Part shown: piece by piece, positions 1-15,507 of the stretch | Layout: every line of letters begins with the position of its first letter | Numbering within the stretch: position 1 is the first letter of the stretch | Virus record (IMG/VR): IMGVR_UViG_2778261457_000008 | Location: 1-15,507 of that record | Length of the DNA stretch: 15,507 nucleotides | Strand: one strand, 5' to 3' | DNA from: a virus | Lineage: Duplodnaviria > Heunggongvirae > Uroviricota > Caudoviricetes | Notes under the pieces: generated by a model | What the model was told of the DNA's origin: nothing | What the model saw: the letters and a program-made list of their open reading frames with translations, nothing else | Database searches by the model: none | Made by a program: the position numbers and the translations under genes

Positions 1-1248
1 ATGGCACTGAATATTCCATTCAGAAATGCGTACTATCGTTTTGCATCCAGTTACTCATTTCTCTTTTTTATTTCCTGGTCGCTGTGGTGGTCGTTATACG
101 CTATTTGGCTGAAAGGACATCTAGGGTTGACAGGGACGGAATTAGGTACACTTTATTCGGTCAACCAGTTTACCAGCATTCTATTTATGATGTTCTACGG
201 CATCGTTCAGGATAAACTCGGTCTGAAGAAACCGCTCATCTGGTGTATGAGTTTCATCCTGGTCTTGACCGGACCGTTTATGATTTACGTTTATGAACCG
301 TTACTGCAAAGCAATTTTTCTGTAGGTCTAATTCTGGGGGCGCTATTTTTTGGCTTGGGGTATCTGGCGGGATGCGGTTTGCTTGATAGCTTCACCGAAA
401 AAATGGCGCGAAATTTTCATTTCGAATATGGAACAGCGCGCGCCTGGGGATCTTTTGGCTATGCTATTGGCGCGTTCTTTGCCGGCATATTTTTTAGTAT
501 CAGTCCCCATATCAACTTCTGGTTGGTCTCGCTATTTGGCGCTGTATTTATGATGATCAACATGCGTTTTAAAGATAAGGATCACCAGTGCGTAGCGGCA
601 GATGCGGGAGGGGTAAAAAAAGAGGATTTTATCGCAGTTTTCAAGGATCGAAACTTCTGGGTTTTCGTCATATTTATTGTGGGGACGTGGTCTTTCTATA
701 ACATTTTTGATCAACAACTTTTTCCTGTCTTTTATGCAGGTTTATTCGAATCACACGATGTAGGAACGCGCCTGTATGGTTATCTCAACTCATTCCAGGT
801 GGTACTCGAAGCGCTGTGCATGGCGATTATTCCTTTCTTTGTGAATCGGGTAGGGCCAAAAAATGCATTACTTATCGGAGTTGTGATTATGGCGTTGCGT
901 ATCCTTTCCTGCGCGCTGTTCGTTAACCCCTGGATTATTTCATTAGTGAAGTTGTTACATGCCATTGAGGTTCCACTTTGTGTCATATCCGTCTTCAAAT
1001 ACAGCGTGGCAAACTTTGATAAGCGCCTGTCGTCGACGATCTTTCTGATTGGTTTTCAAATTGCCAGTTCGCTTGGGATTGTGCTGCTTTCAACGCCGAC
1101 TGGGATACTCTTTGACCACGCAGGCTACCAGACAGTTTTCTTCGCAATTTCGGGTATTGTCTGCCTGATGTTGCTATTTGGCATTTTCTTCTTGAGTAAA
1201 AAACGCGAGCAAATAGTTATGGAAACGCCTGTACCTTCAGCAATATAG
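1..1248 (+). CDS. cscB: Sucrose:H+ symporter, LacY-family oligosaccharide/H+ symporter (MFS); host flank
   Basis: 415-aa ORF with about 12 hydrophobic segments; N-terminus MALNIPFRNAYYRF and the GIVQDKLGLKK loop match my recollection of CscB/LacY; csc loci are known to lie beside argW. Confidence 0.8.
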   Translation: MALNIPFRNAYYRFASSYSFLFFISWSLWWSLYAIWLKGHLGLTGTELGTLYSVNQFTSILFMMFYGIVQDKLGLKKPLIWCMSFILVLTGPFMIYVYEPLLQSNFSVGLILGALFFGLGYLAGCGLLDSFTEKMARNFHFEYGTARAWGSFGYAIGAFFAGIFFSISPHINFWLVSLFGAVFMMINMRFKDKDHQCVAADAGGVKKEDFIAVFKDRNFWVFVIFIVGTWSFYNIFDQQLFPVFYAGLFESHDVGTRLYGYLNSFQVVLEALCMAIIPFFVNRVGPKNALLIGVVIMALRILSCALFVNPWIISLVKLLHAIEVPLCVISVFKYSVANFDKRLSSTIFLIGFQIASSLGIVLLSTPTGILFDHAGYQTVFFAISGIVCLMLLFGIFFLSKKREQIVMETPVPSAI

Positions 1249-1257
1249 ACGTAAACT

Positions 1258-1301
1258 TTTTCCGGTTGTTGTCGATAGCTCTATATCCCTCAACCGGAAA
1301 A
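1258..1301. repeat. Perfect 11-bp inverted repeat TTTTCCGGTTG / CAACCGGAAAA with 22-bp spacer, 10 bp after the cscB stop
   Basis: Read directly from sequence; no T-run follows, so not a canonical intrinsic terminator. Confidence 0.5.
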
Positions 1302-1689
1302 TAATAATAGTAAAATGCTTAGCCCTGCTAATAATCGCCTAATCCAAACGCCTCATTCATGTTCTGGTACAGTCGCTCAAATGTACTTCAGATGCGCGGT
1401 TCGCTGATTTCCAGGACATTGTCGTCATTCAGTGACCTGTCCCGTGTATCACGGTCCTGCGAATTCATCAAGGAATGCATTGCGGAGTGAAGTATCGAGT
1501 CACGCCATATTTCGCTATCAGGATTCTGTGTGATGGTTACATCGCCCGGCCCAGGGCTGTTTAGTCATCAGCGCTTTCTGACAGTGCTGAGATTTCAACC
1601 TGTTGCAGTAAAAATGAGTAGATATAAGGCAAGTGTGCTGCCAAACCCATCTTTTACGGGGTGAAGGTAGATTTCGTTTGAAGGGTATC

Positions 1690-1704
1690 TGGTGTCCCCT
1701 GCAG
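1690..1704 (-). mobile_element. Attachment-site core: 15 nt equal to a tRNA 3' end (T-stem 3' half, acceptor stem, discriminator, CCA); recalled as argW
   Basis: Minus strand reads CTGCAGGGGACACCA; it lies between the host cscB flank and the first phage gene; no complete tRNA is present in the window. Confidence 0.6.
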
Positions 1705-1777
1705 ACATCTACTTGACGCGGCAGGGGATTGATTAGAATGGTGTTTTTTAGGTGTGAGAAATATTTTACCCGCTATT

Positions 1778-1978
1778 TTACCCATTGGCGCGGCTTAAGA
1801 GCTTATTTTTGAATTCACAATGGTCACGATATAACCATCTTGCTCGCCCGTGGATAACTTTGGCTTTAGGCAGGTCGCCGGACTTAATCCGGTCATAGAT
1901 GAAGGTTTTACCGAAGCCAGTATCGGCCATGATGAATTTCAAATCAACCAGTGAATCAGGCTGTAGTTCGTGTTGCAT
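1778..1978 (-). CDS. torI: Excisionase / recombination directionality factor, AlpA-Xis winged-helix family (TorI-like)
   Basis: 66-aa product MQHELQPDSLVDLKFIMADTGFGKTFIYDRIKSGDLPKAKVIHGRARW…; GGAG 9 nt upstream of this ATG; the track's upstream ATG at 1993 has no SD; position next to att without int matches KplE1-type layout. Confidence 0.7.
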   Translation of the reverse strand: MQHELQPDSLVDLKFIMADTGFGKTFIYDRIKSGDLPKAKVIHGRARWLYRDHCEFKNKLLSRANG

Positions 1979-1995
1979 GAGTGCTATCTCCAAAT

Positions 1996-2013
1996 AGGGA
2001 ATCGAACCTGCAA
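1996..2013 (-). repeat. tRNA T-arm fragment (minus strand TTGCAGGTTCGATTCC) that continues the same tRNA as the 1690-1704 core
   Basis: 16-nt match to variable loop + T-stem 5' half + T-loop; the T-stem 3' half is missing here and is found at 1700-1704. Confidence 0.5.
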
Positions 2014-2020
2014 ATCAGGC

Positions 2021-2043
2021 AATAAAAAACCGCCATCAGGCGG
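2021..2043 (-). terminator. Intrinsic terminator on minus strand (stem CCGCC/GGCGG, loop TGAT, then TTTTTTATT)
   Basis: Hairpin plus U-run read from sequence; overlaps the stop of the 55-aa gene and lies just upstream of torI. Confidence 0.5.
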
Positions 2044-2203
2044 TTTGGTGTTCTTTCAGTTCTTCAATTCGAATATTGGTTACGTCTGCATGTGCTATCT
2101 GCGCCCATATCATCCAGTGGTCATAGCAGTCATTGATGTTCTCTGCTTCGATAACTCTGTTGAATGGTTCTCCATTCCATTCACCTGTGACTCGGAAGTG
2201 CAT
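2036..2203 (-). CDS. Small hypothetical prophage protein (55 aa), missed by the ORF track (<60 aa)
   Basis: ATG at 2203 preceded by GGAG with 7-nt spacing; open frame MHFRVTGEWNGEPFNRVIEAENINDCYDHWMIWAQIAHADVTNIRIEELKEHQTA; terminator follows. Confidence 0.5.
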   Translation of the reverse strand: MHFRVTGEWNGEPFNRVIEAENINDCYDHWMIWAQIAHADVTNIRIEELKEHQTA

Positions 2204-2361
2204 TTATCATCTCCATAAAACAAAACCCGCCGTAGCGAGTTCAGATAAAAGAAATCCCCGCGAGTGCGAGGATTGTTATTGTCTTTTCTTCGTGCATTTG
2301 TCGCACTTTCGGCACCATCCAGATAGGCACATCCGTCCGCAATTAACACATATAGGCCACA

Positions 2362-2643
2362 TCATTTTTCCTCTTTTGGTTTATGAATCTGAATGGTTAT
2401 GCCGCTTTGAGTGGTGACTACAATGACAGAACCAGGCTGAAGACTGTTAAGATTGAATGCTTCGTAAAACGAATCAAAGGCCAGCGCTTTTTTATTCTTT
2501 CGGTTCCACCAACGCCATCCCTTGCTACAGGCTACACTGACAATCCACTGTCCACTCCTGTAAGCCATATAAAACCAGATGAGCAAAACCTGAAGGAAGG
2601 CTATCCAGTCAATAATCGTATATTTCGCGAAGGAGTCCATCAT
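2362..2643 (-). CDS. Hypothetical small membrane protein (93 aa)
   Basis: ATG at 2643 with AGGAGG 4 nt upstream and ATGA overlap with the upstream gene's stop; one clear hydrophobic helix (IIDWIAFLQVLLIWFYMAY); the track's longer start at 2697 would overlap the upstream gene by 58 nt. Confidence 0.5.
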   Translation of the reverse strand: MMDSFAKYTIIDWIAFLQVLLIWFYMAYRSGQWIVSVACSKGWRWWNRKNKKALAFDSFYEAFNLNSLQPGSVIVVTTQSGITIQIHKPKEEK

Positions 2644-3362
2644 TTCGCCTCCTGCGGCGGTTCTGGTAGCGGCATCCAGTGGGTTACTCCATGCCATATA
2701 CCAGTTAAGGTTTCAAACCTTGGCTCTCTGCCTTTCTGTGTCTTGGCATATTCATTCCTTGTATATACGCATTGTCTAACTGCATATCCATTCCATCCAA
2801 TAACTGTTTGTCTAATTTCAGGCATTCGCTCACTACAGCTTATCCAACCATCCGGAGTTACCGGAGAGTTGCCATCCAGCGCGTTCAACTTGTAAGCCTG
2901 GCTTACAGGTTCGGCACTATGAAGCATGGCAGCGCGGCAGGCGTTCCAGCCTTGAACCTTAGCTATTGCCACAACTGCATCGGTAAAGAACATTCTCGCG
3001 GTATCTGGCTCCGGCATTTCATCCGGCACAGCTTGCTGCGGTAACTGTGGTACAGTCAGTGACTCCAATTCAGCGATACGCTTCTCTGCGGCTTCCAGTT
3101 CATCAAGCAGCGCCAAGACGGTAGCCGGATTGGCTGCAGCGATGAATTCAGCATTGGCCTGCTGTTCCATTTGGAAATCTTCATCGAAACCGCTTTCAGG
3201 ATGCGCTCCTTCAATTATGCAAATAGGAAGATATCCAACAACTTCACGATGAATTAGCGCATCACCAGCATCAAGTTTCTCCTCTCCATATTCGAGCGAC
3301 CACACACCACACGTTGCTTTCTCTGCCTTTTCACGCAGTGCCTGATAATCAATCTTGCTCAC
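2640..3362 (-). CDS. Ead/Ea22-like early accessory protein with DUF551-like C-terminus
   Basis: 240 aa; motifs NPATVLALLDELEAAEKR and C-terminal HGVTHWMPLPEPP recalled from Ead/Ea22 and DUF551 families; GTG start with AGGAGG 6 nt upstream, GTGA overlap with upstream gene. Confidence 0.6.
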   Translation of the reverse strand: MSKIDYQALREKAEKATCGVWSLEYGEEKLDAGDALIHREVVGYLPICIIEGAHPESGFDEDFQMEQQANAEFIAAANPATVLALLDELEAAEKRIAELESLTVPQLPQQAVPDEMPEPDTARMFFTDAVVAIAKVQGWNACRAAMLHSAEPVSQAYKLNALDGNSPVTPDGWISCSERMPEIRQTVIGWNGYAVRQCVYTRNEYAKTQKGREPRFETLTGIWHGVTHWMPLPEPPQEAK

Positions 3363-3898
3363 TGGTTGCCTCCTTTGCGAAGCTGGGCGGCGAATTTCTG
3401 TGCCTCTTTCTGGATGAATAGCTTTTCGCTGAAGTTATGGTACTGACCGAACATCTCCACGCCCTGCGCCCGAACTTCAGCCATGAAGGCGTCGGTGGCT
3501 GGGTGCTCTGTCTGGCTATGCATTGCCCATTCAGATAAGTACTCGAAGCAACGGCGAAACTCCTGCCAATCACTGCACATGTTTAGATTTCCGCCTTCAC
3601 ACTCGAACTGGTAATTCTCTAAACGGTCTGCAAACGCTATGCCATTCTCGATGGCACCAAGTGGAATATCAGACTTCATCCCCGCATTCTCTGCCGTAAG
3701 CGCCGCGCACTTGGCCTCAAGGTTATCAATCGTGATTCCAGCAGAACGACACTCCCGCAACGCCGTTTCCAGTTTTGATTCAAGTTCACCGAACTTACGG
3801 ACAAGATATTCAGCGTTTGTTTCGTTAACCTTTAAATCTCGTGGGATGCATTTACCTTTCAGAAAACCATCCATCTCAATTAGTGACATTTGTTTCAT
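3359..3898 (-). CDS. Hypothetical early-left protein (about 179 aa)
   Basis: Long open frame; I place the start at ATG 3898 (GGAG upstream) rather than the track's GTG at 3916, which has no SD; no recognisable domain. Confidence 0.5.
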
Positions 3899-4055
3899 TT
3901 CTTCCCACTCCGCCACATCGCATTCAGATATTTGTTGTCATTAACAGAACCGAAACTCTTTCTCTTAAGCAATTCCTCTCTCGATGGCATTGGCTTTACG
4001 CGTTGGCGAATAATCATTTCTGCCGGAAGAATGCCGGGGTTGTATGCAAGTTCTC

Positions 4056-4346
4056 TCATGATTTACTCTCCACGACCTGGTCAATAGCCATGCTAAGTGA
4101 CATACCTAAAGTTTCGATATGCTGCTGAATATCCTGTAGCGTCTGCGCCTGAGATAACAGGATTTCACGGTTACATAACTCTTTAACCAGATGCTCAAAC
4201 TTGCTGTAATAACCGATACGGCTTAGTGTTTCTTTCCCTGCATTCTCACCTTCTTTGATAATTCCTCTTTCACTAAGAATCAGGTCGTGTTTGGTTCCGG
4301 TAATAACGTATTTGCCGAGGTCGATGTTTAGCTTCATTGTTTTCAT
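4056..4346 (-). CDS. Hypothetical protein (96 aa)
   Basis: ATG at 4346 with GAGGA 7 nt upstream, overlapping the upstream gene's stop; the track's longer N-terminal extension lacks an SD. Confidence 0.45.
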
Positions 4347-4356
4347 TGTTAATTCC

Positions 4357-4650
4357 TCAGTCATTACTGATAGCGCCATAACGTGAGCGGTAATTACGCA
4401 GGCGCGGGTCAATTTCAGGGAAGTGGGTATATGTGGCTTTGCGGAATGGTCGGATTGATGTCTGGTAAATTCGCTCGCGTTCTTCTTTCTCTGCAAGCCA
4501 TATACAGTGGCGAAATTCCTTTTCCTCTTTCGTTTCCTGCGGTAGCGACATTATCAGGTCGTAGTTTTTTCTGAATTTATCCAGCACCTCCGATACGGAA
4601 TTGCCGGAACAGCGGCGCGCGTCGTCCGCACCATACAGAGGCGCTGGCAT
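4357..4650 (-). CDS. Hypothetical protein (97 aa)
   Basis: ATG at 4650 with AGGAG 6 nt upstream; tight packing with neighbours. Confidence 0.55.
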   Translation of the reverse strand: MPAPLYGADDARRCSGNSVSEVLDKFRKNYDLIMSLPQETKEEKEFRHCIWLAEKEERERIYQTSIRPFRKATYTHFPEIDPRLRNYRSRYGAISND

Positions 4651-4663
4651 GATTTTCTCCTGA

Positions 4664-5143
4664 TTAAATTGCGTGAATAGCGTGACGAGGGAAGGGGAGA
4701 GTTACTGGTTCCTCGTCTGGGTAGATAGGTTTGTTATGTTTGTGCCACTCGACATGACATGACTTGCAGAGCCACATCACATCGGTTGGTTTGCTGTAGT
4801 CGCAGTGGTGCGCCTGTGGTTTACATTCTGATCCGCAGCACTCACATTGTGGTGGTCGGATTAGCTTACCGTCGCGCAAAAAATTACCCACAATGATGTG
4901 GGCTTTTCTTTTCCATGGGTTGCTCTGAATGAACCGCTTTTTGGCTGCGTTACACCGTTCTCTTCCGCGTTCCGATGATTGATATTCTCTCCTTGCTGAT
5001 ACTCGATGTGGCAATCCAGCGCGTTCTTTGTCGTATTCAGCCAGGCAAGCCCGGCAAGCGGCAGTTAATCCATCTCTGGATGCTCTTCTGATTTGAAAGT
5101 CCCTTTCTTCCTTCTGTTGATGGCATCTTGAGCAGATTTTCAT
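4664..5143 (-). CDS. HNH endonuclease with N-terminal Cys-rich region
   Basis: 159 aa; C-terminal motif …CECCGSECKPQAHHCDYSKPTDVMWLCKSCHVEWH typical of the HNH fold; AGGAG 6 nt upstream of the ATG. Confidence 0.65.
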   Translation of the reverse strand: MKICSRCHQQKEERDFQIRRASRDGLTAACRACLAEYDKERAGLPHRVSARREYQSSERGRERCNAAKKRFIQSNPWKRKAHIIVGNFLRDGKLIRPPQCECCGSECKPQAHHCDYSKPTDVMWLCKSCHVEWHKHNKPIYPDEEPVTLPFPRHAIHAI

Positions 5144-5152
5144 ATTCAGCTC

Positions 5153-5626
5153 CTAGAACGGAATATCCGAATCGTCGAAGTTCATAGGTGGTTCGCTGTG
5201 ATTTCCCTGCTGCTGAGGTTGCTGTCTTTGTTGCTGACCATTATTTCGCTGAGGTGAAGACTGTTCATTGCCTCCTTGCTTGCCACCAAGCATTTGCATG
5301 GTTCCACCAACGCCCACGATGACTTCGGTAGTGAACCTATCCTGTCCGCTTTGATCCTGCCATTTTCTTGTCCGTAATTTGCCTTCAAGATAAACCTCAG
5401 AGCCTTTTCGCAGATATTCGCTGGCAATTTCTGCCAGTTTCCCGCTCATTACCACACGGTGCCACTCCGTCTGCTCCTTTTGCTCTCCAGTTTGCTTATC
5501 ACGCCATTGTTCTGACGTAGCAACTGTAAGGTTTGCAAATGCCGTTCCTGATGGTGAATATCTGATTTCTGGATCATGCCCAAGGCGACCAATAATGATC
5601 ACCTTATTTACGCCTCTACTTCCCAT
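5153..5626 (-). CDS. ssb: Single-stranded DNA-binding protein
   Basis: 157 aa; OB-fold N-terminus, Gly/Gln-rich linker and acidic tail ending DDSDIPF. Confidence 0.85.
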
Positions 5627-6334
5627 TTATGCCGCCTGTTTTAGTTCGTTAACTCTGATGTTCATTACCTGAACGCATTTAGCCTGCGCCTCCTCGTTGC
5701 CAGCCATTAATTGCCAGTCACGCTGATAACGCTCGATGAGTTTTTTCTTGTCAGTTTCTGTTGACGCATAATCGCTGAAGTCTTTCAGGATTTGTTCGCA
5801 GTCAACCGATGGAGATTTCTGGTTGGTATTTTCTGGTGATGGTTTGTTATCTGATGCTGGGATTGCCCATCCCGGCAGCGATGGAGGGAGCCAGTAAAAT
5901 CCTGTTCCATCCTTCAGTTTTGCCCTGTGCCACCCCTGCTTTTTATCGAGAGATGTTTGTGCGAAACCTTCCTCAAGGTTATACAGATACCGACCGATTC
6001 CCCACTGAACGGCAGCACGCTTCATTGCACCGGAACGACCACCTTTTACGGCTTCTACCTGCGTGTTTTCAGCGGCATCCCATTTGGTTACCCATTCGGA
6101 ATCAATCTTGATTGATATGCCGCATTCAACTCCGCCGTTGTTGGGAATATCGCGGTATTCATTGCGCCATCCTGCTTTGCCGCAAACATCGTCCAGGCGT
6201 TTCATGATTGCCCGGTTCGTGACATAAGCCAGCACCATAGCCCACACCTTGCCATCGCGTGTTTTACCGCTTTGCTGTATTCGCCATTCGATATCTTCAG
6301 GGCTGAATGGCTCATCGAATTTATTCAAATCCAT
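5627..6334 (-). CDS. Rad52/Sak-like single-strand annealing protein (recombinase)
   Basis: 235 aa; pattern …GGRSGAMKRAAVQWGIGRYLY… resembles Rad52-fold annealing proteins; sits in the bet/erf slot beside ssb; GAGGTG 4 nt upstream of ATG. Confidence 0.55.
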   Translation of the reverse strand: MDLNKFDEPFSPEDIEWRIQQSGKTRDGKVWAMVLAYVTNRAIMKRLDDVCGKAGWRNEYRDIPNNGGVECGISIKIDSEWVTKWDAAENTQVEAVKGGRSGAMKRAAVQWGIGRYLYNLEEGFAQTSLDKKQGWHRAKLKDGTGFYWLPPSLPGWAIPASDNKPSPENTNQKSPSVDCEQILKDFSDYASTETDKKKLIERYQRDWQLMAGNEEAQAKCVQVMNIRVNELKQAA

Positions 6335-6342
6335 AATTCACC

Positions 6343-6531
6343 TCAGAATGGTAATTCGGATGGGGAGGAAAGAAATTCGCGCTCATTCATGCGCTCTCTT
6401 TGTGCTTGCCATAAACAAAGTTGTTTCTTTGATTTATCTCCCGCTTTACGCCAGTAACGAGCCTCAGCAATGTGATATTCTCTTTTTAATCGACTTAACT
6501 CTGGAGTTTTCGCCAGCTCTACCGGAATCAT
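6343..6531 (-). CDS. Hypothetical small basic protein (62 aa)
   Basis: ATG at 6531 with GGAGG 5 nt upstream; ATGA overlap with the kil stop. Confidence 0.45.
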   Translation of the reverse strand: MIPVELAKTPELSRLKREYHIAEARYWRKAGDKSKKQLCLWQAQRERMNEREFLSSPSELPF

Positions 6532-6641
6532 TTAGACCTCCATTTTCTGTAGGCTTCGACGGCCTCACGAAACATCTTTTCATCGCCAATAAAAGTGGCG
6601 ATAGTGAATTTAGTCTGAATAGCCATAAGTGTTTTATCCAT
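6528..6641 (-). CDS. kil: Kil-like host-killing / cell-division inhibitor (37 aa)
   Basis: MDKTLMAIQTKFTIATFIGDEKMFREAVEAYRKWRSK matches my recollection of lambda Kil; its ATG overlaps the cIII stop (ATGGATAA). Confidence 0.5.
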   Translation of the reverse strand: MDKTLMAIQTKFTIATFIGDEKMFREAVEAYRKWRSK

Positions 6642-6780
6642 TTTTTGGAACTCCTGGCTGATTAAGTACGTCGATGAGTCGTTTCCATCCGTCACGTAAT
6701 TTACGGGTGATTCGTTCAAGTAAAGATTCATTTAGTTGGAAGGCACCCATGCGAGCGCCTCCCGCGATTGCGTAAATCAT
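6634..6780 (-). CDS. cIII: CIII (FtsH/HflB inhibitor stabilising CII)
   Basis: 48-aa product MIYAIAGGARMGAFQLNESLLERITRKLRDGWKRLIDVLNQPGVPKNG; central helix matches recalled lambda CIII; AAGGAA 6 nt upstream; not in the ORF track, which instead fuses frames into 6528..6731. Confidence 0.6.
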   Translation of the reverse strand: MIYAIAGGARMGAFQLNESLLERITRKLRDGWKRLIDVLNQPGVPKNG

Positions 6781-6804
6781 GGGTGGTTCCTTATGTTGGT
6801 TTTA

Positions 6805-7773
6805 TTAGTAGGTTATTTTTGTTGCGAATACTTCGCCTTTTACGATGGCTGTTATGATATTTTTAGCAACATCTTCTGATGCGCCAACCTTGATAAGGTC
6901 AGCAAGTATTTTGTTATTTACTTCTTTTCGGTGAGCTTTATCCTTTGCTCTACACTCTTCTTCTTCCTTGATTCTTTTTTCTTCTGCTATTCTGGCTTGC
7001 TCTTTTGCTTCAGCCTCGCGCCGGATTCGTTCAGCCTCCTCCTGTGCTTTTCGGCGTTCTGCTTCAATTGCCGCATGCTTTTCTCTTTCAGCTCGTTCTG
7101 CTGCCTCTTTTGCTTCGCGCTGTGCTCGTTGCTCGGCTTCAATGCGTTCACGCTCTGCACGTTCCGCTGCGGCCTTAGCTTCTGCTTCTCGCCTTGCTGC
7201 TGCTTCAATTTCGGCTTTTGCCTTTGCTTCGGCTTCAGCTCTGGCTTTCTCTTCAGCTTCTCTTTTTAAGCGTTCTTCATGCTCTCGCTTTTCCTGCTCC
7301 GCTTTGAGTCTTGCCTCTTCTCTTTGGCGGTCAAATTCGCGATCCATCAAAATCGCTATTTCATGGTCAGACTCAATTTGCTTTGCGAGAGCTTCAGCTG
7401 CTGCCCTAGCTTCTTCTTCGGCTTTAATCCGCGCCTGTTCTTCCTCATAATCAGTAAGAGGCTGGCGTGCCTTGGCTTTCAGCTCATCAAGGCGATCACG
7501 CACTGTCTTGCGGTTGGCATCAATTAGCTTTGGAATTTCCTTCAGTTCAGCAACAAGGTCTTTGCCAAGACCATCGAGATATGTTTTCGTCTGCGCAACT
7601 TTATACGCCAGAGAAGCGATCTCCTTTCTGCCCTTTGCCGTTGTGATATCAGGCACAAAGGACATAACTTCACGTTCAACCTTTTGAAGGATTTCTTCAA
7701 TCTGGCCGGCAGACTGAAATACAGTCATTGCATTTGCTTTTTCAATAACAACTAAATCTGTTACTTCACTCAT
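6805..7773 (-). CDS. Hypothetical phage protein with long Glu/Ala/Arg/Lys-rich coiled-coil (322 aa)
   Basis: ATG at 7773 with GGAGG 4 nt upstream; the track's start at 7827 lies inside the upstream terminator hairpin; about 150 residues of EAKAEAE/RREAE repeats. Confidence 0.6.
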   Translation of the reverse strand: MSEVTDLVVIEKANAMTVFQSAGQIEEILQKVEREVMSFVPDITTAKGRKEIASLAYKVAQTKTYLDGLGKDLVAELKEIPKLIDANRKTVRDRLDELKAKARQPLTDYEEEQARIKAEEEARAAAEALAKQIESDHEIAILMDREFDRQREEARLKAEQEKREHEERLKREAEEKARAEAEAKAKAEIEAAARREAEAKAAAERAERERIEAEQRAQREAKEAAERAEREKHAAIEAERRKAQEEAERIRREAEAKEQARIAEEKRIKEEEECRAKDKAHRKEVNNKILADLIKVGASEDVAKNIITAIVKGEVFATKITY

Positions 7774-7785
7774 ATATCCTCCGTC

Positions 7786-7812
7786 AAAAAAATTGCCCTC
7801 ACACTGGAGGGC
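7786..7812 (-). terminator. tL1-like intrinsic terminator on minus strand (stem GCCCTC/GAGGGC, loop CAGTGT, then AATTTTTTT)
   Basis: Read from sequence; lies just upstream of the coiled-coil gene's SD. Confidence 0.5.
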
Positions 7813-7962
7813 AAAGAAGATTTCCAATAATCAGAACAAGTCGGCTCCTGTTTAGTTACGAGCGACATTGCTCAGTGTATTCACTCGTTGGAATGAATAT
7901 ACAGTGCAGTGTTTATTAGTATGCCTGTCTTTTAACCACATCAGGCTCGGTGGTTCTCGTGT

Positions 7963-8010
7963 ACCCCTACAGCGAGAAATCGGATAAACTCTATTCACCC
8001 CTACAGAGAG
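7963..8010. repeat. Two 14-bp direct repeats ACCCCTACAG(C/A)GAG, 34 bp apart, upstream of sieB
   Basis: 7963-7976 and 7997-8010, 13/14 identical; the second ends 16 bp before the sieB ATG. Confidence 0.4.
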
Positions 8011-8026
8011 CAAAAGAGAAACGCCG

Positions 8027-8608
8027 ATGAACAACTCATGGTGGCAGGAACTAATGCATTTTTTCCTGCAAGGAATGACACTTAAACAGTTGATTCATAT
8101 GCTAATCATCCTAATCATATTGATTATTGTTATGCCTGTAAGCGTAAAAGAATGGATAAACCTGCATAATCCAGAAATCCTTCCTCATTACTGGATGTAT
8201 TACATCCTGTTGTTTTGCGTTAGCTATGTGCTTAACGGCGTTGTTAATTCCGCTTATCACGCTGTGACTGAAAGAATTGAGATATTCGCTGCTCAGAAGC
8301 GCAAATCTAAAGAAGAGAAATACGTGCAAGATTTGTTTGATTCGTTAACTCTTGGAGAAAGAGCGTATTTGGCATTCGCTGTAGCCGCTAATAACCAGCT
8401 AAAGACAGAAAAGGGAAGCCCTGAAGCAATCTCATTGCTCGAAAAAGGGCTTCTTATTCGGGTACCTTCTGCTACTGGATATCCTGAAATCGACCGTTTT
8501 GTTATCCCGGAACGCTATAGAAATGAGTGCTACATTAGGTTTGCTGGGAAGAAAGACAGTCTTATGGATGAACTTATCGCTCAGGATAAGCATGGCAAAA
8601 ACAAGTAA
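8027..8608 (+). CDS. sieB: Superinfection exclusion protein B-like membrane protein
   Basis: 193 aa; N-terminal hydrophobic helices then a soluble domain; opposite strand from its neighbours next to N, as for sieB in lambdoid and Rac prophages; family call is from memory. Confidence 0.55.
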   Translation: MNNSWWQELMHFFLQGMTLKQLIHMLIILIILIIVMPVSVKEWINLHNPEILPHYWMYYILLFCVSYVLNGVVNSAYHAVTERIEIFAAQKRKSKEEKYVQDLFDSLTLGERAYLAFAVAANNQLKTEKGSPEAISLLEKGLLIRVPSATGYPEIDRFVIPERYRNECYIRFAGKKDSLMDELIAQDKHGKNK

Positions 8609-8624
8609 TTAGCAAATTAATTTA

Positions 8625-8897
8625 TCATCTCGCCGTCAGTTGTTTTGATTTCCGGTAGCCTGCCGCGTAAATGGCTACGTTTGGCAGGCAAATACTTCCA
8701 CTGCATTCATCTGCCTTCTTGCAGCGAAGGCTTCCGAGTGATGCTGCTTTGTCTGCTCTGACGCAACCAGAGAGCTTTAGCGCAATTTTTCGCGCCAGTC
8801 GCTGTTCTTGCATTGCCTGCTCACGTTGAGCCTGTCTGCGTGCTCTGCGGCGATTTCTGGCGTTATCGTCAGCCAGATATGTAATGACTACTGCCAT
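8625..8897 (-). CDS. N: Antitermination protein N (P22 gp24-like)
   Basis: 90 aa; N-terminal arginine-rich motif NARNRRRARRQAQRE; C-terminus …YAAGYRKSKQLTAR recalled from P22 gene 24; GGAGG 5 nt upstream; nutL and pL lie upstream. Confidence 0.7.
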   Translation of the reverse strand: MAVVITYLADDNARNRRRARRQAQREQAMQEQRLARKIALKLSGCVRADKAASLGSLRCKKADECSGSICLPNVAIYAAGYRKSKQLTAR

Positions 8898-9004
8898 GTT
8901 GACCTCCGATGATTGACTTTGGCGGTGACGCGCCGGGTGCTTATCTTCCGGTTGCCGTCGTGCAGCTGCACTTCACGTCACCCCAAAGCCAACTACTCTT
9001 TGGT

Positions 9005-9045
9005 TCCCGCATTTCGGCGGGACAATCCCATCAATGTTAAAGAGC
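9005..9045 (-). promoter_or_regulatory. nutL: boxA (GCTCTTTAA) followed by boxB hairpin (CCCGC CGAAAT GCGGG)
   Basis: Read on the minus strand between pL and N; the boxB sequence is identical to the one at nutR. Confidence 0.55.
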
Positions 9046-9091
9046 CTGCCAATCTGTTCCGTTTGGCTACCAGCGTCCTGCTGATGGCTAA

Positions 9092-9132
9092 AGAATACTG
9101 TAGGTATTTTATTGTGTAAATACCCAAGGTAT
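9092..9132 (-). promoter_or_regulatory. pL with OL operators
   Basis: Minus-strand -35 TTTACA (9115-9120) and -10 TATTCT (9092-9097) with 17-bp spacer; operators ATACTGTAGGTAT (9095-9107) and ATACCCAAGGTAT (9120-9132) overlap them. Confidence 0.55.
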
Positions 9133-9265
9133 TTATTTTTGGTGAAATAATGATAAGCAAATGAATACAAAGGATATTTATTTTTTTCGGTGTCTGCTTG
9201 TTCAGTGCTTTTTATGCGGGATATGTGAAGTGGATCCCGATAGCTATTGCTGCCGGGATTATAGG

Positions 9266-9634
9266 TTAGTCAGCGAAGGTTAAGACGAGAATTACCTTAA
9301 TGATGTCTGCTACAACAGACACGGCCATAGATAAACCAAAGACGATCCAAGCCACAGTGATGTCTTCACTACCATCGTATAGAGTTCCGTAATCACTGGT
9401 GTAAGGCGTAAATGTCGCGCCTTGATACAATAGGTATAAGCTTGATCCATAGAGGATAAATGCAGATATCCCTTGTATTGCTATGATCACAAGAATCATG
9501 AAACGAGCTGATCTATGCGCCCAAGCCTGGCTTATTTTTTCTGATAGAGATTTCGCAATAAAAGCATGCGCTAAGCCGTAAATTGTCGAGATTGCCAACA
9601 TCCCAAAAAAGCTTGCTATAGCGGTTCCAACCAT
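9266..9634 (-). CDS. Small integral membrane protein (about 122 aa, about 4 TM) directly downstream of cI, in the rex slot
   Basis: ATG at 9634 with AAGGGG 5 nt upstream, 17 nt after the cI stop; the track's start at 9655 is a TTG overlapping the cI stop; very hydrophobic; no recognisable family. Confidence 0.6.
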   Translation of the reverse strand: MVGTAIASFFGMLAISTIYGLAHAFIAKSLSEKISQAWAHRSARFMILVIIAIQGISAFILYGSSLYLLYQGATFTPYTSDYGTLYDGSEDITVAWIVFGLSMAVSVVADIIKVILVLTFAD

Positions 9635-9651
9635 AAGCGCCCCTTGCGTGA

Positions 9652-10368
9652 TCAAACCAGCCTTAGTTTTGTCTCAATTGCAACGCCTATAATCTTGCAG
9701 TTTCCATTGATTGGCACGAGAGGCCATGCAGGATTAAGTCCCTTGAGGTATTTATTTCCGCCGTCGATTATCAGCTTCTTGAATGTTGCTTCGTTAGAGT
9801 CAGAAAGTTTTGCTATGACCAAGCTGCCGTTGATCGCCTCCCTTCCGGTATCGAAAAGAACGAATGTTCCCTCTGGAATGCTTAACCCAACCGGTGCCGT
9901 CATTGAATCACCTTCCACTTTAAGCCAAAACGCATTACCTTGAATATGCGCGTCAGACTCAAGCCAAACATCTATGTCTTTAATGGTGTATGGTTCGCAT
10001 GCTTCACACCACGAGCCAGCCTGGATACTGCTTAACACCGGATACCTCTTTCCTGCTCTGTATTCCCCTGCATACCTTACGTTGGCATCGCTCTTAAGGC
10101 TTTCTGCCTGTTCTGCAACCTTGGCAGCAATTGACTGGCTAAAATCAGCAATTGAGACTTGCAACAATCGTGCAAAACCAGATGCAACCTCAACGTTTAG
10201 CGCGTTTCTGCCATTAAGATAATGCCCTACCGCTCCTTGGGTGATACCAAGTTCATCAGCGATTGAGTATTGGGTTATTCCCAATTCTTTCTTTTTTGAC
10301 TCATACAAAGCCTTAAGACGCTTAGCGTCTTCGAGCTGTTCTGTCGTCAGTGATTTTTTATTTTCCAT
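9652..10368 (-). CDS. cI: CI-type prophage repressor (HTH + S24 LexA-like autocleavage domain)
   Basis: 238 aa; N-terminus LTTEQLEDAKRLKALYESKKKELGITQ and C-terminal FWLKVEGDSMTAP…FKKL closely parallel lambda CI; divergent from cro across operators. Confidence 0.9.
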   Translation of the reverse strand: MENKKSLTTEQLEDAKRLKALYESKKKELGITQYSIADELGITQGAVGHYLNGRNALNVEVASGFARLLQVSIADFSQSIAAKVAEQAESLKSDANVRYAGEYRAGKRYPVLSSIQAGSWCEACEPYTIKDIDVWLESDAHIQGNAFWLKVEGDSMTAPVGLSIPEGTFVLFDTGREAINGSLVIAKLSDSNEATFKKLIIDGGNKYLKGLNPAWPLVPINGNCKIIGVAIETKLRLV

Positions 10369-10374
10369 AGCTTA

Positions 10375-10445
10375 ATTCTAATAGCTAAGGTACTTAAACT
10401 AAAAATACCCTAAGTATTGATTGCTTTGAATACCTGTAGTATTCT
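10375..10445. promoter_or_regulatory. OR switch: three operators with divergent pR and pRM
   Basis: Operators ATAGCTAAGGTAC (10381-10393, weak), ATACCCTAAGTAT (10405-10417), ATACCTGTAGTAT (10430-10442), centres about 25 bp apart; pR -35 TTGATT (10417-10422) and -10 TATTCT (10440-10445); minus-strand TAGAAT (10375-10380) abutting the cI ATG suggests a leaderless pRM transcript. Confidence 0.6.
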
Positions 10446-10474
10446 TTGTTCATGGTTAATAACGGAGAGTGCAT

Positions 10475-10669
10475 ATGATTCGAATGACACTTGCCGATTA
10501 CGCCAAAATCCATGGACAGGCTAAAGCAGCCAGTGACTTTGGTGTAATCCAGTGCGCTATCAGCAAGGCCATTCTGGCAGGCCGTAACATTATGGTTACG
10601 GTAAAGCCTGATGGCAGTGTGATTGGAGAGGAAGTTCGTCCTTTCCCAAGCAACAAGAAAAACAAATAG
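10475..10669 (+). CDS. cro: Cro repressor
   Basis: 64 aa from the ATG at 10475 (GGAGAG 5 nt upstream); …[40 protein letters not shown] parallels lambda Cro; the track's GTG start at 10469 is too close to the SD. Confidence 0.85.
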
Positions 10670-10675
10670 TAACAC

Positions 10676-10720
10676 CGCTCTTTAACAGTCATGGTCCTCA
10701 TTCCCGCCGAAATGCGGGAA
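10676..10720 (+). promoter_or_regulatory. nutR: boxA (CGCTCTTTAACA) and boxB hairpin (CCCGC CGAAAT GCGGG)
   Basis: Immediately after the cro stop; boxB identical to nutL. Confidence 0.6.
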
Positions 10721-10777
10721 TACAACGCGCACAAGTTGATGCGCATAACTTCTTATTAGTTAAGGAAATACTTACAT

Positions 10778-11056
10778 ATGCAACTTACAAGTACTCGCAA
10801 GAAAGCGAATGCAATTACAAGCAACATCCTGAATCGAATTGCTGTACGTGGTCAGCGAAAGGTTGCCGACGCGTTAGGGATTAATGAATCGCAAATTTCG
10901 CGATGGAAAGACAGCTTCATCCCAAAAATGGGAATGCTTCTGGCTGTTCTTGAATGGGGTGTTGAAGACGAGGAGTTGGCGGAACTGGCTAAGAAAGTAG
11001 CAAGAATGCTGACAAAAGAAAAAGCCCCGAAGAACGGCGAATTCTTCGAGGCCTGA
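10778..11056 (+). CDS. cII: CII transcriptional activator
   Basis: 92 aa; …[39 protein letters not shown] parallels lambda CII. Confidence 0.8.
11014..11052 (-). terminator. oop-like antisense intrinsic terminator overlapping the cII 3' end
   Basis: Minus strand: 11-bp stem with one mismatch (GCCTCGAAGAA / TTCTTCGGGGC), 7-nt loop, then TTTTTCTTTT. Confidence 0.5.
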
Positions 11057-11090
11057 TGTAGAAAGACTGGATCAATCCACAGGAGTAATT

Positions 11091-11237
11091 ATGACAAAAC
11101 AACTCAGTCCTTACCAGGACAAAATTCACAAACACATACTACGTGATCGCTTCCTGTCCAGCTTCAAGCAGCCTGGTCGATTCCGGGCTGAGTTGGAAAA
11201 AGTGAAGCTGATGCAGAAGGAGAAAGGTCATGAGTAA
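11091..11237 (+). CDS. Candidate small basic protein (48 aa) between cII and O
   Basis: ATG with AGGAG 5 nt upstream; no internal stops; overlaps the O start by 8 nt; not in the ORF track (<60 aa); [48 protein letters not shown]. Confidence 0.35.
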
Positions 11238-12090
11238 TCTTGCAACCGTAACACATTTAAGGCCTTCACAACGGCCTGTGGAGCGTCGTGTGGCAGAAGT
11301 TGAAGATGGTTATACCCGTCTTGCAAATGCCCTGTATGAAGAGCTTATCGGCGCTGATTTAACGAAAAATCAGAGCAAGGTTGCCCACGCCATATGCCGT
11401 AAAACATACGGCTACGGTAAAAAGATGGATCGCATCTCTGATAGTCAGTTAGCTCAAATTACCAGGCTGCCAAGACAGAAGGTAAACAAGGCCAAGAATG
11501 AGCTTATCGCGATGAAGGTTATCCTTCGCGAAGGCCAGCAAATCGGGCCTAACAAGAACATCGAGGAATGGCAAATCGAAGGGTGTCACTACTCTGGTGA
11601 TAATGTCACTGCATTGGTGACAAAAAGTGTCACCAAAACGGTGACAGCGCTGTCACCAAAACAGGGACACACAAAAGAAACTATTACAAAAGAAAAAAGA
11701 AATAATAAAAACACTATGTCCGAAAGTGTTCGGACGGAGTGTGAAAAATCACATGACCGTCACGAAGAAACCGACAAGGCATTCGAGGAAATATTCTGGT
11801 GTGCAGGCATGCGGAAAGCCGGGAAGAAAAACGCAGCTTCGGCATTCAGAACACAGTTCAGGGAATGGCGTAAAACTACCAGGGGTACGGCAAGCGAGTT
11901 TGCCACGATGCTGGCAGAAGACATCGCATGCAGGAATGGTAAGCAGTTCGGATTCGACAGGTTGTTACCATCGAGCTACCTGAACGGTCAACGCTGGAAC
12001 GACGAGAAGCCAGAAACTATTCAACCACAATCCAAACCATCATCCGCAATCACCGTATCGAAAACTGGCTACGTGTTTTTCGACAGGTGA
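11230..12090 (+). CDS. O: Replication initiator, lambda O-like N-terminal DNA-binding domain with divergent C-terminal domain
   Basis: 286 aa; N-terminal region (…[14 protein letters not shown]…[40 protein letters not shown]…) parallels lambda O; AAGGAG 7 nt upstream; origin iterons lie inside the gene. Confidence 0.8.
11584..11715. repeat. Replication origin: iterons followed by an AT-rich tract, inside the O gene
   Basis: Palindromic units GGTGACA-N5-TGTCACC (11616-11634) and GGTGACA-N4-TGTCACC (11640-11657), a partial unit at 11596-11610, each followed by AAAAC; AT-rich run 11658-11715. Confidence 0.6.
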
Positions 12091-12093
12091 ACC

Positions 12094-12201
12094 ATGAAAT
12101 CAAAAATCAAATCGCTACTGGTCGCTGGTTATAACCACGGCTGGTTAAGTATTTCGTTTGTAGATTTCTGGTTTAAAAATCTCAATCTGAGGGAATCATG
12201 A
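12094..12201 (+). CDS. Possible 35-aa hydrophobic micro-ORF coupled to the helicase gene
   Basis: ATG 4 nt after the O stop with AGGTG 4 nt upstream; its TGA overlaps the helicase ATG (ATGA); could be chance. Confidence 0.25.
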   Translation: MKSKIKSLLVAGYNHGWLSISFVDFWFKNLNLRES

Positions 12202-14078
12202 GGCCAAGTGAACTTAGCGACCTGCTTTGGGCGCAGGTTGACAGGGTGGCTCCGCACCTGTTGCCAAACGGCAAGAAAGAGGGGCATGAGTGGGTTGCCG
12301 GTAACGTCAACGGTGACAAGGGAAACAGCCTTAAGGTCAACCTTAGCGGCAAGAAAAAATGGGCTGATTTCGCTGAGGGAGACGGCGGTGACATGCTTGA
12401 TTTGTGGATGGCATGTCGTGGAATTAACCTGCATCAGGCTATGCAGGAAGCGAAAGCCTTTCTCGGAATCAAGGATGACGATCACCATTTCGATGCCAAA
12501 CGTGAGAAGAAATTCTCCAGACCTGACCGCAAGAAAATCGCCCGCTACGTTACCAGAACAGAATCCCATCTTGAGTACCTGCAATCGCGTGGCATATCGC
12601 CAGAAGTCGTAAAGCGCTACGAGGTTGTCAGCGGCAAGGTGTGGAATGGAGAACGAGAACTTGATGCACTGGTGCTTCCGTACAAACGCGATGGTGAGTT
12701 GTTGCAGGTCAAGCGAATCAGCACTGAGCGCCCGGACGGGAAGAAAGTCATTATGGCAGAAGGTGATTGTGAACCTTGTCTGTTCGGATGGCAGGCTCTG
12801 GACGCTGGCGTGAGGGCGGTTGTACTTTGCGAAGGCGAAATTGATTGTATGAGCTATGCGCAATACGGCATCTCGGCGTTATCCGTGCCGTTTGGTGGCG
12901 GGAAAGGCGCTAAGCAACAGTGGATTGAGTTTGAGTATCACAATCTCGACAGGTTTGAGGAAATATTCATCTCGATGGACGTTGATGATGTTGGTCGTGA
13001 AGCCGCAATGGAAATCGCAAGCCGACTCGGTGAACATCGTTGCCGTCTTGTTACTCTGCCGTACAAAGACATCAACGAATGCCTGATGAACGGTGTTACC
13101 GAGGATGAAATCTGGCAGTACATCGGCACGGCATCCTACTTCGATCCTGAAGAACTCTACAGTGCGCGAGAGTTTTACCAGGACACTATCAACGCTTTCT
13201 ACGGCAAGCAGCAATATCTGTTTAATCCACCGTGGGAATCTCTGGCAGATAAATTCCAGTTCCGTGAGGCAGAGTTGACGCTGGTCAATGGTGTGAACGG
13301 TCACGGAAAAACGGAGGTTGTCGGGCATATGGCACTTGAGGCAATGCGTCAGGGTGTGAAGACGTGCATCGCGTCACTTGAGCTGAAGCCAGGCATTCTC
13401 CTTAAGCGACTTACCCGTCAGGCGACGTGCTGCAAGATGCCGCCAGTGCTGGAAATTGACTCTGCATTTAAATTTTATGACGAAAGACTTTGGGTGTTTG
13501 GCCTGACCGGAACGGCGAAAGCCGACAGGCTGATCGAAATATTCGACTACGCTCGCCGCCGATACGGGATCCAGTTATTCATCATCGACAGCCTGATGAA
13601 ATGTGGCATAGGCGACGATGACTATAACGGGCAGAAGGCGTTTGTTGACTCGATTTGCGACTTCAAAAACAAAACAAACTCCCACGTCATTCTCGTTACT
13701 CACTCGCGAAAAGGAGACAGCGAAGAAAAACCAACCGGGAAAATGGACGTAAAAGGCTCTGGAGCGATAACAGACCTGACAGACAACCTTTTCATCATCT
13801 GGCGTAACAAGGCTCGCGAGAGAGCGTTACAGAGAGTTCAGAGTGGTGAAAAGATGTCAGAGAAGGACGAACAGTTACTGGCATCTCCGGCATCTGTTTT
13901 GATGCTTGAAAAACAACGTAACGGCGAAGGTTGGGAAGGTGGTGTCCCGTTGTTCCTTGACGAGCAATCGCACCAGTTCCTGCAACTTGAATCAGGATCG
14001 CCATATAGCTACATCGCCAATATGCCGAAATCGGAATATGACGAGGCGTGGCGACAGGAAAACGTGACGGAGTATTAA
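12198..14078 (+). CDS. Bifunctional DNA primase/helicase (Toprim primase domain + DnaB/RecA-like P-loop helicase)
   Basis: 626 aa; Toprim-like VLCEGEIDCMS and ISMDVDDVG; Walker A GVNGHGKTE, Walker B FIIDSLMK, then ILVTHSRKG; occupies the lambda P slot. Confidence 0.8.
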   Translation: MRPSELSDLLWAQVDRVAPHLLPNGKKEGHEWVAGNVNGDKGNSLKVNLSGKKKWADFAEGDGGDMLDLWMACRGINLHQAMQEAKAFLGIKDDDHHFDAKREKKFSRPDRKKIARYVTRTESHLEYLQSRGISPEVVKRYEVVSGKVWNGERELDALVLPYKRDGELLQVKRISTERPDGKKVIMAEGDCEPCLFGWQALDAGVRAVVLCEGEIDCMSYAQYGISALSVPFGGGKGAKQQWIEFEYHNLDRFEEIFISMDVDDVGREAAMEIASRLGEHRCRLVTLPYKDINECLMNGVTEDEIWQYIGTASYFDPEELYSAREFYQDTINAFYGKQQYLFNPPWESLADKFQFREAELTLVNGVNGHGKTEVVGHMALEAMRQGVKTCIASLELKPGILLKRLTRQATCCKMPPVLEIDSAFKFYDERLWVFGLTGTAKADRLIEIFDYARRRYGIQLFIIDSLMKCGIGDDDYNGQKAFVDSICDFKNKTNSHVILVTHSRKGDSEEKPTGKMDVKGSGAITDLTDNLFIIWRNKARERALQRVQSGEKMSEKDEQLLASPASVLMLEKQRNGEGWEGGVPLFLDEQSHQFLQLESGSPYSYIANMPKSEYDEAWRQENVTEY

Positions 14079-14109
14079 ATGACCATCTACATCACTGAGC
14101 TAATAACAG

Positions 14110-14136
14110 GGGCTATTTACACAGTAGCCCTTTTTT
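14110..14136 (+). terminator. tR2-like intrinsic terminator between the replication genes and the nin region
   Basis: Stem GGGCTA/TAGCCC with 9-nt loop followed by TTTTTT. Confidence 0.6.
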
Positions 14137-14163
14137 ATTGGATTAAGAACGAGGGGGATCCTG

Positions 14164-14376
14164 ATGGACACCGTTAACGGAATGTGTTCAGACGCACCGC
14201 GTGCCAAAAAATGTAAATGCGGAAAATCACCGACAATATTCGACATGGAGAACGGGTGCCAAATCTACTGCGCTAACCACGCCGCTGTGGCGGCCGCGAA
14301 TTATCGCAGTGCGGTAACGGAGTGGAATAACCTGAAATCTGTTAGAGAGGGAAGTCATGAAAAAACTAACCTTTGA
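14164..14376 (+). CDS. Small Cys-rich (zinc-ribbon-like) nin-region protein
   Basis: 70 aa with CKCG…GCQIYC cysteine pairs; AGGGGG 6 nt upstream; its 3' end overlaps the ninB start by 20 nt; possibly Lar-like, not confirmed. Confidence 0.5.
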   Translation: MDTVNGMCSDAPRAKKCKCGKSPTIFDMENGCQIYCANHAAVAAANYRSAVTEWNNLKSVREGSHEKTNL

Positions 14377-14797
14377 AATTCGATCTCCAGTACATCAGCA
14401 AAACGCTATTCACGCAGTACAGCAAATCCTTCCAGACCCAACAAAACCAATCGTAGTAACCATTCAGGAGCGCAACCGCAGCTTAGACCAAAATCGGAAG
14501 CTTTGGGCTTGCCTTGGTGACGTTTCGCGTCAGGTTGAATGGCATGGTCGCTGGCTGGATGCAGAAAGCTGGAAGTGTGTGTTTACCGCAGCATTAAAGC
14601 AGCAGGACGTTGTTCCTAACCTTGCCGGGAATGGCTTTGTGGTAATAGGCCAGTCAACCAGCAGGATGCGTGTAGGCGAATTTGCGGAGCTATTAGAGCT
14701 TATACAGGCATTCGGTACAGAGCGTGGCGTTAAGTGGTCAGACGAAGCGAGACTGGCTCTTGAGTGGAAAGCGAGATGGGGAGATCGGGCTGCATGA
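14357..14797 (+). CDS. ninB: NinB (Orf) recombination mediator
   Basis: 146 aa; essentially the lambda NinB sequence as I recall it ([72 protein letters not shown]…). Confidence 0.85.
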
Positions 14798-15507
14798 TAA
14801 ATGTCGTTAGTTTCTCCGGTGGCAGGACGTCAGCATATTTGCTCTGGCTAATGGAGCAAAAGCGACAGGCAGGTGAAGACGTGCATTACGTTTTCATGGA
14901 TACAGGGGCAGAGCACCCTAAAACATATGAGTTCATCCGAAATATCGTCAGTAACTGGAAAATAGACTTACATTGCCTTCGTGTAATACCTAATCCAGAA
15001 ATGGGGAAGGCCAGTAGTTATGAAGAGATAGGTGTCAATGATATTGGTCCAGATCTTATACCGTGGAAAAGGATGTTGAATAAATACGGACATCCATATA
15101 TCGGCGGTGCGTTCTGTACCGACAGAATGAAGTCTGTTCCATTCACCAAATATTGTCAGGAAAAGTTTGGGAAAGGAAATTTCATCACATGGCTTGGCAT
15201 TCGCACAGATGAACCAAACAGGCTTAAAAGGGCTAATGGTTTTCGGTACCTGGCTGATATAAGCGATTTTGAAAAACAGGATGTGCTTGATTGGTGGAGT
15301 GAGCAGAAGTTTGATCTTGGCATACAGGAGCATCTTGGTAATTGTGTTTTCTGCATAAAAAAAAGTATGCAAAAGGTGGCGCTGGCAGCCATGGATGAGC
15401 CAGAACTTGCAGATGCATTTATCAACATCCTTGATACAGAAATAAAAACAGGAAAGGTAGACTGGCCCCCTGAATCTCCAGACAACCAATATCACTTAAA
15501 TAAGTGA
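14794..15507 (+). CDS. PP-loop ATP pyrophosphatase / PAPS-reductase-like protein (NinC-position)
   Basis: ATG at 14794 overlaps the ninB stop (ATGA); product begins [15 protein letters not shown], a P-loop-like SGGxxS signature; 237 aa; stop is the last codon of the window. Confidence 0.65.

Follow-up and report, generated by a model that had tools for sequence, protein, structure and literature searches.

The window, that is, the whole stretch of 15,507 nucleotides analysed here, holds the attR (right end) of a P22-like prophage that is integrated at argW and has a recombination module of the KplE1/HK620/Sf6 family. On the minus strand, the early-left genes are followed by an intrinsic terminator, a leader of about 45 nt, the excisionase gene torI, the P arm and the core C-O-B' (Table 1), and beyond the core comes host DNA, in the same layout as in K-12. 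The module of KplE1 (CPS-53), HK620, Sf6, Kapi1 and CUS-3, with IntS, TorI and the argW target, is present here without differences: the TorI ORF is 100% identical to HK620 HkaC and Sf6 gp18 by tblastn and is annotated as TorI in E. coli genomes, and the 15-16-nt core and the P arm are the same as in those phages. The order xis-attP-int is also that described for KplE1 (PMC2951348, PMC3509656, PMC8787464), and therefore int and xis lie at opposite ends of the prophage. The terminator is the mosaic boundary of the recombination module; homology to lambda and other lambdoid phages extends rightwards from there, and three different upstream (early-left) modules meet the recombination module at the T-run of this terminator.

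Table 1. Features of the attR region and torI leader in the window
Feature	Position	Strand	Basis or remark
Host sugar-permease ORF	1..1248		Bacterial side beyond the attR core
attR core CTGCAGGGGACACCA	1690..1704	minus	Equals argW 3' end (T-stem 3' half, acceptor 3' strand, ACCA)
Putative core-type half-site B'/C' (GACACC)	1691..1696	minus	Alignment and symmetry count
Putative 7-bp overlap (crossover) region O, TGCAGGG	1697..1703	minus	Flanked by imperfect inverted repeat GATGTC / GACACC
Putative phage core-type half-site C (GATGTC)	1704..1709	minus	Alignment and symmetry count
P-arm TCCCCTGC, reverse-complement copy of crossover segment	1721..1728	minus	Perfect 8-bp inverted repeat
torI, excisionase / recombination directionality factor (RDF) gene, 66 aa + stop	1778..1978	minus	Translation, tblastn
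torI Shine-Dalgarno (SD) GGAG	1988..1991	minus	Sequence; GGAG(A/T) kept in all motif-bearing leaders
Upstream tRNA-like piece TTGCAGGTTCGATTCC	1998..2013	minus	16/16 match to argW T-stem 5' half, T-loop, CC
Widely kept core AGGTTCGATTCC of upstream piece	2009..1998	minus	Next base (C at 1997) does not belong to the tRNA
Intrinsic terminator, hairpin AAACCGCC/GGCGGTTT + T-run	2021..2046	minus	Terminator scan, inverted repeat; ends upstream early-left gene
55-aa early-left ORF, outside the recombination module	2036..2203	minus	ORF list; common to lambda and other lambdoid phages

Two minus-strand strings on either side of torI, TTGCAGGTTCGATTCC upstream and CTGCAGGGGACACCA downstream, are tRNA-like, and each has a single exact occurrence in the window. 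A chance origin of both is rejected, since none of 200 dinucleotide-preserving shuffles matches either string even with one mismatch allowed; the analytic expectation for the exact 16-mer is about 7e-6 per window. Actually, they are adjoining segments of E. coli tRNA-Arg(CCU) argW with one C in common. We took the full argW sequence from a related prophage contig, L009, in which ARAGORN calls tRNA-Arg(cct); there argW runs GGGCTAA, then TTGCAGGTTCGATTCC, then TGCAGGGGACACCA, which shows that the two pieces are contiguous segments of the tRNA. This bears out the initial annotation, in which the pieces jointly rebuild a tRNA 3' region through the shared C and lie about 290 bp apart with the excisionase gene and its SD between them. 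The gap is 293 nt (1705..1997) and holds CTATTT, the SD and the ATG that opens the 66-aa ORF. The coordinates 1704..1690 given there for the downstream piece are right, and those of the upstream piece (2013..1996) take in two extra non-tRNA bases, CT. The intact argW does contain the TTGCAGGTTCGATTCC segment, and the upstream piece is found in the attP regions of the related phages HK620 and Sf6. In the window itself ARAGORN calls no tRNA gene; Rfam gives no tRNA match in 1600-2150 even at E <= 10 and no family at or above its gathering score, all being sub-threshold sRNA matches with STnc130 as the best (opposite strand, 34 bits, its gathering score being 55). We also considered and rejected a split tRNA-like fold made from both pieces across the 293 nt, since there is no 5' acceptor strand and, of the T-stem 5' half, just AGG is retained in relatives.

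The downstream piece agrees with the published 16-nt KplE1 core CTGCAGGGGACACCAT in 15 of 16 nt exactly (PMC2951348), the 16th base being G instead of T because the bacterial flank differs, and it agrees with the attP core as annotated in HK620 and Sf6. We infer that the overlap O is TGCAGGG with the half-sites GATGTC and GACACC. Over 19 lineages, 75% of the cells pair between C and C' (slid controls: 10-57%), and at two pairs both partners have changed. The C site in most relatives reads TTCGATGT(A/C), which is T-loop-like, and therefore the family integrase evidently recognises TTCGAT; true C sites vary among relatives, with TTAGAT, ATCGAT and GTAGAT. In addition, the P-arm TCCCCTGC pairs with GCAGGGGA at 1702..1695 with an 18-nt loop between them, and this inverted repeat is 88% paired in the same 19 lineages against 37-58% in slid controls, with compensatory changes in Rouxiella (CCCTACA/TGTAGGG) and Edwardsiella. 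Like the identity block of textbook tRNA-gene integration, the downstream piece consists of T-stem 3' half, acceptor 3' strand and CCA, so that the tRNA is regenerated on integration. The upstream piece, in contrast, lies outside this block, 293 nt off and beyond a gene, and repeats a part of the tRNA that the phage need not supply.

Published experiments bear directly on which piece recombines. The excisive recombination of KplE1 works in vitro with a 135-bp attR, the phage-side primer of which is the last 20 nt of torI (PMC3509656, PMC2951348); the upstream piece is therefore absent from a working substrate. For Kapi1, precise deletion of the 17-bp attB abolishes integration at argW (0/24), the T-loop segment having been left in argW (PMC8787464). 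The upstream piece is also absent from Chronis, Ehr49, Emek/g341c and Dryocola, which have the same core and integrase family, and from Tatumella, Rouxiella, Cronobacter and several Pantoea loci, all with a TGCAGGGGAC-type core. Of the two tRNA pieces, only the downstream one (O + B') takes part in recombination, and the upstream one is very likely a conserved element of the leader that does not belong to att.

On the whole, the conservation of the upstream piece is seen at two levels. Among the torI loci of IMG/VR, which are E. coli-type, it is exact in 114 of 120, the remaining six being singleton variants; it has no common SNP, and torI third-codon positions and the flanks are polymorphic. 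The scan of IMG/VR by integrase alignment gave only such E. coli-type loci, with 98-100% identity. The whole leader (-44..-1) is nearly invariant within E. coli, so that conservation within the species is not specific to the motif. Beyond the species, a core of 12-13 nt, (C)AGGTTCGATTCC(C), recurs 4-8 nt (mostly N6, as in the window) 5' of the xis SD GGAG in about 12 leader types of Enterobacterales, namely in Escherichia, Enterobacter, Citrobacter, Pantoea, Edwardsiella, P. stewartii and Hafnia, in the Erwinia phages Midgardsormr38 and phiEt88, and in several metagenomic/viral contigs, with the exception of Serratia, where it lies 13 nt 5' of GGAG. When 15 leaders are aligned, GGTTCGATT is invariant, and the N6 spacer and the flanks are scrambled. 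The motif also accompanies rather different excisionases: at some loci the protein is only 30-39% identical, with different RDF and arm sites, and one contig (L178) joins the same leader to a different xis subfamily. Three lineages carry tandem copies, with a 17-nt period in Midgardsormr38, a 13-nt period in contig L492 and a degenerate form in Enterobacter; the non-tRNA 13th C is present in each copy of the first two. Across many phage lineages of enterobacteria, the upstream piece is thus much better conserved than the sequence around it.

This conservation has its bounds. About half of the lineages sharing the integrase family and the core are without the motif, which is therefore dispensable. 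Between Enterobacter and Dryocola, the terminator is the same and the motif block is cleanly present in one and absent in the other. The lineages are mosaic (integrases 62-84% identical, excisionases 36-88%), and thus they are not fully independent of each other. Every integrase with at least 60% identity uses argW, and the relatives next in line fall under 40%; among the latter, neither a T-loop copy nor an evident tRNA core is found in Acinetobacter AM106, Pseudomonas VW-6S and Yersinia YeP5. The AlpA genes of Pseudomonas F116 and phi297 show a different layout. A metagenome scan for motif plus SD gave no xis-like locus (0/121) among the matches listed, which are apparently tRNA genes.

It is of interest which part of the tRNA is kept. 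The 12-mer AGGTTCGATTCC is the stretch of argW directly before TGCAGGG, i.e. the half-site adjoining the putative overlap, and the upstream piece duplicates the 12-16 argW nt directly 5' of that putative crossover, namely the attB 'B' arm with T-stem 5' half and T-loop. In about 10 of 12 leader types the tRNA match of the motif stops at GATTCC and the core identity starts at the next tRNA base, TGCAGG, the match being two bases longer (TG) in Serratia and Pantoea L154. A pseudo-attB, with B-N7-'GAGATA' as a mimic of B', was also tried and discarded, as the B'-like half matches at only 3-4 of 6 positions. Overall, the upstream piece is probably a control element conserved in cis in the excisionase leader, not a leftover.

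Our best explanation, mechanism included, is a conserved cis control element having an integrase layer and an RNA layer, to which we assign a probability of roughly 0.4. The leader motif would act in cis on the expression of the excisionase. The core-binding/catalytic domain of the integrase, which must recognise the sequence in attB, would bind the leader copy too, and this binding would couple the integrase level to the expression of the RDF (and, in the circular phage, of the downstream int); alternatively, the leader copy may act as an attB decoy. In a second, non-exclusive layer, UUCC of the motif in the mRNA would pair with the SD GGAG, and GGUU with AACC just before the AUG, sequestering the ribosome-binding site. 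As for its origin, the element is probably a captured tRNA sequence that was later held by selection.

The integrase layer by itself is put forward tentatively, at less than an even chance. A lone core-type half-site is expected to bind integrase weakly, as for lambda Int. Also counting against this model, a DNA operator alone leaves the tight spacing to the SD unexplained, and C sites tolerate variation whereas the leader motif does not, a contrast that binding alone does not predict. IntS and TorI are known to autoregulate intS through binding at the att site (PMC2951348), and in that case sites of the recombination proteins overlapping PintS double as transcriptional operators (Panis et al. 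2010). That system, however, uses arm-type and TorI sites in attL, whereas the candidate site of the window is a core-type B-arm copy beside the RDF gene. It is rather doubtful that the T-loop copy deliberately imitates the attB B arm at the excisionase ribosome-binding site and is read by integrase or by a host factor recognising T-arms. The covarying hairpin beside the core, which gives the tRNA 3' end a minihelix-like shape, may belong to the same logic of tRNA mimicry.

Several other explanations have to be weighed against the two-layer control element. The strongest keeps the RNA layer only, so that the motif would be the 5' half of an SD-sequestering hairpin (UUCC:GGAG as inner and GGUU:AACC as outer helix) limiting TorI translation, and its likeness to the tRNA would be a historical accident. 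Such a hairpin agrees with the short, constant spacing to the SD (N6 in five distinct leader types), with AACC directly before the AUG, which most leaders with the motif have and all leaders without it lack, and with the extra T of the Citrobacter variant, which improves pairing. The two helices can pair in 90.8% of the cells, compared with 30-75% when partners are slid; of 12 leaders, 9 have this structure as their MFE fold, three reach z <= -2.2, and among the leaders dG goes down to -11 kcal/mol and z to -2.8. However, the hairpin is weak in the E. coli-type leader of the window itself (-3 kcal/mol, z = +0.9), no better than in shuffles; the unpaired CGA is invariant in 15 of 15 leaders with the adjacent loop randomised; a simple hairpin gives no role to the tandem copies of three lineages; and compensatory changes number 0, because the motif never varies. 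An explanation at the RNA level only is unlikely, with more in its favour than those that follow.

A second alternative takes the piece as a neutral scar without present function: an ancestral attP with a longer tRNA identity (or an attL-type site from aberrant excision) would have received a block of xis and P arm between the B arm and the crossover. The two pieces are indeed exactly adjacent segments of the tRNA, split at the putative B|O boundary in most lineages, and the match reaches 16 nt in E. coli phages; the piece also sits at a mosaic module boundary, Casjens' 'bsq2 boundary sequence' in the Sf6 record, and is missing from many relatives. But neutrality does not predict a 12-13-mer kept perfect across a dozen leader types with unalignable flanks and N6 spacer, nor are three tandem duplications and a kept distance to the SD expected; the perfect motif amid randomised flanks therefore argues for more than a scar. 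In 5,426 complete E. coli genomes, a synthetic junction of terminator-B-O-C'-P' found only two-piece matches about 406 bp apart with torI between them, and a synthetic fusion of the argW 5' part, the piece and torI found nothing covering at least 80%, so that there are 0 terminator-B-O-C'-P'-int intermediates and 0 argW5'-B-torI fusions. We regard a functionless scar as improbable. The initial annotation had offered two such histories. A scar of tandem integrations, or any chromosomal one, does not hold, because the piece sits in the deposited phage genomes of HK620 and Sf6, as well as in phages and prophages of other genera. Insertion of the xis cassette into a longer ancestral identity segment gains from the abutting ends in about 10 of 12 leader types and lacks a contiguous intermediate in those 5,426 genomes; it may be the historical origin. 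Clark et al. in 2001 reportedly proposed lambdoid 'boundary sequences' as recombination linkers without specified sequence content. The piece lies within Sf6 bsq2, at the junction of at least three early-left modules with the recombination module, whereas the conserved block here is specifically a tRNA T-loop/B arm.

The piece might also belong to a CII-activated pI, as the spacer and the second TTGC box of a lambda-pI-like promoter that drives integrase at lysogenisation, with the transcript starting near or after the torI SD. In the HK620 record the piece is covered by a predicted 'phage integration' promoter (1664-1702) and by a predicted cII site (1689-1701), and the Sf6 record has a predicted pI at 18404-18431. 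The place is the same as that of lambda pI, after the terminator that closes the ea genes of the early-left region and at the 5' border of xis, and the lambda pI region (TTGCGTGTAATTGCGGAG, just 5' of xis) aligns in part, including the first TTGC box, with TTGCCTG-ATTTGCAGGT of the window. Nevertheless, these annotations are predictions, and the boxes of the window, TTGC-CTGAT-TTGC, are spaced by N5 instead of the canonical TTGC-N6-TTGC, the second box being supplied by the tRNA-like sequence. Box 1 reads TTAC in 26 of about 110 E. coli-type loci and in K-12 KplE1, and other genera keep AGGTTCGATTCC without a second TTGC box, so that the part conserved across genera here is the T-loop copy and not the TTGC boxes. 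A scan with the sigma-70 consensus finds no promoter at the piece; CII-dependent promoters match the consensus poorly anyway. That the piece overlaps the excisionase promoter region, as had been noted at first, thus agrees with the predicted annotations of HK620 and Sf6 and not with the scan, and a pI at this place is quite improbable.

Slightly less probable still is a T-arm mimic, in which GG-UUCGAUU-CC of the torI mRNA would be recognised by TruB, TrmA or another tRNA-binding protein, switching the leader between a T-arm form with free SD and an SD-sequestered form. The invariant block is exactly the tRNA 11-mer G52-C62, the T-arm stem (GG/CC) shares bases with the SD-sequestering helices so that the folds are mutually exclusive, and short T-arm hairpins are enough for TrmA and TruB to act on; but a 2-bp stem is unstable alone, a real T-stem is found only in Serratia (CAGG/CCTG) and, bulged, in Edwardsiella, and the end of the motif at the crossover boundary is left unexplained. 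The last possibility, also raised in the initial annotation, is a bipartite att site in which integrase uses both pieces as recombination homology, and it is extremely improbable: both pieces are direct repeats of argW sequence, and the CUS-3 GenBank record annotates the upstream 16-mer as the attL/attR core, but the 135-bp attR, the Kapi1 deletion and the relatives without the piece all speak against it, and the annotation is accounted for by the UTI89 prophage, which is identical and has lost 1 nt from its true attR core. This deletion hid the real repeat, so that the upstream one was taken for the core; the CUS-3 reference record ends at it and therefore omits torI and the true attR. The upstream 16-bp repeat is thus a trap for calling prophage boundaries.

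In prophages of the KplE1/HK620/Sf6 family, int and xis are transcriptionally uncoupled, and Ansaldi's group has proposed the RDF gene as the main control point of excision (PMC2951348). In the KplE1-family literature, as far as accessible, no cis elements of RDF-gene control are described, and the published descriptions accessible for the KplE1/HK620/Sf6 family make no mention of the T-loop copy in the torI leader. If the element is neutral, the finding shrinks to a curiosity of module history. If the B-arm mimic is true, the same sequence would be both the chromosomal target and a phage switch for excisionase synthesis, and in phages with attP located between xis and int it would tie the direction of recombination to the level or state of the integrase, a coupling not previously described. 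For the control of the RDF in this family, the conserved tRNA-derived element at its ribosome-binding site offers a concrete candidate that is easy to mutate.

The two tRNA-like pieces on either side of torI, the excisionase (RDF) gene, each occur once in the window, with no match to TTGCAGGTTCGATTCC or CTGCAGGGGACACCA in 200 shuffles with one mismatch allowed, and ARAGORN finds no tRNA gene in the window. In the related prophage contig L009 the program calls a tRNA-Arg(CCU), which reads ...GGGCTAA-TTGCAGGTTCGATTCC-TGCAGGGGACACCA followed by the phage P' arm, and therefore the two pieces are contiguous segments of argW with one C in common, bearing out the initial annotation. The upstream piece, then placed at 2013..1996, is present and matches the tRNA, while the 16-mer stops at 1998. 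The base 3' of ...GACACCA is G in the window and T in K-12, HK620 and Kapi1, and therefore the identity between window and attP is 15 nt, not 16-17. Prophage DNA runs from 1690 rightwards, and the host flank between permease gene and core is unlike the dsdC flank of K-12, which fits the known variability of the argW-dsdC region (PMC9659370).

Features of the left end of the window and of xis leaders carrying the tRNA-like motif in related loci
Feature	Position	Strand	Remark
Sugar-permease ORF, 415 aa	1..1248	+	start of window
Non-coding or degenerate DNA, about 440 nt, no long ORF	after permease ORF, up to core		host flank
Early-left ORF, 55 aa	from 2203 down, first in minus-strand order	-	common to lambda and other lambdoid phages
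Intrinsic terminator	hairpin 2046..2027 and T-run	-	terminator scan, inverted repeat
ATTGCCTGAT	between terminator T-run and upstream piece	-	
Upstream tRNA-like piece TTGCAGGTTCGATTCC	2013..1998	-	exact match to argW
CTATTT, SD GGAG (1991..1988), ATAGCACTC	between upstream piece and ATG	-	
torI, 66-aa ORF	ATG at 1978, end at 1778	-	100% match to TorI proteins of HK620 and Sf6
P arm, 73 nt	between torI end and core	-	
Downstream tRNA-like piece, att core CTGCAGGGGACACCA	1704..1690	-	
Escherichia leader			TTGC-motif-CTATTC-GGAGAT
Enterobacter leader	L149 ~1455-1485		variant GATTTC; degenerate second copy in front, period ~13 nt
Metagenome-assembled genome and Citrobacter leader			GCTTCC-motif-CAAAC(T/C)-GGAGAT; GATTTCC in Citrobacter
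Serratia fonticola leader			motif then TG, as in tRNA
Pantoea sp. leader			GGTTCGATTCCTG
Edwardsiella and P. stewartii leader			GAC-motif-CTGT(C/T)C-GGAGAT
Hafnia and two viral contigs, leader			TTTTAC-motif-CGG(T/C)AC-GGAGAT
Erwinia phage Midgardsormr38 leader	L140 ~1955-1990		two exact motif copies, period 17
Erwinia phage phiEt88			motif-bearing; excisionase 36-39% identical; RDF and arm sites differ
Metagenomic contig L492 leader	1759-1790		two exact motif copies, period 13; excisionase 30% identical

The downstream piece belongs to a module that is already known. Positions 1690-2083 are 96-98% identical to the attP regions of HK620, Sf6, Kapi1, IME10 and others; the HK620 and Sf6 records annotate a 16-nt 'attP core' at the homologous place, between hkaC/gene 18 (TorI) and int, and KplE1 of K-12 has an equal arrangement adjoining dsdC. 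The KplE1 core is reported as CTGCAGGGGACACCAT, and the peculiarity of the module is that attP lies between the RDF gene and int, which leaves intS adjoining argW and torI at the far end of the prophage (PMC2951348, PMC8787464). The window is the far, torI end of such a prophage.

The upstream piece lies outside att. In vitro excisive recombination of KplE1 was carried out with a 135-bp attR made with primer attR-IHF2, CTCTTAAGCCGCGCCAATGG (PMC3509656 sec. 3.6; PMC2951348 sec. 22); this primer is the last 20 nt of torI (1800..1781), with the piece about 200 nt farther upstream, and therefore the working substrate lacks it. A precise 17-bp attB deletion reduces argW integration of Kapi1 to 0/24 colonies against 19/20 in wild type (PMC8787464), a deletion that leaves the T-loop segment of argW intact, and there are relatives with the same core and integrase family yet without the piece; the suggestion that the att homology is bipartite is thus not supported. 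Nor is the piece a scar of chromosomal or tandem integration, as had also been considered: it is present in the deposited phage genomes HK620 and Sf6 and in K-12, and is exact in 114 of 120 IMG/VR loci chosen solely by the torI start, the other six having singleton changes. Among 5,426 complete E. coli genomes the predicted intermediate, a contiguous terminator-TTGCAGGTTCGATTCCTGCAGGGGACACCA-P' junction, never occurs as one piece (each of the 13 full-length matches is broken into two or three pieces, usually with ~406 bp between them, as in a normal attP that contains torI), and a fusion of the argW 5' part, piece and torI occurs in none.

Earlier records annotate the upstream repeat otherwise. 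In CUS-3 (CP000711.1; L001 1-16, L004 1-16) TTGCAGGTTCGATTCC is given as attL and attR core, and the record starts and ends at the 16-mer, so that torI and the true attR are left out. The UTI89 prophage (NC_007946.1 2637300-2638300), which agrees at 100% with the final 2.8 kb of CUS-3, has at its right end the 16-mer, torI and then a core that lacks one nucleotide of the inferred overlap (CTGCAGGGACACCAT). This deletion probably explains the choice of the perfect 16-bp repeat as att core in CUS-3, and it may make the UTI89 prophage excision-defective. In HK620 and Sf6 the piece is annotated within a predicted CII-dependent pI promoter, and in Sf6 it also falls within 'boundary sequence bsq2'. 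The early-left ORF and terminator are common to the window, lambda, HK106, mEp213 and many others, with divergence beyond. After the terminator lambda has TTGCGTGTAATTGCGGAG..., the pI CII boxes, with the ATG of xis next; at the equivalent place the window has TTGCCTG-ATTTGCAGGT.... The TTGC boxes at the piece are spaced by N5, not N6, and the first is TTAC in about a quarter of E. coli-type loci, K-12 included. Three unrelated upstream modules are found in these loci, each joined at the terminator T-run. The IMG/VR contig L178 (~4667, minus strand) reads terminator, GCTTCC, motif, CAAACC, GGAGAT, near-identical to the Citrobacter/L150 leader, joined to an excisionase of the Emek type whose identity to TorI is only about 45-50%; therefore exchange has occurred at this boundary, with the breakpoint between SD/ATG and the xis coding sequence.

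Excisionase relatives were collected from phage records (tblastn), from one genome per species with a profile of six excisionases, from IMG/VR, and by protein search with contig look-ups. All are from Enterobacterales, and wherever the att region can be recognised its core is TG(C/T)AGGG(G/A)AC..., i.e. argW. The motif (C)AGGTTCGATTCC(C) stands just upstream of the xis SD in the leaders given in the table. Leaders without it are those of Klebsiella phage Chronis, Erwinia phage Ehr49 and Salmonella phages Emek/g341c, and of Dryocola, Tatumella, Rouxiella, Cronobacter, E. tracheiphila and three Pantoea loci. Dryocola has the same terminator and ATTGCCTG as Enterobacter, and the difference is that the motif block is cleanly missing from Dryocola. 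Across 15 aligned leaders GGTTCGATT does not vary, whereas the 6 nt before GGAG and all sequence 5' of the motif are scrambled. A perfect 12-mer at a fixed place in otherwise unalignable non-coding DNA argues for constraint. The lineages are mosaic (integrase identity 62-84%, excisionase 36-88%) and therefore not fully independent. The motif has no common SNP in E. coli-type loci, yet the whole leader (-44..-1) is near-invariant there, and the conservation test within this type is therefore not specific to the motif. Tandem copies occur in three lineages with periods of 17, 13 and ~13 nt; in Midgardsormr38 and L492 both copies carry the non-tRNA 13th C, and therefore a phage unit was duplicated and the copies were not taken from argW one at a time. 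Many protein database entries of this excisionase have 83-116 aa instead of 66 (P0002-P0005, P0009-P0014); they appear to be gene calls run upstream across leader and motif, so the leader is often masked by automatic annotation.

Aligned att regions of 19 lineages have an imperfect inverted repeat GATGTC / GACACC about TGCAGGG, with symmetry in 75% of cells against 10-57% in slid controls and both-side changes at two positions, from which we infer the usual C-O-C' structure with TGCAGGG as a 7-bp overlap. The argW bases left of TGCAGGG are ...AGGTTCGATTCC, and thus the leader motif is the B arm of attB. Its tRNA match extends up to the overlap, without entering it, in most leader types; in those of Serratia and Pantoea L154 it is two bases longer (TG). 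Most relatives have TTCGATGT(A/C) as phage C arm; judging from these arms, the integrase of the KplE1/HK620/Sf6-type family evidently reads TTCGAT. Positions 1695-1702 and 1721-1728 (homologous in L002 and L140-L163) form a perfect inverted repeat of 8 bp, TCCCCTGC ... GCAGGGGA, around a loop of 18 nt, and the P arm thereby carries the crossover segment as its reverse complement. The repeat is retained across 19 lineages, with 88% pairing as opposed to 37-58% in slid controls and with compensatory changes in Rouxiella (CCCTACA/TGTAGGG) and Edwardsiella. The xis strand would fold here into a hairpin with a ...CACCA end, like a tRNA acceptor/T minihelix.

Position, conservation, B-arm identity and dispensability for in vitro excision are what is known of the upstream piece, and with a probability of about 0.85 we regard the motif as a conserved leader control element, neither att nor scar, its function being inferred from sequence comparison. 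As to how it might act, a tentative proposal is that the core-binding/catalytic domain of the integrase would bind the B-arm copy as DNA, possibly layered on an RNA hairpin. The exact B-arm identity, the invariant CGA and the tandem copies speak for this, as does the precedent that IntS and TorI control intS through att-site binding (PMC2951348), whose authors proposed the RDF gene as the main control point; a lone half-site is however expected to bind weakly, real C arms tolerate variation, and the SD spacing is left unexplained. We also considered a leader hairpin in the RNA, in which UUCC would pair with GGAG, and GGUU with AACC just 5' of AUG. Pairing is possible in 90.8% of cells against 30-75% in slid controls, and the same fold is the MFE structure in 9 of 12 leaders (z <= -2.2 in three), but the window leader folds at -3 kcal/mol, not better than shuffles, compensatory changes are none, and the invariant CGA would be unpaired. 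It is also possible that TruB or TrmA reads the motif as a T-arm mimic, since T-arm hairpins of 11-17 nt are substrates of these enzymes. On the plus strand, 1928-2055 matches the Salmonella sRNA STnc130 in Rfam below threshold (34 bits, where the gathering score is 55; E = 0.001-0.002). The match lies antisense to the motif, the SD and the beginning of torI and ends at the bidirectional terminator; it may point to an antisense transcript across the start of the excisionase gene or reflect terminator similarity only.

The 16-mer has no match in the full texts searched, and the KplE1 and Kapi1 papers covered are silent on the element; a prior description elsewhere is possible. Its interest would rise if binding or a phenotype were demonstrated, and we rate it as a putative att-derived cis element in a known module.

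Follow-up and report, generated by a model that had tools for sequence, protein, structure and literature searches.

The window analysed here (the whole stretch of 15,507 nucleotides) runs from bacterial chromosome into an integrated phage genome. From about position 1700 to its right end, it corresponds to the early region of a lambdoid P22-like prophage, with exo-xis-type small genes, DUF4752, Ead/Ea22-DUF551, a Rad52-family recombinase, kil, an N-like antiterminator and sieB. An S24/LexA-type repressor, cro-like and cII-like regulators and replication genes are also found in this region. The features present around the attR end of the prophage, which is its right-hand end, are listed below.

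1-1248, plus strand: cscB, host MFS permease for sucrose/oligosaccharides, forming the chromosomal flank next to the prophage (Pfam LacY_symp, E = 1.3e-193)
1249-1689, no strand: host intergenic DNA, which abuts argW in prophage-free strains (from the rebuilt empty site)
1654-1785, minus strand: small ORF resembling hkaB / Sf6 gp17 and crossing the att core, its C-terminus replaced by host sequence
1690-1704, minus strand: attR core CTGCAGGGGACACCA, a 15/15 match to the 3'-terminal 15 nt of the tRNA-Arg(CCU) gene argW
1763-1783, minus strand: two direct repeats GGGTAAAAT, 3 nt apart and overlapping the torI stop codon, as seen in the sequence
1978 to 1778, minus strand: torI, excisionase or recombination directionality factor (RDF) of 66 aa, stop codon 1778-1780 included (PDB 1Z4H)
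1988-1991, minus strand: Shine-Dalgarno motif GGAG, 9 nt 5' of the torI ATG, read from the sequence and conserved in diverged loci
1998-2013, minus strand: T-arm-like box TTGCAGGTTCGATTCC between T-run and Shine-Dalgarno motif, the same 16 nt as those directly preceding the att core in argW
2010-2022, minus strand: TTGC-N5-TTGC, cII binding site of a putative pI according to the HK620 record
2021-2046, minus strand: intrinsic terminator with stem, loop and T-run (hairpin 2046-2027), homologue of the predicted t5 of lambda
2036-2203, minus strand: orf55 homologue, 55 aa, last gene of the exo-xis region (phrog_676, E = 1.5e-39)
2223-2274, minus strand: two tandem terminator-like hairpins (2274-2253 and 2242-2223) upstream of orf55, homologues of the predicted t3 and t4 of lambda

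The junction between host and phage could be located to the nucleotide. Homology with the free phages Kapi1, HF4s, N7, Sf6, HK620 and others (97-98% identity) begins exactly at position 1690, and none of the free-phage records has any match to the left of it. The att core, which an initial annotation had placed at the prophage end, is the 3' end of argW. It is present as a single copy in the window, with 0 matches expected from 200 shuffles, and it corresponds to the attP core annotated in the HK620 and Sf6 records. A core of 16 nt, CTGCAGGGGACACCAT, has been described for KplE1 (PMC2951348); the window shares 15 of these nucleotides, and its 16th base is a G coming from the host flank, where KplE1 has a T. 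The empty site was rebuilt by joining positions 1450-1689 of the window to an intact argW, and the resulting 315-nt construct is matched over its whole length, at 100% identity, by many E. coli genomes; 2621 of 5426 match it with at least 80% coverage. Because the core is unique and the rebuilt empty site exists intact, the match is not a chance one and the prophage boundary is 1689/1690. The two ways in which the initial annotation might have gone wrong at this point, a fortuitous core or a boundary lying elsewhere, are thus set aside.

On the host side of the junction, the homologue of 1-1248 is annotated as cscB or as an oligosaccharide MFS transporter in related E. coli genomes. No tRNA gene was detected in the window by ARAGORN, as expected for attR, and none is present in 16 related loci. 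Positions 1690-2050 are the attR end of a P22-like (Lederbergvirus-type) prophage, which has the csc sucrose genes as neighbours and is inserted in the argW 3' end. One small ORF crosses the core. Up to the core its translation is that of HkaB from HK620, save for one substitution, and it diverges beyond; the hkaB gene of the HK620 record also spans the attP core. It is doubtful whether this ORF is a real gene.

The phage gene adjoining attR points towards the core, with its stop codon 74 nt away from it. Its 66-aa product is identical over its full length to TorI, the 'Tor inhibition protein' (PDB 1Z4H; E = 6.6e-43), and torI is also the name given by RefSeq to the homologous gene in E. coli genomes. 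The presence of an RDF gene beside the att site, as initially proposed, could thus be confirmed and the gene given its name. This identification came from a search of PDB sequences rather than from Pfam, in which only a weak, sub-threshold HTH_17 match was obtained, or from NCBIfam, which gave no match for the RDF. For KplE1, experiments have established TorI as the excisionase, and it is active on HK620 substrates as well (PMC2951348; PMC3509656). The two GGGTAAAAT repeats at the end of the gene are kept in all diverged loci that retain the att junction, across genera. They include the TAAA motif common to the arm-type sites of IntS (PMC2951348 section 8), and an attP repeat is annotated at the equivalent position in the HK620 record. 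Considering this motif, they are probably the arm-type integrase sites of the P arm.

The initial annotation had also pointed out that the window holds no integrase gene, and a tblastn search with IntS indeed gave no integrase in the window (best E = 0.65). The window stops 13.8 kb into the prophage. In E. coli SRY149, the closest complete relative, the order is yfdC, tRNA-Arg argW, intS, a P22-like prophage of about 40 kb, torI and cscB. This genome covers 69% of the window at 98% identity, which is the best coverage by any E. coli genome and results from mosaicism. The order in K-12 KplE1 is argW and intS at one end, then torI, attR (pawZ) and dsdC at the other. An integrase next to an intact tRNA gene at the far end of the prophage, as had been anticipated, is thus seen in both relatives. 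The attP core is annotated between int and the torI homologue in the HK620 and Sf6 records. A layout with attP between the RDF and integrase genes has been stated explicitly (Panis 2010, PMC2951348), and Kapi1 is described as having attP between int and xis 'like these phages', so that the two genes come to lie at opposite prophage ends (PMC8787464). All this supports the assignment of the present module to the KplE1/HK620/Sf6/Kapi1 group, in agreement with the layout suggested initially. With attP lying between torI and intS, integration separates the two genes, torI being left at attR and intS at attL. By analogy with these relatives, intS is expected outside the window, about 40 kb away, next to the argW gene regenerated at attL.

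Upstream of torI, the hairpin 2046-2027 has a GC-rich stem of 8 bp (AAACCGCC/GGCGGUUU), a UGAU loop and a UUUAUUG tail, with a folding energy of -13 kcal/mol and a z-score of -3.3 relative to shuffled sequences. The hairpin sequence covers part of the 55-aa ORF that lies upstream (2203 to 2036), including its stop codon, and precedes the torI start by 50 nt. The terminator given initially as 2021-2043 is therefore real as regards hairpin and T-run, with coordinates off by about 3 nt, and its position just upstream of the RDF gene, at the end of the leftward operon, was rightly described; it lies on the correct strand for this operon. The 55-aa product shares 54 of its 55 residues with lambda lambdap35/orf55. 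Further upstream, the tandem hairpins at 2223-2274 fold at -25.4 kcal/mol (z = -4.5). A qualification is needed here, in that the terminator is not special to the argW layout: the same hairpin is found between orf55 and xis in lambda.

The conservation of this element was surveyed at two depths. The scan of viral contigs gave only 100%-identical E. coli copies of TorI, and the hairpin was examined in 80 IMG/VR loci encoding this identical protein. The lambda-t5 hairpin is present in 53 of the 80, and another hairpin with an unrelated stem, CCGCA-TCAA-TGCGG, in 24. An intact hairpin thus lies at the exact position in 77 of the 80 loci, the remaining three having the decayed version of K-12 KplE1, which folds at only -2.9 kcal/mol. 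Diverged loci with TorI homologues were collected by scanning genome contigs from other genera (85% protein identity). Yet other GC-rich stems precede the T-run/ATTGCCTG in Enterobacter, Citrobacter, Dryocola and two metagenome bins. Such a stem is not seen everywhere, the loci of Edwardsiella, Pantoea and Serratia having no obvious hairpin at this site. The occurrence of different stems at one fixed place argues for a terminator directly upstream of the RDF leader being maintained by selection, and it supports the idea, put forward in the initial annotation, that the RDF gene is insulated from early-left transcription. The hairpin also moves with orf55 in lambda-type phages with an unrelated xis, and it could perhaps be simply the end of the orf55 unit. 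In a Stx1a phage with lambda-type xis-int, for example, homology to the window stops right after the T-run. A comparison with Rfam gave sub-threshold matches only, to STnc130 (34 bits, the gathering score being 55), STnc420 and isrK. The hairpin is the best-aligned stretch in the STnc130 and STnc420 alignments, and the literature naming STnc130 provides no context.

How torI could be expressed from such a position depends on the early-left control elements, which lie at some distance in the window.

8897 to 8625, minus strand: N-like antitermination protein whose N-terminus is rich in arginine (phrog_271 'anti-termination protein N-like', E = 9e-34)
9005-9045, minus strand: nutL-like site between the pL-like promoter and N, read from the sequence, with boxA GCTCTTTAAC (9045-9036) and a boxB-like hairpin CCCGC-CGAAAU-GCGGG (9021-9006); its features resemble those of lambdoid nut sites
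9092-9120, minus strand: putative pL-like promoter TTTACA-17-TATTCT, found by consensus scan in the interval separating N from the repressor operon
9652-10368: LexA/S24-type repressor

At least five terminator-like sites are found on the minus strand between pL and torI (7814-7793, 4903-4886, 2274-2253, 2242-2223 and 2046-2027). In the scheme that we propose, torI would be the last gene of the leftward early operon, and transcripts initiated at pL, the presumed source of torI mRNA, would have to cross several intrinsic terminators, the last one being the hairpin just before the gene. This hairpin presumably terminates transcription in vivo, and together the terminators would stop stray transcription during lysogeny. 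Once the repressor is lost, the N-like protein acting at nutL would override them and let the polymerase read through; TorI synthesis would thereby be linked to induction, and excision with it. Such an N-dependent readthrough from pL would be the ordinary explanation for a lambdoid phage. IntS is produced in KplE1 at a constitutive, low and autorepressed level, and excision is triggered and limited by TorI (Panis 2010, PMC2951348); excision limited by the RDF has been described (PMC2951348; PMC3509656). With integrase constantly available at a low level and TorI limiting, readthrough by N would couple excision to induction. The searchable literature yielded no measurement of terminator function or of N-dependence for this phage group, and nothing relevant on a torI promoter or on readthrough. 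Taken as a whole, the reading that combines the attR end, the module layout and the control of torI by pL and N readthrough appears to us very probably correct.

Two other explanations deserve to be weighed against it. TorI-bearing remnants are very common, part of the region being matched in 4168 of 5426 complete E. coli genomes, and the KplE1 element of K-12 is only about 10 kb long. Since TorI was first identified through its inhibition of the response regulator TorR (PMC3509656), the region might be imagined as a similar non-functional remnant, in which the att core and torI are relics and TorI serves only as a regulator of the Tor system. However, the early-left, immunity and replication genes of the window are uninterrupted, including those for N, kil, the Rad52-family recombinase, the S24 repressor, cII and the replication protein. 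Moreover, the nearest relatives are P22-like prophages of about 40 kb with intS and all morphogenesis genes, and the free phages Kapi1, HF4s, N7, HK620 and Sf6 share the module at 97-98% identity. Even KplE1 itself excises when given TorI (PMC2951348). A decayed state thus looks highly improbable.

The other explanation concerns the control of torI, which might be transcribed mainly from a promoter of its own between the hairpin and the Shine-Dalgarno motif, at the position of pI or PtorI; a promoter of its own had been named as an alternative in the initial annotation too. The terminator would then merely end the orf55 / exo-xis unit, and the timing of excision would be set by cII, TorI itself, IntS or a host factor rather than by N readthrough. 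A 'phage integration' promoter with a cII site is indeed annotated in the HK620 record, where features 1664-1702 and 1689-1701 map to 1985-2023 and 2010-2022 of the window, and the Sf6 record has a putative pI at the equivalent position. The second TTGC lies 13 nt from a -10-like hexamer (TATTCG/TATTTG), which is the spacing from TTGC to -10 known for pI and pRE of lambda. However, the TTGC tetrads are N5 apart instead of the canonical N6, the second one is not conserved in genera other than Escherichia, and a consensus scan detected no sigma-70-like promoter between the hairpin and torI. Transcripts started from this -10 would begin at or after the Shine-Dalgarno motif and would thus make an int message, not a translatable torI message; the synthesis of an RDF from a promoter devoted to the establishment of lysogeny would also be counter-productive. 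On the other side, an uncharacterised PtorI is drawn in Figure 1 of Panis 2010 (PMC2951348), and a strongly conserved box with a TorI-type pentamer sits exactly there, as would be expected for an operator. The putative pI of the HK620 and Sf6 records, or the PtorI drawn in Panis 2010, could supply torI mRNA independently of pL, but a predominant role of such a local promoter seems unlikely to us, and N-dependent readthrough from pL is retained as the preferred mechanism.

The box mentioned above is possibly the one new item at this locus, and no description of it was found in the searchable literature. The sequence TTGCAGGTTCGATTCC has a single match in the window, for 0.01 expected even when 2 mismatches are allowed. 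It lies about 30 nt 5' of the torI start codon and includes the pentamer GTTCG. Of 22 loci with TorI homologues, taken from different species, 12 have the octamer GGTTCGAT of this box at -29/-30 from the start codon (-36 in Serratia). When eight diverged enterobacterial lineages are aligned, GGTTCGATT[C/T]C is invariant and its flanks are diverged. At its synonymous positions, the adjacent gene of these same lineages shows only 52-70% identity to E. coli, which indicates that the box is under constraint. In attL, the five sites of TorI have been defined experimentally by the pentamers GTTCG, GATCG and GTCCG (PMC2951348 section 8). A second such pentamer is present in several lineages 13 nt downstream, where it overlaps the Shine-Dalgarno motif. 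Four other species have a second integrase gene, P4-like, after torI-attR, and GGTTCGAT occurs again just upstream of the start of this gene. It can also be observed that the 3' part of argW appears in two pieces in the phage, separated by torI and the P arm.

A general reading of the box as an RNA hairpin mimicking the T-arm was rejected, since it is the sequence that is conserved and not the pairing: a T-arm-like stem folds in Edwardsiella, P. stewartii and Serratia, while none forms in E. coli, Enterobacter or Citrobacter. The reading as a cII site is weakened by the N5 spacing and by the poor conservation of the second TTGC discussed above. It is conceivable, although on balance doubtful, that the invariant element is a functional operator or RNA element rather than a tRNA scar. 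Our best guess is that it may be an operator for the RDF, involved in TorI autoregulation, the alternatives being a core-type half-site for IntS or an evolutionary scar. If such a function were true, TorI, or IntS through a core-type, attB-like half-site, would bind its own leader, providing feedback on the RDF at the step where excision is decided. The motif recognised by the RDF would then have evolved from the T-loop of the tRNA used for attachment, or would imitate it. The box could provide a new and easily testable regulatory site.

Apart from this box, the finding amounts to the correct annotation of an arrangement familiar to specialists. It fixes the boundary at 1689/1690, names the RDF as TorI and predicts the place of the integrase, which helps in practice to delimit the prophages of csc-positive E. 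coli. It further recalls that the supply of RDF alone governs excision in this module. Since a terminator is kept before torI under several unrelated stems and is decayed only in the defective KplE1, it brings modest support to the view that transcription termination acts as a safeguard of lysogeny in this group. This termination theme is said to have already been published for KplE1 by Menouni and colleagues (2013, in PNAS), who reportedly found torI to be restrained by Rho-dependent termination and not by an intrinsic terminator. Every element of the initial reading, including the terminator before the excisionase gene, is already known from KplE1, HK620, Sf6, Kapi1 or phage lambda.

One close parallel is KplE1 (CPS-53) of E. 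coli K-12, which uses the same attachment site at the 3' end of argW with the same core, encodes a 100% identical TorI, and has its integrase and RDF at opposite prophage ends. Near-identical as well are the stretch between T-run and ATG, the leader, and the probable arm-type repeats that overlap the torI stop codon. In contrast, KplE1 is a defective remnant of 10 kb without repressor, N or pL; its hairpin stem 5' of torI is decayed, and its host flank is dsdC instead of cscB.

The P22-like phages HK620, Sf6 and Kapi1 (Lederbergvirus) share the order xis(torI), attP, int, as well as 97-98% identity over 1690-2083 of the window or further, and a matching hairpin upstream of the RDF gene. The genes upstream of this hairpin differ because of mosaicism: an eaG-like hkaD is found in HK620 and gene 19 in Sf6, whereas Kapi1 and the window have the orf55 homologue.

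The exo-xis / xis-int region of lambda provides a further counterpart. Its Xis is unrelated in sequence to TorI, its xis and int genes are adjacent, overlapping and co-transcribed, with attP beyond int, and its homology with the window stops right after the T-run. The predicted terminators t3, t4 and t5 of this region (Bloch et al. 2014, PMC4195576 Table 4) nevertheless occur in the same order as in the window, with t5 immediately before the excisionase gene. The same logic is followed in lambda, where the RDF is the distal gene of an N-antiterminated pL operon.

Ahead of the torI leader, the recombination module meets variable upstream DNA in a mosaic joint located within the terminator. At least five unrelated stem sequences are found at this one hairpin position among the loci compared, namely 80 IMG/VR loci encoding an identical TorI (L032-L111) and five loci with TorI homologues from other species (L011, L012, L014, L015 and L029), and every stem type precedes an identical T-run followed by ATTGCCTG. 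The features of this region, in window coordinates, are as follows:

1654-1785, minus strand: putative 43-aa ORF, homologue of HK620 hkaB and Sf6 gp17, spanning the att core
1998-2013, minus strand: box TTGCAGGTTCGATTCC in the torI leader, identical to the argW T-arm immediately 5' of the att core
2021-2046: terminator hairpin before the torI leader
2036-2274, minus strand: orf55 homologue and its flanking terminators

The T-arm-like box keeps a nearly constant position, lying at -29/-30 from the ATG of the TorI homologue in L011-L021 and L029, with the exception of L013 (-36). Across eight diverged lineages its core, GGTTCGATT[C/T]C, shows no variation; the TorI-site pentamer GTTCG lies within this core. 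The box may be an operator for TorI (or IntS) within the torI leader; no description of it was found in the literature searched. Just 5' of the SD, at position 1992 (minus strand), the window departs from the other five E. coli-type sequences in the alignment by carrying T instead of C (TATTTGG versus TATTCGG), and a second sequence close to a TorI-type pentamer (ATTCG) is thereby lost. A T is also found at the equivalent position in a few IMG/VR loci.

On the opposite strand, positions 1928-2055 (plus) give a sub-threshold Rfam match to the STnc130 sRNA family, scoring 34 bits where the gathering score is 55 (E about 0.001-0.005). This stretch overlaps the torI leader and the beginning of the gene in antisense and ends at the hairpin, read in the opposite direction, which is also the best-matching part of the displayed alignment.

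At the att core itself, integration replaces the last 11-14 codons of the putative hkaB-like ORF by host-derived sequence. In four other species (L009, L017, L020 and L030), a second, P4-like integrase gene directly follows torI-attR, about 270-470 nt beyond the TorI-homologue start, which suggests tandem elements at a shared tRNA site. The att core is truncated in L009 and L020 (…GGGGACAAT / …GGGGGCAAT). The likely start of the P4-like integrase is preceded, at a distance of about 30-50 nt, by a GGTTCGAT box, which in L017 and L030 sits between GGGGCA and TGCCCC repeats.

Two further features belong to the early-left region:

8027-8608, plus strand: superinfection-exclusion gene, sieB type (phrog_1301, E = 6e-124)
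9005-9120, minus strand: pL-like promoter and nut-like elements

Repeats of the AATACC…GGTATT type lie on both sides of the pL-like promoter, which is followed by boxA GCTCTTTAAC, a boxB-like hairpin whose 6-nt loop reads CGAAAU, and an N-like gene with a product beginning MAVVITYLADDNARNRRRARRQAQ. The sieB-type gene, just downstream of the N-like gene, is oriented against the leftward operon enclosing it.

The orf55 homologue (54/55 aa identical to lambda orf55) is flanked by lambda-like predicted terminators, with homologues of t3/t4 upstream and of t5 downstream. This compact terminator-orf55-terminator cassette is also present in lambda and Stx phages. In the defective K-12 prophage KplE1, the hairpin ahead of torI is of the second E. 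coli stem type, in decayed form.

Follow-up and report, generated by a model that had tools for sequence, protein, structure and literature searches.

The block of small genes at 2036-4650, on the minus strand of the window (the 15,507-nt stretch of viral DNA analysed here), is very probably an ordinary, highly mosaic and non-essential xis-proximal end of a pL operon, held together by translational coupling and built by recombination, in a P22-like (Lederbergvirus) E. coli prophage of the Sf6/HK620 type that lies beside cscB. Upstream of the block, on the expected strands, are genes for a cI-like repressor, Cro, N, SieB, Kil, a Rad52-like annealase and SSB, and the gene directly upstream encodes an HNH protein identical (100%) to Sf6 gp26. 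On the other side the block is followed by a xis gene of the TorI/HkaC type (1778-1993). Homology to Sf6 and HK620 starts at about 1690, in alignment with their annotated attP core, and cscB, the host sucrose permease gene, adjoins the prophage. The general reading of the first-pass annotation, which had seen a lambdoid early-left arm with small accessory genes coupled in translation, holds, and the prophage can be further specified as P22-like.

Gene content and layout of the block

The minus strand of the block carries seven well-supported genes and one doubtful ORF of 29 aa. Six genes had been listed in the first-pass annotation, with products of 55, 93, 240, 179, 96 and 97 aa. All six are present at these lengths; the 55-aa gene stops at 2036 and the 97-aa gene starts at 4650, which gives the outer coordinates. 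The list overlooked a 54-aa gene (3895-4059), which accounts for the 157 nt separating the 96-aa and 179-aa genes. All ORFs except the 29-aa one match a Pfam or PHROG family, with E-values from 1.8e-5 to 5.7e-64, and a Shine-Dalgarno-like motif precedes every ORF start of the block; the gene calls are therefore beyond chance. Within the block, plus-strand and alternative-frame ORFs (up to 170 aa long) had no Pfam support. The sole PHROG match among them is a short partial one (phrog_23547, E 3e-09, residues 10-38) to the plus-strand ORF 2772-3044, which is antisense to the DUF551-coding stretch. An NCBIfam search of the block products gave zero matches, and neither an RNA family (Rfam scan) nor a tRNA was found in the window.

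The junctions comprise five consecutive 4-nt overlaps and one stop codon placed within a Shine-Dalgarno motif. The latter joins the 97-aa and 96-aa genes, where the TGA stop lies within TGAGGA in a 10-nt spacer. The 54-aa gene has a 4-nt ATGA overlap with both of its neighbors, the 179-aa and 240-aa genes meet in a GTGA overlap, and the 240-aa and 93-aa genes in an ATGA overlap. The tight coupling that had been proposed along the whole series is thus borne out at three of the original junctions (97 to 96, 179 to 240 and 240 to 93). It does not extend to the 96-aa and 179-aa genes, which are not adjacent, nor to the 93-aa and 55-aa genes, which are 158 nt apart, an interval that holds the 29-aa ORF and then two hairpins.

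The Ead/Ea22-like protein had been considered the only product with a recognizable family. Searches of Pfam, PHROGs and the PDB, together with comparison to homologues, also identify Abc2, Orf55, DUF5405, DUF2737, DUF4752 and HkaH-like proteins, and the products are not all members of well-characterized structural or housekeeping families. The homology and structure searches that had been suggested matched Abc2 to a solved PDB chain. They returned no significant PDB match for the 96-aa product or, by sequence and profile, for the 240-, 179-, 93- (DUF4752), 55- and 54-aa products.

The Ead/Ea22-like protein (240 aa, 2640..3362, minus strand, GTG start) is encoded between the recombination genes and xis of the lambdoid early-left operon. 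It combines an Ead_Ea22 domain (PF13935, residues 2-122, E 7e-23; 82.2 bits, cutoff 27) with a C-terminal DUF551 domain (PF04448, residues 172-237, aligned to all 68 profile positions, E 1.9e-16; 61.1 bits, cutoff 22). Judged by these domains, it has the "Ea22_V2" architecture described in PMC10834534. The Ea22_V2 protein of Stx phages has the same three parts: a short N-terminus, a coiled coil with the Ead_Ea22 signature and, at the C-terminus, DUF551 (PMC10834534). Unlike it, the protein encoded here is a hybrid of Sf6 gp21 and HK106 gp32, because DNA identity splits along the gene, with 2844-3361 following Sf6 gene 21 (96% identity) and 2242-2915 following HK106 (97.6%). The hybrid is the sole member of its 90% identity cluster. 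Ea22 of lambda and of Stx phages forms a tetramer and has a pro-lysogenic phenotype (PMC7093339, PMC10834534). From its family membership, the 240-aa protein would probably tip the lysis-lysogeny decision toward lysogeny, by analogy with proteins that differ from it in their C-terminal domains or contexts.

The next gene upstream encodes a mosaic coiled-coil protein of 179 aa (3359..3898, minus strand) that resembles HK620 HkaH (55% identity; phrog_614, E 7.1e-49) and matches P22 EaE weakly. It has more than 7500 relatives, among which the middle and C-terminal segments are swapped. Its AF2 model is all-helical and of low confidence (pLDDT 64, pTM 0.27).

Downstream of the 240-aa gene, a DUF4752 protein of 93 aa (2362..2643, minus strand; PF15944, E 2.3e-35; 120.9 bits, cutoff 27) is 98% identical to HK106 gp31. 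It has a conserved N-terminal hydrophobic helix, with a Kyte-Doolittle maximum over 19 residues of 1.78 at residues 9-27, and both this segment and a WRWWNRK motif are kept in DUF4752 homologues from Citrobacter and Enterobacter. Its stop overlaps, by ATGA, the start of the 29-aa Cys-rich ORF (2276..2365, minus strand; MMWPICVNCGRMCLSGWCRKCDKCTKKRQ), which has a Shine-Dalgarno motif and appears as gp30 in the annotation of phage HK106. This ORF matched no Pfam or PHROG family. Variants in 47 related loci are mostly non-synonymous and include changes of Cys, start and stop codons, which is why we keep it only as a possible gene, and a doubtful one.

The last gene of the block (2036..2203, minus strand) encodes a 55-aa homologue of lambda Orf55, to which it is identical at 54/55 positions (98%; lambdap35; phrog_676, E 1.5e-39). 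A T7 Gp2-like fold that would bind RNA polymerase has been proposed for Orf55 from modeling (PMC8614690). A 264-bp cassette containing this gene shares 96.6% identity with lambda 29098-29361, and 42 nt separate it from the xis ORF downstream. Within this cassette, two tandem terminator-like hairpins precede orf55 (2223..2274, minus strand), each followed by a U-rich tract, with folding energies of -13.1 kcal/mol (z -5.5) and -11 kcal/mol (z -3.6). A third terminator-like hairpin spans the Orf55 stop codon (2027..2046, minus strand; -13 kcal/mol, z -3.9) and is followed by UUUUUUAUU. As to a correspondence of the tandem hairpins with lambda tL3, the literature that we found names tL3 and gives no coordinates.

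Mosaic relation to known phages

The block is assembled from segments that are 94-98% identical to Sf6, HK106, HK620 and lambda, and the switches between them fall at gene junctions. Parts of the 1700-5200 region are matched by 587 phage records, none of which covers at least 80% of it. Similarly, of 5426 complete E. coli genomes, 3575 contain parts of the block, none has the exact combination, and the largest share within any single genome is 82%. The block was probably put together through recombination at junctions with short conserved sequences, which would make each cassette common and this combination not.

The closest overall relatives are genes 19-26 of Shigella phage Sf6 and hkaC-hkaK of coliphage HK620, which share an identical xis/TorI gene and the same position of the att core. 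Besides the HNH protein, Sf6 gp25 (Abc2, 95%), gp24 (DUF5405, 97%) and gp23 (DUF2737, 89%) are close counterparts, and gp21 (Ead) agrees over its N-terminal part, with 81% identity in protein and 96% in DNA. In place of Sf6 gp22, gp20 (Lar-like) and gp19, the window has the HkaH-like gene, the DUF551 tail, DUF4752, the 29-aa ORF and the lambda-type orf55 cassette.

In P22, the abc2-ea region (abc2, orf56, eaE, eaD, eaA and on to xis) occupies the same place in the pL operon, from the recombination genes to xis. Abc2 is 94% and orf56 (DUF2737) 70% identical between the two, and segments related to EaE, EaD (Ead) and EaA (DUF551) are found here. P22 has abc1 between erf and abc2, whereas the window has SSB and the HNH gene instead and no Abc1 homologue; conversely, P22 lacks the DUF5405, DUF4752 and Orf55 cassettes. 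P22 encodes Ead and the DUF551-bearing EaA as two proteins, whereas here they are fused in the 240-aa protein.

[quoted passage not shown] It shares with the block the orf55 cassette with its flanking hairpins (96.6% DNA identity) and a protein of the Ead/Ea22 family, although the C-terminal domain of lambda Ea22 is unrelated to DUF551. Homologues of orf60a, orf61, orf63 and ea8.5 are absent from the block, and lambda counters RecBCD by Gam where the prophage would do so by Abc2.

Abc2, its neighbors and the counter-defense question

The first gene of the block is abc2 (4357..4650, minus strand), encoding anti-RecBCD protein 2 of 97 aa. The product matches PF11043 (Anti-RecBCD_p2) over residues 1-97 of 97 (E 5.7e-64, 212.8 bits against a cutoff of 25) and phrog_656 ("abc2 anti-RecBCD", E 1.2e-54). 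It is identical at 91/97 positions, in an ungapped alignment, to the P22 Abc2 chain of PDB 8b1t/8b1u, a complex with RecBCD (E 3.6e-58). On these matches we identify it as P22 Abc2. That protein binds the Chi-recognition domains of host RecC and recruits PpiB via Pro68 (PMC9836394). Read against this work, our alignment keeps Pro68, which engages host PpiB, and has a single change from P22 in the RecC-binding helices (residues 3-52), Ala for Pro at position 11. The near-identity to the solved P22 protein suggests that RecBCD would be re-programmed rather than blocked, so that the DNA ends would go to the phage annealase module, here the Rad52-like protein and SSB. Abc2 is alone among the block's products in having a mechanism based on direct experiments, which were done with the near-identical protein.

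Two small genes follow abc2. The DUF5405 protein (96 aa, 4056..4346, minus strand) is 96.9% identical to Sf6 gp24. Its PF17399 match is marginal (25.6 bits against a cutoff of 21.6), and phrog_154 supports DUF5405 membership (E 1.2e-32). Its AF2 model (pLDDT 90) has four strands and two helices. A PDB fold search with the model matched nothing (best E 0.37), and the BFVD matches, which also support DUF5405 membership, were DUF5405 proteins with TM-scores of 0.74-0.85, only uncharacterized phage proteins. Its position beside abc2 raised the idea of an Abc1 analogue, which we rejected: hhalign against P22 Abc1 gave a probability of 0.1%, tblastn to the P22 abc1 locus was empty, and abc1 lies upstream of abc2 in P22, not downstream. 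The phrog_154 label "replication initiation protein" is also unsupported, because none of the PDB searches, whether by sequence, profile or fold, gave a convincing match; the label is found only on uncharacterized phage entries, and no Pfam family other than DUF5405 occurs among 104 relatives. Weak matches to a T5 PC4-like protein (TM 0.35, E about 1) and to a PcfF profile (E 0.009) were set aside. The DUF2737 protein (54 aa, 3895..4059, minus strand, pI 10.4) matches PF10930 (E 1.1e-27, 96.1 bits against a cutoff of 25) and phrog_1117 (E 5e-37) and is 70% identical to P22 orf56 and 93% to HK620 HkaI. With a dN/dS of 0.13-0.29 against its P22, HK620, Sf6 and HK106 homologues, the gene is under purifying selection.

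The neighborhood of these two genes raises the question of whether they are independent accessory genes or part of a recombination and anti-RecBCD module acting with Abc2. DUF2737 follows abc2 in 80/80 Abc2 loci (the best 80 matches), and among 78 DUF2737 loci drawn from the best 80 matches the preceding gene is abc2 in 62, a DUF5405 gene in 11 and another gene in 5. The linkage includes loci whose Abc2 is only 60-73% identical to the one studied here, and it persists with either upstream recombinase, Erf or Rad52-like. The DUF5405 gene sits exactly between abc2 and DUF2737, with the same spacer reused. Elsewhere, a DUF5405 homologue directly follows a P22 Abc1 homologue in a Klebsiella prophage, and another lies downstream of YqaJ and SSB genes in Providencia. 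(The 97-aa Klebsiella protein upstream of DUF5405 was considered as an Abc2; it has no similarity to Abc2 and is the Abc1 homologue itself.) Such adjacency may, however, come only from the genes being physically linked where a module ends in DNA of close relatives, and each search sampled its best 80 matches. DUF2737 has a different predecessor in five loci, and neither protein resembles DNA-metabolism proteins in sequence or fold. We therefore consider a shared module unlikely. The sharper form of this idea, with DUF2737 as a partner of Abc2 in the takeover of RecBCD and DUF5405 as an optional further modulator, is based on the abc2-DUF2737 adjacency only, and we regard it as quite improbable.

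The first-pass annotation had suggested host-takeover or anti-defense roles and held that none could be assigned. The suggestion is right for Abc2, a host-takeover protein, and assignment proved possible from sequence. Its broader form, that the block is a dedicated counter-defense island with most of its small proteins acting as inhibitors of particular restriction or abortive-infection systems of the host, draws on Abc2 neutralizing the anti-phage nuclease role of RecBCD and on Lar-like restriction-alleviation genes at the same position in Sf6 (gp20) and in the SRY149 prophage. A systematic screen also placed the Abc2, DUF2737, DUF551, Ead_Ea22 and DUF5405 genes in fast-evolving "accessory regions", and it found counter-defense phenotypes for P22 abc1, from the neighboring position. 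Against this, searches of Pfam, PHROGs and NCBIfam with the seven ORFs other than abc2 found no known anti-restriction or anti-defense family (Ocr, ArdA, Ral, Lar and similar), and nothing resembling a DNA mimic or an inhibitor emerged from the fold and profile searches. The sole "Lar-like" match (phrog_5558, E 7.5e-7) belongs to the neighboring HNH gene, outside the block, and the phenotype of Ea22 proteins promotes lysogeny, not anti-defense. PADLOC defense models gave nothing above noise for the block products; the only match, of the 179-aa protein to CARF8--CARF_TM, is weak and partial (E 6e-4, 17 bits), and we took it as coiled-coil noise. On balance, a dedicated island is doubtful, and an ordinary accessory end of the pL operon is the reading that we prefer.

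Expression of the block and significance

We propose that the block is read as the tail of a single long pL transcript that would require N-mediated antitermination, the pL promoter, nut site and terminator functions all being putative. Ribosomes would move from gene to gene through the 4-nt ATGA or GTGA overlaps, or through a stop inside the next Shine-Dalgarno motif. In 1250-5200, where 6.4 +/- 3.1 sigma-70-like sites would be expected, only one was found, outside the block. Around orf55 there are three stable hairpin-plus-U-tract sites; the tandem pair would terminate transcription before this last gene, and the third after it, ahead of xis.

That some of the genes, chiefly the predicted membrane-anchored DUF4752 protein, are instead expressed in the lysogen for host protection by superinfection exclusion or defense is very improbable: such genes are frequent at prophage ends, and the conserved hydrophobic helix is followed by a basic Trp-rich stretch, yet the block holds no sigma-70-like promoter, the DUF4752 gene takes part in the translational coupling of the early operon and has no PADLOC match, and the recognizable exclusion gene of the window, SieB, is located elsewhere on the opposite strand.

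Under the preferred reading as an accessory end of the pL operon, Orf55, DUF5405, DUF2737, DUF4752 and the HkaH-like protein would be exchangeable accessory cassettes; sequence and fold searches assigned a function to none of these five among the eight ORFs. The block is a textbook case of lambdoid mosaicism, and its significance is mostly one of correct annotation: a gene as small as DUF2737 easily escapes the eye, and abc2, the only mechanistically understood gene of the block, is already well described. The purifying selection on DUF2737 and its tight linkage to abc2 make it a cheap and specific candidate for the study of RecBCD hijacking, and if it does act with Abc2, the P22-like "abc" system has unrecognized components. 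More generally, DUF5405, DUF4752, Orf55 and HkaH-like proteins are found in most E. coli genomes, and any function for them would annotate thousands of prophages.

Prophage setting of the accessory block

The window opens on host DNA, with the sucrose permease gene cscB at 1-1248 (plus strand); RefSeq entries for related genomes call this gene either cscB or an oligosaccharide MFS transporter. From ~1690 inward, the DNA is 98% identical to the P22-like phages Sf6 and HK620, and the edge of this similarity coincides exactly with the attP core annotated in both phages, which places the prophage-host junction at ~1690. Since attP lies between int and xis in Sf6 and HK620, such a prophage ends with xis on one side and int on the other, and the TorI/HkaC-type xis (1778-1993, minus strand), identical to that of both phages, therefore adjoins host DNA without an integrase on this side. 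The xis product also matches the PADLOC model "mad1" (E 9.6e-14), which probably reflects a shared AlpA/excisionase-type HTH rather than a defense function. Between the orf55 terminator and xis, GGTTCGATTCC (1998-2008, minus strand) resembles a tRNA T-arm, a likeness that may be coincidental; in Sf6 and HK620 this stretch is annotated as boundary sequence and pI promoter. An ARAGORN scan of the window was negative for tRNA genes.

Deeper in the prophage, the minus strand encodes an HNH-type endonuclease (4664-5143), SSB (5153-5626), a Rad52/22-type annealase (5627-6334), Kil and the N antiterminator (8625-8897). Beyond N, the gene for a cI-like repressor occupies 9652-10368 on the same strand, and Cro is encoded on the plus strand at 10469-10669. 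The block at 2036-4650 is therefore the distal 2.6-kb end of a Lederbergvirus-type prophage's early-left operon. The HNH gene, an insertion between SSB and abc2, encodes a Cys-rich protein of 159 aa with 100% identity to Sf6 gp26. No Pfam family matches this protein at E ≤ 0.1, and its N-terminus also matches a "Lar-like restriction alleviation" PHROG (E 7.5e-7). Two other minus-strand ORFs of this region have no Pfam match. The first (6805-7827, 340 aa) is extremely rich in E/A/K/R repeats, and the RefSeq label "cell envelope biogenesis protein TolA" on its close relatives probably stems from composition alone. The second (9266-9655, 129 aa) is strongly hydrophobic and lies between the cI-like repressor and N, a position held in other lambdoid phages by lysogen-expressed, rex-like exclusion genes.

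Gene content, junctions and expression

The first-pass annotation described six tightly coupled minus-strand genes, of which only the Ead/Ea22-like one had a recognizable family. Its general idea of the region was right, and all six ORFs are present with the lengths it gave, between outer coordinates 2036 and 4650, but the gene count was too low: a DUF2737 gene of 54 codons (3895-4059) fills the 157-nt interval that separates the 96-aa gene from the 179-aa gene. An ATGA overlap joins it to each neighbor, its ATG sharing bases with the 96-aa stop and its stop codon with the 179-aa ATG. A possible Cys-rich 29-codon ORF (2276-2365), known as gp30 in the annotation of phage HK106, shares an ATGA with the stop of the 93-aa gene. 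It has no family match. Among 47 close relatives, nearly all of its variants are non-synonymous, and they extend to changes of Cys residues and of the start and stop codons; its status as a gene is doubtful. Among the block's ORFs in other frames and on the plus strand, the sole family support is a short partial match of a plus-strand ORF (2772-3044) to phrog_23547 (E 3e-09).

Coupling is tight along most of the chain. A 13-nt spacer separates the HNH gene from abc2, and a 10-nt spacer separates abc2 from the DUF5405 gene, with the TGA stop lying within the TGAGGA Shine-Dalgarno sequence; five 4-nt overlaps follow in a row, counting the extra ORFs. The exception is the pair of 93-aa and 55-aa genes, which are 158 nt apart. 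The 29-codon ORF takes up the first 90 nt of this interval. Two stable hairpins with U-rich tracts behind them lie in the following 72 nt (-13.1 kcal/mol, z -5.5, and -11 kcal/mol, z -3.6), and a third (-13 kcal/mol) extends over the 55-aa gene's stop codon.

Scanning 1250-5200 for sigma-70-like sites revealed none within the block and one outside it, against 6.4 ± 3.1 expected. The overlap-chained genes lie on the same strand downstream of N, and with no internal sigma-70-like promoter we infer that they would be transcribed from pL, as the distal portion of an N-antiterminated message, and translated in a coupled manner. Any transcript without antitermination would be ended by the three hairpins flanking orf55, ahead of xis and the host junction.

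Abc2 and the genes that follow it

Recognizable families extend well beyond Ead/Ea22: Pfam, PHROG and identity searches matched Abc2, DUF5405, DUF2737, DUF4752, HkaH-like and Orf55 products. Abc2 (4357-4650, 97 aa) matches Pfam Anti-RecBCD_p2 over its whole length (E 5.7e-64) and is identical at 91/97 positions to the P22 Abc2 chain in PDB 8b1t/8b1u. Pro68 is kept, and residues 3-52 differ from P22 solely at position 11. This near-identity to a biochemically and structurally characterized protein argues for Abc2 function. For the products other than Abc2 and the Ea22-type protein, PDB sequence, profile and fold searches, NCBIfam and PADLOC returned no function.

The DUF2737 product (Pfam E 1.1e-27; phrog_1117, E 5e-37) is 70% identical to P22 orf56 and 93% to HK620 HkaI, and its gene is under purifying selection (dN/dS of 0.13 versus P22, and 0.27-0.29 versus HK620 and Sf6). 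It lies downstream of abc2 in all 80 of the best Abc2 loci from IMG/VR, directly and with the same 10-nt spacer in 67/80 and with a DUF5405 gene inserted in 13/80. This order is independent of the upstream recombinase (Erf or Rad52-like) and of the downstream genes. Reciprocally, among 78 evaluable DUF2737 loci the preceding gene is abc2 in 62 (Abc2 identity 60-100%), DUF5405 in 11 and a gene for a 104-aa tandem-HTH protein in 5. The last, with two Myb/SANT-like HTH repeats, is encoded just upstream of position 1501 in the IMG/VR loci L192, L213, L227, L229 and L240, and has no BLASTP similarity to Abc1. More distant DUF5405 homologues are also found directly downstream of recombination genes: in a Klebsiella prophage (locus L169, 3688-4273), a homologue of P22 Abc1 (43% identity, E 2e-29) directly precedes a DUF5405 homologue, the pair coming after GamL, RecT and Gp157 genes. 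Such adjacency could reflect a functional link of DUF2737 and DUF5405 with the abc system. It could also be mere linkage at a module boundary. The surveyed loci are biased towards close relatives, and adjacency is the one line of evidence for a functional link.

The DUF5405 protein itself (4056-4346, 96 aa; phrog_154) is 97% identical to Sf6 gp24. An exhaustive search gave 139 relatives, of which 104 were used to build a structure model (pLDDT 90) in which two helices come after four strands. The model has no counterpart among solved structures (best E 0.37), and in BFVD it matches solely uncharacterized proteins of enterobacterial, Bacillus, Lactobacillus and Cellulophaga phages. Comparison with P22 Abc1 ruled out a relationship to that protein. 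The PHROG label "replication initiation protein" found no support in PDB sequence and profile searches or among the relatives.

Mosaic cassettes

The HkaH-like protein (3359-3898, 179 aa) is 55% identical to HK620 HkaH, weakly similar to P22 EaE, and poorly predicted in structure. Its family of >7500 members shares a 43-residue N-terminus that hardly varies, a coiled coil, a 15-letter motif and an LRKGGNQ tail, with the segments between them swapped. Near-identical N-terminal parts are fused to other C-termini in the proteins P0188, P0222 and P0270, and depositors labeled some such fusions "DUF4752 domain-containing", "HNH endonuclease" or "Ead/Ea22-like". These fusions show domain-level shuffling among neighboring gene families.

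The next protein (2640-3362, 240 aa) joins an Ead_Ea22 N-terminal/coiled-coil part to a C-terminal DUF551 domain, an architecture reported from Stx phages as "Ea22_V2" (PMC10834534). Its DNA is Sf6 gene 21 (2844-3361, 96%) joined to HK106 gene 32 (2242-2915, 97.6%); the join falls in 72 bp common to both, where the DUF551 domain begins, and the hybrid is the sole member of its 90% cluster. Family membership suggests a pro-lysogenic role (PMC7093339). In the DUF4752 protein (2362-2643, 93 aa), 98% identical to HK106 gp31, residues 9-27 form a conserved hydrophobic helix and a WRWWNRK stretch comes next; all homologues found are in Enterobacteriaceae. The last gene (2036-2203, 55 aa) encodes a product identical to lambda Orf55 at 54/55 positions, within a 264-bp cassette that includes the flanking hairpins and is 96.6% identical to lambda 29098-29361. 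For Orf55, modeling has led to the proposal of a T7 Gp2-like fold and RNA-polymerase binding (PMC8614690).

Across the block, changes from identity with one of Sf6, HK106, HK620, P22 and lambda to identity with another fall at gene junctions or close to them. The 179-aa/240-aa boundary is an example: there the conserved LRKGGNQ tail, Shine-Dalgarno sequence and GTGA overlap match an annotated Sf6 "boundary sequence". Parts of 1700-5200 are matched by 587 phage records, none covering 80% of it. Parts of 2036-4650 occur in 3575/5426 complete E. coli genomes, at a median of two places per genome, with a best coverage of 82% (two genomes). Every cassette is common and the combination is new, as expected of such a region. 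Its counterparts are the P22 abc2-ea region, Sf6 genes 19-25, HK620 hkaD-hkaJ and the lambda exo-xis region, and stretches of this type, with the same families, are already classed as "accessory regions" in a published screen. The block adds a new mosaic to a type of region that is already well known.

Follow-up and report, generated by a model that had tools for sequence, protein, structure and literature searches.

Phage recombination module and the question of its third gene

In a phage recombination module, a gene for an HNH-motif protein occupies a position roughly analogous to that of exo in the lambda recombination block. The question is whether it supplies the exonuclease partner of the neighbouring annealing protein, as a first-pass annotation of the locus suggested, or serves another end. 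The DNA analysed (the window) was 15,507 nucleotides long (positions 1 to 15,507 of IMG/VR record IMGVR_UViG_2778261457_000008). Judged against related phages, the gene has the look of a mobile, selfish cassette encoding a nuclease, and not that of a substitute for the lambda exonuclease.

Layout of the locus

The locus adjoins cscB in E. coli and is the early-left Rec module of a lambdoid prophage; its type, Sf6/ES18, has been published. Its features, with the basis of each assignment, were as follows.

4357 to 4650, minus strand: Abc2 anti-RecBCD protein, 97 aa (Pfam PF11043, PHROG 656)
4664 to 5143, minus strand: zinc-ribbon HNH-motif protein, 159 aa (PHROG 2340; conserved motif residues; model)
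4664 to 4709, minus strand: 46-nt segment coding the HNH C-terminal tail (PVTLPFPRHAIHAI, then stop; identity to HNH-less ssb 3' ends)
4710 to 5171, minus strand: polymorphic HNH cassette, 462 nt (blastn breakpoints against E. coli W, HK75 and epsilon34; ssb alignment)
5150 to 5155, minus strand: overlap of the ssb stop with the HNH ribosome-binding site (direct sequence reading)
5153 to 5626, minus strand: bacterial-type SSB, 157 aa (Pfam PF00436; alignment to the HK75, epsilon34, E. coli W and ES18 alleles)
5627 to 6334, minus strand: annealing protein, Rad52/Sak-type, 235 aa (Pfam PF04098, PHROG 1097, AlphaFold2, Foldseek)
6343 to 6531, minus strand: small protein, 62 aa (PHROG 1723, labelled 'recombinase')
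6528 to 6731: kil, with the module downstream of it
8625 to 8897: N, with the module downstream of it
14357 to 14797, plus strand: NinB (lambda Orf family), early-right operon (Pfam PF05772, E = 7e-54)

The three consecutive, tightly packed minus-strand ORFs of the first-pass annotation were confirmed with their coordinates, and its description of both junctions agreed with the sequence read directly. The annealase stop TAA (5627-5629) lay directly against the ssb ATG (5624-5626; GCATAAATGGGA), and the AGGAG Shine-Dalgarno of the HNH gene (5150-5154) shared bases with the ssb stop TAG (5153-5155). The HNH ATG (5141-5143) followed 6 nt past AGGAG, the whole ssb/HNH junction being TTCTAGGAGCTGAATATG. 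A fourth closely linked gene, abc2, started 13 nt past the HNH stop (TAATCAGGAGAAAATCATG); the interval considered in the first-pass annotation (4664-6334) ends just short of abc2, which had gone unmentioned there. The annealase, SSB, predicted nuclease and anti-RecBCD genes were contiguous in the early-left operon, on the cI-distal side, as in the ES18 type. Judged by conservation, the genes are real and not chance ORFs, because the block was 98.2-98.3% identical in DNA to genes 25-28 of phage Sf6 and the annealase gene occurred in 392 complete E. coli genomes. Within the window, a tRNA scan for an attachment site found none and no integrase gene was in view; a 340-aa coiled-coil protein encoded upstream matched no Pfam family.

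Annealing protein, SSB and Abc2

The 235-aa protein matched Pfam Rad52_Rad22 (PF04098) over residues 4-136 (E = 5e-26, 91.9 bits; curated cut-off 20.3 bits). The top 16 Foldseek matches of its AlphaFold2 model (pLDDT 84) in the PDB were all Rad52-family proteins, including Mgm101 and human RAD52 (E from 9e-5 to 7e-3, probability 0.95-1.00), with modest TM-scores (0.24-0.50); structure prediction bore out the Rad52 fold previously proposed for this protein. Residues ~1-150 formed the fold, residues 162-175 were a disordered linker, and a three-helix domain (179-234) made up the C-terminus. When the PDB was searched with the annealase by sequence and by profile, nothing significant came up, the sole match being a weak, WW-domain-like one at residues 129-164 (E = 0.1-0.6). 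The annealase was 99.6% identical to the HK75 protein.

The product of the middle gene (157 aa), already taken for an SSB, matched Pfam SSB (PF00436; E = 1.7e-38) and had an unextended acidic tip, ...NFDDSDIPF, at its very C-terminus. In E. coli, partner proteins dock on the acidic tip of SSB, which needs to be free. Docking of Red-beta on the SSB tip is attributed to Zakharova et al. 2024, as cited in PMC12315714. Abc2 matched Anti-RecBCD_p2 (PF11043) over its full length (profile positions 1-97 of 97; E = 5.7e-64) and was 98% identical to HK75 Abc2; in the P22 paradigm, host RecBCD is modified by Abc2 (PMC12315714). Going by family membership, the Rad52-fold protein would anneal complementary single strands, the phage SSB would coat single-stranded DNA and pass it on, and Abc2 would reprogramme host RecBCD, with end processing as in P22. 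The resection nuclease would thus already be accounted for, and no dedicated phage exonuclease would be needed.

The HNH-motif protein

The 159-aa protein was composed of an N-terminal ribbon (C4-C7-C30-C33), a helical linker and a beta-beta-alpha element with residues C100, C103, H112, H113, D115, C126, H130 and H134. The first four of these eight were invariant in 62 relatives, and D115, C126, H130 and H134 were at least 90% conserved. In the structural model, strands 110-113 and 122-125 and helix 127-136 made up, with the conserved residues, a beta-beta-alpha-metal arrangement, and the last 12 residues were disordered (tail pLDDT < 50). The protein matched PHROG 2340 'endonuclease' (E = 2.6e-47). 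The curated HNH profiles (Pfam HNH, HNH_2-5 and Endonuclease_7) did not recognise it; Pfam scans returned nothing at E <= 0.1 and, with the limit relaxed to E <= 10, still no HNH family, and sequence and profile searches of the PDB returned nothing significant. The best Foldseek matches of the model in the PDB, which were not significant, included the zinc-ribbon HNH nickases Gme HNH (4h9d), phage T5 SciA (9qgx) and GVE2 HNH (5h0o), with which the protein would have in common a small beta-beta-alpha-metal core and a Cys4 zinc site. An HNH-type nuclease is the most probable product of the third gene. A structure-specific resolvase like T4 endonuclease VII was also considered; its sole support was that the zinc ribbon at the N-terminus (residues 1-55) weakly matched a PHROG (E = 1.6e-4), and this reading was therefore merged into that of a functional accessory, which is taken up below.

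At E <= 1e-10, 32,446 cluster representatives matched the profile of the zinc-ribbon HNH family, which Pfam does not model. PGAP left the HNH ORF uncalled in those RefSeq E. coli rows that were examined, and gene-content surveys built on those annotations therefore miss it. Phage N7 was rejected as an HNH-less relative, a gap in its annotation holding an intact 159-aa ORF that differed at V132A.

Presence, absence and insertion footprint in lambdoid modules

Among complete E. coli genomes, 392 had the annealase gene, 234 the window ssb allele and 98 the window HNH gene (98/392 = 25%), the last being a count of DNA matches covering at least 80% of the HNH query at 95-100% identity and not of intact ORFs. 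In HK75, ssb ran straight into abc2, with no nuclease gene. The cassette at 4710-5171 was missing from HNH-less modules that were otherwise 96-98% identical, and its flanks were 96-100% identical to HNH-less E. coli W. It started within the last ssb codons and carried, besides the ribosome-binding site and HNH codons 1 to ~145, its own version of ...SDIPF plus stop. The 46-nt tail that completes the HNH gene (4664-4709) was 100% identical to the ssb 3' end of HNH-less HK75, epsilon34 and the E. coli W prophage, and what it encodes was absent from HNH relatives elsewhere. The tail-to-abc2 and tail-to-DnaQ contexts were each found both with and without the cassette (a 2 x 2 pattern). An unrelated HNH_3 gene occupied the same slot in ES18, and a second HNH_3 gene lay between annealase and ssb in another locus (L011). 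In-frame decay fusions were found of two kinds, SSB::HNH and HNH::DnaQ.

The truncated and fused derivatives, the fusion of the C-terminus to foreign sequence and the omission of the ORF by PGAP in RefSeq E. coli genomes would suit a decaying or inactive remnant, or a role outside homing and recombination (host DNA damage, competitor exclusion or anti-defence). Such an explanation is improbable, however, as the window, Sf6 and N7 each had an intact ORF with every motif residue, the ORF was intact in E. coli WP7, its DNA recurred in the 98 E. coli genomes counted above by DNA match, its ribosome-binding site was strong and its family is very large.

Relatives of the HNH gene in other phages

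Gain or loss at the same place was seen in two further lineages. In Hanrivervirus (34 records covering at least 80% of the query), the gene was present in morffagbaw and absent in vojen, and also absent in pSf-1 as judged by a two-piece match; flank identity was ~94%, and alignment with vojen placed the start of the insertion right behind the IPF codon. In Mydovirus, NDO71 had the gene and KpS11 did not (flanks 97.9% and 95.7% identical), and the polymorphic segment started right after IPF. Presence and absence with matching, precise boundaries, as expected of a homing gene, were thus found in the lambdoid, Hanrivervirus and Mydovirus groups, starting at or within the ...IPF codons of ssb. In Murrayvirus, the match was unbroken across the gene in the 10 records covering at least 80% of the query, and the gene therefore appears fixed there.

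An ORF with an acidic ...IPF tip stopped ~4-190 nt upstream of the HNH relative in 64 of the 80 IMG/VR loci encoding one (controls: 2/80, 0/75, 3/69 and 3/80). Identity was at most 53% for 48 of these 64 relatives, and the order was kept down to 31% identity. ORF87 of Staphylococcus phage K, also a relative, sits inside a DNA polymerase gene split into three pieces. Placement in or next to one conserved target gene, with some members in introns, is a feature of homing genes, and the 64 loci and ORF87 display it. The HNH gene followed ssb whether the annealase of the module was Rad52-type, Erf-type or Erf-like; an identical HNH gene, together with its upstream 153-aa gene (SSB-type ...DIPF tip), stood behind an Erf-family annealase in one locus (L014) and behind a Rad52-family annealase in another (L015). 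Across the loci compared, the HNH gene tracks ssb and not the annealase.

Conserved adjacency to ssb would also be expected if the HNH protein and SSB act together, the HNH protein being a genuine recombination or replication accessory, either a nicking or a structure-specific endonuclease, that makes ends or nicks or processes branched intermediates. The tight packing with translational-coupling-like signals, the ssb-to-HNH order in distant viral loci, the persistence of this order with annealases of differing type and the conservation of the catalytic residues are consistent with such a role. For the ES18 HNH gene, which is tightly packed, Zheng et al. 2025 judged legitimate membership of the Rec module 'very likely', while cautioning about HNH mobility (PMC12315714). 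Against this, modules that are nearly identical do without the gene (HK75, E. coli W, vojen and KpS11), it accompanied the annealase gene in just a quarter of the E. coli genomes that have it, and its insertion alters or lengthens the SSB C-terminus instead of sparing SSB. The decayed fusion copies, the relative within the split polymerase gene of phage K and the unrelated homing-type HNH_3 gene in the same slot also speak against it, and an accessory role is considered unlikely, though it retains appreciable weight.

According to the first-pass annotation, the HNH protein would be a non-orthologous equivalent of lambda Exo/RecE, resecting double-stranded ends to 3' single-stranded DNA for the Rad52-like protein. 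Apart from gene position, this proposal has in its favour that no PD-(D/E)XK exonuclease is encoded in the early-left operon of the window, but it is very improbable. HNH/His-Me enzymes are known as endonucleases or nickases and not as processive 5'-3' exonucleases. The presence of abc2 means that RecBCD can serve as in P22, the HNH gene was missing from HK75-type modules, and HNH relatives occurred beside exonucleases (YqaJ in Medea1, RecE-like in morffagbaw, DnaQ-like in K75 and E. coli WP7). A SynExo partner would be a PD-(D/E)XK 5'-3' exonuclease that co-varies with the annealase and that the annealase requires, whereas the window protein has an HNH-like fold and motif, is absent in HK75 and has Erf or Rad52 neighbours, its linkage being to ssb and not to annealase type. 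The recombination module, the Rad52 fold, the SSB, the probable HNH nuclease and the packing thus survive from the first-pass reading, and the replacement of exo, against which the signs of a mobile cassette also count, does not. The comparative data point to homing-endonuclease-like behaviour, which that annotation had named as the contrary case.

Proposed homing at the ssb 3' end

The preferred reading (probability about 0.55) sees in the HNH gene a free-standing endonuclease cassette of the homing type, promoter-less and aimed at the 3' end of ssb. It is preferred because of the optional presence of the gene, the insertion footprint, the gain and loss at one site in three phage lineages, the place of the family behind SSB-tip ORFs, the phage K relative, the HNH_3 genes, the decayed fusions, the T4 precedent and the conserved catalytic motif. 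The cassette would have entered ssb at its extreme end, with the ...IPF codon on one side and a 15-codon tail of older date on the other, and would use the transcription of the operon together with its own ribosome-binding site. In resident prophages or co-infecting phages with an HNH-less ssb, the enzyme would nick or cut the ssb 3' end; repair would draw on the HNH-bearing copy, possibly through the neighbouring annealase/SSB module, and would copy in the cassette with flanking ssb codons. Cycles of invasion and decay would leave 15-residue SSB extensions as scars.

Several observations weigh against a homing cassette. A gene next to ssb trivially gives an indel boundary near the ssb stop, and a functional nuclease partner of SSB would likewise show a conserved ssb-to-HNH order in distant phages. 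The opinion of Zheng et al. 2025 (PMC12315714) favours legitimate module membership, and the gene is seemingly fixed in Murrayvirus. Base composition gave no signal of foreign origin, the HNH gene (GC 0.483, GC3 0.456) not differing from its neighbours (0.477-0.503 and 0.42-0.53).

The closest parallel considered was T4 segG. Situated between genes 32 and 59, it encodes a free-standing endonuclease directed at gene 32, the T4 SSB gene; free-standing endonuclease genes of T-even phages are promoter-less cassettes within host operons (PMC2988022). Like segG, the window gene would be a promoter-less nuclease cassette in an existing operon, and it adjoins the phage SSB gene and varies among close relatives. 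SegG, however, is a GIY-YIG enzyme and the window protein has a zinc-ribbon HNH motif; the window insertion is at the ssb stop codon and able to lengthen SSB; and cleavage and homing have been demonstrated for segG, whereas homing of the window HNH gene is deduced from sequence comparison. A non-exhaustive literature search found no report of an ssb-targeted HNH homing endonuclease.

More tentatively, and with somewhat less than even confidence, the zinc-ribbon HNH family may be a homing endonuclease lineage specialised on phage ssb 3' ends (...DDDIPF codons) that leaves tail scars and remodels the SSB tip. Invasion could replace the ssb stop and so give rise to a conserved 15-residue tail, roughly A-P-[VI]-G-L-Q-[YF]-G-[KR]-x-x-[IL]-H-[AV]-[IL], which would overlap the nuclease start codon in a different frame; loss of the nuclease would leave the tail as an SSB scar in unrelated phages (lambdoid, rV5-like and Vibrio). 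Through such replacement of stops and addition of tails, a selfish element would repeatedly remodel the SSB C-terminal tip. The window site appears to have been invaded twice, the old tail now being joined to the end of a newer HNH cassette.

With gain and loss of the HNH gene, the end of the phage SSB changes between a free ...IPF tip and a 15-residue extension. As annealases and many host proteins dock on the SSB tip, a mobile element that rewrites it could, if the reading is true, alter phage-host protein traffic. If confirmed, the locus would offer a clean new system for homing of free-standing endonucleases, and the large unmodelled HNH-motif family behind ORFs with SSB-type tips could matter more than the module itself. 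For recombineering, the useful parts of the block are the annealase, SSB and Abc2, and the HNH protein should not be assumed to be an exonuclease partner.

Comparison with known recombination modules

The module is already known and as such ordinary. The Sf6 Rec module was reportedly described by Casjens et al. 2004, and is said to have been in GenBank since the Sf6 genome of that year. Gene order in Sf6 (annealing protein, SSB, HNH, Abc2) was identical, with no material difference from the window. In the 2025 classification of Zheng et al., the ES18 functional type combines anti-RecBCD, SSB, nuclease and annealing protein (25 panel phages), and the HK75 type is without the nuclease (27 phages; PMC12315714). 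The function content of the window matched the ES18 type; in ES18 itself the slot holds the unrelated HNH_3 (PF13392). Lopes et al. 2010 mentioned neither Sf6 nor ES18, the lone occurrence of 'endonuclease' there being a figure-legend abbreviation, and in Neamah et al. 2017 HNH appeared solely for packaging.

The lambda Red (exo-bet-gam) and RecET systems resemble the window in being annealase-based phage blocks, in an early-left operon, with a RecBCD-directed protein. They differ in that the window has no PD-(D/E)XK exonuclease, has Abc2 instead of Gam and an extra SSB, and has an HNH gene that does not act as an obligate annealase partner. With P22 (arf-erf-abc1-abc2), the window shares the early-left position, an annealing protein plus Abc2 acting on host RecBCD and the lack of a phage 5'-3' exonuclease (PMC12315714; general knowledge), but its annealase is of the Rad52/Sak type (PF04098) and that of P22 is Erf (PF04404), and SSB and HNH genes stand where P22 has abc1. 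A further likeness to P22 is the small upstream gene at the arf position, whose 62-aa product resembles that of Sf6 gene 29 (annotated HK97 gp42-like) and whose stop lies 8 nt ahead of the annealase ATG. NinB, in the early-right operon, is an additional recombination function encoded by the same prophage.

Prophage Setting and Gene Layout

The window comes from an E. coli chromosome and holds the early region of a lambdoid prophage. On its right side cscB is followed by an excisionase-like gene, by ea-type genes and, beyond these, by a leftward operon; the immunity and early-right genes encode Kil, N, a SieB-like protein, cI, Cro, CII, O, a primase-helicase and NinB. Neither an integrase gene nor a tRNA was found at 1249-1993, a segment that includes the excisionase/TorI-like gene; in a related genome a DUF4942 fragment alone separates this gene from cscB. 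The main features were as follows.

1-1248: cscB, sucrose/oligosaccharide MFS permease, complete gene
1778-1993: excisionase/TorI-like gene
4357-4650, minus strand: abc2, 97-aa ORF
4664-5143, minus strand: HNH gene, 159 aa
5153-5626, minus strand: ssb, 157 aa
5627-6334, minus strand: annealase gene, 235 aa
6805-7827: alanine/glutamate-rich coiled-coil protein gene, upstream of kil
8027-8608, plus strand: SieB-like gene
14764-15507: ORF overlapping the end of ninB, with a PAPS-reductase-like domain (E=1.3e-8), continuing beyond the window end

The coiled-coil protein, named 'TolA' in some genome annotations, matched no Pfam family. It was 45% identical to the product of the gene directly after a tailed ssb in Vibrio phage BT-1011 (locus L027, 1385-2347), hinting at a recurrent association with tailed-ssb/Rec modules.

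The annealase, ssb and HNH ORFs of the first-pass annotation are all present in the leftward operon, just as it gave them. The annealase stop TAA directly adjoins the ssb ATG (GCATAAATGGGA), and the ssb stop TAG lies inside an AGGAG ribosome-binding site, with the next ATG 6 nt on (TTCTAGGAGCTGAATATG). The interval proposed for the module (4664-6334) was one gene too short: it omitted abc2, which starts 13 nt past the HNH stop (TAATCAGGAGAAAATCATG) and whose product is a full-length match to the anti-RecBCD protein Abc2 of P22 (Pfam PF11043, E=5.7e-64).

Predicted Proteins of the Module

The 235-aa protein is a Rad52-like annealing protein (Pfam Rad52_Rad22, E=5e-26). Structure prediction, the check suggested in the first-pass annotation, bore this out: the AlphaFold2 model, built from 60 homologues, had the Rad52 fold (mean pLDDT 84), and its best 16 solved-structure matches were all of the Rad52 family (yeast Mgm101, human RAD52; E 9e-5 to 7e-3). 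The model places a disordered linker at 162-175, followed by a three-helix C-terminal domain (179-234) that, by analogy with Red-beta, could be a partner-binding domain. Residues 129-164 (window 5843-5950; GWHRAKLKDGTGFYWLPPSLPGWAIPA) gave weak WW-domain-like matches (PRP40, E=0.1-0.6); three short strands are predicted nearby (126-128, 136-139 and 145-149), and W148, P151, W156 and P159 were invariant among the 60 homologues. A 33-nt stretch of the gene (about 6155-6187) was 100% identical to a 'CRISPR'-annotated feature of E. coli JNE151685 (NZ_AP027258.1), so a host spacer appears to target the annealase gene. The ssb product (157 aa) belongs to the bacterial-type SSBs (E=1.7e-38) and ends in an unextended acidic tip, ...NFDDSDIPF.

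The identification of the 159-aa protein as an HNH nuclease is supported by its motif, by a match to PHROG 2340 'endonuclease' (E=2.6e-47) and by its model, and is less secure than that of the other two: no Pfam model matched, and sequence searches of the PDB gave nothing. Across 62 aligned relatives C100, C103, H112 and H113 were invariant, and C4, C7, C30, C33, D115, C126, H130 and H134 were conserved in at least 90%; the confident model (pLDDT 92) has a strand-strand-helix element at 110-136. The protein was therefore treated as a putative zinc-ribbon HNH-motif nuclease of a large family that lacks a Pfam model and comprises 32,446 cluster representatives at E<=1e-10. NCBI's PGAP left the intact ORF without annotation in the 25 rows listed, out of 102 RefSeq E. 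coli records containing it. In E. coli WP7-S17-ESBL-01 (locus L108, 6433-6929) the identical protein is encoded in the 497-nt 'gap' that separates ssb from the 3'-5' exonuclease gene.

A Known Module with an Optional HNH Gene

The recombination module put forward in the first-pass annotation has been described before. The region shares 98.2-98.3% identity with genes 25-28 of Shigella phage Sf6, and phage N7 has the same gene order, its HNH ORF being present and just unannotated. A survey of 325 lambdoid phages by Zheng, Casjens, Davidson, Amundsen and Smith (2025; PMC12315714) defined an 'ES18' functional type (anti-RecBCD, SSB, nuclease and strand-annealing protein; 25 phages) and an 'HK75' type, the same set minus the nuclease (27 phages). 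Those authors noted that HNH gene mobility 'suggests caution' and yet judged that the HNH gene of ES18, which is tightly packed, very likely belongs legitimately to the Rec module (PMC12315714). Membership of the HNH gene in the recombination system, as put forward in the first-pass annotation, has thus been published before as a hypothesis.

The annealase fold was confirmed, whereas the distinctive proposal that the HNH protein replaces lambda Exo was not supported: abc2 is present, the HNH gene is optional, its relatives occur beside exonucleases, and it follows ssb. P22 is not known to encode a 5'-3' exonuclease of its own. Abc2, the partner of the P22 annealase, binds RecC and alters RecBCD behaviour (PMC12315714). 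In HK75, with an annealase 99.6% and an Abc2 98% identical to those of the window, ssb continues directly into abc2 with no HNH gene. Among 5,426 complete E. coli genomes the annealase gene occurred in 392, the window ssb allele in 234 and the window HNH gene in 98. HNH relatives elsewhere lie in modules with a canonical exonuclease of their own, as in Pseudomonas phage Medea1 (ERF-YqaJ-ssb-HNH), Escherichia phage morffagbaw (ExoVIII-Erf-ssb-HNH) and Vibrio phage K75 (DnaQ-Erf-ssb-HNH). Two contigs have an identical HNH gene and the same 153-aa gene upstream of it (SSB-type ...DIPF tip), but the annealase before this pair is of the Erf family in one and of the Rad52 family in the other; the HNH gene thus tracks ssb, not the annealase.

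The ssb-abc2 slot is a mosaic hot spot.

States of the slot between ssb and abc2
Empty: HK75
HNH of the window: window, Sf6, N7
47%-identical allele of the window HNH: database protein P0022
Unrelated HNH_3 gene: ES18
DnaQ-like 3'-5' exonuclease: epsilon34, E. coli W
HNH of the window plus DnaQ-like gene: E. coli WP7, at the same chromosomal site as the window

In the module of one E. coli prophage (L011; GCA_019436465.1, 1852-4278), an HNH_3 gene (PF13392) lies between annealase and ssb, and a zinc-ribbon HNH gene between ssb and abc2. E. coli assemblies also contain in-frame fusions of an SSB N-terminus to an HNH C-terminus (proteins P0011 and P0014, the latter joined at shared IVG codons) and of an HNH N-terminus to a DnaQ-like C-terminus (P0053, P0063). 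These fusions appear to be decay products of the slot, and such in-frame chimeric ORFs point to repeated deletions within it. Protein P0024 was also grouped among the chimeric ORFs.

Insertion Footprint in the Window

The E. coli W prophage has the same ssb allele (97.9% identity) and no HNH gene; relative to it, the segment specific to the window spans 4710-5171. Its upstream edge lies within the final eight ssb codons: HNH-bearing alleles end in M-NFDD(S/E)DIPF and a stop, and HNH-less alleles in M-DFDDDIPF plus fifteen further codons (APVTLPFPRHAIHAI) and a stop. The downstream edge lies just 5' of these fifteen tail codons, which the window reads as the HNH C-terminus. The 46-nt tail segment is 100% identical among the window, HK75, epsilon34 and E. 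coli W; as part of the HNH protein it is modelled as disordered (pLDDT <50), and HNH relatives elsewhere lack it, aligning to residues 1-137 only. The tail-to-abc2 context, the tail-to-DnaQ context and both ssb body alleles each occur with and without the cassette, which consequently behaves as a unit of its own, placed between ...IPF and the tail.

The Same Site in Unrelated Phages and a Proposed Role of the HNH Gene

In 80 IMG/VR loci encoding HNH relatives (31-100% identity), an ORF with an acidic ...IPF end stopped about 4-190 nt upstream of the HNH gene in 64, and in 48 of the 64 loci at <=53% HNH identity.

Loci with a tip ORF in control regions
Same region, reverse strand: 2/80
Downstream tile: 0/75
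Far-upstream tile: 3/69
Shuffled sequence: 3/80

In T1-like Hanrivervirus, morffagbaw carries a 37%-identical HNH relative, absent from vojen and, judged from two-piece matches, from pSf-1 and others; the flanks of HNH-less relatives were about 94% identical, with at least 80% query coverage in 34 records. The insertion in morffagbaw relative to vojen (about 446 nt) starts directly after the IPF codon and replaces the ssb stop, so that the SSB acquires a tail (ASVGLQYGKHRIYAL) overlapping the nuclease start. In Klebsiella Mydovirus, NDO71 has an HNH relative and an SSB ending in DWDEEIPF, and KpS11 has no HNH relative and ends in DFDDDIPF plus APIGLPYGRNFIHCI. Flank identities between the two are 97.9% and 95.7%; here too the polymorphic segment starts directly after IPF, and KpS11 retains short remnants of the nuclease ends. 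The relative in Staphylococcus phage K (ORF87) lies inside a three-piece split DNA polymerase gene, a classic home of homing endonucleases.

The best-supported reading assigns working recombination to annealase, SSB and Abc2 and sees in the HNH gene a free-standing cassette of homing type without a promoter of its own; the homing-type reading is given a probability of about 0.55. The gene would be expressed from the early-left transcript via its own ribosome-binding site, and the targets of its product, for cutting or nicking, would be the ssb 3' ends of HNH-less relatives that co-infect the cell or of HNH-less resident prophages. The HNH-bearing copy would then serve as the template for repair, by recombination that the neighbouring genes can supply, and the cassette would be copied in together with altered ssb tip codons. 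The altered tips of HNH-bearing alleles (e.g., DWDEEIPF against DFDDDIPF) resemble a cleavage-immune allele; this is only suggestive, since the Hanrivervirus pair shows no tip-codon change. A precedent is T4 segG, a free-standing endonuclease gene adjoining gene 32, the T4 SSB gene, with its target within gene 32 (PMC2988022). Free-standing endonuclease genes of this kind sit within operons of their host as cassettes that lack a promoter (PMC2988022), and tight packing is therefore no evidence of partnership. The conserved ssb-to-HNH order would also be expected from functional coupling, and a genuine SSB-associated accessory nuclease is a serious rival, if a less likely one, to the homing-type cassette.

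Tails on Phage SSBs

The 15 residues past IPF have the consensus A-P-[VI]-G-L-Q-[YF]-G-[KR]-x-x-[IL]-H-[AV]-[IL] and occur in Acinetobacter, Klebsiella, Vibrio and rV5-like phages; a tip-plus-tail query reached at least 80% coverage in 146 phage records. Many unrelated phage SSBs have such an extension (APVGLQYGK..IHAI-like) past ...DDDIPF, as seen at loci L003 (epsilon34), L004 (HK75), L008, L016 (E. coli W) and L023 to L027. In rV5, ABPH49 and morffagbaw the zinc-ribbon nuclease gene starts inside the tail codons in another frame. The tail may be read as the translated 5' end of the cassette, left as a scar after nuclease loss; alternatively, it may be a selected feature of those SSBs. The literature searches made, including a targeted one, turned up no earlier report of these scars or of the family-wide placement of the HNH genes after an SSB-type tip ORF.

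In Vibrio phage D96a (locus L017, 1890-1925) ssb ends in ...DFDDDRS and a stop, and the following 15 nt are GACATCCCGTTCTAA (D-I-P-F-stop), a pattern that would fit a small insertion having pushed the tip out of place. A degenerate GATTCCGTTC repeat lies directly past the ssb stop of K75 (locus L019, after 1944).

Follow-up and report, generated by a model that had tools for sequence, protein, structure and literature searches.

Among the relatives of the locus considered here are the cIII and kil genes of phage lambda. Lambda CIII competitively inhibits the FtsH protease and thereby stabilizes CII; its residues 14-37, an amphipathic helix, form a 24-residue region that is both essential and sufficient, and an R32A mutant has been described (PMC1838920). 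Lambda Kil causes a ZipA-dependent disruption of FtsZ rings and filamentation, and a point mutation in the kil start codon abolishes filamentation (PMC3961180). The characteristic features of Kil are a helix-turn-helix core, a G19-D20 turn and a C-terminal RSK/RSSK motif, and a 32-residue Kil' from HK629 (residues 6-37) inhibits division and disperses Z rings, with a requirement for ZipA (PMC11762379).

The two-gene cIII/kil model is already known, and its biology is ordinary. The HK620 record (AF335538, 2001) has cIII and a 114-nt kil with an 8-nt overlap, followed by hkaM, and carries a note that CIII is shorter than similar proteins, which it attributes to an internal stop codon. The same arrangement is annotated in CurroJimenez_Bas106 (99.7% identical) and in ST64T, and in 100% identical Escherichia coli prophages PGAP names the two genes "protease FtsH-inhibitory lysogeny factor CIII" (147 nt) and "host cell division inhibitory peptide Kil" (114 nt). 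By megablast, 1802 of 5426 complete E. coli genomes match the region, and 48 of these cover at least 80% of the query.

The stretch of DNA analysed here, hereafter the window, comprises 15,507 nucleotides and corresponds to the early region of an E. coli phage or prophage that is mosaic, lambdoid and P22-like. With a probability of about 95%, the segment under study represents cIII-kil of a pL-type leftward early operon, in which two separate proteins are made from their own SD-preceded ATGs. The order on the minus strand is a CI-like repressor (9652..10368), an N-like antiterminator (8625..8897), a tL2A-like terminator (7814..7793), a 322-aa gene (7773..6805), then cIII, kil, an hkaM-like gene, a Rad52-like annealing protein, SSB, an endonuclease and Abc2. 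On the plus strand, a sieB-type gene (8027..8608) lies between the N-like gene and the terminator. The cIII gene thus has the location of its family, 3' of the N-like gene within the leftward early operon. The expected client of CIII is also present, since a CII-like gene is found at 10778..11056 on the plus strand.

A promoter/terminator scan of 6200..8200 yielded only one useful site, the tL2A-like hairpin, a strong structure of the intrinsic-terminator kind with TTGCCCTCCAGTGTGAGGGCAA followed by a T7 tract on the minus strand, which matches the annotated tL2A of HK620. No promoter-like site was found near cIII or kil in this interval, where counts equaled the shuffle expectation, and tL2C and tL2D, annotated inside kil and hkaM of HK620, were not recovered. 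A scan of the whole window at Rfam gathering thresholds gave no match. The 322-aa gene (969 nt; PHROG 1376) encodes a coiled-coil protein of the Sf6 gene 33 type and ends 24 nt before the cIII ATG. The ORF list gives it as 340 aa from TTG 7827 (minus strand), running through the tL2A-like hairpin; public records start it at ATG 7773. Across records this protein is labelled "TolA" or "cell envelope biogenesis protein", labels that probably reflect low-complexity similarity.

The cIII coding sequence (6780..6634, minus strand; 147 nt) runs from ATG 6780 to a TAA stop at 6636..6634 and encodes 48 residues, MIYAIAGGARMGAFQLNESLLERITRKLRDGWKRLIDVLNQPGVPKNG. The kil coding sequence (6641..6528, minus strand; 114 nt) runs from ATG 6641 to a TGA stop at 6530..6528 and encodes 37 residues, MDKTLMAIQTKFTIATFIGDEKMFREAVEAYRKWRSK. 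A direct reading of the minus strand confirmed the coordinates given in a preliminary description of this DNA for these two ORFs and for a 67-aa ORF, as well as the features that it had claimed for them. The good Shine-Dalgarno (SD) sequence of the 48-aa ORF is AAGGA (6792..6788, minus strand), with a 7-nt spacer to ATG 6780, and aligns with TAAGGAG of lambda. The stop of this ORF does overlap the ATG of the 37-aa ORF: the two genes share 8 nt, ATGGATAA (6641..6634, minus strand), so that the kil start codon lies within the last cIII codons and stop. The kil SD, AGGAG (6655..6651, minus strand; 9-nt spacer), is embedded in the cIII codons for P-G-V, and in the alignment it is conserved in lambda, HK620, ST-29 and S.Kent. 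The 8-nt junction also occurs in HK620, ST-29 and S.Kent, and in the annotation of ST64T. Further downstream, the 37-aa ORF overlaps the next gene by ATGA (6531..6528, minus strand), which joins the kil stop to the start of a 62-aa homologue of HK620 hkaM (6531..6343, minus strand; 189 nt; PHROG 1723, E=1.6e-33). This gene, annotated in public records, has GGAGG at 6541..6537 (minus strand), 5 nt upstream of its ATG.

The assignment of the 48-aa ORF to CIII holds at several levels. It matches Pfam Lambda_CIII (PF02061) over all profile positions (1-42/42) with E=1.9e-24 and 85.9 bits, against a gathering cut-off of 25.7 bits, and PHROG 550 with E=6e-29. By BLASTP it is identical to lambda CIII (lambda proteins from NC_001416) at 37 of 48 positions (77%). 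The helix core that the preliminary description had recognized is identical to lambda residues 14-37 at 21 of 24 positions (LNESLLERITRKLRDGWKRLIDVL here vs PSESLLERITRKLRDGWKRLIDIL in lambda), and the equivalent of lambda R32 is kept. On the strength of the lambda biochemistry, the 48-aa protein is expected to inhibit FtsH and to stabilize CII.

The Kil assignment of the 37-aa ORF is equally borne out. Residues 2-32 match the full Pfam Lambda_Kil profile (PF06301; positions 1-31/31) with E=8.4e-22 and 76.8 bits, the gathering cut-off being 27.6 bits, and the ORF matches PHROG 3924 with E=1.7e-26. It is identical to lambda Kil at 31 of 34 positions (BLASTP) and to HK620 Kil and HK629 Kil at 36 of 37, HK629 differing only by V28I; G19, D20 and the terminal RSK are all present in the alignment. 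Its position directly 3' of cIII, with an overlap, is common to HK620, ST64T and lambda. Activity toward ZipA and FtsZ would be expected from lambda and HK629. Since HK629 Kil' differs from residues 6-37 of the present Kil by V28I, its assay used a near-identical peptide, and the toxicity test that had been proposed for the 37-aa peptide has in essence already been done. Searched with CIII, Kil, the 67-aa ORF and the 62-aa and 340-aa proteins, the NCBIfam HMMs returned nothing except a SecE match below threshold; this null result is uninformative, because PGAP nonetheless names both cIII and kil.

Among the closest known systems, CurroJimenez_Bas106 and the PGAP-annotated E. coli prophages (e.g., strain T28R) share 99.7-100% nucleotide identity with this segment; their annotated boundaries of cIII (147 nt), kil (114 nt) and the 189-nt gene are identical, and nothing material differs. 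HK620 and HK629 have the same gene order, the same 8-nt cIII/kil and ATGA kil/hkaM overlaps, and the same CIII C-terminal end (…IDVLNQPGVPKNG, stop). However, the CIII N-terminus is of the longer Sf6/mEp234 type here (MIYAIAGGARMGAFQLNES) and of the lambda type in HK620 and HK629 (MQYAIAGWPVAGCPSES), a 322-aa gene lies here between the tL2A-like terminator and cIII, and the downstream annealing protein is Rad52-like here but Sak4-like there. ST64T and ST-29, which are Salmonella P22-like phages, have, as here, cIII, a 37-aa lambda-type Kil (in those phages ending …EWRLK), the 8-nt overlap and an hkaM-like gene, at about 74% nucleotide identity. Lambda has the same families, pL operon order, overlapping frames and SD positions, but its CIII is 54 aa and its Kil 47 aa with a 32-nt overlap (48 aa, 37 aa and 8 nt here), and its kil is followed by gam rather than by an hkaM-like gene. 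In P22 an unrelated 62-aa kil takes the place of the lambda-type kil.

The 62-aa hkaM-like protein carries the PHROGs label "recombinase" (phrog_1723) and has no Pfam or NCBIfam match. In phages of E. coli and Salmonella alike, its gene accompanies the 37-aa Kil. The annealing protein encoded downstream of it varies, being Rad52-like here and Sak4-like in both HK620 and HK629, and the hkaM-like gene occupies the place held by arf in P22.

Upstream and through 6679, the 5' part of cIII and the gene preceding it share 99% identity with Sf6, mEp234 and mEp043. From 6729 downstream, the 3' part of cIII together with kil and hkaM shares 97-98% identity with HK620, HK629 and Stx phages. Judged from these identities, cIII is a recombinant of two types, with its crossover placed within the shared core of about 50 nt at 6729..6679 (minus strand), which encodes ESLLERITRKLRDGWKR. 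As a separate observation, a Kil tail …KWRSK overlaps the hkaM start in the module of the window (6540-6528, minus strand), HK620 and ST-29, whereas the lambda tail …KWILILKLRSSKSIH overlaps gam (positions 1188-1230 of the lambda segment compared). Because the C-terminal tail depends on the downstream module, a mosaic boundary is placed inside kil after W34; both tails keep the RS(S)K motif noted in PMC11762379.

The preliminary description had also held that the ORF track fuses cIII and kil. Its view that these are two real overlapping genes stands, but the 67-aa ORF (6731..6528, minus strand) does not contain the CIII peptide. It consists of the kil frame and 30 codons upstream of it, and is thus an over-extended kil, the extension (6731..6642, minus strand) being the kil frame read across cIII out of frame, MNLYLNESPVNYVTDGNDSSTYLISQEFQK. 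A true CIII-Kil fusion protein was rejected, as cIII and kil are in different frames. The absence of cIII from the track follows from its 48 aa, which are fewer than the 60-aa cut-off.

For the start sites in this phage, 6780 and 6641 are favored by the SD sequences and by comparison with related phages. A kil start at the internal Met6 (ATG 6626) instead of 6641 would yield a 32-aa peptide, and the several potential initiator methionines in HK629 Kil, together with the activity of the 32-residue Kil', would be compatible with it (PMC11762379). We nevertheless regard this as quite unlikely, since AGGAG is positioned for 6641 and no SD precedes 6626, MDK(T/S)LM persists where nucleotide identity is down to 74%, the Lambda_Kil profile begins at residue 2 of the 37-aa form, and lambda Kil is lost upon mutation of the homologous first ATG (PMC3961180).

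The start at 6641 must also be weighed against ATG 6731. This codon lies immediately 3' of a TAA stop, and a reading of the sequence upstream of it revealed no purine-rich SD, as the preliminary description had stated. Within the 67-aa ORF, the Lambda_Kil match begins only at residue 32, and the extension has no Pfam match. In the Salmonella phages ST-29 and S.Kent 1-2-1 (about 74% nucleotide identity), in which the 37-aa Kil is MDKSLMAIQSKF…EWRLK, the kil frame has a stop 7 codons 5' of the conserved ATG and a second stop further up, so that a long Kil is impossible there. Between the window and ST-29, substitutions over 6780..6642 number 9/7/25 at cIII codon positions 1/2/3, and the 25 at cIII position 3 are second-position changes when read in the kil frame; over the kil-only stretch, the corresponding numbers at kil codon positions 1/2/3 are 8/6/13. 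Substitutions in the extension thus follow the cIII frame, with the kil frame there free of constraint, and on this comparative footing the 67-aa ORF is best regarded as an artefact of longest-ORF calling.

A 37-aa Kil might in principle be accompanied by a minor extended isoform from 6731 that overlaps cIII (in the lambda type, from an ATG 42 codons upstream), given that the kil frame is open for 30 codons upstream here and for 49 in lambda, HK620 and 933W, with an in-frame ATG in each. However, the open frame is not independent evidence because it is carried over with a cIII sequence that is highly conserved, and, with the frame closed in the Salmonella homologues, no SD and no constraint on that frame, such an isoform is very improbable. 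That the 67-aa ORF from 6731 is the real, long Kil and the 48-aa cIII ORF not a gene would agree with the long Kil annotated in Huey, HK629 and 933W and with the match of the 67-aa ORF to PHROG 2461 (E=8e-42), but this has next to no chance of being right and is effectively refuted by the comparative data: no SD precedes 6731, the extension lacks a Pfam match and the Kil profile starts at residue 32, the ST-29 and S.Kent stops close the frame and substitutions track that of cIII, the 48-aa ORF matches Lambda_CIII (E=1.9e-24), and PHROG 2461 can be explained by the clustering of over-long calls. The preliminary description had named as fatal to its gene assignments a lack of similarity to CIII or Kil combined with initiation at 6731; the family matches, the Salmonella stops and the substitution pattern point in the opposite direction.

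Annotations of related phages vary in this region. Kil is called as 67 aa (204 nt) in Huey (1670-1873 of the segment compared) and as 79 aa in HK629 (463-702 of the segment compared), with no cIII annotated in either, and as 89 aa in 933W (363-632 of the segment compared), where cIII is also annotated; each of these calls begins at an in-frame ATG further upstream and so reads cIII out of frame. The 89-position "Kil" profile PHROG 2461 appears to have been built from over-long Kil calls of this kind. In Huey, the 3' end of CIII (1735-1767 of the segment compared) reads …NQPRVPTNG, compared with …NQPGVPKNG in the window; through the underlying change the kil SD becomes AAGAG instead of AGGAG, a natural variant that could alter Kil output. 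In the Erwinia phage Midgardsormr38, the place of kil downstream of cIII is taken by a 38-aa ORF without an annotated function, MKSRYFSKAQELCREAVMYSNADKWAAAMNILRRAFQP (335-451 of the segment compared), which overlaps cIII by 4 nt; its resemblance to Kil is limited to a faint "REAV", and it could be a divergent or analogous small host-targeting peptide.

The 5' part of cIII may contain an additional regulatory element. An 11-bp mRNA hairpin is predicted at 6763..6738 (minus strand), over cIII codons 6-15, in both the MFE and centroid folds. The single-sequence fold of the cIII leader has a z-score of about -1.8, which is not significant alone. Across five long-N cIII genes (those of the window, ST-29, ST104, P22 and the Erwinia phage Midgardsormr38), the pairing holds in 87% of cells, the slid controls reaching at most 58%, and compensatory double changes are seen at three pairs; with only five sequences, the hairpin is a lead only. 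When the 5' arm was forced open, the 3' arm, which contains CCUUCC, was predicted to pair with the SD/AUG region (-17.0 vs -28.2 kcal/mol). The hairpin resembles the alternative mRNA structures that control lambda cIII (Altuvia et al., 1989, as cited in PMC6524683) and may be an analogue of them. That it is a class-specific version, in long-N cIII genes, of the lambda translational control by mRNA structure is a tentative and rather doubtful proposal. Under such control, the anti-SD-like CCUUCC would be kept away from the SD and AUG, which could account for the conservation of N-terminal CIII residues that have no known protein function, and the hairpin, together with the start/stop overlaps, would set the ratio of CIII, Kil and HkaM output.

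Overall, if the locus operates as in lambda, its transcript would come from pL with N antitermination, CIII would competitively inhibit FtsH and thereby spare CII, and Kil, as in lambda and HK629, would transiently block FtsZ-ring assembly via ZipA, leading to filamentation. The start-stop overlaps of cIII/kil and kil/hkaM would permit translational coupling along the operon.

The value of the present finding lies in annotation quality, as the finding itself holds no new biology. Longest-ORF calling or a length cut-off drops cIII, a regulator of the lysis-lysogeny decision, and over-extends kil; several phage genomes have been deposited with this error, and a PHROG family has grown out of it. 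Calling cIII and kil correctly matters for the prediction of lysogeny control and of host-toxicity genes in prophages, including Stx phages.

Follow-up and report, generated by a model that had tools for sequence, protein, structure and literature searches.

Several non-catalytic helper proteins, among them lambda Gam, P22 Arf, Abc1 and Abc2, and NinB/Orf, are encoded beside a single-strand annealing protein (SSAP). In phages of Firmicutes, genes for DUF1351, Sipho_Gp157, DUF2483 and Mu-Gam-like proteins share a slot that directly precedes erf, recT or sak4 with ssb, and analogous functions have been proposed for the Mu-Gam homologue, DUF2483, DUF1351 or Gp157 found upstream of erf-ssb (PMC8093625). 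The proteins of this Firmicutes slot are helical, about 160-300 aa long, and have no function assigned to them (PMC8093625). Another type of described system comes from eukaryotes, where single α-helix (SAH) domains are high in E, K and R, with dense i/i+4 salt bridges and no hydrophobic seam, and act as spacers between domains (PMC4183817, PMC5378345, PMC10335832).

The family typified by Sf6 gene 33 and D3 orf53 entered the databases with the annotation of the D3 and Sf6 genomes. It is catalogued and uncharacterised, and literature searches found no paper characterising it. Like the helpers named above, the family gene lies beside an SSAP gene, but the protein it encodes is much larger than Gam, Arf, Abc1, Abc2 or NinB/Orf, contains a spacer helix, and has no sequence or fold similarity to them. 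Sf6 gene 33, D3 orf53 and PHROG 1376 have the same layout and the same early-left/recombination position, and the copy described here shows no notable difference from them. It is an ordinary member of the family and adds nothing new by itself.

A family gene in the early left region

The window, which is the whole 15,507-nucleotide stretch of viral DNA that we analysed, contains a complete coding sequence on the minus strand that translates into 322 aa plus a stop, with its ATG at 7773. The phrog_1376 profile spans residues 1-322 of the 322-aa protein with an E-value of 2.1e-109, and tblastn found approximately 99% identity to Sf6 gene 33 and to mEp234, mEp043 and HK544. The start MSEVTDL is common to homologues. 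The gene occurs in 530 of 5,426 complete E. coli genomes (about 10%), and pooled dN/dS is 0.07-0.27 across all segments of the protein. This open reading frame is a real gene under purifying selection. The gene and the signals in front of it are the following:

6805..7773, minus strand: coding sequence, 322 aa, homologue of Sf6 gene 33, D3 orf53 and PHROG 1376
7777..7782, minus strand: Shine-Dalgarno sequence GGAGGA, 3 nt upstream of the ATG at 7773, read from the sequence
7786..7814, minus strand: terminator-like hairpin TTGCCCTCCAGTGTGAGGGCAA with a T7 tail, immediately in front of the gene, from a terminator scan

Immediately downstream of the gene is cIII (6634-6780), and upstream are sieB (8027-8608) and N (8625-8897), which agrees with the ea10 slot given in an earlier note on this DNA. 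We take this slot to be the position of ea10 on the lambda map. The position in Sf6 that corresponds to the hairpin is annotated as tL2A, suggesting that the gene would be expressed through N-antiterminated transcription from pL. The protein probably belongs to the delayed-early products of pL, made by read-through of a tL2-like terminator, a timing that we infer from this arrangement. The order of genes downstream in the window is cIII, kil, a small phrog_1723 ORF that may be Arf-like, a Rad52-type SSAP, SSB, an endonuclease, and the anti-RecBCD protein Abc2 (4357-4650; PF11043, E 6e-64). No membrane segment was found in the 322-aa protein, where Kyte-Doolittle means over 19-residue windows peak at 1.03, in the C-terminal domain, so the protein is probably cytoplasmic. 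Its N-terminus is polar.

Several long ORFs lie antisense to the gene on the plus strand (6931-7269, 6968-7450, 7279-7527 and others), and these are spurious, as had been proposed. The plus strand has only 9.6% A over the gene region and stop codons are therefore rare there. The earlier description of the tract as GC-skewed needs correction, since the dominant bias is a purine/AT skew: on the plus strand the AT skew is -0.72 to -0.74 versus a GC skew of -0.22 to -0.28, and the coding strand is 72% purine.

Searches of Pfam found no domain in the 322-aa protein, in its separate domains, or in 77 relatives. NCBIfam and PADLOC gave no match for the 322-aa protein. No homology to any characterised protein was found with Pfam, Foldseek or PDB profile searches, and this includes the characterised structural proteins to which a match would have counted against the earlier interpretation. 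The function, which had been left as unknown, can be narrowed by synteny with phage recombination genes (see below).

Three-part architecture and the long charged helix

The protein has the three parts that the earlier note had made out, namely an N-terminal domain, a tract rich in E, A, R and K, and a short C-terminal domain. Alignments showed the same layout in 77 members that come from different species, across proteobacterial prophages, and D3 orf53-type relatives have it together with 30-60% identity in the N-terminal domain. The parts map to the window as follows:

7399..7773, minus strand: N-terminal helical domain, residues 1-125, from the family signature, AF2 helices and PHROG 17211
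7324..7398, minus strand: hydrophobic island in the long helix, residues 126-150, AEALAKQIESDHEIAILMDREFDRQ, conserved in enteric and Vibrio members
6949..7323, minus strand: E/A/R/K-rich helix, residues 151-275, resembling an ER/K single α-helix in composition and charge pairs
6808..6948, minus strand: C-terminal domain, residues 276-322, helix-loop-helix plus an extended tail ending I-x-Y, from the consensus and AF2

The N-terminal domain carries a strongly conserved family signature rich in K, R, S and T, VPD(V/I)(S/T)T.KGR..IAS.A.KVA..KT.LD..GK.LVAE.K...K.ID..R, and R49, S54, K63, G70 and P105 are invariant in the 77 diverse members. AF2 predicts helices at residues 12-20, 22-38, 46-76 and from 81 onward, with a pLDDT of 83-92 over residues 11-110, in line with the structured N-terminus previously proposed. 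PHROG 17211 covers residues 1-115. A profile of the domain retrieves 5,640 clusters at 50% identity, and among these matches the domain is at or near the N-terminus of proteins that are typically 320-370 aa long. Foldseek with the full-length AF2 model found only family members in BFVD and only generic helical bundles in the PDB (E >= 0.2). PDB profile matches to Rad50 (E 0.019) and MDA5 (E 0.002) were dismissed as coiled-coil noise.

The C-terminal domain, also anticipated, is a separate unit of 47 residues; the last 60 residues modelled alone gave an AF2 pLDDT of 91.4. Its consensus, ..HR..IN..A..AL...G..E..A....AIA.G.IP.V.I.Y, is kept in 71 of the 77 diverse members. A profile search and Foldseek on the confident model, both of which covered the PDB, gave no significant sequence-profile or fold match for this domain. 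One profile of the domain did match RuvA domain III (E 0.022-0.1) and the LATS2 UBA domain (0.1). We rejected a RuvA domain III or UBA-like fold because the match was lost with a broader profile and Foldseek returned RuvA only at E 5-9.

Between these domains, residues 126-275 are 80% E, A, R and K (29% E, 25% A, 17% R and 9% K), and in the extreme core formed by residues 151-275 each 30-residue window is 87-97% E/A/R/K/Q. The island at residues 126-150 is duplicated in Klebsiella-type variants and missing from 245-aa and 197-aa variants. Alanine makes up 27% of the helix, 61% of residues 151-275 are charged, and 8 of these 125 residues (6%) are strongly hydrophobic. The dN/dS of residues 151-275 is 0.19.

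The tract had been read as a coiled coil with heptad-like repeats of Glu, Ala, Arg and Lys. Its richness in these four residues stands and the heptads do not: a 3.5-residue hydrophobic periodicity was not detected in residues 151-275 (p = 0.39 compared with shuffles), and heptad p-values below 0.05 were obtained for only 5 of 74 relatives, which is about the rate expected by chance. The helix has 69 pairs of opposite charge at i/i+3 and i/i+4 versus 44.8 ± 5.1 in shuffles (z about 4.8), and the excess has z > 2 in 71 of 74 relatives. Because the helix has no heptads, the term coiled coil is probably wrong, and the sequence pattern suggests that in solution this region is probably an ER/K single α-helix spacer. 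Such a spacer would be approximately 19 nm long if residues 151-275 are fully helical. Charge is spread evenly around the helix, with a charge moment below that of all 1,000 shuffles, and the net charge is only -4 over 125 residues, so the helix is not an acidic DNA mimic.

In the AF2 model residues 81-215 and 227-295 are helical, with a low-confidence break at 212-226, and a monomer model of this kind cannot tell a single α-helix from an Ala-rich coiled coil. We weighed whether the family could be a structural or scaffold protein that forms a classical coiled coil of two or three strands through contact between Ala-rich faces. The weak one-sidedness of alanine (helical moment p about 0.06) would fit such a protein, the hydrophobic residues at 131-147 could nucleate pairing, and the AF2 break could be a point of fold-back. 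The periodicity that pairing calls for is missing here and at chance level in relatives, however, strongly hydrophobic residues are scarce, and the salt-bridge pattern of single α-helices is significantly enriched. Weighing these, we regard a coiled-coil scaffold as unlikely.

A single α-helix spacer would make the phage helix similar to the ER/K SAH domains of eukaryotic myosin VI/X, INCENP and CAF-1 KER. The likeness covers the abundance of E, K and R, the density of i/i+4 salt bridges, the near-absence of a hydrophobic seam and the placement between two domains. It is one of analogy and implies no common descent, and the phage helix is richer in alanine than its eukaryotic counterparts. CAF-1 KER also has a basic stripe with which it binds DNA, whereas the phage helix has no such stripe, and a DNA-binding single α-helix of this type was rejected on that basis.

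The earlier note had suggested that slipped recombination may make the tract variable in length. That mechanism fits the variants that do occur, but they are rare and length is strongly conserved. The protein is exactly 322 aa long in 73 of 75 complete close relatives despite 65 distinct protein sequences, and the two odd lengths (306 aa and 284 aa) are 1-nt frameshifts, leading us to reject frequent repeat-length polymorphism among close relatives. Real length variants are the 300-aa protein of HK633 and others of 245 and 257 aa, which have lost an in-frame segment lying between short, imperfect copies of a direct repeat. The repeats concerned are:

7081..7170: two 24-nt imperfect repeats coding AAERAERE, copies at 7147-7170 and 7081-7104, from DNA alignment with HK633 gp41
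7162..7188: direct-repeat copy of repeat family D1, 85% identity to its partner at 7393-7419
7393..7419: direct-repeat copy of repeat family D1, partner of 7162-7188

Alignment of HK633 gp41 with the window coding sequence showed that it is without 66 nt (7105-7170) that are bounded by the two 24-nt repeats. The D1 repeats are spaced 231 nt, or 77 codons, apart, and a 245-aa variant (P0017) has a clean 77-aa deletion of exactly this size. The description of the tract as repetitive needs qualifying: Tandem Repeats Finder detected only a weak 6-nt periodicity in it (score 36), and the repeats that it contains are imperfect direct repeats of 24-37 nt with 67-88% identity. Natural variants that are shorter by 22-77 helix residues persist, and the exact length of the helix is therefore not essential.

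Synteny with phage recombination genes

Across Proteobacteria, the family gene is usually located just upstream of a recombination module comprised of an SSAP, an exonuclease and often an SSB. Of 76 diverse loci, 52 encode an SSAP or exonuclease among the four genes that come next; in the other 24 (about one third) a recognisable SSAP or exonuclease was not seen within four genes. The next gene in these 76 loci matches ERF (14), RecT (7), AAA_24 (5), YqaJ (3) or DUF3799 (3), and the second gene downstream matches YqaJ (20), ERF (6) or Rad52_Rad22 (4). Genes for Erf and a YqaJ exonuclease come after orf53 in D3, and those for Erf, YqaJ and NinB after gp10 in phiLM21. The family gene of Shewanella 1/41 precedes ExoVIII and a Bet-like protein, and that of Acinetobacter phi5013-M1 has an exonuclease two genes downstream. 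Enteric phages have cIII and kil between the family gene and the SSAP.

Near-identical proteins (98-99%) accompany an SSAP with a Rad52 core in the window and one with an ERF core in HK633 and strain elppa10, which makes a lock-and-key fit between the protein and the SSAP core unlikely.

We also compared the family with the proteins of the Firmicutes slot. The DUF1351 HMM (PF07083) gave no match to the window protein at E <= 1, to seven N-terminal domains at E <= 10, or to 77 members at E <= 0.01, and it recovered a protein of Enterococcus phage LG62, used as a positive control, at 2e-18. Alignment to DUF1351 with hhalign, prompted by a resemblance in the layout of motifs, was co-linear without being significant, with probabilities of 12.6% and 8.3%, values obtained with a shallow DUF1351 profile that represents one Enterococcus subfamily; these values do not support homology. 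In an hmmscan of 77 members none matched DUF1351, Sipho_Gp157, DUF2483 or Mu-Gam-like families. The LG62 DUF1351 protein, as one example, has no ER/K helix and no C-terminal domain comparable to that of the Sf6 gene 33 family.

Proposed role and alternatives

The copy in the window is the Sf6 gene 33 / D3 orf53 family member of a lambdoid prophage. The family is syntenic with SSAP, exonuclease and SSB genes, which leads us to propose, by guilt by association, that the protein serves the recombination module as an accessory adaptor or tether. We consider it an even call whether this is correct. Counting against it are the 24 loci without a recognisable SSAP or exonuclease nearby, the pairing of near-identical proteins with two kinds of SSAP core, the cIII and kil genes that intervene in enteric phages, and the persistence of variants with a shortened helix. 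In such a mechanism each end domain would bind a partner of its own (candidates are DNA, a protein of recombination and a host factor), and a stiff helix of about 19 nm would keep the two at a fixed separation. Both this mechanism and the choice of partners are speculative. In a broader form, which we put forward tentatively and lean against more than towards, the family may supply the recombination modules of proteobacterial phages with an accessory subunit that is very widespread and has so far gone unrecognised. It would be an ER/K tether of about 20 nm with its N-terminal domain on the machinery or DNA and its C-terminal domain recruiting a second partner, possibly a host factor, and would be the functional counterpart of DUF1351, Gp157 and DUF2483 in phages of Gram-positive bacteria.

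A different role in the same module would be that of a Gam-like protector that inhibits a host nuclease (RecBCD or SbcCD) or caps DNA ends, freeing the SSAP and exonuclease to act. In most loci the gene comes shortly before the SSAP, as such a role would predict. Lambda gam, next to bet, occupies the equivalent map position, and Gam plays this protective role in lambda. Mu-Gam homologues are among the alternatives that fill this slot in phages of Firmicutes (PMC8093625). Against a protector of this type, the 77 members have no Pfam match of any kind, and hence none to Gam families, the Foldseek searches of the PDB and BFVD described above yielded no structural match, the nearly neutral helix is not an acidic DNA mimic, and the prophage already encodes the anti-RecBCD protein Abc2. 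On balance we doubt that the family acts in this manner.

We find a TolA-like role in the envelope very improbable, as we do that of an accessory 'moron' outside recombination that acts, for example, in superinfection exclusion; PGAP and several phage records do call the protein 'cell envelope biogenesis protein TolA' and the gene lies close to sieB where the pL operon is variable, but the window protein has no match to TIGR02794, no membrane segment and no PADLOC match, an Acinetobacter relative scores 17.2 bits against a TIGR02794 cut-off of 59.45 and does so over the low-complexity helix only, the gene is behind a terminator in a lytic early operon and not at a lysogenic promoter position, and synteny with recombination genes extends far beyond enterics. 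Membership in TolA was rejected: the HMM does not match, an N-terminal membrane anchor is absent, and nothing corresponds to domain III, the C-terminal domain being only 47 residues long with no PDB match. The database name likely arose because the E/A/K-rich helix resembles TolA domain II in composition, and it is only to this helix, in one relative, that the NCBIfam TolA model aligns, weakly. With no membrane anchor and no match that reaches the TolA model cut-off, the protein is unlike TolA and presumably a cytoplasmic phage protein. The name 'cell envelope biogenesis protein TolA', though widespread, is an error that ought not to be carried into further annotations.

The Sf6 gene 33 family, unlike the ordinary copy in the window, is an under-studied lead. 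It comprises over 5,600 clusters at the 50% identity level and is among the larger phage protein families that have no Pfam model or known function. Judged by its sequence, it would be a clear example from bacterial viruses of a spacer resembling an ER/K single α-helix, and the natural variants of 322, 300, 257 and 245 aa provide a ready series for asking whether helix length matters. Modules of SSAP and exonuclease underlie phage mosaicism and recombineering, and an unrecognised helper of these modules could matter for understanding and improving them.

Position and identity of the gene

The gene is flanked by cIII and the sieB/N region, the place of ea10 on the lambda map, in agreement with the 'ea10 slot' proposed in an earlier note made from the sequence alone.

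Features of the gene and its neighborhood
9652-10368, cI repressor, upstream of the gene
8625-8897, N, upstream of the gene
8027-8608, sieB, upstream, on the strand opposite to the gene
60-aa ORF, upstream of the gene
7786-7814, minus strand, terminator-like hairpin TTGCCCTCCAGTGTGAGGGCAA (7793-7814) plus a T7 run, just before the Shine-Dalgarno of the gene (terminator scan)
GGAGGA, minus strand, Shine-Dalgarno 3 nt 5' of the ATG at 7773 (read from the sequence)
6805-7773, minus strand, ORF of 322 aa, ATG at 7773, stop at 6805-6807 (translation)
6634-6780, cIII, downstream of the gene in transcription order
6528-6731, kil, after cIII
6343-6531, small ORF, possibly Arf-like, matching phrog_1723 (labeled 'recombinase')
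5627-6334, minus strand, single-strand annealing protein (SSAP) with a Rad52_Rad22 core (Pfam E 5e-26)
5153-5626, SSB, after the SSAP
4664-5143, HNH-like endonuclease, after SSB
4357-4650, Abc2, an anti-RecBCD protein, after the endonuclease

A longer TTG-initiated reading of 340 aa is unlikely to be used because homologues begin with an identical MSEVTDL. The hairpin is at the position of the tL2A terminator in the Sf6 annotation, from which the natural inference is that the gene would be expressed by N-antiterminated transcription from pL and be N-dependent.

The protein is matched over its full length by PHROG 1376 (E 2e-109), over residues 1-115 by PHROG 17211 and over residues 111-322 by PHROG 21365, each labeled as of unknown function. 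Gene 33 of Shigella phage Sf6 encodes a protein about 99% identical to it, proteins of mEp234, mEp043, HK544, HK633, mEp213, IME10 and Stx1a phages are similarly close, and the DNA occurs at 95-99% identity in 530 of 5,426 complete E. coli genomes. The gene has long been catalogued as a conserved hypothetical of phages, and the copy in the window is not novel. Many database records name the protein 'TolA' or 'cell envelope biogenesis protein TolA'. Our analysis newly shows that this label is wrong: the window protein has no NCBIfam TolA match, no Pfam domain and no hydrophobic segment, and an Acinetobacter relative scored 17 bits against a cut-off of 59 with the NCBIfam TolA model, confined to the low-complexity helix. 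Pfam domains were also absent from the family members examined, and a PADLOC search with the window protein gave no match. A likeness to DUF1351 seen by eye was not supported: hmmscan was negative and hhalign, using a profile built from one verified DUF1351 protein, gave a probability of only 8-13%. Foldseek with the full-length model found family members alone in BFVD and generic helical bundles alone in the PDB. A first profile of the C-terminal domain matched RuvA domain III (E 0.022-0.1) and a UBA domain; the RuvA match was gone with a broader profile, and Foldseek with the C-domain model (pLDDT 91) returned RuvA at E 5-9 only, leaving this likeness an unconfirmed lead.

Elsewhere, the window starts in a sucrose-utilization (csc) locus (1-1248), where the first ORF, an 'oligosaccharide MFS transporter', is probably cscB. 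Alignment with strain elppa10 placed a torI-like gene at 1778-1978 (minus strand). No integrase or tRNA gene was found within the window; the integrase may be at the other prophage end, as in KplE1. Directly downstream of cI, in a rexB-like position, 9266-9655 (minus strand) encodes a hydrophobic, apparently multi-pass membrane protein of 129 aa that matches PHROG 6534 (labeled unknown function), with no match in Pfam or PADLOC, and that may be a lysogen-expressed exclusion or defense gene. The replication module (plus strand) appears to comprise an O-like initiator (11230-12090) and a 626-aa ORF (12198-14078) that by eye looks like a primase-helicase-type protein, whereas the otherwise similar prophage of strain elppa10 has the lambda O/P pair, an example of module swapping.

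The charged helix and the DNA that encodes it

Residues 126-275 contain 29% E, 25% A, 17% R and 9% K, and E/A/R/K/Q make up 87-97% of 30-residue windows between 151 and 275, matching the composition given in the earlier note. On the whole that note observed largely correctly and interpreted in part correctly. Its heptad-like coiled coil was not borne out. Within residues 151-275, 61% are charged, 8 of 125 are strongly hydrophobic, and hydrophobic residues have no 3.5-residue periodicity (p = 0.39 against shuffles). The same residues contain 69 opposite-charge pairs at i/i+3 and i/i+4, compared with 44.8 +/- 5.1 in shuffles. Across the family the salt-bridge z-score exceeded 2 in 71 of 74 members, and the heptad p was below 0.05 in just five of the 74, about the chance rate. 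By these sequence measures the helix resembles a single alpha-helix and not a heptad coiled coil, a result that is new from the present analysis. Published work describes ER/K single alpha-helices, whose sequence hallmarks the family helix carries, as semi-rigid spacers between domains (PMC4183817, PMC5378345), and the CAF-1 KER as a DNA-binding kind (PMC10335832). Charge is spread around the helix more evenly than in all 1,000 shuffles, leaving neither a basic nor an acidic stripe; a KER-like DNA-binding helix was rejected because the basic face is absent. The full-length AF2 monomer model (34 input sequences, mean pLDDT 84) has helices at 12-20, 22-38, 46-76, 81 to 215, 227-295 and 300-311, and breaks with low confidence at 212-226. 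With a rise of 1.5 Angstrom for each residue, the 125 residues would span about 19 nm.

The charged helix is broken up by a hydrophobic motif, HE(I/M)A(I/L)LM..(E/A)FDR(E/Q), at residues 126-150 (7324-7398, minus strand). It is doubled in Klebsiella-type relatives (proteins P0064, P0080) and gone from the 245-aa and 197-aa variants, and could be a docking or pairing site.

The coding strand of the E/A/R/K-rich tract is 72% purine, so the conspicuous skew is an AT (purine) skew, about -0.7 on the plus strand; the GC skew reported earlier exists and is just -0.22 to -0.28. Over 6930-7450 the plus strand is 9.6% A and stop codons are scarce, which accounts for antisense ORFs of 112 and 160 aa, the spurious ORFs described in the earlier note. 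The tract is repetitive, as that note stated, in a cryptic way: it contains imperfect direct repeats of 24-37 nt (67-88% identity) and no tandem array. The one signal from Tandem Repeats Finder is a weak periodicity of 6 nt (score 36).

The 80 closest IMG/VR loci include 75 complete ORFs, of which 73 encode exactly 322 aa while comprising 65 distinct proteins; the other two, of 306 and 284 aa, result from frameshifts of a single base. Pooled dN/dS was lowest in the N-domain (0.066), followed by residues 126-150 (0.14), the helix (0.19) and the C-domain (0.27); thus, the low-complexity part is constrained coding sequence. True in-frame variants are present and rare. The 300-aa HK633 gp41 is missing 66 nt (window 7105-7170), and this deletion falls between two 24-nt repeats, each coding for AAERAERE. 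In the 245-aa form, known from several clusters of E. coli and Salmonella, exactly 231 nt are missing, the same distance that separates the repeat copies at 7162-7188 and 7393-7419. The 257-aa form has this deletion too, together with a short duplication and a C-domain of Klebsiella type. Klebsiella-type relatives examined have forms of 197, 221 and 262 aa. Repeat length is not identical in all relatives (in-frame forms of 300, 257 and 245 aa), and the length variation that the earlier note suspected does occur, though rarely. Recombination between short direct repeats creates variants, as that note guessed, while the dominant length is kept, a result that is new from our analysis.

Decay products are frequent among database 'homologues': the other short ones (proteins P0003, P0007, P0076, P0119; loci L018, L039, L084-L088) carry either a frameshift, located in the purine-rich tract or in a run of A, or a deletion that fuses the N-domain to downstream prophage genes (Abc2, the 185-aa ORF at 3359-3916, others). 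They illustrate how chimeric ORFs arise through prophage erosion.

A phage family beside recombination genes

The first 110-150 residues have counterparts in phages of Pseudomonas (D3 orf53, PAJU2), Vibrio, Klebsiella, Erwinia, Acinetobacter, Shewanella, Aeromonas and Sinorhizobium. All members in the full-length alignment have a three-part layout: an N-domain with R49, S54, K63, G70 and P105 invariant and D42, T45, G48, A56, T64, D67 and R88 near-invariant, a long stretch rich in E/A/R/K, and a C-terminal domain of ~45 residues (consensus HR..IN..A..AL...G..E..A....AIA.G.IP.V.I.Y). In 77 complete members representing different GTDB species, median length was about 353 aa, the segment with E/A/R/K/Q >= 80% was typically 110-200 residues, and the last residue was Y or F in 71. 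Run with HMMER over the full set of 1.84 billion cluster representatives, the N-domain profile matched 5,640 clusters at E <= 1e-3, of which 5,012 reached E <= 1e-10; among the matches listed, the domain is at or near the N-terminus of proteins typically 320-370 aa long. By these profile matches this is a large uncharacterized phage family.

In four distant phages the gene is just upstream of recombination genes, directly so in three: D3 (orf53, Erf, YqaJ exonuclease), phiLM21 (gp10, Erf, YqaJ, NinB), Acinetobacter phi5013-M1 (family gene, 252-aa protein, exonuclease) and Shewanella 1/41 (family gene, ExoVIII, Bet-like protein). At 76 diverse loci we called the downstream genes and compared them with the Pfam models. 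The first gene after the family member matched ERF (14), RecT (7), AAA_24 (5), YqaJ (3) or DUF3799 (3), and the second gene YqaJ (20), ERF (6), Rad52_Rad22 (4), DUF3799 (2), AAA_24 (2) or RecT (2); the AAA_24 matches may correspond to Sak4-type SSAPs. Locally built iterative HMMs placed an SSAP or exonuclease within four genes in 52 of the 76 loci, probably an undercount because these models picked up few of the RecT members and were built with no Sak4-type seed.

The association spans different SSAP families. The same E. coli protein (98-99% identical) is found beside a Rad52-core SSAP in the window and beside one with an ERF core in HK633 and strain elppa10, which makes a specific contact with the annealing core less likely. 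These SSAPs have only a C-terminal tail of ~70 residues in common (29% identity), which could be a common partner-binding module. The window SSAP, compared here with HK633 gp36 (L089:4453-5058), is labeled Erf-like by PHROGs, yet its Pfam core is Rad52_Rad22. At one diverse locus (L114 or a neighbor among L090-L169, alignment A5), Sipho_Gp157 is directly downstream of the family gene (Pfam E 8e-23); co-occurrence is therefore possible, and replacement of this Gram-positive 'slot-mate' family is not universal.

A survey of Firmicutes phages found a Mu-Gam homologue, DUF2483, DUF1351 or Gp157 in the slot upstream of erf-ssb and suggested an analogous function for these genes (PMC8093625). Two findings weaken the main rival reading, a Gam-like nuclease inhibitor: the operon also encodes Abc2, and the helix is nearly neutral. 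Together with the synteny across the 76 loci, the Firmicutes parallel leads us to favor a putative accessory adaptor or tether in a recombination or recombination-dependent replication module, in which the helix would be the spacer between two binding domains. The very large size of the family and its consistent link to phage recombination modules are new from the present analysis.

Follow-up and report, generated by a model that had tools for sequence, protein, structure and literature searches.

Gene organization of the immunity region

The stretch of DNA analysed here, referred to as the window, comprises the 15,507 nucleotides of virus record IMGVR_UViG_2778261457_000008. The cI repressor gene lies on its minus strand at 9652..10368 and opens the presumed pRM operon; its product carries the Pfam domains HTH_3 and Peptidase_S24, is 100% identical to the repressor of mEpX2 and shares at least 99% identity with the repressors of the 15 remaining phage records, among them HK620. 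A pattern search placed three AATACCnnnnGTATT palindromes at 10380-10394, 10404-10418 and 10429-10443, in the pRM/pR region, where they correspond to OR1-3 of HK620. On the other side of cI, AATACCnnnnGTATT-type palindromes at 9094-9108 and 9119-9133, together with a weaker one at 9164-9178, match OL1-3 of HK620, and the promoter scan found a pL-like promoter (TTTACA-17-TATTCT, minus strand, 9120-9092) that agrees with the HK620 pL annotation. The operator pattern was matched 18 times against 3.2 expected, with the matches clustered at OR and OL, and the immunity region is bounded on the left by OL/pL (9094..9178). The gene for the N antiterminator (8625..8897, minus strand; Pfam N_peptide, E 2e-15), first of the pL operon, stands on the far side of this slot, and a SieB homologue is a further neighbour (8027-8608, plus strand; Pfam SieB, PF14163, E 1e-25). 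Neither the Rfam scan nor the tRNA scan of the window gave a hit.

The space between cI and the OL operators is occupied by a single small open reading frame, hkaS, on the minus strand. The preliminary description had assigned this frame to the slot that holds rexAB in lambda, and the operators and pL now fix it there. Directly 3' of the hkaS stop an RNA fold with a 7+3 bp stem and no U tract is found (9234..9259, minus strand); this hairpin is a doubtful terminator, and a terminator scan was negative there. In the HK620 annotation tIMM, OL1-3 and pL all lie between hkaS and N, with tIMM at about window positions 9153-9183. By its position, hkaS would come second, after cI, in the repressor operon.

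The hkaS reading frame

As described beforehand, the frame runs through 9266..9655 on the minus strand and encodes 129 aa from a TTG codon or 122 aa from an ATG at 9634, in a product that is indeed strongly hydrophobic (GRAVY +0.98). The expected spacing to the repressor gene also holds: the stop codon of cI, TGA, occupies 9654-9652, a 17-nt spacer (9651-9635) separates it from the ATG (9634-9632), and the TTG (9655-9653) overlaps the stop. This spacer (9635..9651) is too short for a promoter or terminator, and a Shine-Dalgarno sequence, AAGGGG (9640..9645, minus strand), is placed 5 nt upstream of the ATG. The TTG was rejected as a start, as homologues have in-frame stops before the ATG; the Salmonella loci have such a stop, TAA, immediately before it. 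Given this TAA, and given that distant homologues all begin at the ATG methionine, we take the ATG as the true start, which defines a coding sequence of 9266..9634 with a TAA stop at 9268-9266.

Homologues spanning 52-98% identity keep frame, length and start down to the most divergent. Length, start and 43 residues are invariant across five divergent lineages, from E. coli, Hafnia, Salmonella and metagenomes (Logan sequences P0011 and P0012), and the Buttiauxella copy has the same length and start and most of the 43 residues. The dN/dS ratio of 0.14-0.20, with synonymous sites saturated in the deeper pairs, points to purifying selection and indicates that hkaS is more than a chance open reading frame. 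It nevertheless changes faster than its neighbour: its dN is 4-5 times that of cI (0.093 against 0.022 in the closest pair, 0.33 against 0.085 in a deeper one), which may just reflect the looser constraint typical of small membrane proteins. The GC content of hkaS (42%) is close to that of cI (45%) and bears no foreign signature. Frameshifted copies also occur, in clusters P0006, P0007 and P0009 and in the plaque-forming phage HF4s, where 1 nt is deleted within an A6 run; the HF4s copy shows that hkaS is dispensable for lytic growth.

Identity and distribution of hkaS

The window frame is hkaS of coliphage HK620 (AAK28867; RefSeq WP_000233126.1), with 99% protein identity. Its product is given as "unknown" in the HK620 record, where the name dates from 2001, and as a hypothetical protein in RefSeq. 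PHROG 6534, itself annotated as of unknown function, matches residues 1-122 of 122 with an E value of 2.4e-79. The suggestion that the frame is possibly undescribed therefore fails for the ORF itself, which has been on record since 2001 as HK620 hkaS and is covered by PHROG 6534; literature searches by gene name, accessions, phage names and rex slot returned no functional work on it. The 1.8-kb stretch from N through hkaS to cI is 98-99% identical to that of coliphages HK620, HK630, HK140, mEpX2 and others, and over residues 1-120 the protein is 97.5-100% identical to those of the four named phages and ten other phage records, and 91% identical to that of HF4s.

The statement that the product has no recognisable family is accurate for named families, with no match in Pfam, NCBIfam or PADLOC. 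At E values up to 1, Pfam gave only a sub-threshold match to TssN (E 0.03), NCBIfam gave none, and none of the families in PADLOC-DB 2.0 (5,027 models) matched. Beyond PHROG 6534, the PHROGs collection yielded two sub-threshold matches to unrelated families (E 0.21 and 0.34), the PDB sequences yielded none, and fold searches recovered generic helical bundles only. A word-indexed search of 5.8 billion proteins found about 12 clusters, all near relatives from Enterobacterales, while from 1.84 billion representatives a profile search recovered two matches, the HkaS family itself and a 44-aa fragment; in both searches no relatives were found outside prophage immunity modules. A tblastn search of 72,556 plasmids gave no match, and in complete E. 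coli genomes hkaS is present in 146 of 5,426, always on the chromosome. By sequence and synteny the protein belongs to the HkaS/PHROG 6534 family, and by these searches that family is a true sequence orphan.

Predicted topology and conservation of HkaS

A product with four transmembrane (TM) segments had been proposed; hydropathy and the AlphaFold model instead agree on three TM helices, accompanied by a short amphipathic helix on the cytoplasmic side. The hydrophobic spans cover about residues 2-27, 45-72 and 93-121. The model, built from 7 sequences with a mean pLDDT of 92 and a pTM of 0.79, places helices at 2-29, 41-73 and 89-121, the short amphipathic cytoplasmic helix at 31-38 and a small beta-hairpin at 78-86. 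Because loop 1 is basic (K28, K33, R41, R44) and loop 2 acidic (D81, D87, E90, D91), the positive-inside rule predicts an external N-terminus, loop 1 inside, loop 2 outside and an internal C-terminus; HkaS is thus predicted to be a 3-TM inner-membrane protein with an N-out/C-in orientation.

Such a protein would expose very little outside the membrane: 17 residues in the cytoplasmic loop, 20 in the periplasmic hairpin and 9 in the cytoplasmic tail. Conservation is distributed unevenly over these parts, with the C-terminal tail, ILVLTFAD, the best conserved (89% invariant), the cytoplasmic loop KISQAWAHRxARF next (53%) and the periplasmic loop the most variable region of the protein (20%). Within the membrane, Q54 in TM2 and D110 and K113 in TM3 are invariant, as are S65 and Y67. 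The variable periplasmic loop and the high dN fit a fast-evolving surface that faces incoming phage proteins, while the conservation on the cytoplasmic side would also be compatible with a partner there, for instance cI, FtsH or a transporter.

Linkage of hkaS to the repressor gene

Nine homologous loci from Salmonella, metagenomes and Buttiauxella were fetched (L003-L010, L041), and in all nine cI is followed by a gap of 17-20 nt and then by hkaS, with a Shine-Dalgarno equivalent (AAGGA/GAGGG) at the same place. In 7 of the 8 annotated loci the gene after hkaS hits an N-family Pfam (N_peptide or N36); at L005 an unannotated 90-aa ORF lies downstream, and L041 is without gene calls. Among phage records, possession of hkaS coincides fully with a cI at least 99% identical to that of the window: the same 16 records have both, with P22-like podoviruses, lambda-like siphoviruses and Stx phages among them. 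This strict linkage is explained by the location of hkaS inside the OL-OR immunity region alone.

In the Buttiauxella locus the N-terminal DNA-binding domain of cI has been swapped, and the C-terminal domain remains roughly 90% identical; hkaS therefore keeps company with the 3' half of cI, independently of operator specificity. That this domain needs HkaS for its function was rejected, as the same C-terminal domain (65-67% identity overall; BHUENT3, L033-L038) occurs with other cargo or with none. In a prophage of E. coli SRY149 the flanks are 98% identical to those of the window, and both the repressor and the small ORF in the slot are different. As the HF4s frameshift and this module swap show, hkaS is accessory cargo of the immunity module.

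Genes found after cI in sister prophages

With the cI protein as query, 80 loci were fetched from species-representative genomes, and the 34 closest were inspected for the genes that follow cI. The cargo in this position is highly variable. Clear PADLOC matches were obtained at 5 of the 15 loci scanned, in which cI is 64-76% identical to the window repressor, and they bear out the expectation that other lambdoid prophages keep defence genes here. In Siccibacter (L017, cI 76%) RexA (E 1.7e-109) is followed by a protein of 144 aa that is identical to lambda RexB over its first 44 residues; two Lonsdalea loci hold BstA (L020, cI 69%, E 1.2e-115) and PDC-S42 (L024, cI 68%); and two Proteus loci, both with a cI of 65%, hold PDC-M53A/B (L028) and PDC-M63A/B (L029). 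A Pantoea locus (L073, cI 71%) has an ImmA/capP-like peptidase cassette. The slot is empty in Serratia phage OS31, and in phage 434 it holds hex, a repressor-protecting, non-defence cargo.

Within one repressor lineage, the slot after cI thus swaps RexAB, BstA and several candidate systems. The remaining scanned cargos match nothing identified (for example those of L018, L019, L023, L027, L036, L039 and L042), and since defence cargo is exchanged in this slot, these unannotated genes merit screening. The interval between cI and N has been described as a mosaic hotspot with rexAB and bstA (PMC8585504), and according to the same study the promoter of the repressor gene is very active in lysogens, where bstA, downstream of cI, is highly expressed (PMC8585504). 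The content of the slot gives what we consider a real prior that hkaS is anti-phage cargo; guilt by location is a prior and not proof.

Discussion

Taking into consideration the position of hkaS, its predicted topology and the company it keeps in sister prophages, we tentatively propose, with a rough probability of 40%, that HkaS is a lysogen-expressed inner-membrane superinfection-exclusion protein. Judging from its position, hkaS would be expressed from pRM in all lysogens, and from pRE while lysogeny is being established, and its product would protect the lysogen against other, heteroimmune phages. It would act constitutively at the inner membrane and interfere there with the genome-entry conduit or, alternatively, with a host inner-membrane component used by incoming phages, in a mode that may be likened to those of P22 SieA, HK97 gp15 and T4 Imm. 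Translational coupling to cI, lysogen expression, the defence role and the step that would be blocked are what we infer here. Constitutive exclusion is favoured over triggered suicide because HkaS has neither a soluble infection sensor nor a partner gene, and a triggered suicide system seems less likely. Against exclusion, the sequence and fold searches, as far as they reach, link HkaS to no exclusion protein, and the distribution of the family is very narrow, where a wider spread might be expected of a defence gene of broad use.

An abortive channel of the Rex type, in which an HkaS oligomer would depolarise the membrane upon infection without a RexA-type partner, appears distinctly unlikely. 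The slot is that of rexAB, and BstA and two-gene cassettes with a 4-TM second protein (PDC-M53B) occur there as well; the invariant Q54, S65, Y67, D110 and K113, lying within helices, would suit a pore or an oligomer interface, and the N-out/C-in 3-TM layout, like that of class I holins, fits as well. HkaS, however, has no sensor, a 17-residue loop and a 9-residue tail being its only cytoplasmic parts, no partner gene stands beside hkaS, homology to RexB is absent (probability 0.7%), and a constitutive pore former would need a tight control that is not visible at the locus. There is also a small chance that HkaS represents a new family of self-sufficient three-helix defence proteins, either a minimal channel independent of RexA or a plug of the entry conduit. 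A single protein of 122 residues would then perform both recognition and action, the channel form by sensing infection through the membrane and aborting it, the plug form by blocking the entry of heteroimmune genomes.

Roles directed at the repressor or at the host have to be weighed against superinfection exclusion as well. The 434 Hex protein protects its repressor from RecA-mediated cleavage, and HkaS might likewise modulate the lysis-lysogeny switch by affecting the stability or induction of cI, as Hex does in 434 or as RexB, reported to bind CI at the membrane, may in lambda. Two-hybrid data suggest a contact between RexB and CI and a role of Rex in the shift to lytic growth (bioRxiv 10.1101/2021.04.19.439022). 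This RexB-CI contact, the presence of hex in the same slot, where it overlaps the stop of a related cI (52%), the persistence of the Buttiauxella hkaS beside the C-terminal domain of cI, which serves cleavage and dimerisation, despite the exchange of the DNA-binding domain, and the strong conservation of the cytoplasmic loop and tail all speak for such a function. We nonetheless consider it improbable: repressors with this C-terminal domain but with other or no cargo indicate that the domain needs no HkaS, the linkage is accounted for by adjacency within the immunity region, and HkaS is unrelated to Hex (probability 0.1%), a non-polytopic protein with a signal peptide. In size and 3-TM build HkaS recalls small regulatory membrane proteins and the E1-type colicin immunity proteins, and a conversion function directed at the host, through which it would tune a transporter, protease or stress pathway or confer immunity to a membrane toxin such as a colicin, is suggested by this resemblance, by an invariant cytoplasmic tail that looks like a docking motif and by the expression expected in every lysogen. 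Against this rather unlikely role, Pfam shows no match to a colicin-immunity or small-regulator family, relatives are lacking on the 72,556 plasmids and outside prophage immunity modules, and cargo of the slot, where identifiable, is anti-phage. That hkaS is a functionless hitch-hiker, merely trapped between cI and OL, is very improbable: its position guarantees co-inheritance and broken copies exist, but the low dN/dS over saturated synonymous divergence and the preservation of length, start, Shine-Dalgarno sequence and the 43 invariant residues, most of them even in Buttiauxella, argue for function. There remains a modest chance that the function of HkaS is something outside all of these readings.

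On this evidence, hkaS is a reasonable candidate for a phage-exclusion gene in a demonstrable defence hotspot. Should an exclusion or abortive role be true, a sequence-orphan, single-gene membrane family would join the catalogue of prophage defences, and HkaS, with 122 aa, a confidently predicted structure, the invariant D110 and K113 and its conserved C-terminal tail, would offer a very small model of how inner-membrane proteins, SieA, HK97 gp15 and Imm among them, block genome entry. As the ORF is already in databases, a defence role would add one more prophage cargo behind a repressor, which would not surprise specialists. If HkaS is not anti-phage, a role in repressor stability or at the host membrane would still explain its retention beside cI.

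Comparison with known systems

Lambda RexB, which together with RexA forms an abortive-infection system, shares with HkaS the slot between cI and OL, the presumed co-transcription from pRM and the build of a small polytopic inner-membrane protein, and in the Siccibacter sister prophage rexAB stands exactly at the hkaS position. The comparison with RexB that had been proposed excluded homology (hhalign probability 0.7%), in agreement with the lack of a PADLOC RexB match. RexB has four TM segments with both ends cytoplasmic, whereas HkaS is predicted to have three with the N-terminus outside; rexB adjoins the sensor gene rexA, whereas hkaS directly follows cI and is succeeded by OL/pL, with no RexA-like partner; and, unlike lambda rexAB, hkaS leaves no room for an internal promoter of the pLIT kind.

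P22 SieA is a superinfection-exclusion protein that keeps DNA from being delivered into the cell. An inner-membrane protein of 162-164 aa with three TM segments and a conserved cytoplasmic motif (PMC10883804), it resembles HkaS as a single small prophage protein with three predicted TM helices and its best-conserved motif on the cytoplasmic side. The two differ in sequence, with an hhalign probability of 0.3% and no FxRYPxEAxxFNK motif in HkaS, and in location, since sieA has its own promoter in the late/immI region while hkaS sits behind the repressor. HkaS has no match to the SieB Pfam domain (PF14163), nor, in Pfam or PHROGs, to T4 Imm, HK97 gp15 or other catalogued exclusion families.

The 434 repressor is the closest well-studied relative of the window cI among those retrieved (52% identity), and hex, which overlaps the stop of its cI, comes directly behind that gene in the slot that hkaS takes in the window and is expressed together with the 434 repressor. 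Hex is a protein of 134 aa that begins with a signal-like segment and has a hydrophilic body, whereas HkaS is polytopic, and the hhalign probability of homology is 0.1%. Class I holins resemble HkaS in the predicted 3-TM N-out/C-in layout; membership was rejected, as the C-terminus is the hydrophobic ILVLTFAD and not highly charged, and the gene is outside the lysis cassette. The family of pore-forming colicin immunity proteins was likewise rejected on the Pfam and plasmid searches.

In prophages with a cI 64-69% identical to that of the window, BstA, PDC-S42, PDC-M53 and PDC-M63 fill the slot equivalent to that of hkaS; these systems are larger, mostly soluble or made of two genes, and share no sequence similarity with HkaS. 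With HK620 the window has in common the whole arrangement of cI, hkaS, OL/pL and N. The window copy belongs to an E. coli chromosomal prophage whose flanking modules are unlike those of HK620, and otherwise there is no substantive difference between the two.

Gene content of the post-cI slot in related prophages

hkaS is the membrane protein gene directly downstream of cI. The region directly 3' of cI (about locus 3200-4700) was surveyed in the prophages whose cI is related to that of the window (L016-L048 and L073). The prophage of Siccibacter colletis contig NZ_JMSQ01000026.1 (L017), with a cI 76% identical to the window cI, carries in the slot occupied by hkaS a lambda-type rexA (PADLOC RexA, E 1.7e-109) and, behind it, an ORF of 144 aa with four TM segments that matches lambda RexB at its N-terminus (L017:3324-4613). 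Other recognised cargos in this repressor lineage are BstA (L020), PDC-S42 (L024), PDC-M53A/B (L028) and PDC-M63A/B (L029). Besides these, numerous slots hold genes without annotation, among them three genes in L018 and single products of 260 aa with 4 TM (L019), 256 aa (L023), 376 aa (L027), 298 aa (L036), 409 aa with 4 TM (L039) and 177 aa (L042); these unannotated cargos are possible, unexplored defence candidates.

In an uncultured Buttiauxella (L041:2501-3543), a repressor is followed by an hkaS homologue of 57% identity. Because the C-terminal S24 domain of this repressor is ~90% identical to that of the window repressor, its N-terminal HTH domain is unrelated and the hkaS homologue lies next to it, the comparison implies a recombination breakpoint within the L041 cI, between the two domains.

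Disrupted hkaS copies and candidate terminators of the cI-hkaS transcript

In phage HF4s (L096), one nucleotide is deleted in the A6 run within hkaS (window 9535-9540), resulting in a frameshift after TM1, and the N-terminal regions are scrambled in protein clusters P0006, P0007 and P0009. Sequencing error, decay or slip-strand switching could account for these cases. Downstream, the sole good hairpin 3' of hkaS (window 9234-9259) has no U tract; the terminator tIMM annotated in coliphage HK620, at window 9153-9183, overlaps the third operator-like palindrome (9164-9178; AATATCCTTTGTATT, one mismatch to the consensus).

Flanking early genes and replication module

Just past N and on the opposite strand lies a SieB superinfection-exclusion homologue (window 8027-8608, +; PF14163, E 1e-25), so the prophage already has one recognised abortive or exclusion gene beside its immunity region. 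Between cIII/kil and sieB, the pL operon includes a 340-aa ORF (window 6805-7827, -) with a long repetitive middle, extremely rich in Glu, Ala, Arg and Lys; a Pfam search gave no match, and a related genome labels the counterpart 'cell envelope biogenesis protein TolA'.

At the start of the window stands a host gene for a LacY-family oligosaccharide MFS transporter (1-1248). From there to 2700 all ORFs are short, and one of them (about 1778-1993, -) encodes a TorI-like excisionase homologue; the interval between the transporter gene and the prophage early-left genes contains no integrase gene (window 1-2700).

In the replication module, a lambda-O-like initiator (window 11230-12090) is partnered by a 626-aa Toprim and DnaB-like primase-helicase (window 12198-14078, +) instead of the lambda-P-type loader, a pairing that is a further sign of the mosaic make-up of this prophage.

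Follow-up and report, generated by a model that had tools for sequence, protein, structure and literature searches.

The region between positions 11091 and 14132 of the window (the whole stretch of 15,507 nt of viral DNA that was analysed) is best explained as the replication module of a lambdoid (P22-like) prophage, intact and of the ES18 type, a reading to which we assign a probability of about 0.8. In this arrangement, a lambda-O-type initiator gene with an in-gene origin is followed by a 35-aa gene and by a gene for a T7-gp4-like primase-helicase. The arrangement is already known, is common among lambda-like prophages, and counts among the standard types of replication module in lambdoid and P22-like phages. 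The module and its borders comprise the following features:

11091–11237, plus strand: 48-aa DUF2740 gene, homolog of P22 orf48 and ES18 gp58 (Pfam DUF2740, E 8.9e-29)
11230–12090, plus strand: O-like replication initiator gene, 286 aa (Pfam Phage_rep_O, identity to lambda O)
11584–11602, 11604–11622, 11628–11646 and 11651–11669, unstranded: four 19-bp inverted-repeat iterons, TGTCAC-N7-GTGACA (pattern search)
11670–11710, unstranded: A-rich, AT-rich tract, predicted DNA-unwinding element (GC content, lambda alignment)
11711–11742, unstranded: inverted repeat ACACTATGTCCGAA/TTCGGACGGAGTGT, right of the A-rich tract (14-nt arms, 86% complementary)
11755–12087, plus strand: region coding for the O C-terminal domain core (aa 176–260) and tail (aa 261–286) (sequence comparison)
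12094–12201, plus strand: conserved 35-aa ORF, homolog of ES18 gp60 (frame conservation, ES18 annotation)
12198–14078, plus strand: 626-aa T7-gp4-type primase-helicase, a fusion of Toprim and SF4 domains (Pfam, PHROG, structure matches)
12273–12482, plus strand: zinc-less homolog of the DnaG-type zinc-binding domain, aa ~26–95 (TIGR01391)
12822–13085, plus strand: Toprim domain (Toprim_2), aa 209–296 (Pfam)
13260–13979, plus strand: SF4 RecA-like helicase domain, aa 355–594 (Walker A GVNGHGKT at aa 365–372)
14108–14132, plus strand: intrinsic-terminator-like hairpin with a 10-pair stem and, behind it, a T-run (TTTTTATT tail)

A previous reading made from the sequence alone (the sequence-only reading) had proposed that a lambda-type initiator, its origin lying within the gene and its C-domain unlike that of lambda, is paired with a primase-helicase in place of P, and this architecture is borne out by the domain matches: annotation of both proteins placed Phage_rep_O in the O-like protein and Toprim_2 and AAA_25 in the 626-aa protein. 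The implied unusualness of the arrangement did not hold up, as it is annotated in the ES18 record ("similar to lambda ori", and gp61 as "putative primase/helicase; similar to phage T7 gene 4") and described as a replication-module type in two publications (PMC10307801, PMC2629481), the first of which, on P22-like typing phages, reads the module as we do. The paper given in the ES18 GenBank record is dated 2005. The same module is present in many E. coli genomes, with hundreds of E. coli and Salmonella genomes carrying it, and among Shiga-toxin phages its counterpart is replication type "Eru5". In the literature on the ES18-type module we found no experimental study, and for Eru-type phages nothing is stated to be known about replication (PMC8951638).

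The same three-gene order is found in ES18 (genes 59-60-61), and likewise in epsilon34 (genes 50–52), g341c, vB_SosS_Oslo and the Anderson typing phages STMP5/17. ES18 has the same 35-aa gene, an origin within the O gene, and ~88% nucleotide identity to the window over the primase-helicase and module; gene order and close identity (88% to ES18, 98.8% to mEp043) thus place the window in the ES18 type. The epsilon34 O protein is reported to be 94% identical to lambda O (PMC2629481) and is itself 96% identical to that of ES18. Phages mEp043, Sf101, vB_EcoP-720R6 and PhiR12_1 carry essentially the same module and iterons, with 98.5–98.8% nucleotide identity over 92–94% of the region and an initiator N-domain 100% identical to that of the window; of substance, only the nin and immunity genes on either side differ, as commonly happens in mosaic phages.

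The N-terminal domain of the initiator is lambda-like, as had been claimed. Phage_rep_O (PF04492) matches aa 20–114 (E 1.1e-37; 128.8 bits versus a cut-off of 28.7), TIGR01610 phage_O_Nterm is also matched (E 1.6e-30; 105.4 bits versus 45.5), and residues 1–156 share 48% identity with lambda O (E 1e-43). AlphaFold2, run with 83 sequences, gave a model with a mean pLDDT of 74.7 (70–96 in the N-domain, below 50 in the linker and 94–98 in the C-domain), in which a predicted winged-helix domain (aa ~27–110) is followed by a disordered linker (aa 124–166), a helical C-domain (aa ~176–260) and a tail (aa 261–286). Comparison of this model with known structures returned matches only to winged-helix structures, including the DnaD and RepA N-domains, and a profile search of PDB sequences likewise returned winged-helix matches only. 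Both HMM matches and the predicted fold assign the protein to the lambda O family by its N-terminal winged-helix domain.

The putative origin inside the O gene has the anatomy of ori-lambda, with four ~19-bp in-gene iterons followed by an AT-rich tract. The iteron block (11584–11669) encodes O aa 119–147, its iterons start 20, 24 and 23 bp apart exactly like lambda ITN1-4 (39034/39054/39078/39101), and they align in register with the iterons of lambda and ES18; the O N-domain is predicted to bind them. The half-site is TGTCAC, whereas lambda has TCCCTC. The sequence-only reading had taken GGTGACA-N4/5-TGTCACC as the repeat. These palindromes are present (GGTGACA-N5-TGTCACC at 11616–11634 and GGTGACA-N4-TGTCACC at 11640–11657), but they are junctions of adjacent iterons and not iteron units, and this phase was rejected as the repeat unit, with only two copies and a variable spacing. 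The TGTCAC-N7-GTGACA phase has four copies, a fixed N7, and a spacer, CAAAAC, in common with lambda. The pattern has five matches in the window versus 0.44 expected, a number reached in 0 of 200 shuffles; the fifth (12300, two mismatches) is probably a chance match. The shuffle result, together with the register shared with lambda ITN1-4, led us to reject chance or a coding artefact as the source of the repeats.

The AT-rich tract within the O-like coding sequence was also confirmed, at about 11670–11710, with a GC content of 17.5% in the 40-bp window 11680–11719 and a strong skew of A over T. It encodes O aa 147–161 and in the alignment is, like the second half of iteron 4, nearly identical to lambda ori. 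Over the 86 bp from 11650 to 11735 there is no variable site among 65 unique sequences, versus ~8 expected. The inverted repeat to its right, an element overlooked by the sequence-only reading, has a counterpart at the equivalent place in lambda ori, and alignment shows that it is kept in ES18 and phi24B as the first element of a common right-hand block. An Rfam scan of the whole window detected no family.

This right-hand block begins at a recombination joint near 11703, immediately beyond the A-rich tract, and the C-domain, 35-aa ORF and primase-helicase to its right are common to the window, ES18 and phi24B. The joint parts a "specificity" unit (N-domain and iterons) from a "machinery" unit (C-domain, micro-gene and primase-helicase). 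N-domain and iterons vary together across the three: the window combines a domain 48% identical to that of lambda with TGTCAC-N7-GTGACA iterons, in ES18 both the N-domain and the iterons (ATCCCTC) are lambda-type, and phi24B has an unrelated HTH_36 N-domain with three 21-bp repeats of its own (GGGGTGGGGCAGGAGCTGCCC) at the same position. The Eru5 phages Stx2a_F403, phi24B and Min27 share this HTH_36 type with three own 21-bp repeats, and yet their O C-domain, micro-ORF and primase-helicase are 97–98% identical in nucleotide sequence to the window from 11706 onward. In these three phages the helicase gene contains ~1 kb of extra sequence; in phi24B it encodes a 342-aa intein that interrupts the Walker A motif, as already reported (PMC3430580). 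Comparison of these sequences strongly supports the proposed mosaic replication module, apparently built from one unit of C-domain, 35-aa ORF and primase-helicase that was joined, near 11703, to at least three sets of DNA-binding domain and iterons.

The C-terminal domain of the initiator is unlike that of lambda O, as had been stated from the sequence alone: BLASTP showed no similarity between its C-terminal 130 aa and the C-terminus of lambda O (E 0.25), and the two C-domains match disjoint PHROG families, so that by BLASTP and PHROG the domain is not a homolog of the P-binding part of lambda O. No Pfam match was found for it at E values up to 10, AlphaFold2 on the C-domain alone, with a shallow alignment of 14 sequences, gave an unusable model (pLDDT 55.8), and a word-indexed protein search returned almost only near-identical partial proteins. 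The domain is 92–100% identical in ES18 (95% at the amino acid level), epsilon34 and phi24B. Its wider family comprises 368 representative clusters with varied N-domains, including many different DNA-binding domains.

We consider the C-terminal region a candidate recruitment surface for the primase-helicase. It could instead be a generic initiator part that serves in oligomerisation, binding of unwound DNA or host contact, while the helicase loads itself on the AT tract or is guided by the 35-aa protein. Fusion of the family to so many DNA-binding domains would fit such a role, and ring helicases of the T7 type are able to load unaided. In addition, the C-domain core lies beside a DnaC-like loader in Pseudomonas phage Skulduggery and occurs in the "O-only" modules L095 and L096, and in Vibrio phages PVA1 and D65 neither a helicase nor a loader is annotated in its neighbourhood; the core is therefore not specific to a primase-helicase partner. 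However, at every joint found the N-domain is exchanged while C-domain, micro-ORF and primase-helicase stay together. Across about 10 lineages, moreover, those with C-domain matches extending into the tail all have a primase-helicase neighbour, whereas those with matches ending at ~aa 105 have none. The part of lambda O that binds P is also its C-terminal part. We thus regard a generic role of the C-domain as unlikely. The order of O-type C-domain, micro-ORF and primase-helicase is kept in the more distant lineages Fraca and L094, and a primase-helicase follows the O gene in all 79 IMG/VR loci with enough flank among the best 80 matches to the C-domain, all of them ≥98% identical, a scan that shows prevalence and not diversity.

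The sequence-only reading had recognised the O-like and primase-helicase genes but overlooked the conserved 35-aa gene between them, whose stop overlaps the primase-helicase start codon (ATGA). Its reading frame and the motif LL[VI]AGYN.G.L are retained in ES18, SEN22, phi24B, Fraca and the metagenomic L094 despite many nucleotide changes, and no Pfam match was found at E values up to 10. The protein is possibly an adaptor or regulator.

The 626-aa protein is a fusion of Toprim and P-loop helicase domains in the place of a lambda P-like loader, as the sequence-only reading had stated. It matches Pfam Toprim_2 and AAA_25, with a sub-threshold match to DnaB_C, and PHROG 239 "DNA primase/helicase" (E 1e-170), whereas lambda P matches PHROG 109, to which none of the scanned ORFs belongs. 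A scan of 25 ORFs, which covered all sizeable ones of the early-right operon, revealed neither a lambda-P-like nor a DnaC-like loader. T7 gp4 structures (5ikn/6n7i/1q57) align over aa 192–539 (best E 5e-23, ~1e-22 overall) and Twinkle matches with E 1.6e-13. T7 gp4 and mitochondrial Twinkle are likewise single-chain fusions of a Toprim primase and an SF4 helicase, homologous over both domains but with only ~25% identity. Walker A (GHGKT), Walker B (IID) and the His equivalent to H465, which are invariant together with other motifs, identify an SF4 helicase; at the arginine-finger position, K or R within the family, the window protein has K, and CF208a and T7 have R. Independence of host DnaB is plausible and can reasonably be inferred, because these helicase motifs are intact; compared with lambda, the module has no P but a phage helicase-primase in its place, and would therefore not hijack host DnaB. 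P22 genes 18 and 12 similarly combine an O-like initiator with a phage-encoded replicative helicase instead of a loader, with orf48 (DUF2740) upstream. P22 gp12 differs in being a DnaB-like helicase without a primase domain and with a non-homologous N-terminal half, and the P22 initiator has a different C-domain.

Independence of host DnaG is doubtful. The DnaG-type zinc region is recognisable (TIGR01391, aa 26–143; no Pfam match for the first 200 aa at E values up to 10), but all four ligand positions carry A/N/D/E in place of Cys/His, so that the region is homologous to a Cys4/CHC2 domain without being one. The same ligands are lost in the homologs of Fraca, Vibrio phage 1.239.O and Pseudomonas phage CF208a; in the latter two the primase-helicase gene follows unrelated upstream proteins, which counts against the main reading. 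T7 gp4 requires its zinc domain for template-directed priming and is incapable of it when the domain is missing, and metazoan Twinkle, which has lost the cysteines, is not a primase. As all four ligands are gone, self-priming is uncertain, and the 626-aa protein may be a replicative helicase only, with primers laid by host DnaG and initiation independent of DnaB and DnaC but not of DnaG. P22, which brings its own DnaB-like helicase and no primase (PMC10307801), speaks for this reading. On the other hand, the Toprim acids (E212, D216, D261 and D263) and the KD motif are conserved relative to T7 and DnaG and strictly kept down to 45% identity, which points to a catalytic function that has been retained. 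The zinc-less domain, too, shows good conservation (W.DFA.G..GD.LDLW), which suggests a working, if altered, template-binding module. The window protein thus resembles metazoan Twinkle in the absent zinc ligands and T7 in its Toprim acids, but sits in an initiator-and-origin context, in contrast to the promoter-dependent origin of T7. We judge a helicase-only role to be a serious possibility, though one with somewhat less than even odds.

The 3' end of the DUF2740 gene overlaps the O gene start, ES18 gp58 lies at the same position, and the gene accompanies the module in mEp043, Sf101 and ES18; in P22, orf48 is located between oop and gene 18 (PMC3349717). The predicted hairpin directly after the primase-helicase gene would close the module ahead of the nin region. 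At the left end of the window, a host-type transporter gene is followed by a TorI-like excisionase gene, and no integrase gene separates the two, so the prophage may be rearranged, and the module could be a decaying relic in a defective prophage, its repeats merely inherited and without current function. However, its three ORFs are all intact and share 98.8% identity with those of mEp043 and Sf101, the catalytic motifs are undamaged, and the 65 unique sequences show no variation in iteron 4 or the AT tract. We therefore regard a relic as highly improbable; given this identity to sequenced phages, the module is likely functional.

We propose that initiation by the ES18-type module proceeds as follows. 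By homology to lambda, dimers of the O winged-helix domain would bind the four in-gene iterons and form a lambda-like "O-some", which would destabilise the adjoining A-rich tract. The C-domain, tethered by a disordered linker of ~45 residues that is itself encoded by the origin DNA, would then recruit the T7-gp4-type hexameric primase-helicase instead of P-DnaB, probably via its last ~25 residues and perhaps together with the 35-aa protein. The phage helicase would replace host DnaB, making a DnaC- or P-type loader unneeded, and the Toprim domain may lay the primers, the least certain step. The window encodes no polymerase gene, and DNA synthesis is therefore presumably carried out by host Pol III. 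Going further, we tentatively propose, as a rather improbable extension, that the O tail (~25 residues) and the 35-aa protein form a dedicated adaptor which loads the zinc-less primase-helicase at a lambda-type origin, so that initiation, including that of Eru5 phages, would be independent of host DnaB, DnaC and DnaG and would use a novel recognition of priming sites. If true, the zinc-less domain would recognise priming sites in a mode that differs from both T7 and DnaG.

As a discovery the module carries little weight, since the arrangement is annotated in the ES18 record and is a standard module type. It also drives some Stx2a phages (Eru5), and it represents a natural domain-swap experiment, in which three origin-recognition units are found on one helicase-recruitment unit.

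The window corresponds to the early region of an E. coli prophage of the lambdoid, P22-like type, in which the leftward genes encode, among others, Erf, SSB, an anti-RecBCD protein, SieB and an N-like antiterminator. Its ends, the immunity region and the rightward operon are laid out as follows:

1-1248: complete LacY-family oligosaccharide MFS transporter gene, annotated likewise in E. coli chromosomes
about 1778-1993, minus strand: TorI-like excisionase gene, next after the transporter gene
9266-9655, minus strand: 129-aa ORF, same strand as cI and immediately downstream of it
9652-10368, minus strand: cI, immunity region
10469-10669: cro, immunity region
10778-11056: cII, immunity region
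11022-11098, minus strand: oop-like antisense RNA unit
11091-11237: DUF2740 gene (48 aa), rightward operon
11230-12090: O-like gene, rightward operon
12094-12201, plus strand: 35-aa ORF, rightward operon, between the O-like and 626-aa genes
12198-14078: 626-aa gene, rightward operon
14108-14132: terminator-like hairpin 3′ of the 626-aa gene, followed by a 70-aa gene and then ninB
14764-15507, plus strand: PAPS-reductase-domain ORF in the nin region, 3′ of ninB, truncated by the window end

Neither an integrase gene nor a tRNA gene lies between the transporter and excisionase genes, and positions 1-1993 may represent the prophage boundary or a rearranged end. The 129-aa ORF had no Pfam match and a single PHROG match (6534, unknown function); its position is often the site of lysogen-expressed exclusion genes in lambdoid prophages. 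In the oop-like unit, the conserved 33-bp pO/oop 5′ box (as given in PMC3349717) matches 11066-11098, and a strong minus-strand terminator hairpin (11054-11022) overlaps the 3′ end of cII; an Rfam search returned no family there.

The sequence-only reading had described an initiator with a lambda-like N-terminal domain and a different C-terminal domain, and both points held up. The N-terminus matches the lambda O domain (Pfam PF04492, E 1.1e-37; TIGR01610, E 1.6e-30), with 48% identity to lambda O over residues 1-156, whereas the final 130 residues do not resemble the C-terminus of lambda O (E 0.25) and the PHROG families matched by the two C-termini do not overlap. An AlphaFold2 model built on 83 family sequences (mean pLDDT 74.7) predicts a winged helix at aa ~27-110 (pLDDT 70-96), a disordered linker at aa 124-166 (pLDDT <50) and a helical C-domain at aa ~176-260 (pLDDT 94-98), with lower confidence for the tail behind it. 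In structure searches only winged-helix relatives came up, DnaD and plasmid RepA N-domains among them, and none for the C-domain.

The iterons and the AT-rich tract encode aa 119-161 of the O-like protein, i.e., the disordered linker stretch. The repeat unit is a 19-bp TGTCAC-N7-GTGACA present in four copies (starts 11584, 11604, 11628 and 11651); the pattern gave 5 matches compared to 0.44 expected, a number reached in none of 200 shuffles. The palindromic in-gene iterons proposed earlier are real, but in a shifted phase: the unit originally named, GGTGACA-N5/N4-TGTCACC (11616-11634 and 11640-11657), corresponds to the points where iterons 2 and 3, and iterons 3 and 4, meet. Start spacing is exactly that of ITN1-4, the lambda iterons (20/24/23 bp), and the two origins align in register, with near-identity that starts midway in iteron 4 and covers the A-rich tract. 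This tract, which had also been noticed before, spans about 11670-11710, where GC content drops to 17.5%, and is followed, as in lambda ori, by an inverted repeat (11711-11742). Among 65 unique O-gene versions, which are related to one another so that the comparison is no formal test, 89 variable sites occur over a 972-bp region, but none, compared to about 8 expected, in the 86-bp stretch 11650-11735 comprising iteron 4, the A-rich tract and the left arm of the inverted repeat. This absence suggests that constraint acts here on the DNA itself.

The 626-aa protein, previously read as a Toprim plus helicase fusion, is a primase-helicase of the T7 gp4 type. It carries Toprim_2 at aa 209-296, scores above the cut-off for AAA_25 and just under that for DnaB_C, and matches PHROG 239 'DNA primase/helicase' (E 1e-170) and, by phmmer, T7 gp4 structures (E 5e-23 over aa 192-539) as well as Twinkle. 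The Toprim acidic residues and helicase motifs are retained; the arginine-finger position is Lys, and Arg in one relative. At the N-terminus lies a homolog of the DnaG zinc-binding region (TIGR01391, aa 26-143) in which all four zinc ligands are replaced by A, N, D or E. In relatives down to 45% identity this region (12273-12482, aa ~26-95) is otherwise well conserved (W.DFA.G..GD.LDLW), and because three relatives share the loss, it is a family trait rather than decay. The replaced ligands weaken the case for self-priming. Of the two proposed independences, that from host DnaB seems plausible and that from host DnaG doubtful. In phage phi24B (HM208303, 2996-5902) the primase-helicase contains a 342-aa intein (Hint and LAGLIDADG) between K371 and T372 of the Walker A motif, an insertion already described by Smith et al. 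2012 (PMC3430580). A second kind of selfish insertion splits the module in one E. coli genome (NZ_LR536431.1, 3507839-3511627), where about 490 bp of additional DNA carry the annotation NUMOD4-motif HNH endonuclease.

The order of O gene and primase-helicase had been recognized correctly, but the 35-aa ORF between them had been missed. Its frame and motif LL[VI]AGYN.G.L are kept in ES18, SEN22, phi24B, Fraca and a metagenomic contig (L094) despite many nucleotide changes among these versions; it is annotated as gp60 in ES18 and absent from most other annotations. It overlaps the primase-helicase start (ATGA), to which its translation is predicted to be coupled.

The module is already known and common. 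The ES18 GenBank record lists gp59 as 'similar to phage lambda gpO' with an internal rep_origin 'similar to lambda ori', and gp61 as 'putative primase/helicase; similar to phage T7 gene 4'; the same region is described for epsilon34 (PMC2629481), and an O relative plus primase-helicase, as in ES18, is one of three replication-module types of P22-like phages (PMC10307801). The phi24B/F403 version is termed Eru5 in the Stx-phage classification, which states that nothing is known on replication of Eru phages (PMC8951638). Identity to mEp043 and Sf101 is 98.8%, 1200 of 5426 complete E. coli genomes match part of the region (167 at least 80% of it), and all 80 best IMG/VR loci carry this exact module type.

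A full HMMER scan found the C-domain core in 368 representative clusters, with N-terminal partners that include HTH_36 (14), Phage_rep_O (11), DUF1376 (9) and DnaD_N (6) among 83 sampled members. Where the match extends through the C-terminal tail (window type, ES18, phi24B, Fraca and L094), the micro-ORF and primase-helicase always follow. Where it reaches only to about residue 105, Skulduggery has a DnaC-like loader as neighbor, PVA1 and D65 have no annotated helicase or loader nearby, and two lambdoid prophage contigs, L095 and L096, are 'O-only', without a helicase, primase or loader gene downstream. The initiators of these contigs (L095 3501-4424, L096 374-1255) share the core at 48-50% identity; such modules have been noted as not understood (PMC12315714). 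Primase-helicase homologs of Vibrio and Pseudomonas phages have unrelated upstream proteins. Since neighbors vary in this way, the core is a general initiator domain; judging from about ten lineages, partner specificity, if any, probably resides in the C-terminal tail or in the micro-protein.

The suspected mosaic nature of the module was borne out by a three-way alignment, which places a joint directly 3′ of the A-rich tract. The Stx2 phages phi24B, Min27 and Stx2a_F403 as well as APC_JM3.2 are 97-98% identical to the window only from 11706 on, and ES18-group phages about 88%, mainly from about 11657 on. Left of the joint, three different units adjoin the shared right block. The window type has TGTCAC iterons, in the ES18 type both N-domain and iterons are lambda-like, and the phi24B type combines an HTH_36 domain with three copies of a 21-bp repeat, GGGGTGGGGCAGGAGCTGCCC. 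These copies lie inside the phi24B 'O' gene (HM208303, 2398-2463; spacing 21 and 24 bp), at the position that lambda-type iterons occupy, and probably constitute the origin of Eru5. Fraca has a fourth N-domain, which lacks a Pfam match. Because different left units meet one right block at this joint, the DNA-binding domain and iterons move as one block, and the C-domain, micro-gene and helicase as another, the classical pattern of lambdoid phages. The proposed division of labor between left unit and right block draws its main support from this block-wise co-movement.

Follow-up and report, generated by a model that had tools for sequence, protein, structure and literature searches.

Phage lambda carries no gene in the gap between cII and O, and its pO promoter overlaps the start of O (PMC3349717). 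A passage in Hayes et al. presents lambda as the exception in lacking a gene at this place. P22 Orf48 and HK620 HkaW are both 48 aa long, lie between a cII-like gene with its oop unit and the initiator gene, and overlap the initiator by 8 nt; the curated P22 map runs c1, oop terminator, oop promoter/orf48 and gene 18, with the oop promoter overlapping the first codons of Orf48. A second kind of small gene, found as ES18 gp60, epsilon34 gp51 and g341c gp46, is 35 aa long and fills the space from the initiator stop to the start of a primase/helicase gene.

Both kinds of gene are present in the DNA analyzed here, a 15,507-nucleotide stretch of viral sequence (IMGVR_UViG_2778261457_000008, positions 1-15507) that is referred to below as the window. 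Its ORF48 shares the length, slot, 8-nt initiator overlap, oop promoter position and gene order of the P22 and HK620 examples, and its ORF35 shares the length and position of the ES18 group. An earlier note on this DNA had put both forward as unannotated micro-ORFs coupled to the replication genes. We find that ORF48 and ORF35 are already known genes, neither new nor unusual, and very probably they are protein-coding, catalogued small-protein genes belonging to the early-right (pR) replication module of lambdoid phages.

Arrangement of the immunity and replication segment

Positions 9652-14078 of the window make up a lambdoid prophage immunity and replication region, in which the following features were located.

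9652-10368, minus strand: cI-like repressor
about 10475-10669, plus strand: cro
10778-11056, plus strand: cII-family activator, the upstream neighbor of ORF48 (Pfam Phage_CII, E = 1.8e-42)
11012-11080, minus strand: putative oop-like antisense RNA (terminator scan and homology to lambda)
11081-11085, plus strand: Shine-Dalgarno AGGAG of ORF48, 5 nt before its ATG
11088-11116, minus strand: putative oop promoter, -10 CATAAT (11093-11088) with TG upstream, -35 TGGTAA (11116-11111)
11091-11237, plus strand: ORF48, 48-aa basic protein (DUF2740 / PHROG 1913)
11217-11222, plus strand: Shine-Dalgarno AAGGAG of O, within ORF48, read from the sequence
11230-12090, plus strand: O-type initiator (Pfam Phage_rep_O, E = 1.1e-37; TIGR01610)
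11584-11669, strand not applicable: ori, four 19-bp iterons TGTCAC-N7-GTGACA inside O (repeat search)
12085-12090, plus strand: Shine-Dalgarno AGGTGA of ORF35, spanning the O stop codon
12094-12201, plus strand: ORF35, 35-aa amphipathic protein (PHROG 21848)
12189-12193, plus strand: Shine-Dalgarno GAGGG of the primase/helicase, in the ORF35 Leu32-Arg33 codons (CUG AGG) and the next codon
12198-14078, plus strand: Toprim and DnaB-like primase/helicase of the ES18 gp61 type, T7 gp4-like (Pfam Toprim_2, AAA_25, DnaB_C)
from 14357, plus strand: next ORF of note downstream of the primase/helicase

The genes cII, ORF48, O, ORF35 and primase/helicase follow one another, and from ORF48 onward the frames overlap or abut without a break. 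The first gene, cII, is named ‘lambda phage CII family protein’ by PGAP. ORF48 runs from ATG 11091 to TAA 11235-11237, its final 8 nt overlapping the O start (ATG 11230), and ORF35 runs from ATG 12094, 3 nt past the O stop, to TGA 12199-12201, sharing an ATGA overlap with the primase/helicase start (ATG 12198). The N-terminal Phage_rep_O domain of O is the predicted origin-binding part; an A-rich stretch follows 3' of the iterons, and the corresponding stretch in ES18 and epsilon34 is annotated ‘similar to lambda ori’.

Lambda is homologous to the window at the 3' end of cII, over the oop terminator and the oop body, and then in a Shine-Dalgarno and ATG. In the alignment these conserved signals are the ones that O uses in lambda, whereas here the conserved ATG starts ORF48 and O then has its own Shine-Dalgarno. 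The oop terminator hairpin (11022-11054, minus strand) has a 14-bp stem and a U-run to about 11012, lies in the cII 3' end and folds at -27.2 kcal/mol (z = -4.7), and the region aligns to the oop of lambda, P22 and ES18. By homology to lambda, the 5' end of the RNA would lie near 11080, so placed that the predicted transcript would face the 3' end of cII as an antisense RNA, and not ORF48. The putative oop promoter lies over codons 1-9 of ORF48, with its -10 at the start codon. The curated oop promoter of P22 and lambda pO occupy homologous positions, and the -10 of pO likewise overlaps the start codon of the following gene. A simple promoter scan made no call for this promoter, and Rfam returned no family in the region, including the oop coordinates, apart from one sub-threshold chance match inside O.

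The geometry given in the earlier note is borne out by these assignments, including both reading frames, the strong Shine-Dalgarno of ORF48, its overlap with the O start, the ATGA junction of ORF35 and the tight positional coupling of two genuine ORFs to the replication genes. It was also right in placing no lambda gene in the cII-O interval, and a lambda-like oop unit does adjoin ORF48. ORF48 is basic, as had been said, with a pI of 10.1 and 12 lysines and arginines versus 6 aspartates and glutamates. To call ORF35 hydrophobic was an overstatement: its GRAVY is -0.01 and its best 19-residue Kyte-Doolittle window reaches 0.92, and a membrane peptide was rejected on this low hydropathy and the lack of a membrane-spanning segment.

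Families and distribution of the two small genes

ORF48 matches PF10872 (DUF2740) across profile positions 1-43 of 43, scoring 99.4 bits where the cut-off is 27 (E = 9e-29), and it matches PHROG 1913 at E = 2.7e-28. The protein shows 100% identity with HK620 HkaW and with ORFs of HK022, VT2-Sakai (H0097), Stx2 II and mEp043, and 85% identity with P22 Orf48. It is found in 127 phage records and is present in 400 of 5426 complete E. coli genomes (at least 95% nucleotide identity), where PGAP names it ‘DUF2740 family protein’ in all records inspected. A profile search for the wider family yielded 201 clusters; the 120 listed have lengths of 41-90 aa, with no domain fusions of DUF2740-like proteins among them, and the named sources are all Enterobacterales but for one tiny contig. 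A ‘tail protein’ label attached to PHROG 1913 / DUF2740 is a propagated and implausible one.

The slot that ORF48 occupies, from cII/oop to the initiator on the same strand, is filled by a gene of this type in P22, Midgardsormr38, Sf101 and E. coli prophages, and species-level genomes of Erwinia, Pantoea, Citrobacter, Enterobacter, Rosenbergiella and Arsenophonus have a basic ORF of 46-57 aa there, followed 3' by an initiator of the O type or of other types. Six slot-type small ORFs were tested, and the five filling the slot in those genomes belong to PHROG 1913; the narrower Pfam DUF2740 model is reached by only some of the tested PHROG 1913 slot ORFs. In every locus examined, with O-type and other initiators alike, the small ORF and the initiator share 4-14 nt where the one stops and the other starts. 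ORF48 keeps its slot whatever initiator and helicase come next, and this independence points away from a specific phage partner for ORF48. Taken together with Hayes et al., the survey indicates that a peptide gene in the cII-O gap is the norm and that lambda is the exception, so the earlier view that a peptide here would be unusual is reversed: a small basic ORF at this place is the rule among lambdoid phages.

ORF35 matches PHROG 21848 over positions 1-34 of 35 (E = 4.4e-26), with 97% identity to ES18 gp60 and 71% to epsilon34 gp51. The family is annotated under those two names and as g341c gp46, and its members in Oslo, 720R6 and SaltyDalty appear as ‘hypothetical protein’. In E. coli it is carried by 217 of 5426 complete genomes, and in 40 records sampled across the ranking of these matches RefSeq/PGAP left it uncalled every time (40/40), the only feature under the match being the start of the toprim gene. 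A profile-free exhaustive search of 1.8 billion representative proteins found three true relatives, which fits a family that is usually missed by gene callers. ORF35 is therefore a conserved micro-protein that RefSeq annotation missed in every one of the 40 E. coli genomes sampled. The word ‘unannotated’ in the earlier note accordingly fails for ORF48, which PGAP names and which has been annotated in P22, HK620 and HK022 for decades, and holds in part for ORF35, given the RefSeq omission on the one side and the several phage submissions that annotate the gene on the other.

The conservation of ORF35 was scanned with one genome per species, giving 17 loci. An exact 35-codon, ATG-initiated ORF35 abutting the primase/helicase start was found at 15 of them; the frame is broken at the other two, one from an Arsenophonus MAG and one from a Candidatus Symbiopectobacterium genome. 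All phage loci examined also have the intact 35-codon frame before a Toprim/DnaB-like primase/helicase. A 131-aa Arsenophonus protein (P0060) that joins an initiator C-terminal fragment to ORF35 is probably a pseudogene artifact. In most homologues AGGTGA(TC) or AGGAG precedes the ATG, this being absent from loci L008, L101, L103 and L104, and CTGAGG at the 3' end is kept in 11 of 14. In all homologues examined the helicase start lies -4 to +3 nt from the end of ORF35, with junctions that differ in kind (ATGA in the window, TAATG in epsilon34 and a 3-nt gap in SaltyDalty). A programmed frameshift from ORF35 into the helicase was rejected, as the frame offset is not constant, being +2 in most homologues but 0 in SaltyDalty, and no slippery site was noticed. 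Seven representative homologues, five of them divergent at 51-71% identity to the window, agree in 13 of 35 columns: M1, K2, K6, L9, G12, Y13, N14, G16, L18, V23, F27, L32 and R33.

Many phages share the window only from about 11657/11706, in the middle of O, rightward, so that the C-terminal half of O, ORF35 and the helicase travel as one module. Such joint travel is what recruitment of the helicase by the O C-terminal domain would lead one to expect. ORF35 stands behind O-type and other initiators, including one annotated ‘primosomal protein I’, and always before this helicase. A Vibrio phage with a helicase of 60% identity and a Pseudomonas phage at 39% have no ORF35, and in both the stop of the initiator gene lies directly over the start of the helicase gene. 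The absence from these relatives marks ORF35 as a lineage-restricted accessory gene and not a universal part of the enzyme, and with lambda lacking ORF48 it follows that neither protein is generally required. Between the window and epsilon34, ORF35 differs at 29% of amino acids while the O C-terminus and the helicase N-terminus on either side show about 99% identity, so that many ORF35 residues cannot set partner specificity; the two phages carry distinct ORF35 alleles between identical flanks.

Selection on the reading frames and RNA structure

Because 61 ORFs of at least 30 aa lie within 5.5 kb, a short ORF is uninformative by itself. This abundance, and the missing RefSeq calls for ORF35, would suit the reading that both are chance ORFs in non-coding spacers, which has to contend with family matches at E on the order of 1e-26 or lower, with a frame and length kept across genera, and with the codon-level evidence. 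Over 14 divergent sequences, the ORF35 frame has 0 stops and a pN/pS of 0.36, versus 47 and 36 stops and pN/pS of 1.05 and 1.76 in the other two frames, and the greatest variation falls at third codon positions. Nei-Gojobori dN/dS for ORF35 against the window is 0.15-0.51 where dS is estimable, with a median of 0.22 over all pairs, and ORF48 gives 0.18-0.35 for pairs with dS from 0.04 to 2.4. This constraint is similar to that on the O C-terminal domain and weaker than that on the helicase N-terminus (about 0.03-0.05). ORF48 and ORF35 are above chance by family matches, conserved position and purifying selection; the chance-ORF reading is vanishingly unlikely and, on this conservation and selection, effectively refuted. 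Frame conservation in related phages, a check that the earlier note had proposed, and the codon-level analysis came out on the side of genes, with many synonymous changes in both ORFs.

Low dN/dS together with the frame-specific absence of stops indicates that both ORFs are selected as proteins, and the codon-level analysis argues that this purifying selection does not act on them as spacers or leaders. Some codons have a second duty, with those of ORF48 His47-Glu48 spanning the O ATG and those of ORF35 Leu32-Arg33 overlapping the helicase Shine-Dalgarno (CUGAGG), and some invariant residues may be owed to such overlapping signals instead of protein function.

The earlier note had suggested regulatory or leader peptides. 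In that reading the act of translation alone matters, by opening the mRNA or delivering ribosomes, and the peptides have no function; the tightly overlapping or abutting frames would suit it, and so would two RNA structures. The first is in the window mRNA at 12064-12209, which folds as one long hairpin (z = -4.4) in which the O 3' end pairs with the helicase Shine-Dalgarno and AUG. Across 13 homologues the individual folds of the ORF35 region disagree and the RNAalifold consensus amounts to just -1.5 kcal/mol, and a conserved mRNA structure at this place was therefore rejected. The second is within ORF48, where RNAalifold on six members pairs the O start (GGUCAUG) with the codons of the invariant Arg18-Asp19-Arg20, CGUGA(U/C)C. 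The Arg18 codon is CGU in 6/6 members despite saturated synonymous divergence, and single-sequence minimum-energy folds contain the stem in 4/6 of these close members; in the wider family the O AUG pairs with other partners. The O AUG stem is suggestive of structure-assisted coupling.

The hairpin over ORF35, being unconserved, and the changing partner of the O AUG both weigh against a pure leader function, as does the fact that O and the helicase each have a good Shine-Dalgarno of their own. The terminator scan found no plus-strand terminator or attenuator 3' of ORF48 or ORF35, and neither peptide contains a run of regulatory codons. The amino acids are conserved over the whole length of both proteins, with a low dN/dS of 0.15-0.45 and a clear third-position pattern. 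We consider it quite improbable that the two ORFs act as leader or coupling ORFs without functional products, and the suggestion of a leader or regulatory peptide is not supported by these results. The most likely picture is one of two translationally coupled accessory micro-proteins. Ribosomes would then be handed from gene to gene along the pR transcript and the small proteins co-produced with their large neighbors, a sequence of events that we hold to be somewhat more probable than its opposite.

Possible roles and relation to described phages

AlphaFold predicted two helices for ORF48 (residues 7-23 and 28-44, pLDDT 79) and two short amphipathic helices for ORF35 (residues 2-14 and 20-29, pLDDT 81); the alignment used for the ORF35 model contained three sequences. 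A PDB sequence search and Foldseek gave nothing significant among relatives of solved structure for either protein, NCBIfam and PADLOC gave no match for either peptide, and published function or expression data for ORF48/DUF2740 or ORF35 were not found in the literature. The name ‘orf48’ in PMC12373910 belongs to gnarl1, where it is an unrelated library number. The proposals on mechanism that follow, for both small proteins, are drawn from position and linkage only.

For ORF48, we tentatively suggest a non-essential, basic helical-hairpin factor with a common host or nucleic-acid target, acting at the junction between the lysis-lysogeny decision and replication, a role to which we give well under an even chance. 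Its predicted basic two-helix hairpin and its constant place directly beside the oop unit could also recall a Rop-like RNA-binding protein that modulates the adjacent oop/cII sense-antisense pair. This is an argument from position only, there is no structural match to Rop or to an RNA-binding fold, and lambda runs oop/cII control without ORF48, so that we regard such a function as very improbable.

For ORF35, an accessory or adaptor role in helicase recruitment, with the protein binding the helicase or the initiator-helicase junction, is a possibility to which we lend a little more weight than to the ORF48 proposal, still short of probable. ORF35 accompanies this enterobacterial primase/helicase clade and no other, irrespective of the type of the initiator N-terminus. 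A more specific form, in which ORF35 would be a micro-adaptor joining the O C-terminal domain to the T7-gp4-like primase/helicase as a dedicated 35-residue subunit, is rather unlikely. If true, such an adaptor would partly fill the bridging role that lambda P has toward host DnaB.

ORF35 might instead be directed at the host, as an inhibitor of a host replication protein (DnaB, DnaC or DnaG), by analogy with Sri, a small protein that in staphylococcal phage acts on DnaI, the helicase loader of the host. Strict linkage to a self-sufficient primase/helicase module, dispensability in distant helicase relatives, and allele exchange between identical flanks, which fits a target other than the neighboring phage proteins, are all consistent with an inhibitor. 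Searches showed no homology to known inhibitors, however, and a partner role would account at least equally well for the tight stoichiometric coupling with the helicase, which leaves host inhibition on the unlikely side, level with the dedicated subunit. The accessory role at the helicase or its junction with the initiator is the reading of ORF35 that we prefer. Both small proteins sit in very tractable phages, the model phages P22, HK620, HK022 and ES18 among them.

Among the small early proteins of lambdoid phages, lambda CIII, a 54-aa FtsH inhibitor, is likewise small, helical and part of the early lysis-lysogeny program, and a superficial LRD...QPG resemblance to ORF48 can be seen. The two are not related, and a CIII-like FtsH inhibitor was rejected for ORF48 at an hhalign probability of 0.9%. 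A closer parallel is offered by HK97 gp53, ES18 gp58 and epsilon34 gp49 (PHROG 1331), small basic ORFs (53 aa, pI 10.6) in the ORF48 slot that use the conserved Shine-Dalgarno and ATG and overlap the O start as ORF48 does. These form a separate family, with no DUF2740 match and a likeness confined to the first ~10 residues; the idea that ES18 gp58 is a frameshifted DUF2740 protein was discarded, its other frames being full of stops. Finally, ORF48 shows no substantial difference from its known relatives, and the window departs from them in what comes next: in those phages the small gene is found with P22 gp12 or a lambda-P-type loader, whereas here it precedes an O gene paired with a primase/helicase.

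Family label and antisense neighbor of ORF48

The family of ORF48, the 48-aa basic ORF encoded at 11091-11237 (+), is labeled "tail protein" in PHROGs (DUF2740/Orf48; PHROG 1913), and many RefSeq phage records carry the same label, including NC_002371 (P22 orf48), NC_019706, and NC_070949. As this is a 48-aa early-operon ORF situated between cII and the initiator, the label is almost certainly a propagated misannotation. A candidate antisense unit lies directly beside it.

11012-11116, minus strand: putative oop antisense unit, lambda/P22-like and apparently complete

The terminator hairpin of this unit lies in the 3' end of cII, and the -10 of its putative promoter overlaps the start codon of ORF48, both on the minus strand of the window. 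Searching Rfam yielded no match at the coordinates of the unit.

Origin and rearrangements of the replication region

The replication initiator gene O contains the following feature.

11584-11712, within O: origin, iterons followed by an A-rich stretch

The four 19-bp iterons have the form TGTCAC-N7-GTGACA and are spaced 20-24 bp apart. The terminator scan wrongly calls these iterons minus-strand terminators.

In three E. coli matches (H40, H41, and H60), a NUMOD4-motif HNH endonuclease gene is inserted within the matched replication region, and the match is therefore split in two pieces. The helicase protein match in Min27 (L006) falls in three pieces across 2906 bp, which suggests an insertion within this region too. 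In E. coli strain 573 (L001, 2999-4058), the closest E. coli relative, the primase/helicase gene is truncated (a partial pseudogene according to PGAP) with a lysis gene directly after it, showing that this prophage carries an internal deletion. In Arsenophonus nasoniae (L101), the pair of initiator and ORF35, the 35-aa ORF at 12094-12201 (+), is duplicated in tandem (442-1255 and 1711-2608), and a related 131-aa Arsenophonus protein, P0060, fuses a C-terminal initiator fragment in frame to ORF35. This duplication and fusion probably represent pseudogenization in a decaying symbiont genome, while the fusion could also be read as a weak hint of functional linkage.

RNA structure and divergence at ORF35

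A predicted RNA structure covers ORF35 and its junctions.

12064-12209, plus strand: long imperfect RNA hairpin

In this prediction, the end of O pairs with the helicase SD and AUG and with the ORF35 start. The plus-strand RNA segment 12060-12240 (181 nt) folds at -59 kcal/mol (z = -4.4), a value covering the whole segment, including a second small hairpin. The 12064-12209 hairpin is not conserved in the 13 homologues compared and is specific to the allele of the window.

ORF35 is also a sharp divergence patch between the window and epsilon34 (L005, 1501-1608), with 67-90% identity across ~110 nt, amino acid differences of 29%, and a pS of 0.45, while the flanks at 12024-12083 and 12231-12260 are 100% identical. 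ORF35 seems either to be swapped as a mini-cassette or to be evolving faster than its neighbors.

Follow-up and report, generated by a model that had tools for sequence, protein, structure and literature searches.

An IS2-interrupted copy of the lambdoid phage gene ninC, and a possible DNA-directed role for the intact protein

We find that the open reading frame at positions 14794 to 15507 of the window (the whole stretch of DNA analysed here, 15,507 nucleotides long) is the ninC gene of a P22/lambda-like Escherichia coli prophage, interrupted by the insertion sequence IS2 after codon 221. Taking the evidence as a whole, the explanation that we favour, and to which we would give a probability of about 0.85, is that of a ninC broken by IS2, this particular copy of which is probably dead; that the intact product would be a DNA-acting PP-loop enzyme we hold with much less confidence. 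The gene is one already known, having carried its name since the lambda sequence; the sequence-only reading of this DNA had left it unnamed, but it is ninC, the Nin290 of lambda, where it is non-essential (PMC10695390). The features referred to in the text are as follows.

14357 to 14797, plus strand: ninB (146 aa; recombination mediator NinB/Orf), identified by Pfam PF05772 NinB with an E-value of 7e-54
14780 to 14797, plus strand: translation-initiation region of ninC, with GGAG at 14780-14783 and ATG at 14794-14796, read from the sequence
14794 to 15507, plus strand: chimeric ninC'::IS2 ORF as called, 237 aa
14794 to 15457, plus strand: 5' portion native to ninC, made up of codons 1-221 and one further base and containing the PP-loop core, delimited by homology to intact NinC
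14809 to 14832, plus strand: PP-loop motif S6-F-S-G-G-R-T-S13 (SGGxxS; the canonical form is SGGxDS, here with T in place of D), from the sequence
15115 to 15354, plus strand: segment with the four family-invariant cysteines, from the invariant columns of an alignment of 29 homologs
15458 to 15507, plus strand: left terminus of IS2 (IS3 family), its first 50 nt, in the same orientation as ninC, a 100% match to IS2

Read directly from the window, the frame runs on the plus strand from the ATG at 14794 to a TGA at 15505-15507, a total of 237 codons. A machine-made list of ORFs opens it further upstream, at a GTG at 14764; we place the start at 14794 because all homologs begin with MINVV. The TGA of ninB (14795-14797) and the ATG of ninC share the tetranucleotide ATGA, with the GGAG lying 10 nt upstream of the ATG, and the same 4-nt overlap between the two genes is found in lambda, in E. 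coli 042 and in phage SE16. The overlap of the start with the ninB stop, as well as the SGGxxS signature and the PAPS-reductase-like character of the encoded protein, had been picked out from the sequence alone, and all are borne out by our analysis.

Nucleotide searches identify the region as the ninB-ninC segment of lambdoid and P22-like phages, with 97% nucleotide identity to lambda in the ninB region. The gene itself goes under several names: NinC in Salmonella phages SE16, SF11 and SE1, 'Nin 290' or NinC in lambda (lambdap64), and 'phosphoadenosine phosphosulfate reductase family protein' in the annotation of E. coli prophages. Over residues 1-221, or 93% of the query, the product is 99% identical to the best database protein, an intact 281-aa NinC of E. 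coli (P0001), and this protein shares 57% identity with lambda NinC along its whole length, in an alignment of 286 aa. It also matches PHROG 33262, 'PAPS reductase', with an E-value of 2e-93, and a second PHROG family of the same name at 1e-63.

The window copy thus shares with lambda NinC, and with its orthologs in E. coli and Salmonella P22-like phages, homology across the PP-loop core, the cysteine motifs, a position in the nin operon, downstream of the replication genes and immediately behind ninB, and the ATGA overlap; it differs from them in being cut after codon 221, such that the last 60 residues are missing and 16 IS2-encoded residues follow K221. Every homology alignment to ninC, whether of nucleotides or of protein, ends at 15457, and in a three-way alignment the native part is 95% identical and then diverges completely after residue 221. 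The intact protein has 281 aa in E. coli 042 and in SE16 and 290 aa in lambda, most of the full-length homologs listed fall between 268 and 290 aa, and their conserved sequence continues at the point where the window ORF departs from it. As the C-terminal module of the family (an MYR motif containing R227, helices at 232-253 and a GSCSESCE tail) has been replaced by residues encoded by IS2, we regard the locus as a disrupted, rather than an intact, member of the NinC family.

The identity of the foreign sequence is equally plain. Nucleotides 15458-15507 match perfectly at 20,338 places in E. coli genomes, on both chromosomes and plasmids, and this IS2 end occurs in 4,687 of the 5,426 complete genomes of the species, at a median of three places per genome. 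In SK1144 the match forms the outer end of a ~1.3-kb element whose terminal inverted repeats are imperfect, and it stops 41 nt upstream of an IS3-family transposase gene with a programmed frameshift; in K-12 MG1655, the mobile element annotated as 'insertion sequence:IS2A' opens with the same sequence, TAGACTGGCCCCCTGAATC... In a three-way alignment with IS2A, the window and its source contig track intact ninC as far as ...ACAGGAAAGG and from there follow IS2A base for base; intact ninC goes on past the junction as AACCGGTTATGTATCG..., diverging at exactly that base, and the switch coincides with the opening base of the terminal repeat of IS2 (TAGACTGG...). The match to the reference IS2 end is exact over the 50 nt in the window and over a further 27 nt on the source contig, as in other IS2 insertions in E. 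coli and its lambdoid prophages; by comparison with a complete IS2, the left end alone is visible here, with the transposase genes (insC/insD), the right end and the target duplication lying beyond the end of the contig.

It follows from this match that the last 16 residues (codons 222-237) and the TGA stop codon of the chimeric ORF are transposon sequence, supplied by IS2. Translation from the ninC ATG would run 50 nt into the IS2 left end and terminate at the TGA found there, to give a 237-aa chimera without the last 60 native residues. A short PHROG match confined to residues 217-237 fits with other IS2-truncated phage ORFs having already been catalogued. The exact ninC-IS2 junction, searched for as a 41-mer, has no match in GTDB representative genomes, and the junction is likewise absent from the complete E. 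coli genomes and phage records that we searched.

With respect to the intact protein, the family carries an N-terminal SGGxDS-type PP-loop following the first strand of a Rossmann-like fold, as expected of a PP-loop ATP pyrophosphatase, and the motif is at least 90% conserved across the alignment of 29 homologs. Profile searches, for which PAPS_reduct, QueC and DndC had been put forward on the strength of the sequence, came out in favour of the first alone: the window ORF passes the Pfam PAPS_reduct threshold (PF01507, E-value 1.1e-8, 35.7 bits vs a cutoff of 22.5), and scores far below the respective family thresholds for QueC, the 7-cyano-7-deazaguanine synthase (PF06508, 14.8 vs 22), and for DndC (TIGR03183, 12.6 vs 290.4 bits). 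The generic Pfam PP-loop family is also below threshold, at 13.7 vs 27 bits. Among the defence-system profiles of PADLOC, the best matches are all to DNA-phosphorothioation proteins: SspD (E-value 2.4e-14), BrxP (6e-8) and DndC (5e-4). With these NinC shares the PP-loop N-terminal half and a richness in cysteine, and the SspD profile, at 277 positions, is of similar length; the match is, however, limited to approximately residues 4-144 of NinC, and that to SspD (51.7 bits) spans only positions 3-122 of the profile, such that at the level of family HMM scores NinC does not belong to DndC, SspD or BrxP. We also saw no gene for their usual partners (a cysteine desulfurase, an NTPase of the DndD/SspC/BrxC kind, or DndE/SspB) in the window, and none for DndA/D/E, SspB/C or BrxC is annotated in the nin regions of lambda, E. 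coli 042 or SE16.

The four invariant cysteines of the family are C108 (15115-15117, within FCTDRMK), C121 (15154-15156) and the C184-x-x-C187 pair (15343-15354, within GNCVFC). Together with what appears to be a mobile cysteine tail, they suggest a metal or Fe-S site served by a CysH-like swinging nucleophile, and the SGG-type loop suggests binding of ATP rather than of PAPS. We therefore picture intact NinC, as a working model, as an ATP-pyrophosphatase-type PP-loop enzyme and not as a PAPS reductase of sulfate assimilation, with a putative Cys4 site for a metal or Fe-S cluster (C108, C121, C184 and C187) and a mobile cysteine tail that might work much as the catalytic tail does in CysH or APS reductase.

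A clue as to the substrate may come from the company that the gene keeps. We surveyed the context of 80 viral loci with NinC homologs of 53-100% identity, and found NinB to be the upstream gene in only 14; elsewhere its place is taken by a Dam methylase, NinG or others, typically with the same 4-nt overlap, and in two loci the start of ninC coincides with the end of an O-like replication gene. The coupling of ninB to ninC is therefore generic nin-operon packing and says nothing about recombination, and so the suggestion that NinB might serve as a pointer to function does not hold up. By contrast with this variable neighbour, NinC is fused in frame to a C-terminal N6-adenine methyltransferase in 23 of the 80 loci, 17 of the PF05869 Dam type and six of the PF02086 D12 type, as assigned by closest BLAST reference with nine of the fusions scanned directly against Pfam. 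In a further 11 loci an unfused Dam gene abuts ninC (nine ending on the ninC start, and two starting just after ninC), and two more have a Dam gene within 1.3 kb; the remaining 44, lambda-type loci included, have no methyltransferase within 3 kb. The order ninB-dam-ninC is frequent in E. coli prophages.

An all-against-all HMM search of 1.84 billion representatives returned 3,059 clusters for the family (317 at E <= 1e-30), and amongst its long members both orders of domain occur: Dam-NinC in P0121 and P0124, NinC-Dam in P0122, P0129 and P0150, and NinC-D12 in P0125. One ORF of 1,099 aa has NinC sitting between a C5-cytosine methylase and a D12 methylase, and the GSCxESCE tail is retained as a linker in fusions. 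Independent fusions to three families of methylase, and in both orders, argue that NinC would act on, or together with, DNA; the 44 loci with no methyltransferase nearby speak against it.

There is also evidence of a kind from anti-defence. Two genes of Vibrio phage 44E38.1, p0018 and p0019, conferred on a related phage, once transferred to it together, the ability to infect a Dnd+ host (10.1101/2021.05.05.442762). The first of these, p0018 of this Vibrio crassostreae phage, is a NinC-Dam fusion annotated as 'Dam methyltransferase with PAPS reductase domain': the N-terminal 278 residues of the protein (Piel et al., preprint 2021, published 2022) are 62% identical to intact E. coli NinC, GSCSESCE tail included, and its NinC domain has 67% identity to the native portion of the window ORF. 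Like ninC, it sits in the early region of its phage, near a ninG/rap gene; unlike the window ORF, it is intact and carries a C-terminal PF05869 Dam domain. A 2026 paper in NAR credits a phage PAPS reductase with promoting evasion of Dnd, and cites the published Vibrio work for it (PMC13551039). The curated anti-Dnd genes listed for the same phage by AntiDefenseFinder, however, are not p0018 but p0020 and p0021, which we verified to be the two genes just upstream of p0019; as the sources disagree, the attribution of Dnd escape to p0018 is ambiguous.

Drawing these strands together, we suggest that intact NinC may be an ATP-pyrophosphatase-type PP-loop enzyme with a Cys4 site, acting on phage DNA alongside DNA methyltransferases in modification or counter-restriction, a proposal that we hold at a little short of even odds. 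A more specific version, which we advance with slightly greater reserve, is that NinC might work with, or be targeted by, methyltransferase domains to place, for example, a phosphorothioate-type mark at GATC that evades Dnd/Ssp-type restriction. Such phosphorothioate-based (Dnd/Ssp-type) systems would be the most plausible target, and one that would explain why ninC is dispensable in lambda grown on K-12. All four known phosphorothioation systems need an NTPase beside the PAPS-reductase protein (PMC12914056). Since no such NTPase partner is annotated next to ninC in the nin regions of lambda, E. coli 042 or SE16, a phosphorothioate mark made by NinC would need components from the host, or would have to be made in a different way. 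Nor, to our knowledge, has any unusual modification of lambda DNA been described, which also tells against the proposal. The full-text literature on the function of NinC yielded only essentiality data and statements that it is 'uncharacterised' (PMC10695390, PMC11437467), the second of these being a 2024 paper that counts lambda amongst the mobile elements with uncharacterised homologs of PAPS reductase.

The alternative that fares best against this DNA-directed proposal is that intact NinC acts on something other than DNA (thiolation or amination of tRNA or another RNA, or chemistry on a small molecule), with the fused methylases being no more than co-selected accessory neighbours. We consider this unlikely, if far from negligible, given that the fusions recur with three families of DNA methylase and in both orders, with NinC on one occasion lodged between two methylase domains; that the best matches in the defence library are DNA-phosphorothioation proteins; and that escape from Dnd has been reported upon transfer of a segment bearing p0018. 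A nucleic-acid-directed or anti-defence role, as raised in the sequence-only reading, is thus a reasonable one for the family, on the basis of the SspD, BrxP and DndC matches, the methylase fusions and p0018; it does not extend to the copy in the window, which is probably dead.

That last judgement rests upon what the insertion has taken away. Judged by conservation in an alignment of 29 diverse full-length homologs, it removes 60 conserved residues, and with them the invariant R227 (of the MYR motif) and I236, as well as the near-invariant F239, E246, R250, C266 and E267, the last two belonging to the GSC(S/T)ESCE motif that forms the near-invariant GSCSESCE cysteine tail. In an AlphaFold (AF2) model of an intact ortholog (mean pLDDT 86, pTM 0.85), residues 221-250 are predicted with pLDDT values of 84-94 and include two confident helices spanning residues 232-253; the helices of residues 222-253 are confidently modelled as packing into the domain, with the Cys motif lying within a disordered tail (residues 260-281). 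Because R227, the two modelled helices and the GSCSESCE tail are all lost, we infer that this copy is probably inactive and the truncated 237-aa protein non-functional.

It might be countered that the truncated protein still works, as its PP-loop core (residues 1-221) holds the catalytic machinery: the chimera retains the PP-loop, a DTG motif, FCTDRMK, the CxxC and all four invariant cysteines, and the GSCSESCE tail is missing from a few natural homologs (P0075, P0091 and P0098). Against this stand the loss here of R227, I236 and the five near-invariant residues, the removal of a segment modelled as helices packed into the domain and the addition of sixteen foreign residues, and we think residual function improbable.

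Less probable by some way is that the junction arose in assembly, as a chimeric contig end, in which case the true genome would hold an uninterrupted ninC. The exact 237-aa product is recorded on a single contig, NNVV01000003.1, of assembly GCA_002485875.1 (256,931 bp), which calls it as a gene and has it finish 27 nt short of the contig end; those 27 nt continue IS2 exactly, so that the contig closes on 77 nt of IS2. No more of IS2 than these 77 nt is seen, and the contig holds neither the junction on the right, nor a 5-bp target duplication, nor the 3' fragment of ninC. Their number, 77, we take to be the residue of a k=77 graph assembler breaking at a repeat, that is, a k-mer overlap. A join only 77 nt from the end of a draft contig, within a multicopy repeat, and unmatched among complete E. 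coli genomes and GTDB representatives, might well arouse suspicion; against this, the switch occurs exactly at the first base of the IS2 terminal repeat, as real transposition gives and a random mis-join rarely would, and a graph assembler extends only through k-mers that are present in the reads. New insertions of IS2 are, moreover, commonplace, given the frequency of the element in E. coli genomes, and we regard an artefact as very improbable.

The same circumstance accounts for the manner in which the window closes. It does end at the stop codon of the ORF, as had been remarked of it, and downstream genes are not visible because the draft contig ends 27 nt further on, inside IS2; the 'missing partner genes' are a limit of assembly and not a matter of biology. 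In lambda, E. coli 042 and SE16, relatives in which ninC is intact, the genes that come next are ninE, ninF, rusA or ninG, ninH and Q.

A further possibility is that NinC is a genuine PAPS reductase of sulfate assimilation, and thus an auxiliary metabolic gene of the CysH type. It has in its favour the PF01507 match, the RefSeq name 'phosphoadenosine phosphosulfate reductase' and the fact that CysH provides the closest solved structures by Foldseek. The likeness is a distant one: when the family profile is compared with solved structures, only PAPS/APS reductases match, and only over approximately residues 3-70 (E-value 5.5e-7), whilst Foldseek gives weak matches, with TM-scores of ~0.4, to CysH, LarE, APS reductase and TtuA. 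As the profile and Foldseek matches are partial or weak, we describe NinC as a divergent protein of the PP-loop/PAPS-reductase fold. Scores against the NCBIfam equivalogs fall far below cutoff (PRK02090, 19.3 vs 154; TIGR02057, 13.4 vs 254; TIGR02055, 17.1 vs 235), and the ECGLH motif is absent from the window ORF and from all 29 homologs. Compared with the assimilatory PAPS/APS reductases (CysH; PDB 6vpu, 1sur and 2goy), to which it is 15-20% identical, NinC also has an additional helical module at residues 190-253, and in an HMM alignment its SGGRTS, a loop of the ATP-binding type, aligns with the SSFG loop of CysH, having SGG where CysH has SFG. The gene, furthermore, sits in a phage nin operon and fuses to DNA methylases. 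On the equivalog scores and motifs we reject a true CysH function, and consider it very remote indeed.

Finally, that the 237-aa ORF is an intact and naturally short PP-loop enzyme, which is how the sequence-only reading had implicitly taken it, and for which a clean frame with start, Shine-Dalgarno sequence and stop, called as a gene in the source assembly, might speak, is refuted by the IS2 junction: its last 50 nt are an IS2 terminus, native homology stops after codon 221 in a family that is mostly longer and conserved beyond that point, and just one contig is recorded as encoding this exact protein.

As regards the setting of the gene, we considered and rejected the idea that the prophage is defective for want of an integrase in the window. 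At the left edge a TorI-type excisionase adjoins the host csc locus, a junction found in 191 complete genomes, and this fits with the arrangement in KplE1/HK620-type prophages, where the integrase presumably lies at the far end of the prophage. A tRNA scan of the window, in search of an attachment site, found none. A 70-aa Cys-rich ORF upstream of ninB was compared with the Lar-type restriction-alleviation protein that occupies that position in a relative, and showed no similarity to it.

Taken by itself, then, the locus is ordinary and of little import: an accessory gene already known from phages, broken by a transposon and lying where a draft contig stops. The 237-aa length, the C-terminus and the stop codon are artefacts of IS2 insertion, and we would caution that the locus should be annotated as a ninC pseudogene; the copy could be of use solely as a natural null allele. 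For the family, the methylase fusions and the likeness to sulfur-inserting phosphorothioation proteins point to DNA modification or anti-restriction and not to sulfur metabolism, the category to which such 'cysH' genes are routinely assigned in studies of viromes. The pattern of methyltransferase fusion is the one lead that we think worth passing on, and it is testable as a guide to what lambda NinC does; if a DNA-directed role were true, ninC, an orphan gene of lambda for 40 years, would gain a function.

The gene at the left end of the window encodes a sugar permease of the LacY family (PF01306, E 1e-193), for which the annotation in relatives is cscB or oligosaccharide MFS transporter; it is a host gene and not a phage gene, and the left boundary of the prophage therefore falls between about 1249 and 1778. 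As many as 191 complete E. coli genomes share this host-prophage junction, adjoining the csc sucrose locus and dsdA. The edge of the prophage holds a small ORF, the counterpart of a gene that relatives carry annotated as torI (a TorI-type excisionase), and no integrase lies within the window, an arrangement that fits the layout of KplE1/HK620-type prophages, in which int sits at the opposite end.

Features of the window, by position
1-1248, plus strand: LacY-family sugar permease gene
1778-1993, minus strand: small ORF, torI counterpart
4357-5143, minus strand: segment with Abc2, then a 159-aa protein
6805-7827, minus strand: ORF of 340 aa (322 aa as called), flanked by cIII and sieB
9266-9655, minus strand: ORF of 129 aa (122 aa as called), flanked by cI and N
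11230-12090: O-like initiator gene
12198-14078, plus strand: 626-aa Toprim + DnaB-like primase-helicase fusion
14164-14376, plus strand: 70-aa cysteine-rich ORF

Counter-defence functions are abundant in the early-left operon. Abc2, the P22 anti-RecBCD protein 2 (PF11043, E 6e-64), is followed by a protein that matches a PHROG endonuclease family, and whose N-terminal 70 residues additionally match a Lar-like restriction-alleviation PHROG. Two sizeable ORFs of the early region belong to no Pfam family. For the one between cIII and sieB, the PHROG matches are solely to families of unknown function; the other separates cI from N, where a ‘moron’ or an exclusion gene is typically located.

Within the replication module, the O-like initiator is paired with the primase-helicase fusion, whereas the closest ninC-bearing relatives have a lambda P-type loader or plain DnaB helicase in place of the latter. 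The cysteine-rich ORF (CKCGKS...CQIYCANH), the 3' end of which shares 20 nt with the start of ninB, gives a hit to PHROG 6308, a family of unknown function, at E 4e-54 and none to Pfam. In one relative a Lar-family restriction-alleviation gene takes its place, but we set aside a Lar-type identity for the window's ORF, as it has no detectable similarity to that protein.

A related prophage in E. coli 90-9280, which occupies the same chromosomal site, provides a further case of IS-mediated decay of the nin region (L087:34224-36025): an IS100 (IS21-family) element sits just upstream of it, and ninE is present in fragmentary form, as is a nuclease gene.

Turning to the NinC family itself, many representatives of 328-383 aa (P0123, P0127, P0128, P0136-P0138 and P0141-P0147 among them) align to the profile in two pieces, with the break near profile position 145-160, which implies a putative mid-domain insertion of roughly 50-100 residues. 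In the relatives' locus L054, a single 1,099-aa ORF (3402-6701) carries two DNA methyltransferase domains flanking NinC, in the order C5-cytosine DNA methylase (PF00145), NinC, D12 N6-adenine methylase (PF02086). Directly 3' of the NinC-methylase fusion gene, and overlapping its end, three loci have a gene for a DUF968 (HNH-like) protein 345-397 aa long, which may be a conserved partner.

DUF968 (HNH-like) genes following NinC-methylase fusions
L052:6563-7600
L054:6698-7759
L083:2482-3675

Finally, sources disagree as to the anti-Dnd determinant of Vibrio phage 44E38.1, whose genes p0020-p0018 span L088:1564-4434. A 2021 preprint (10.1101/2021.05.05.442762) points to the PAPS-Dam protein p0018, as does a 2026 NAR paper (PMC13551039), whereas the anti-Dnd genes curated in AntiDefenseFinder are p0020 (280 aa, a length confirmed by translation) and p0021 (51 aa). 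This conflicting attribution may affect virome counts of ‘adnd_p0020’ or ‘cysH’ matches.
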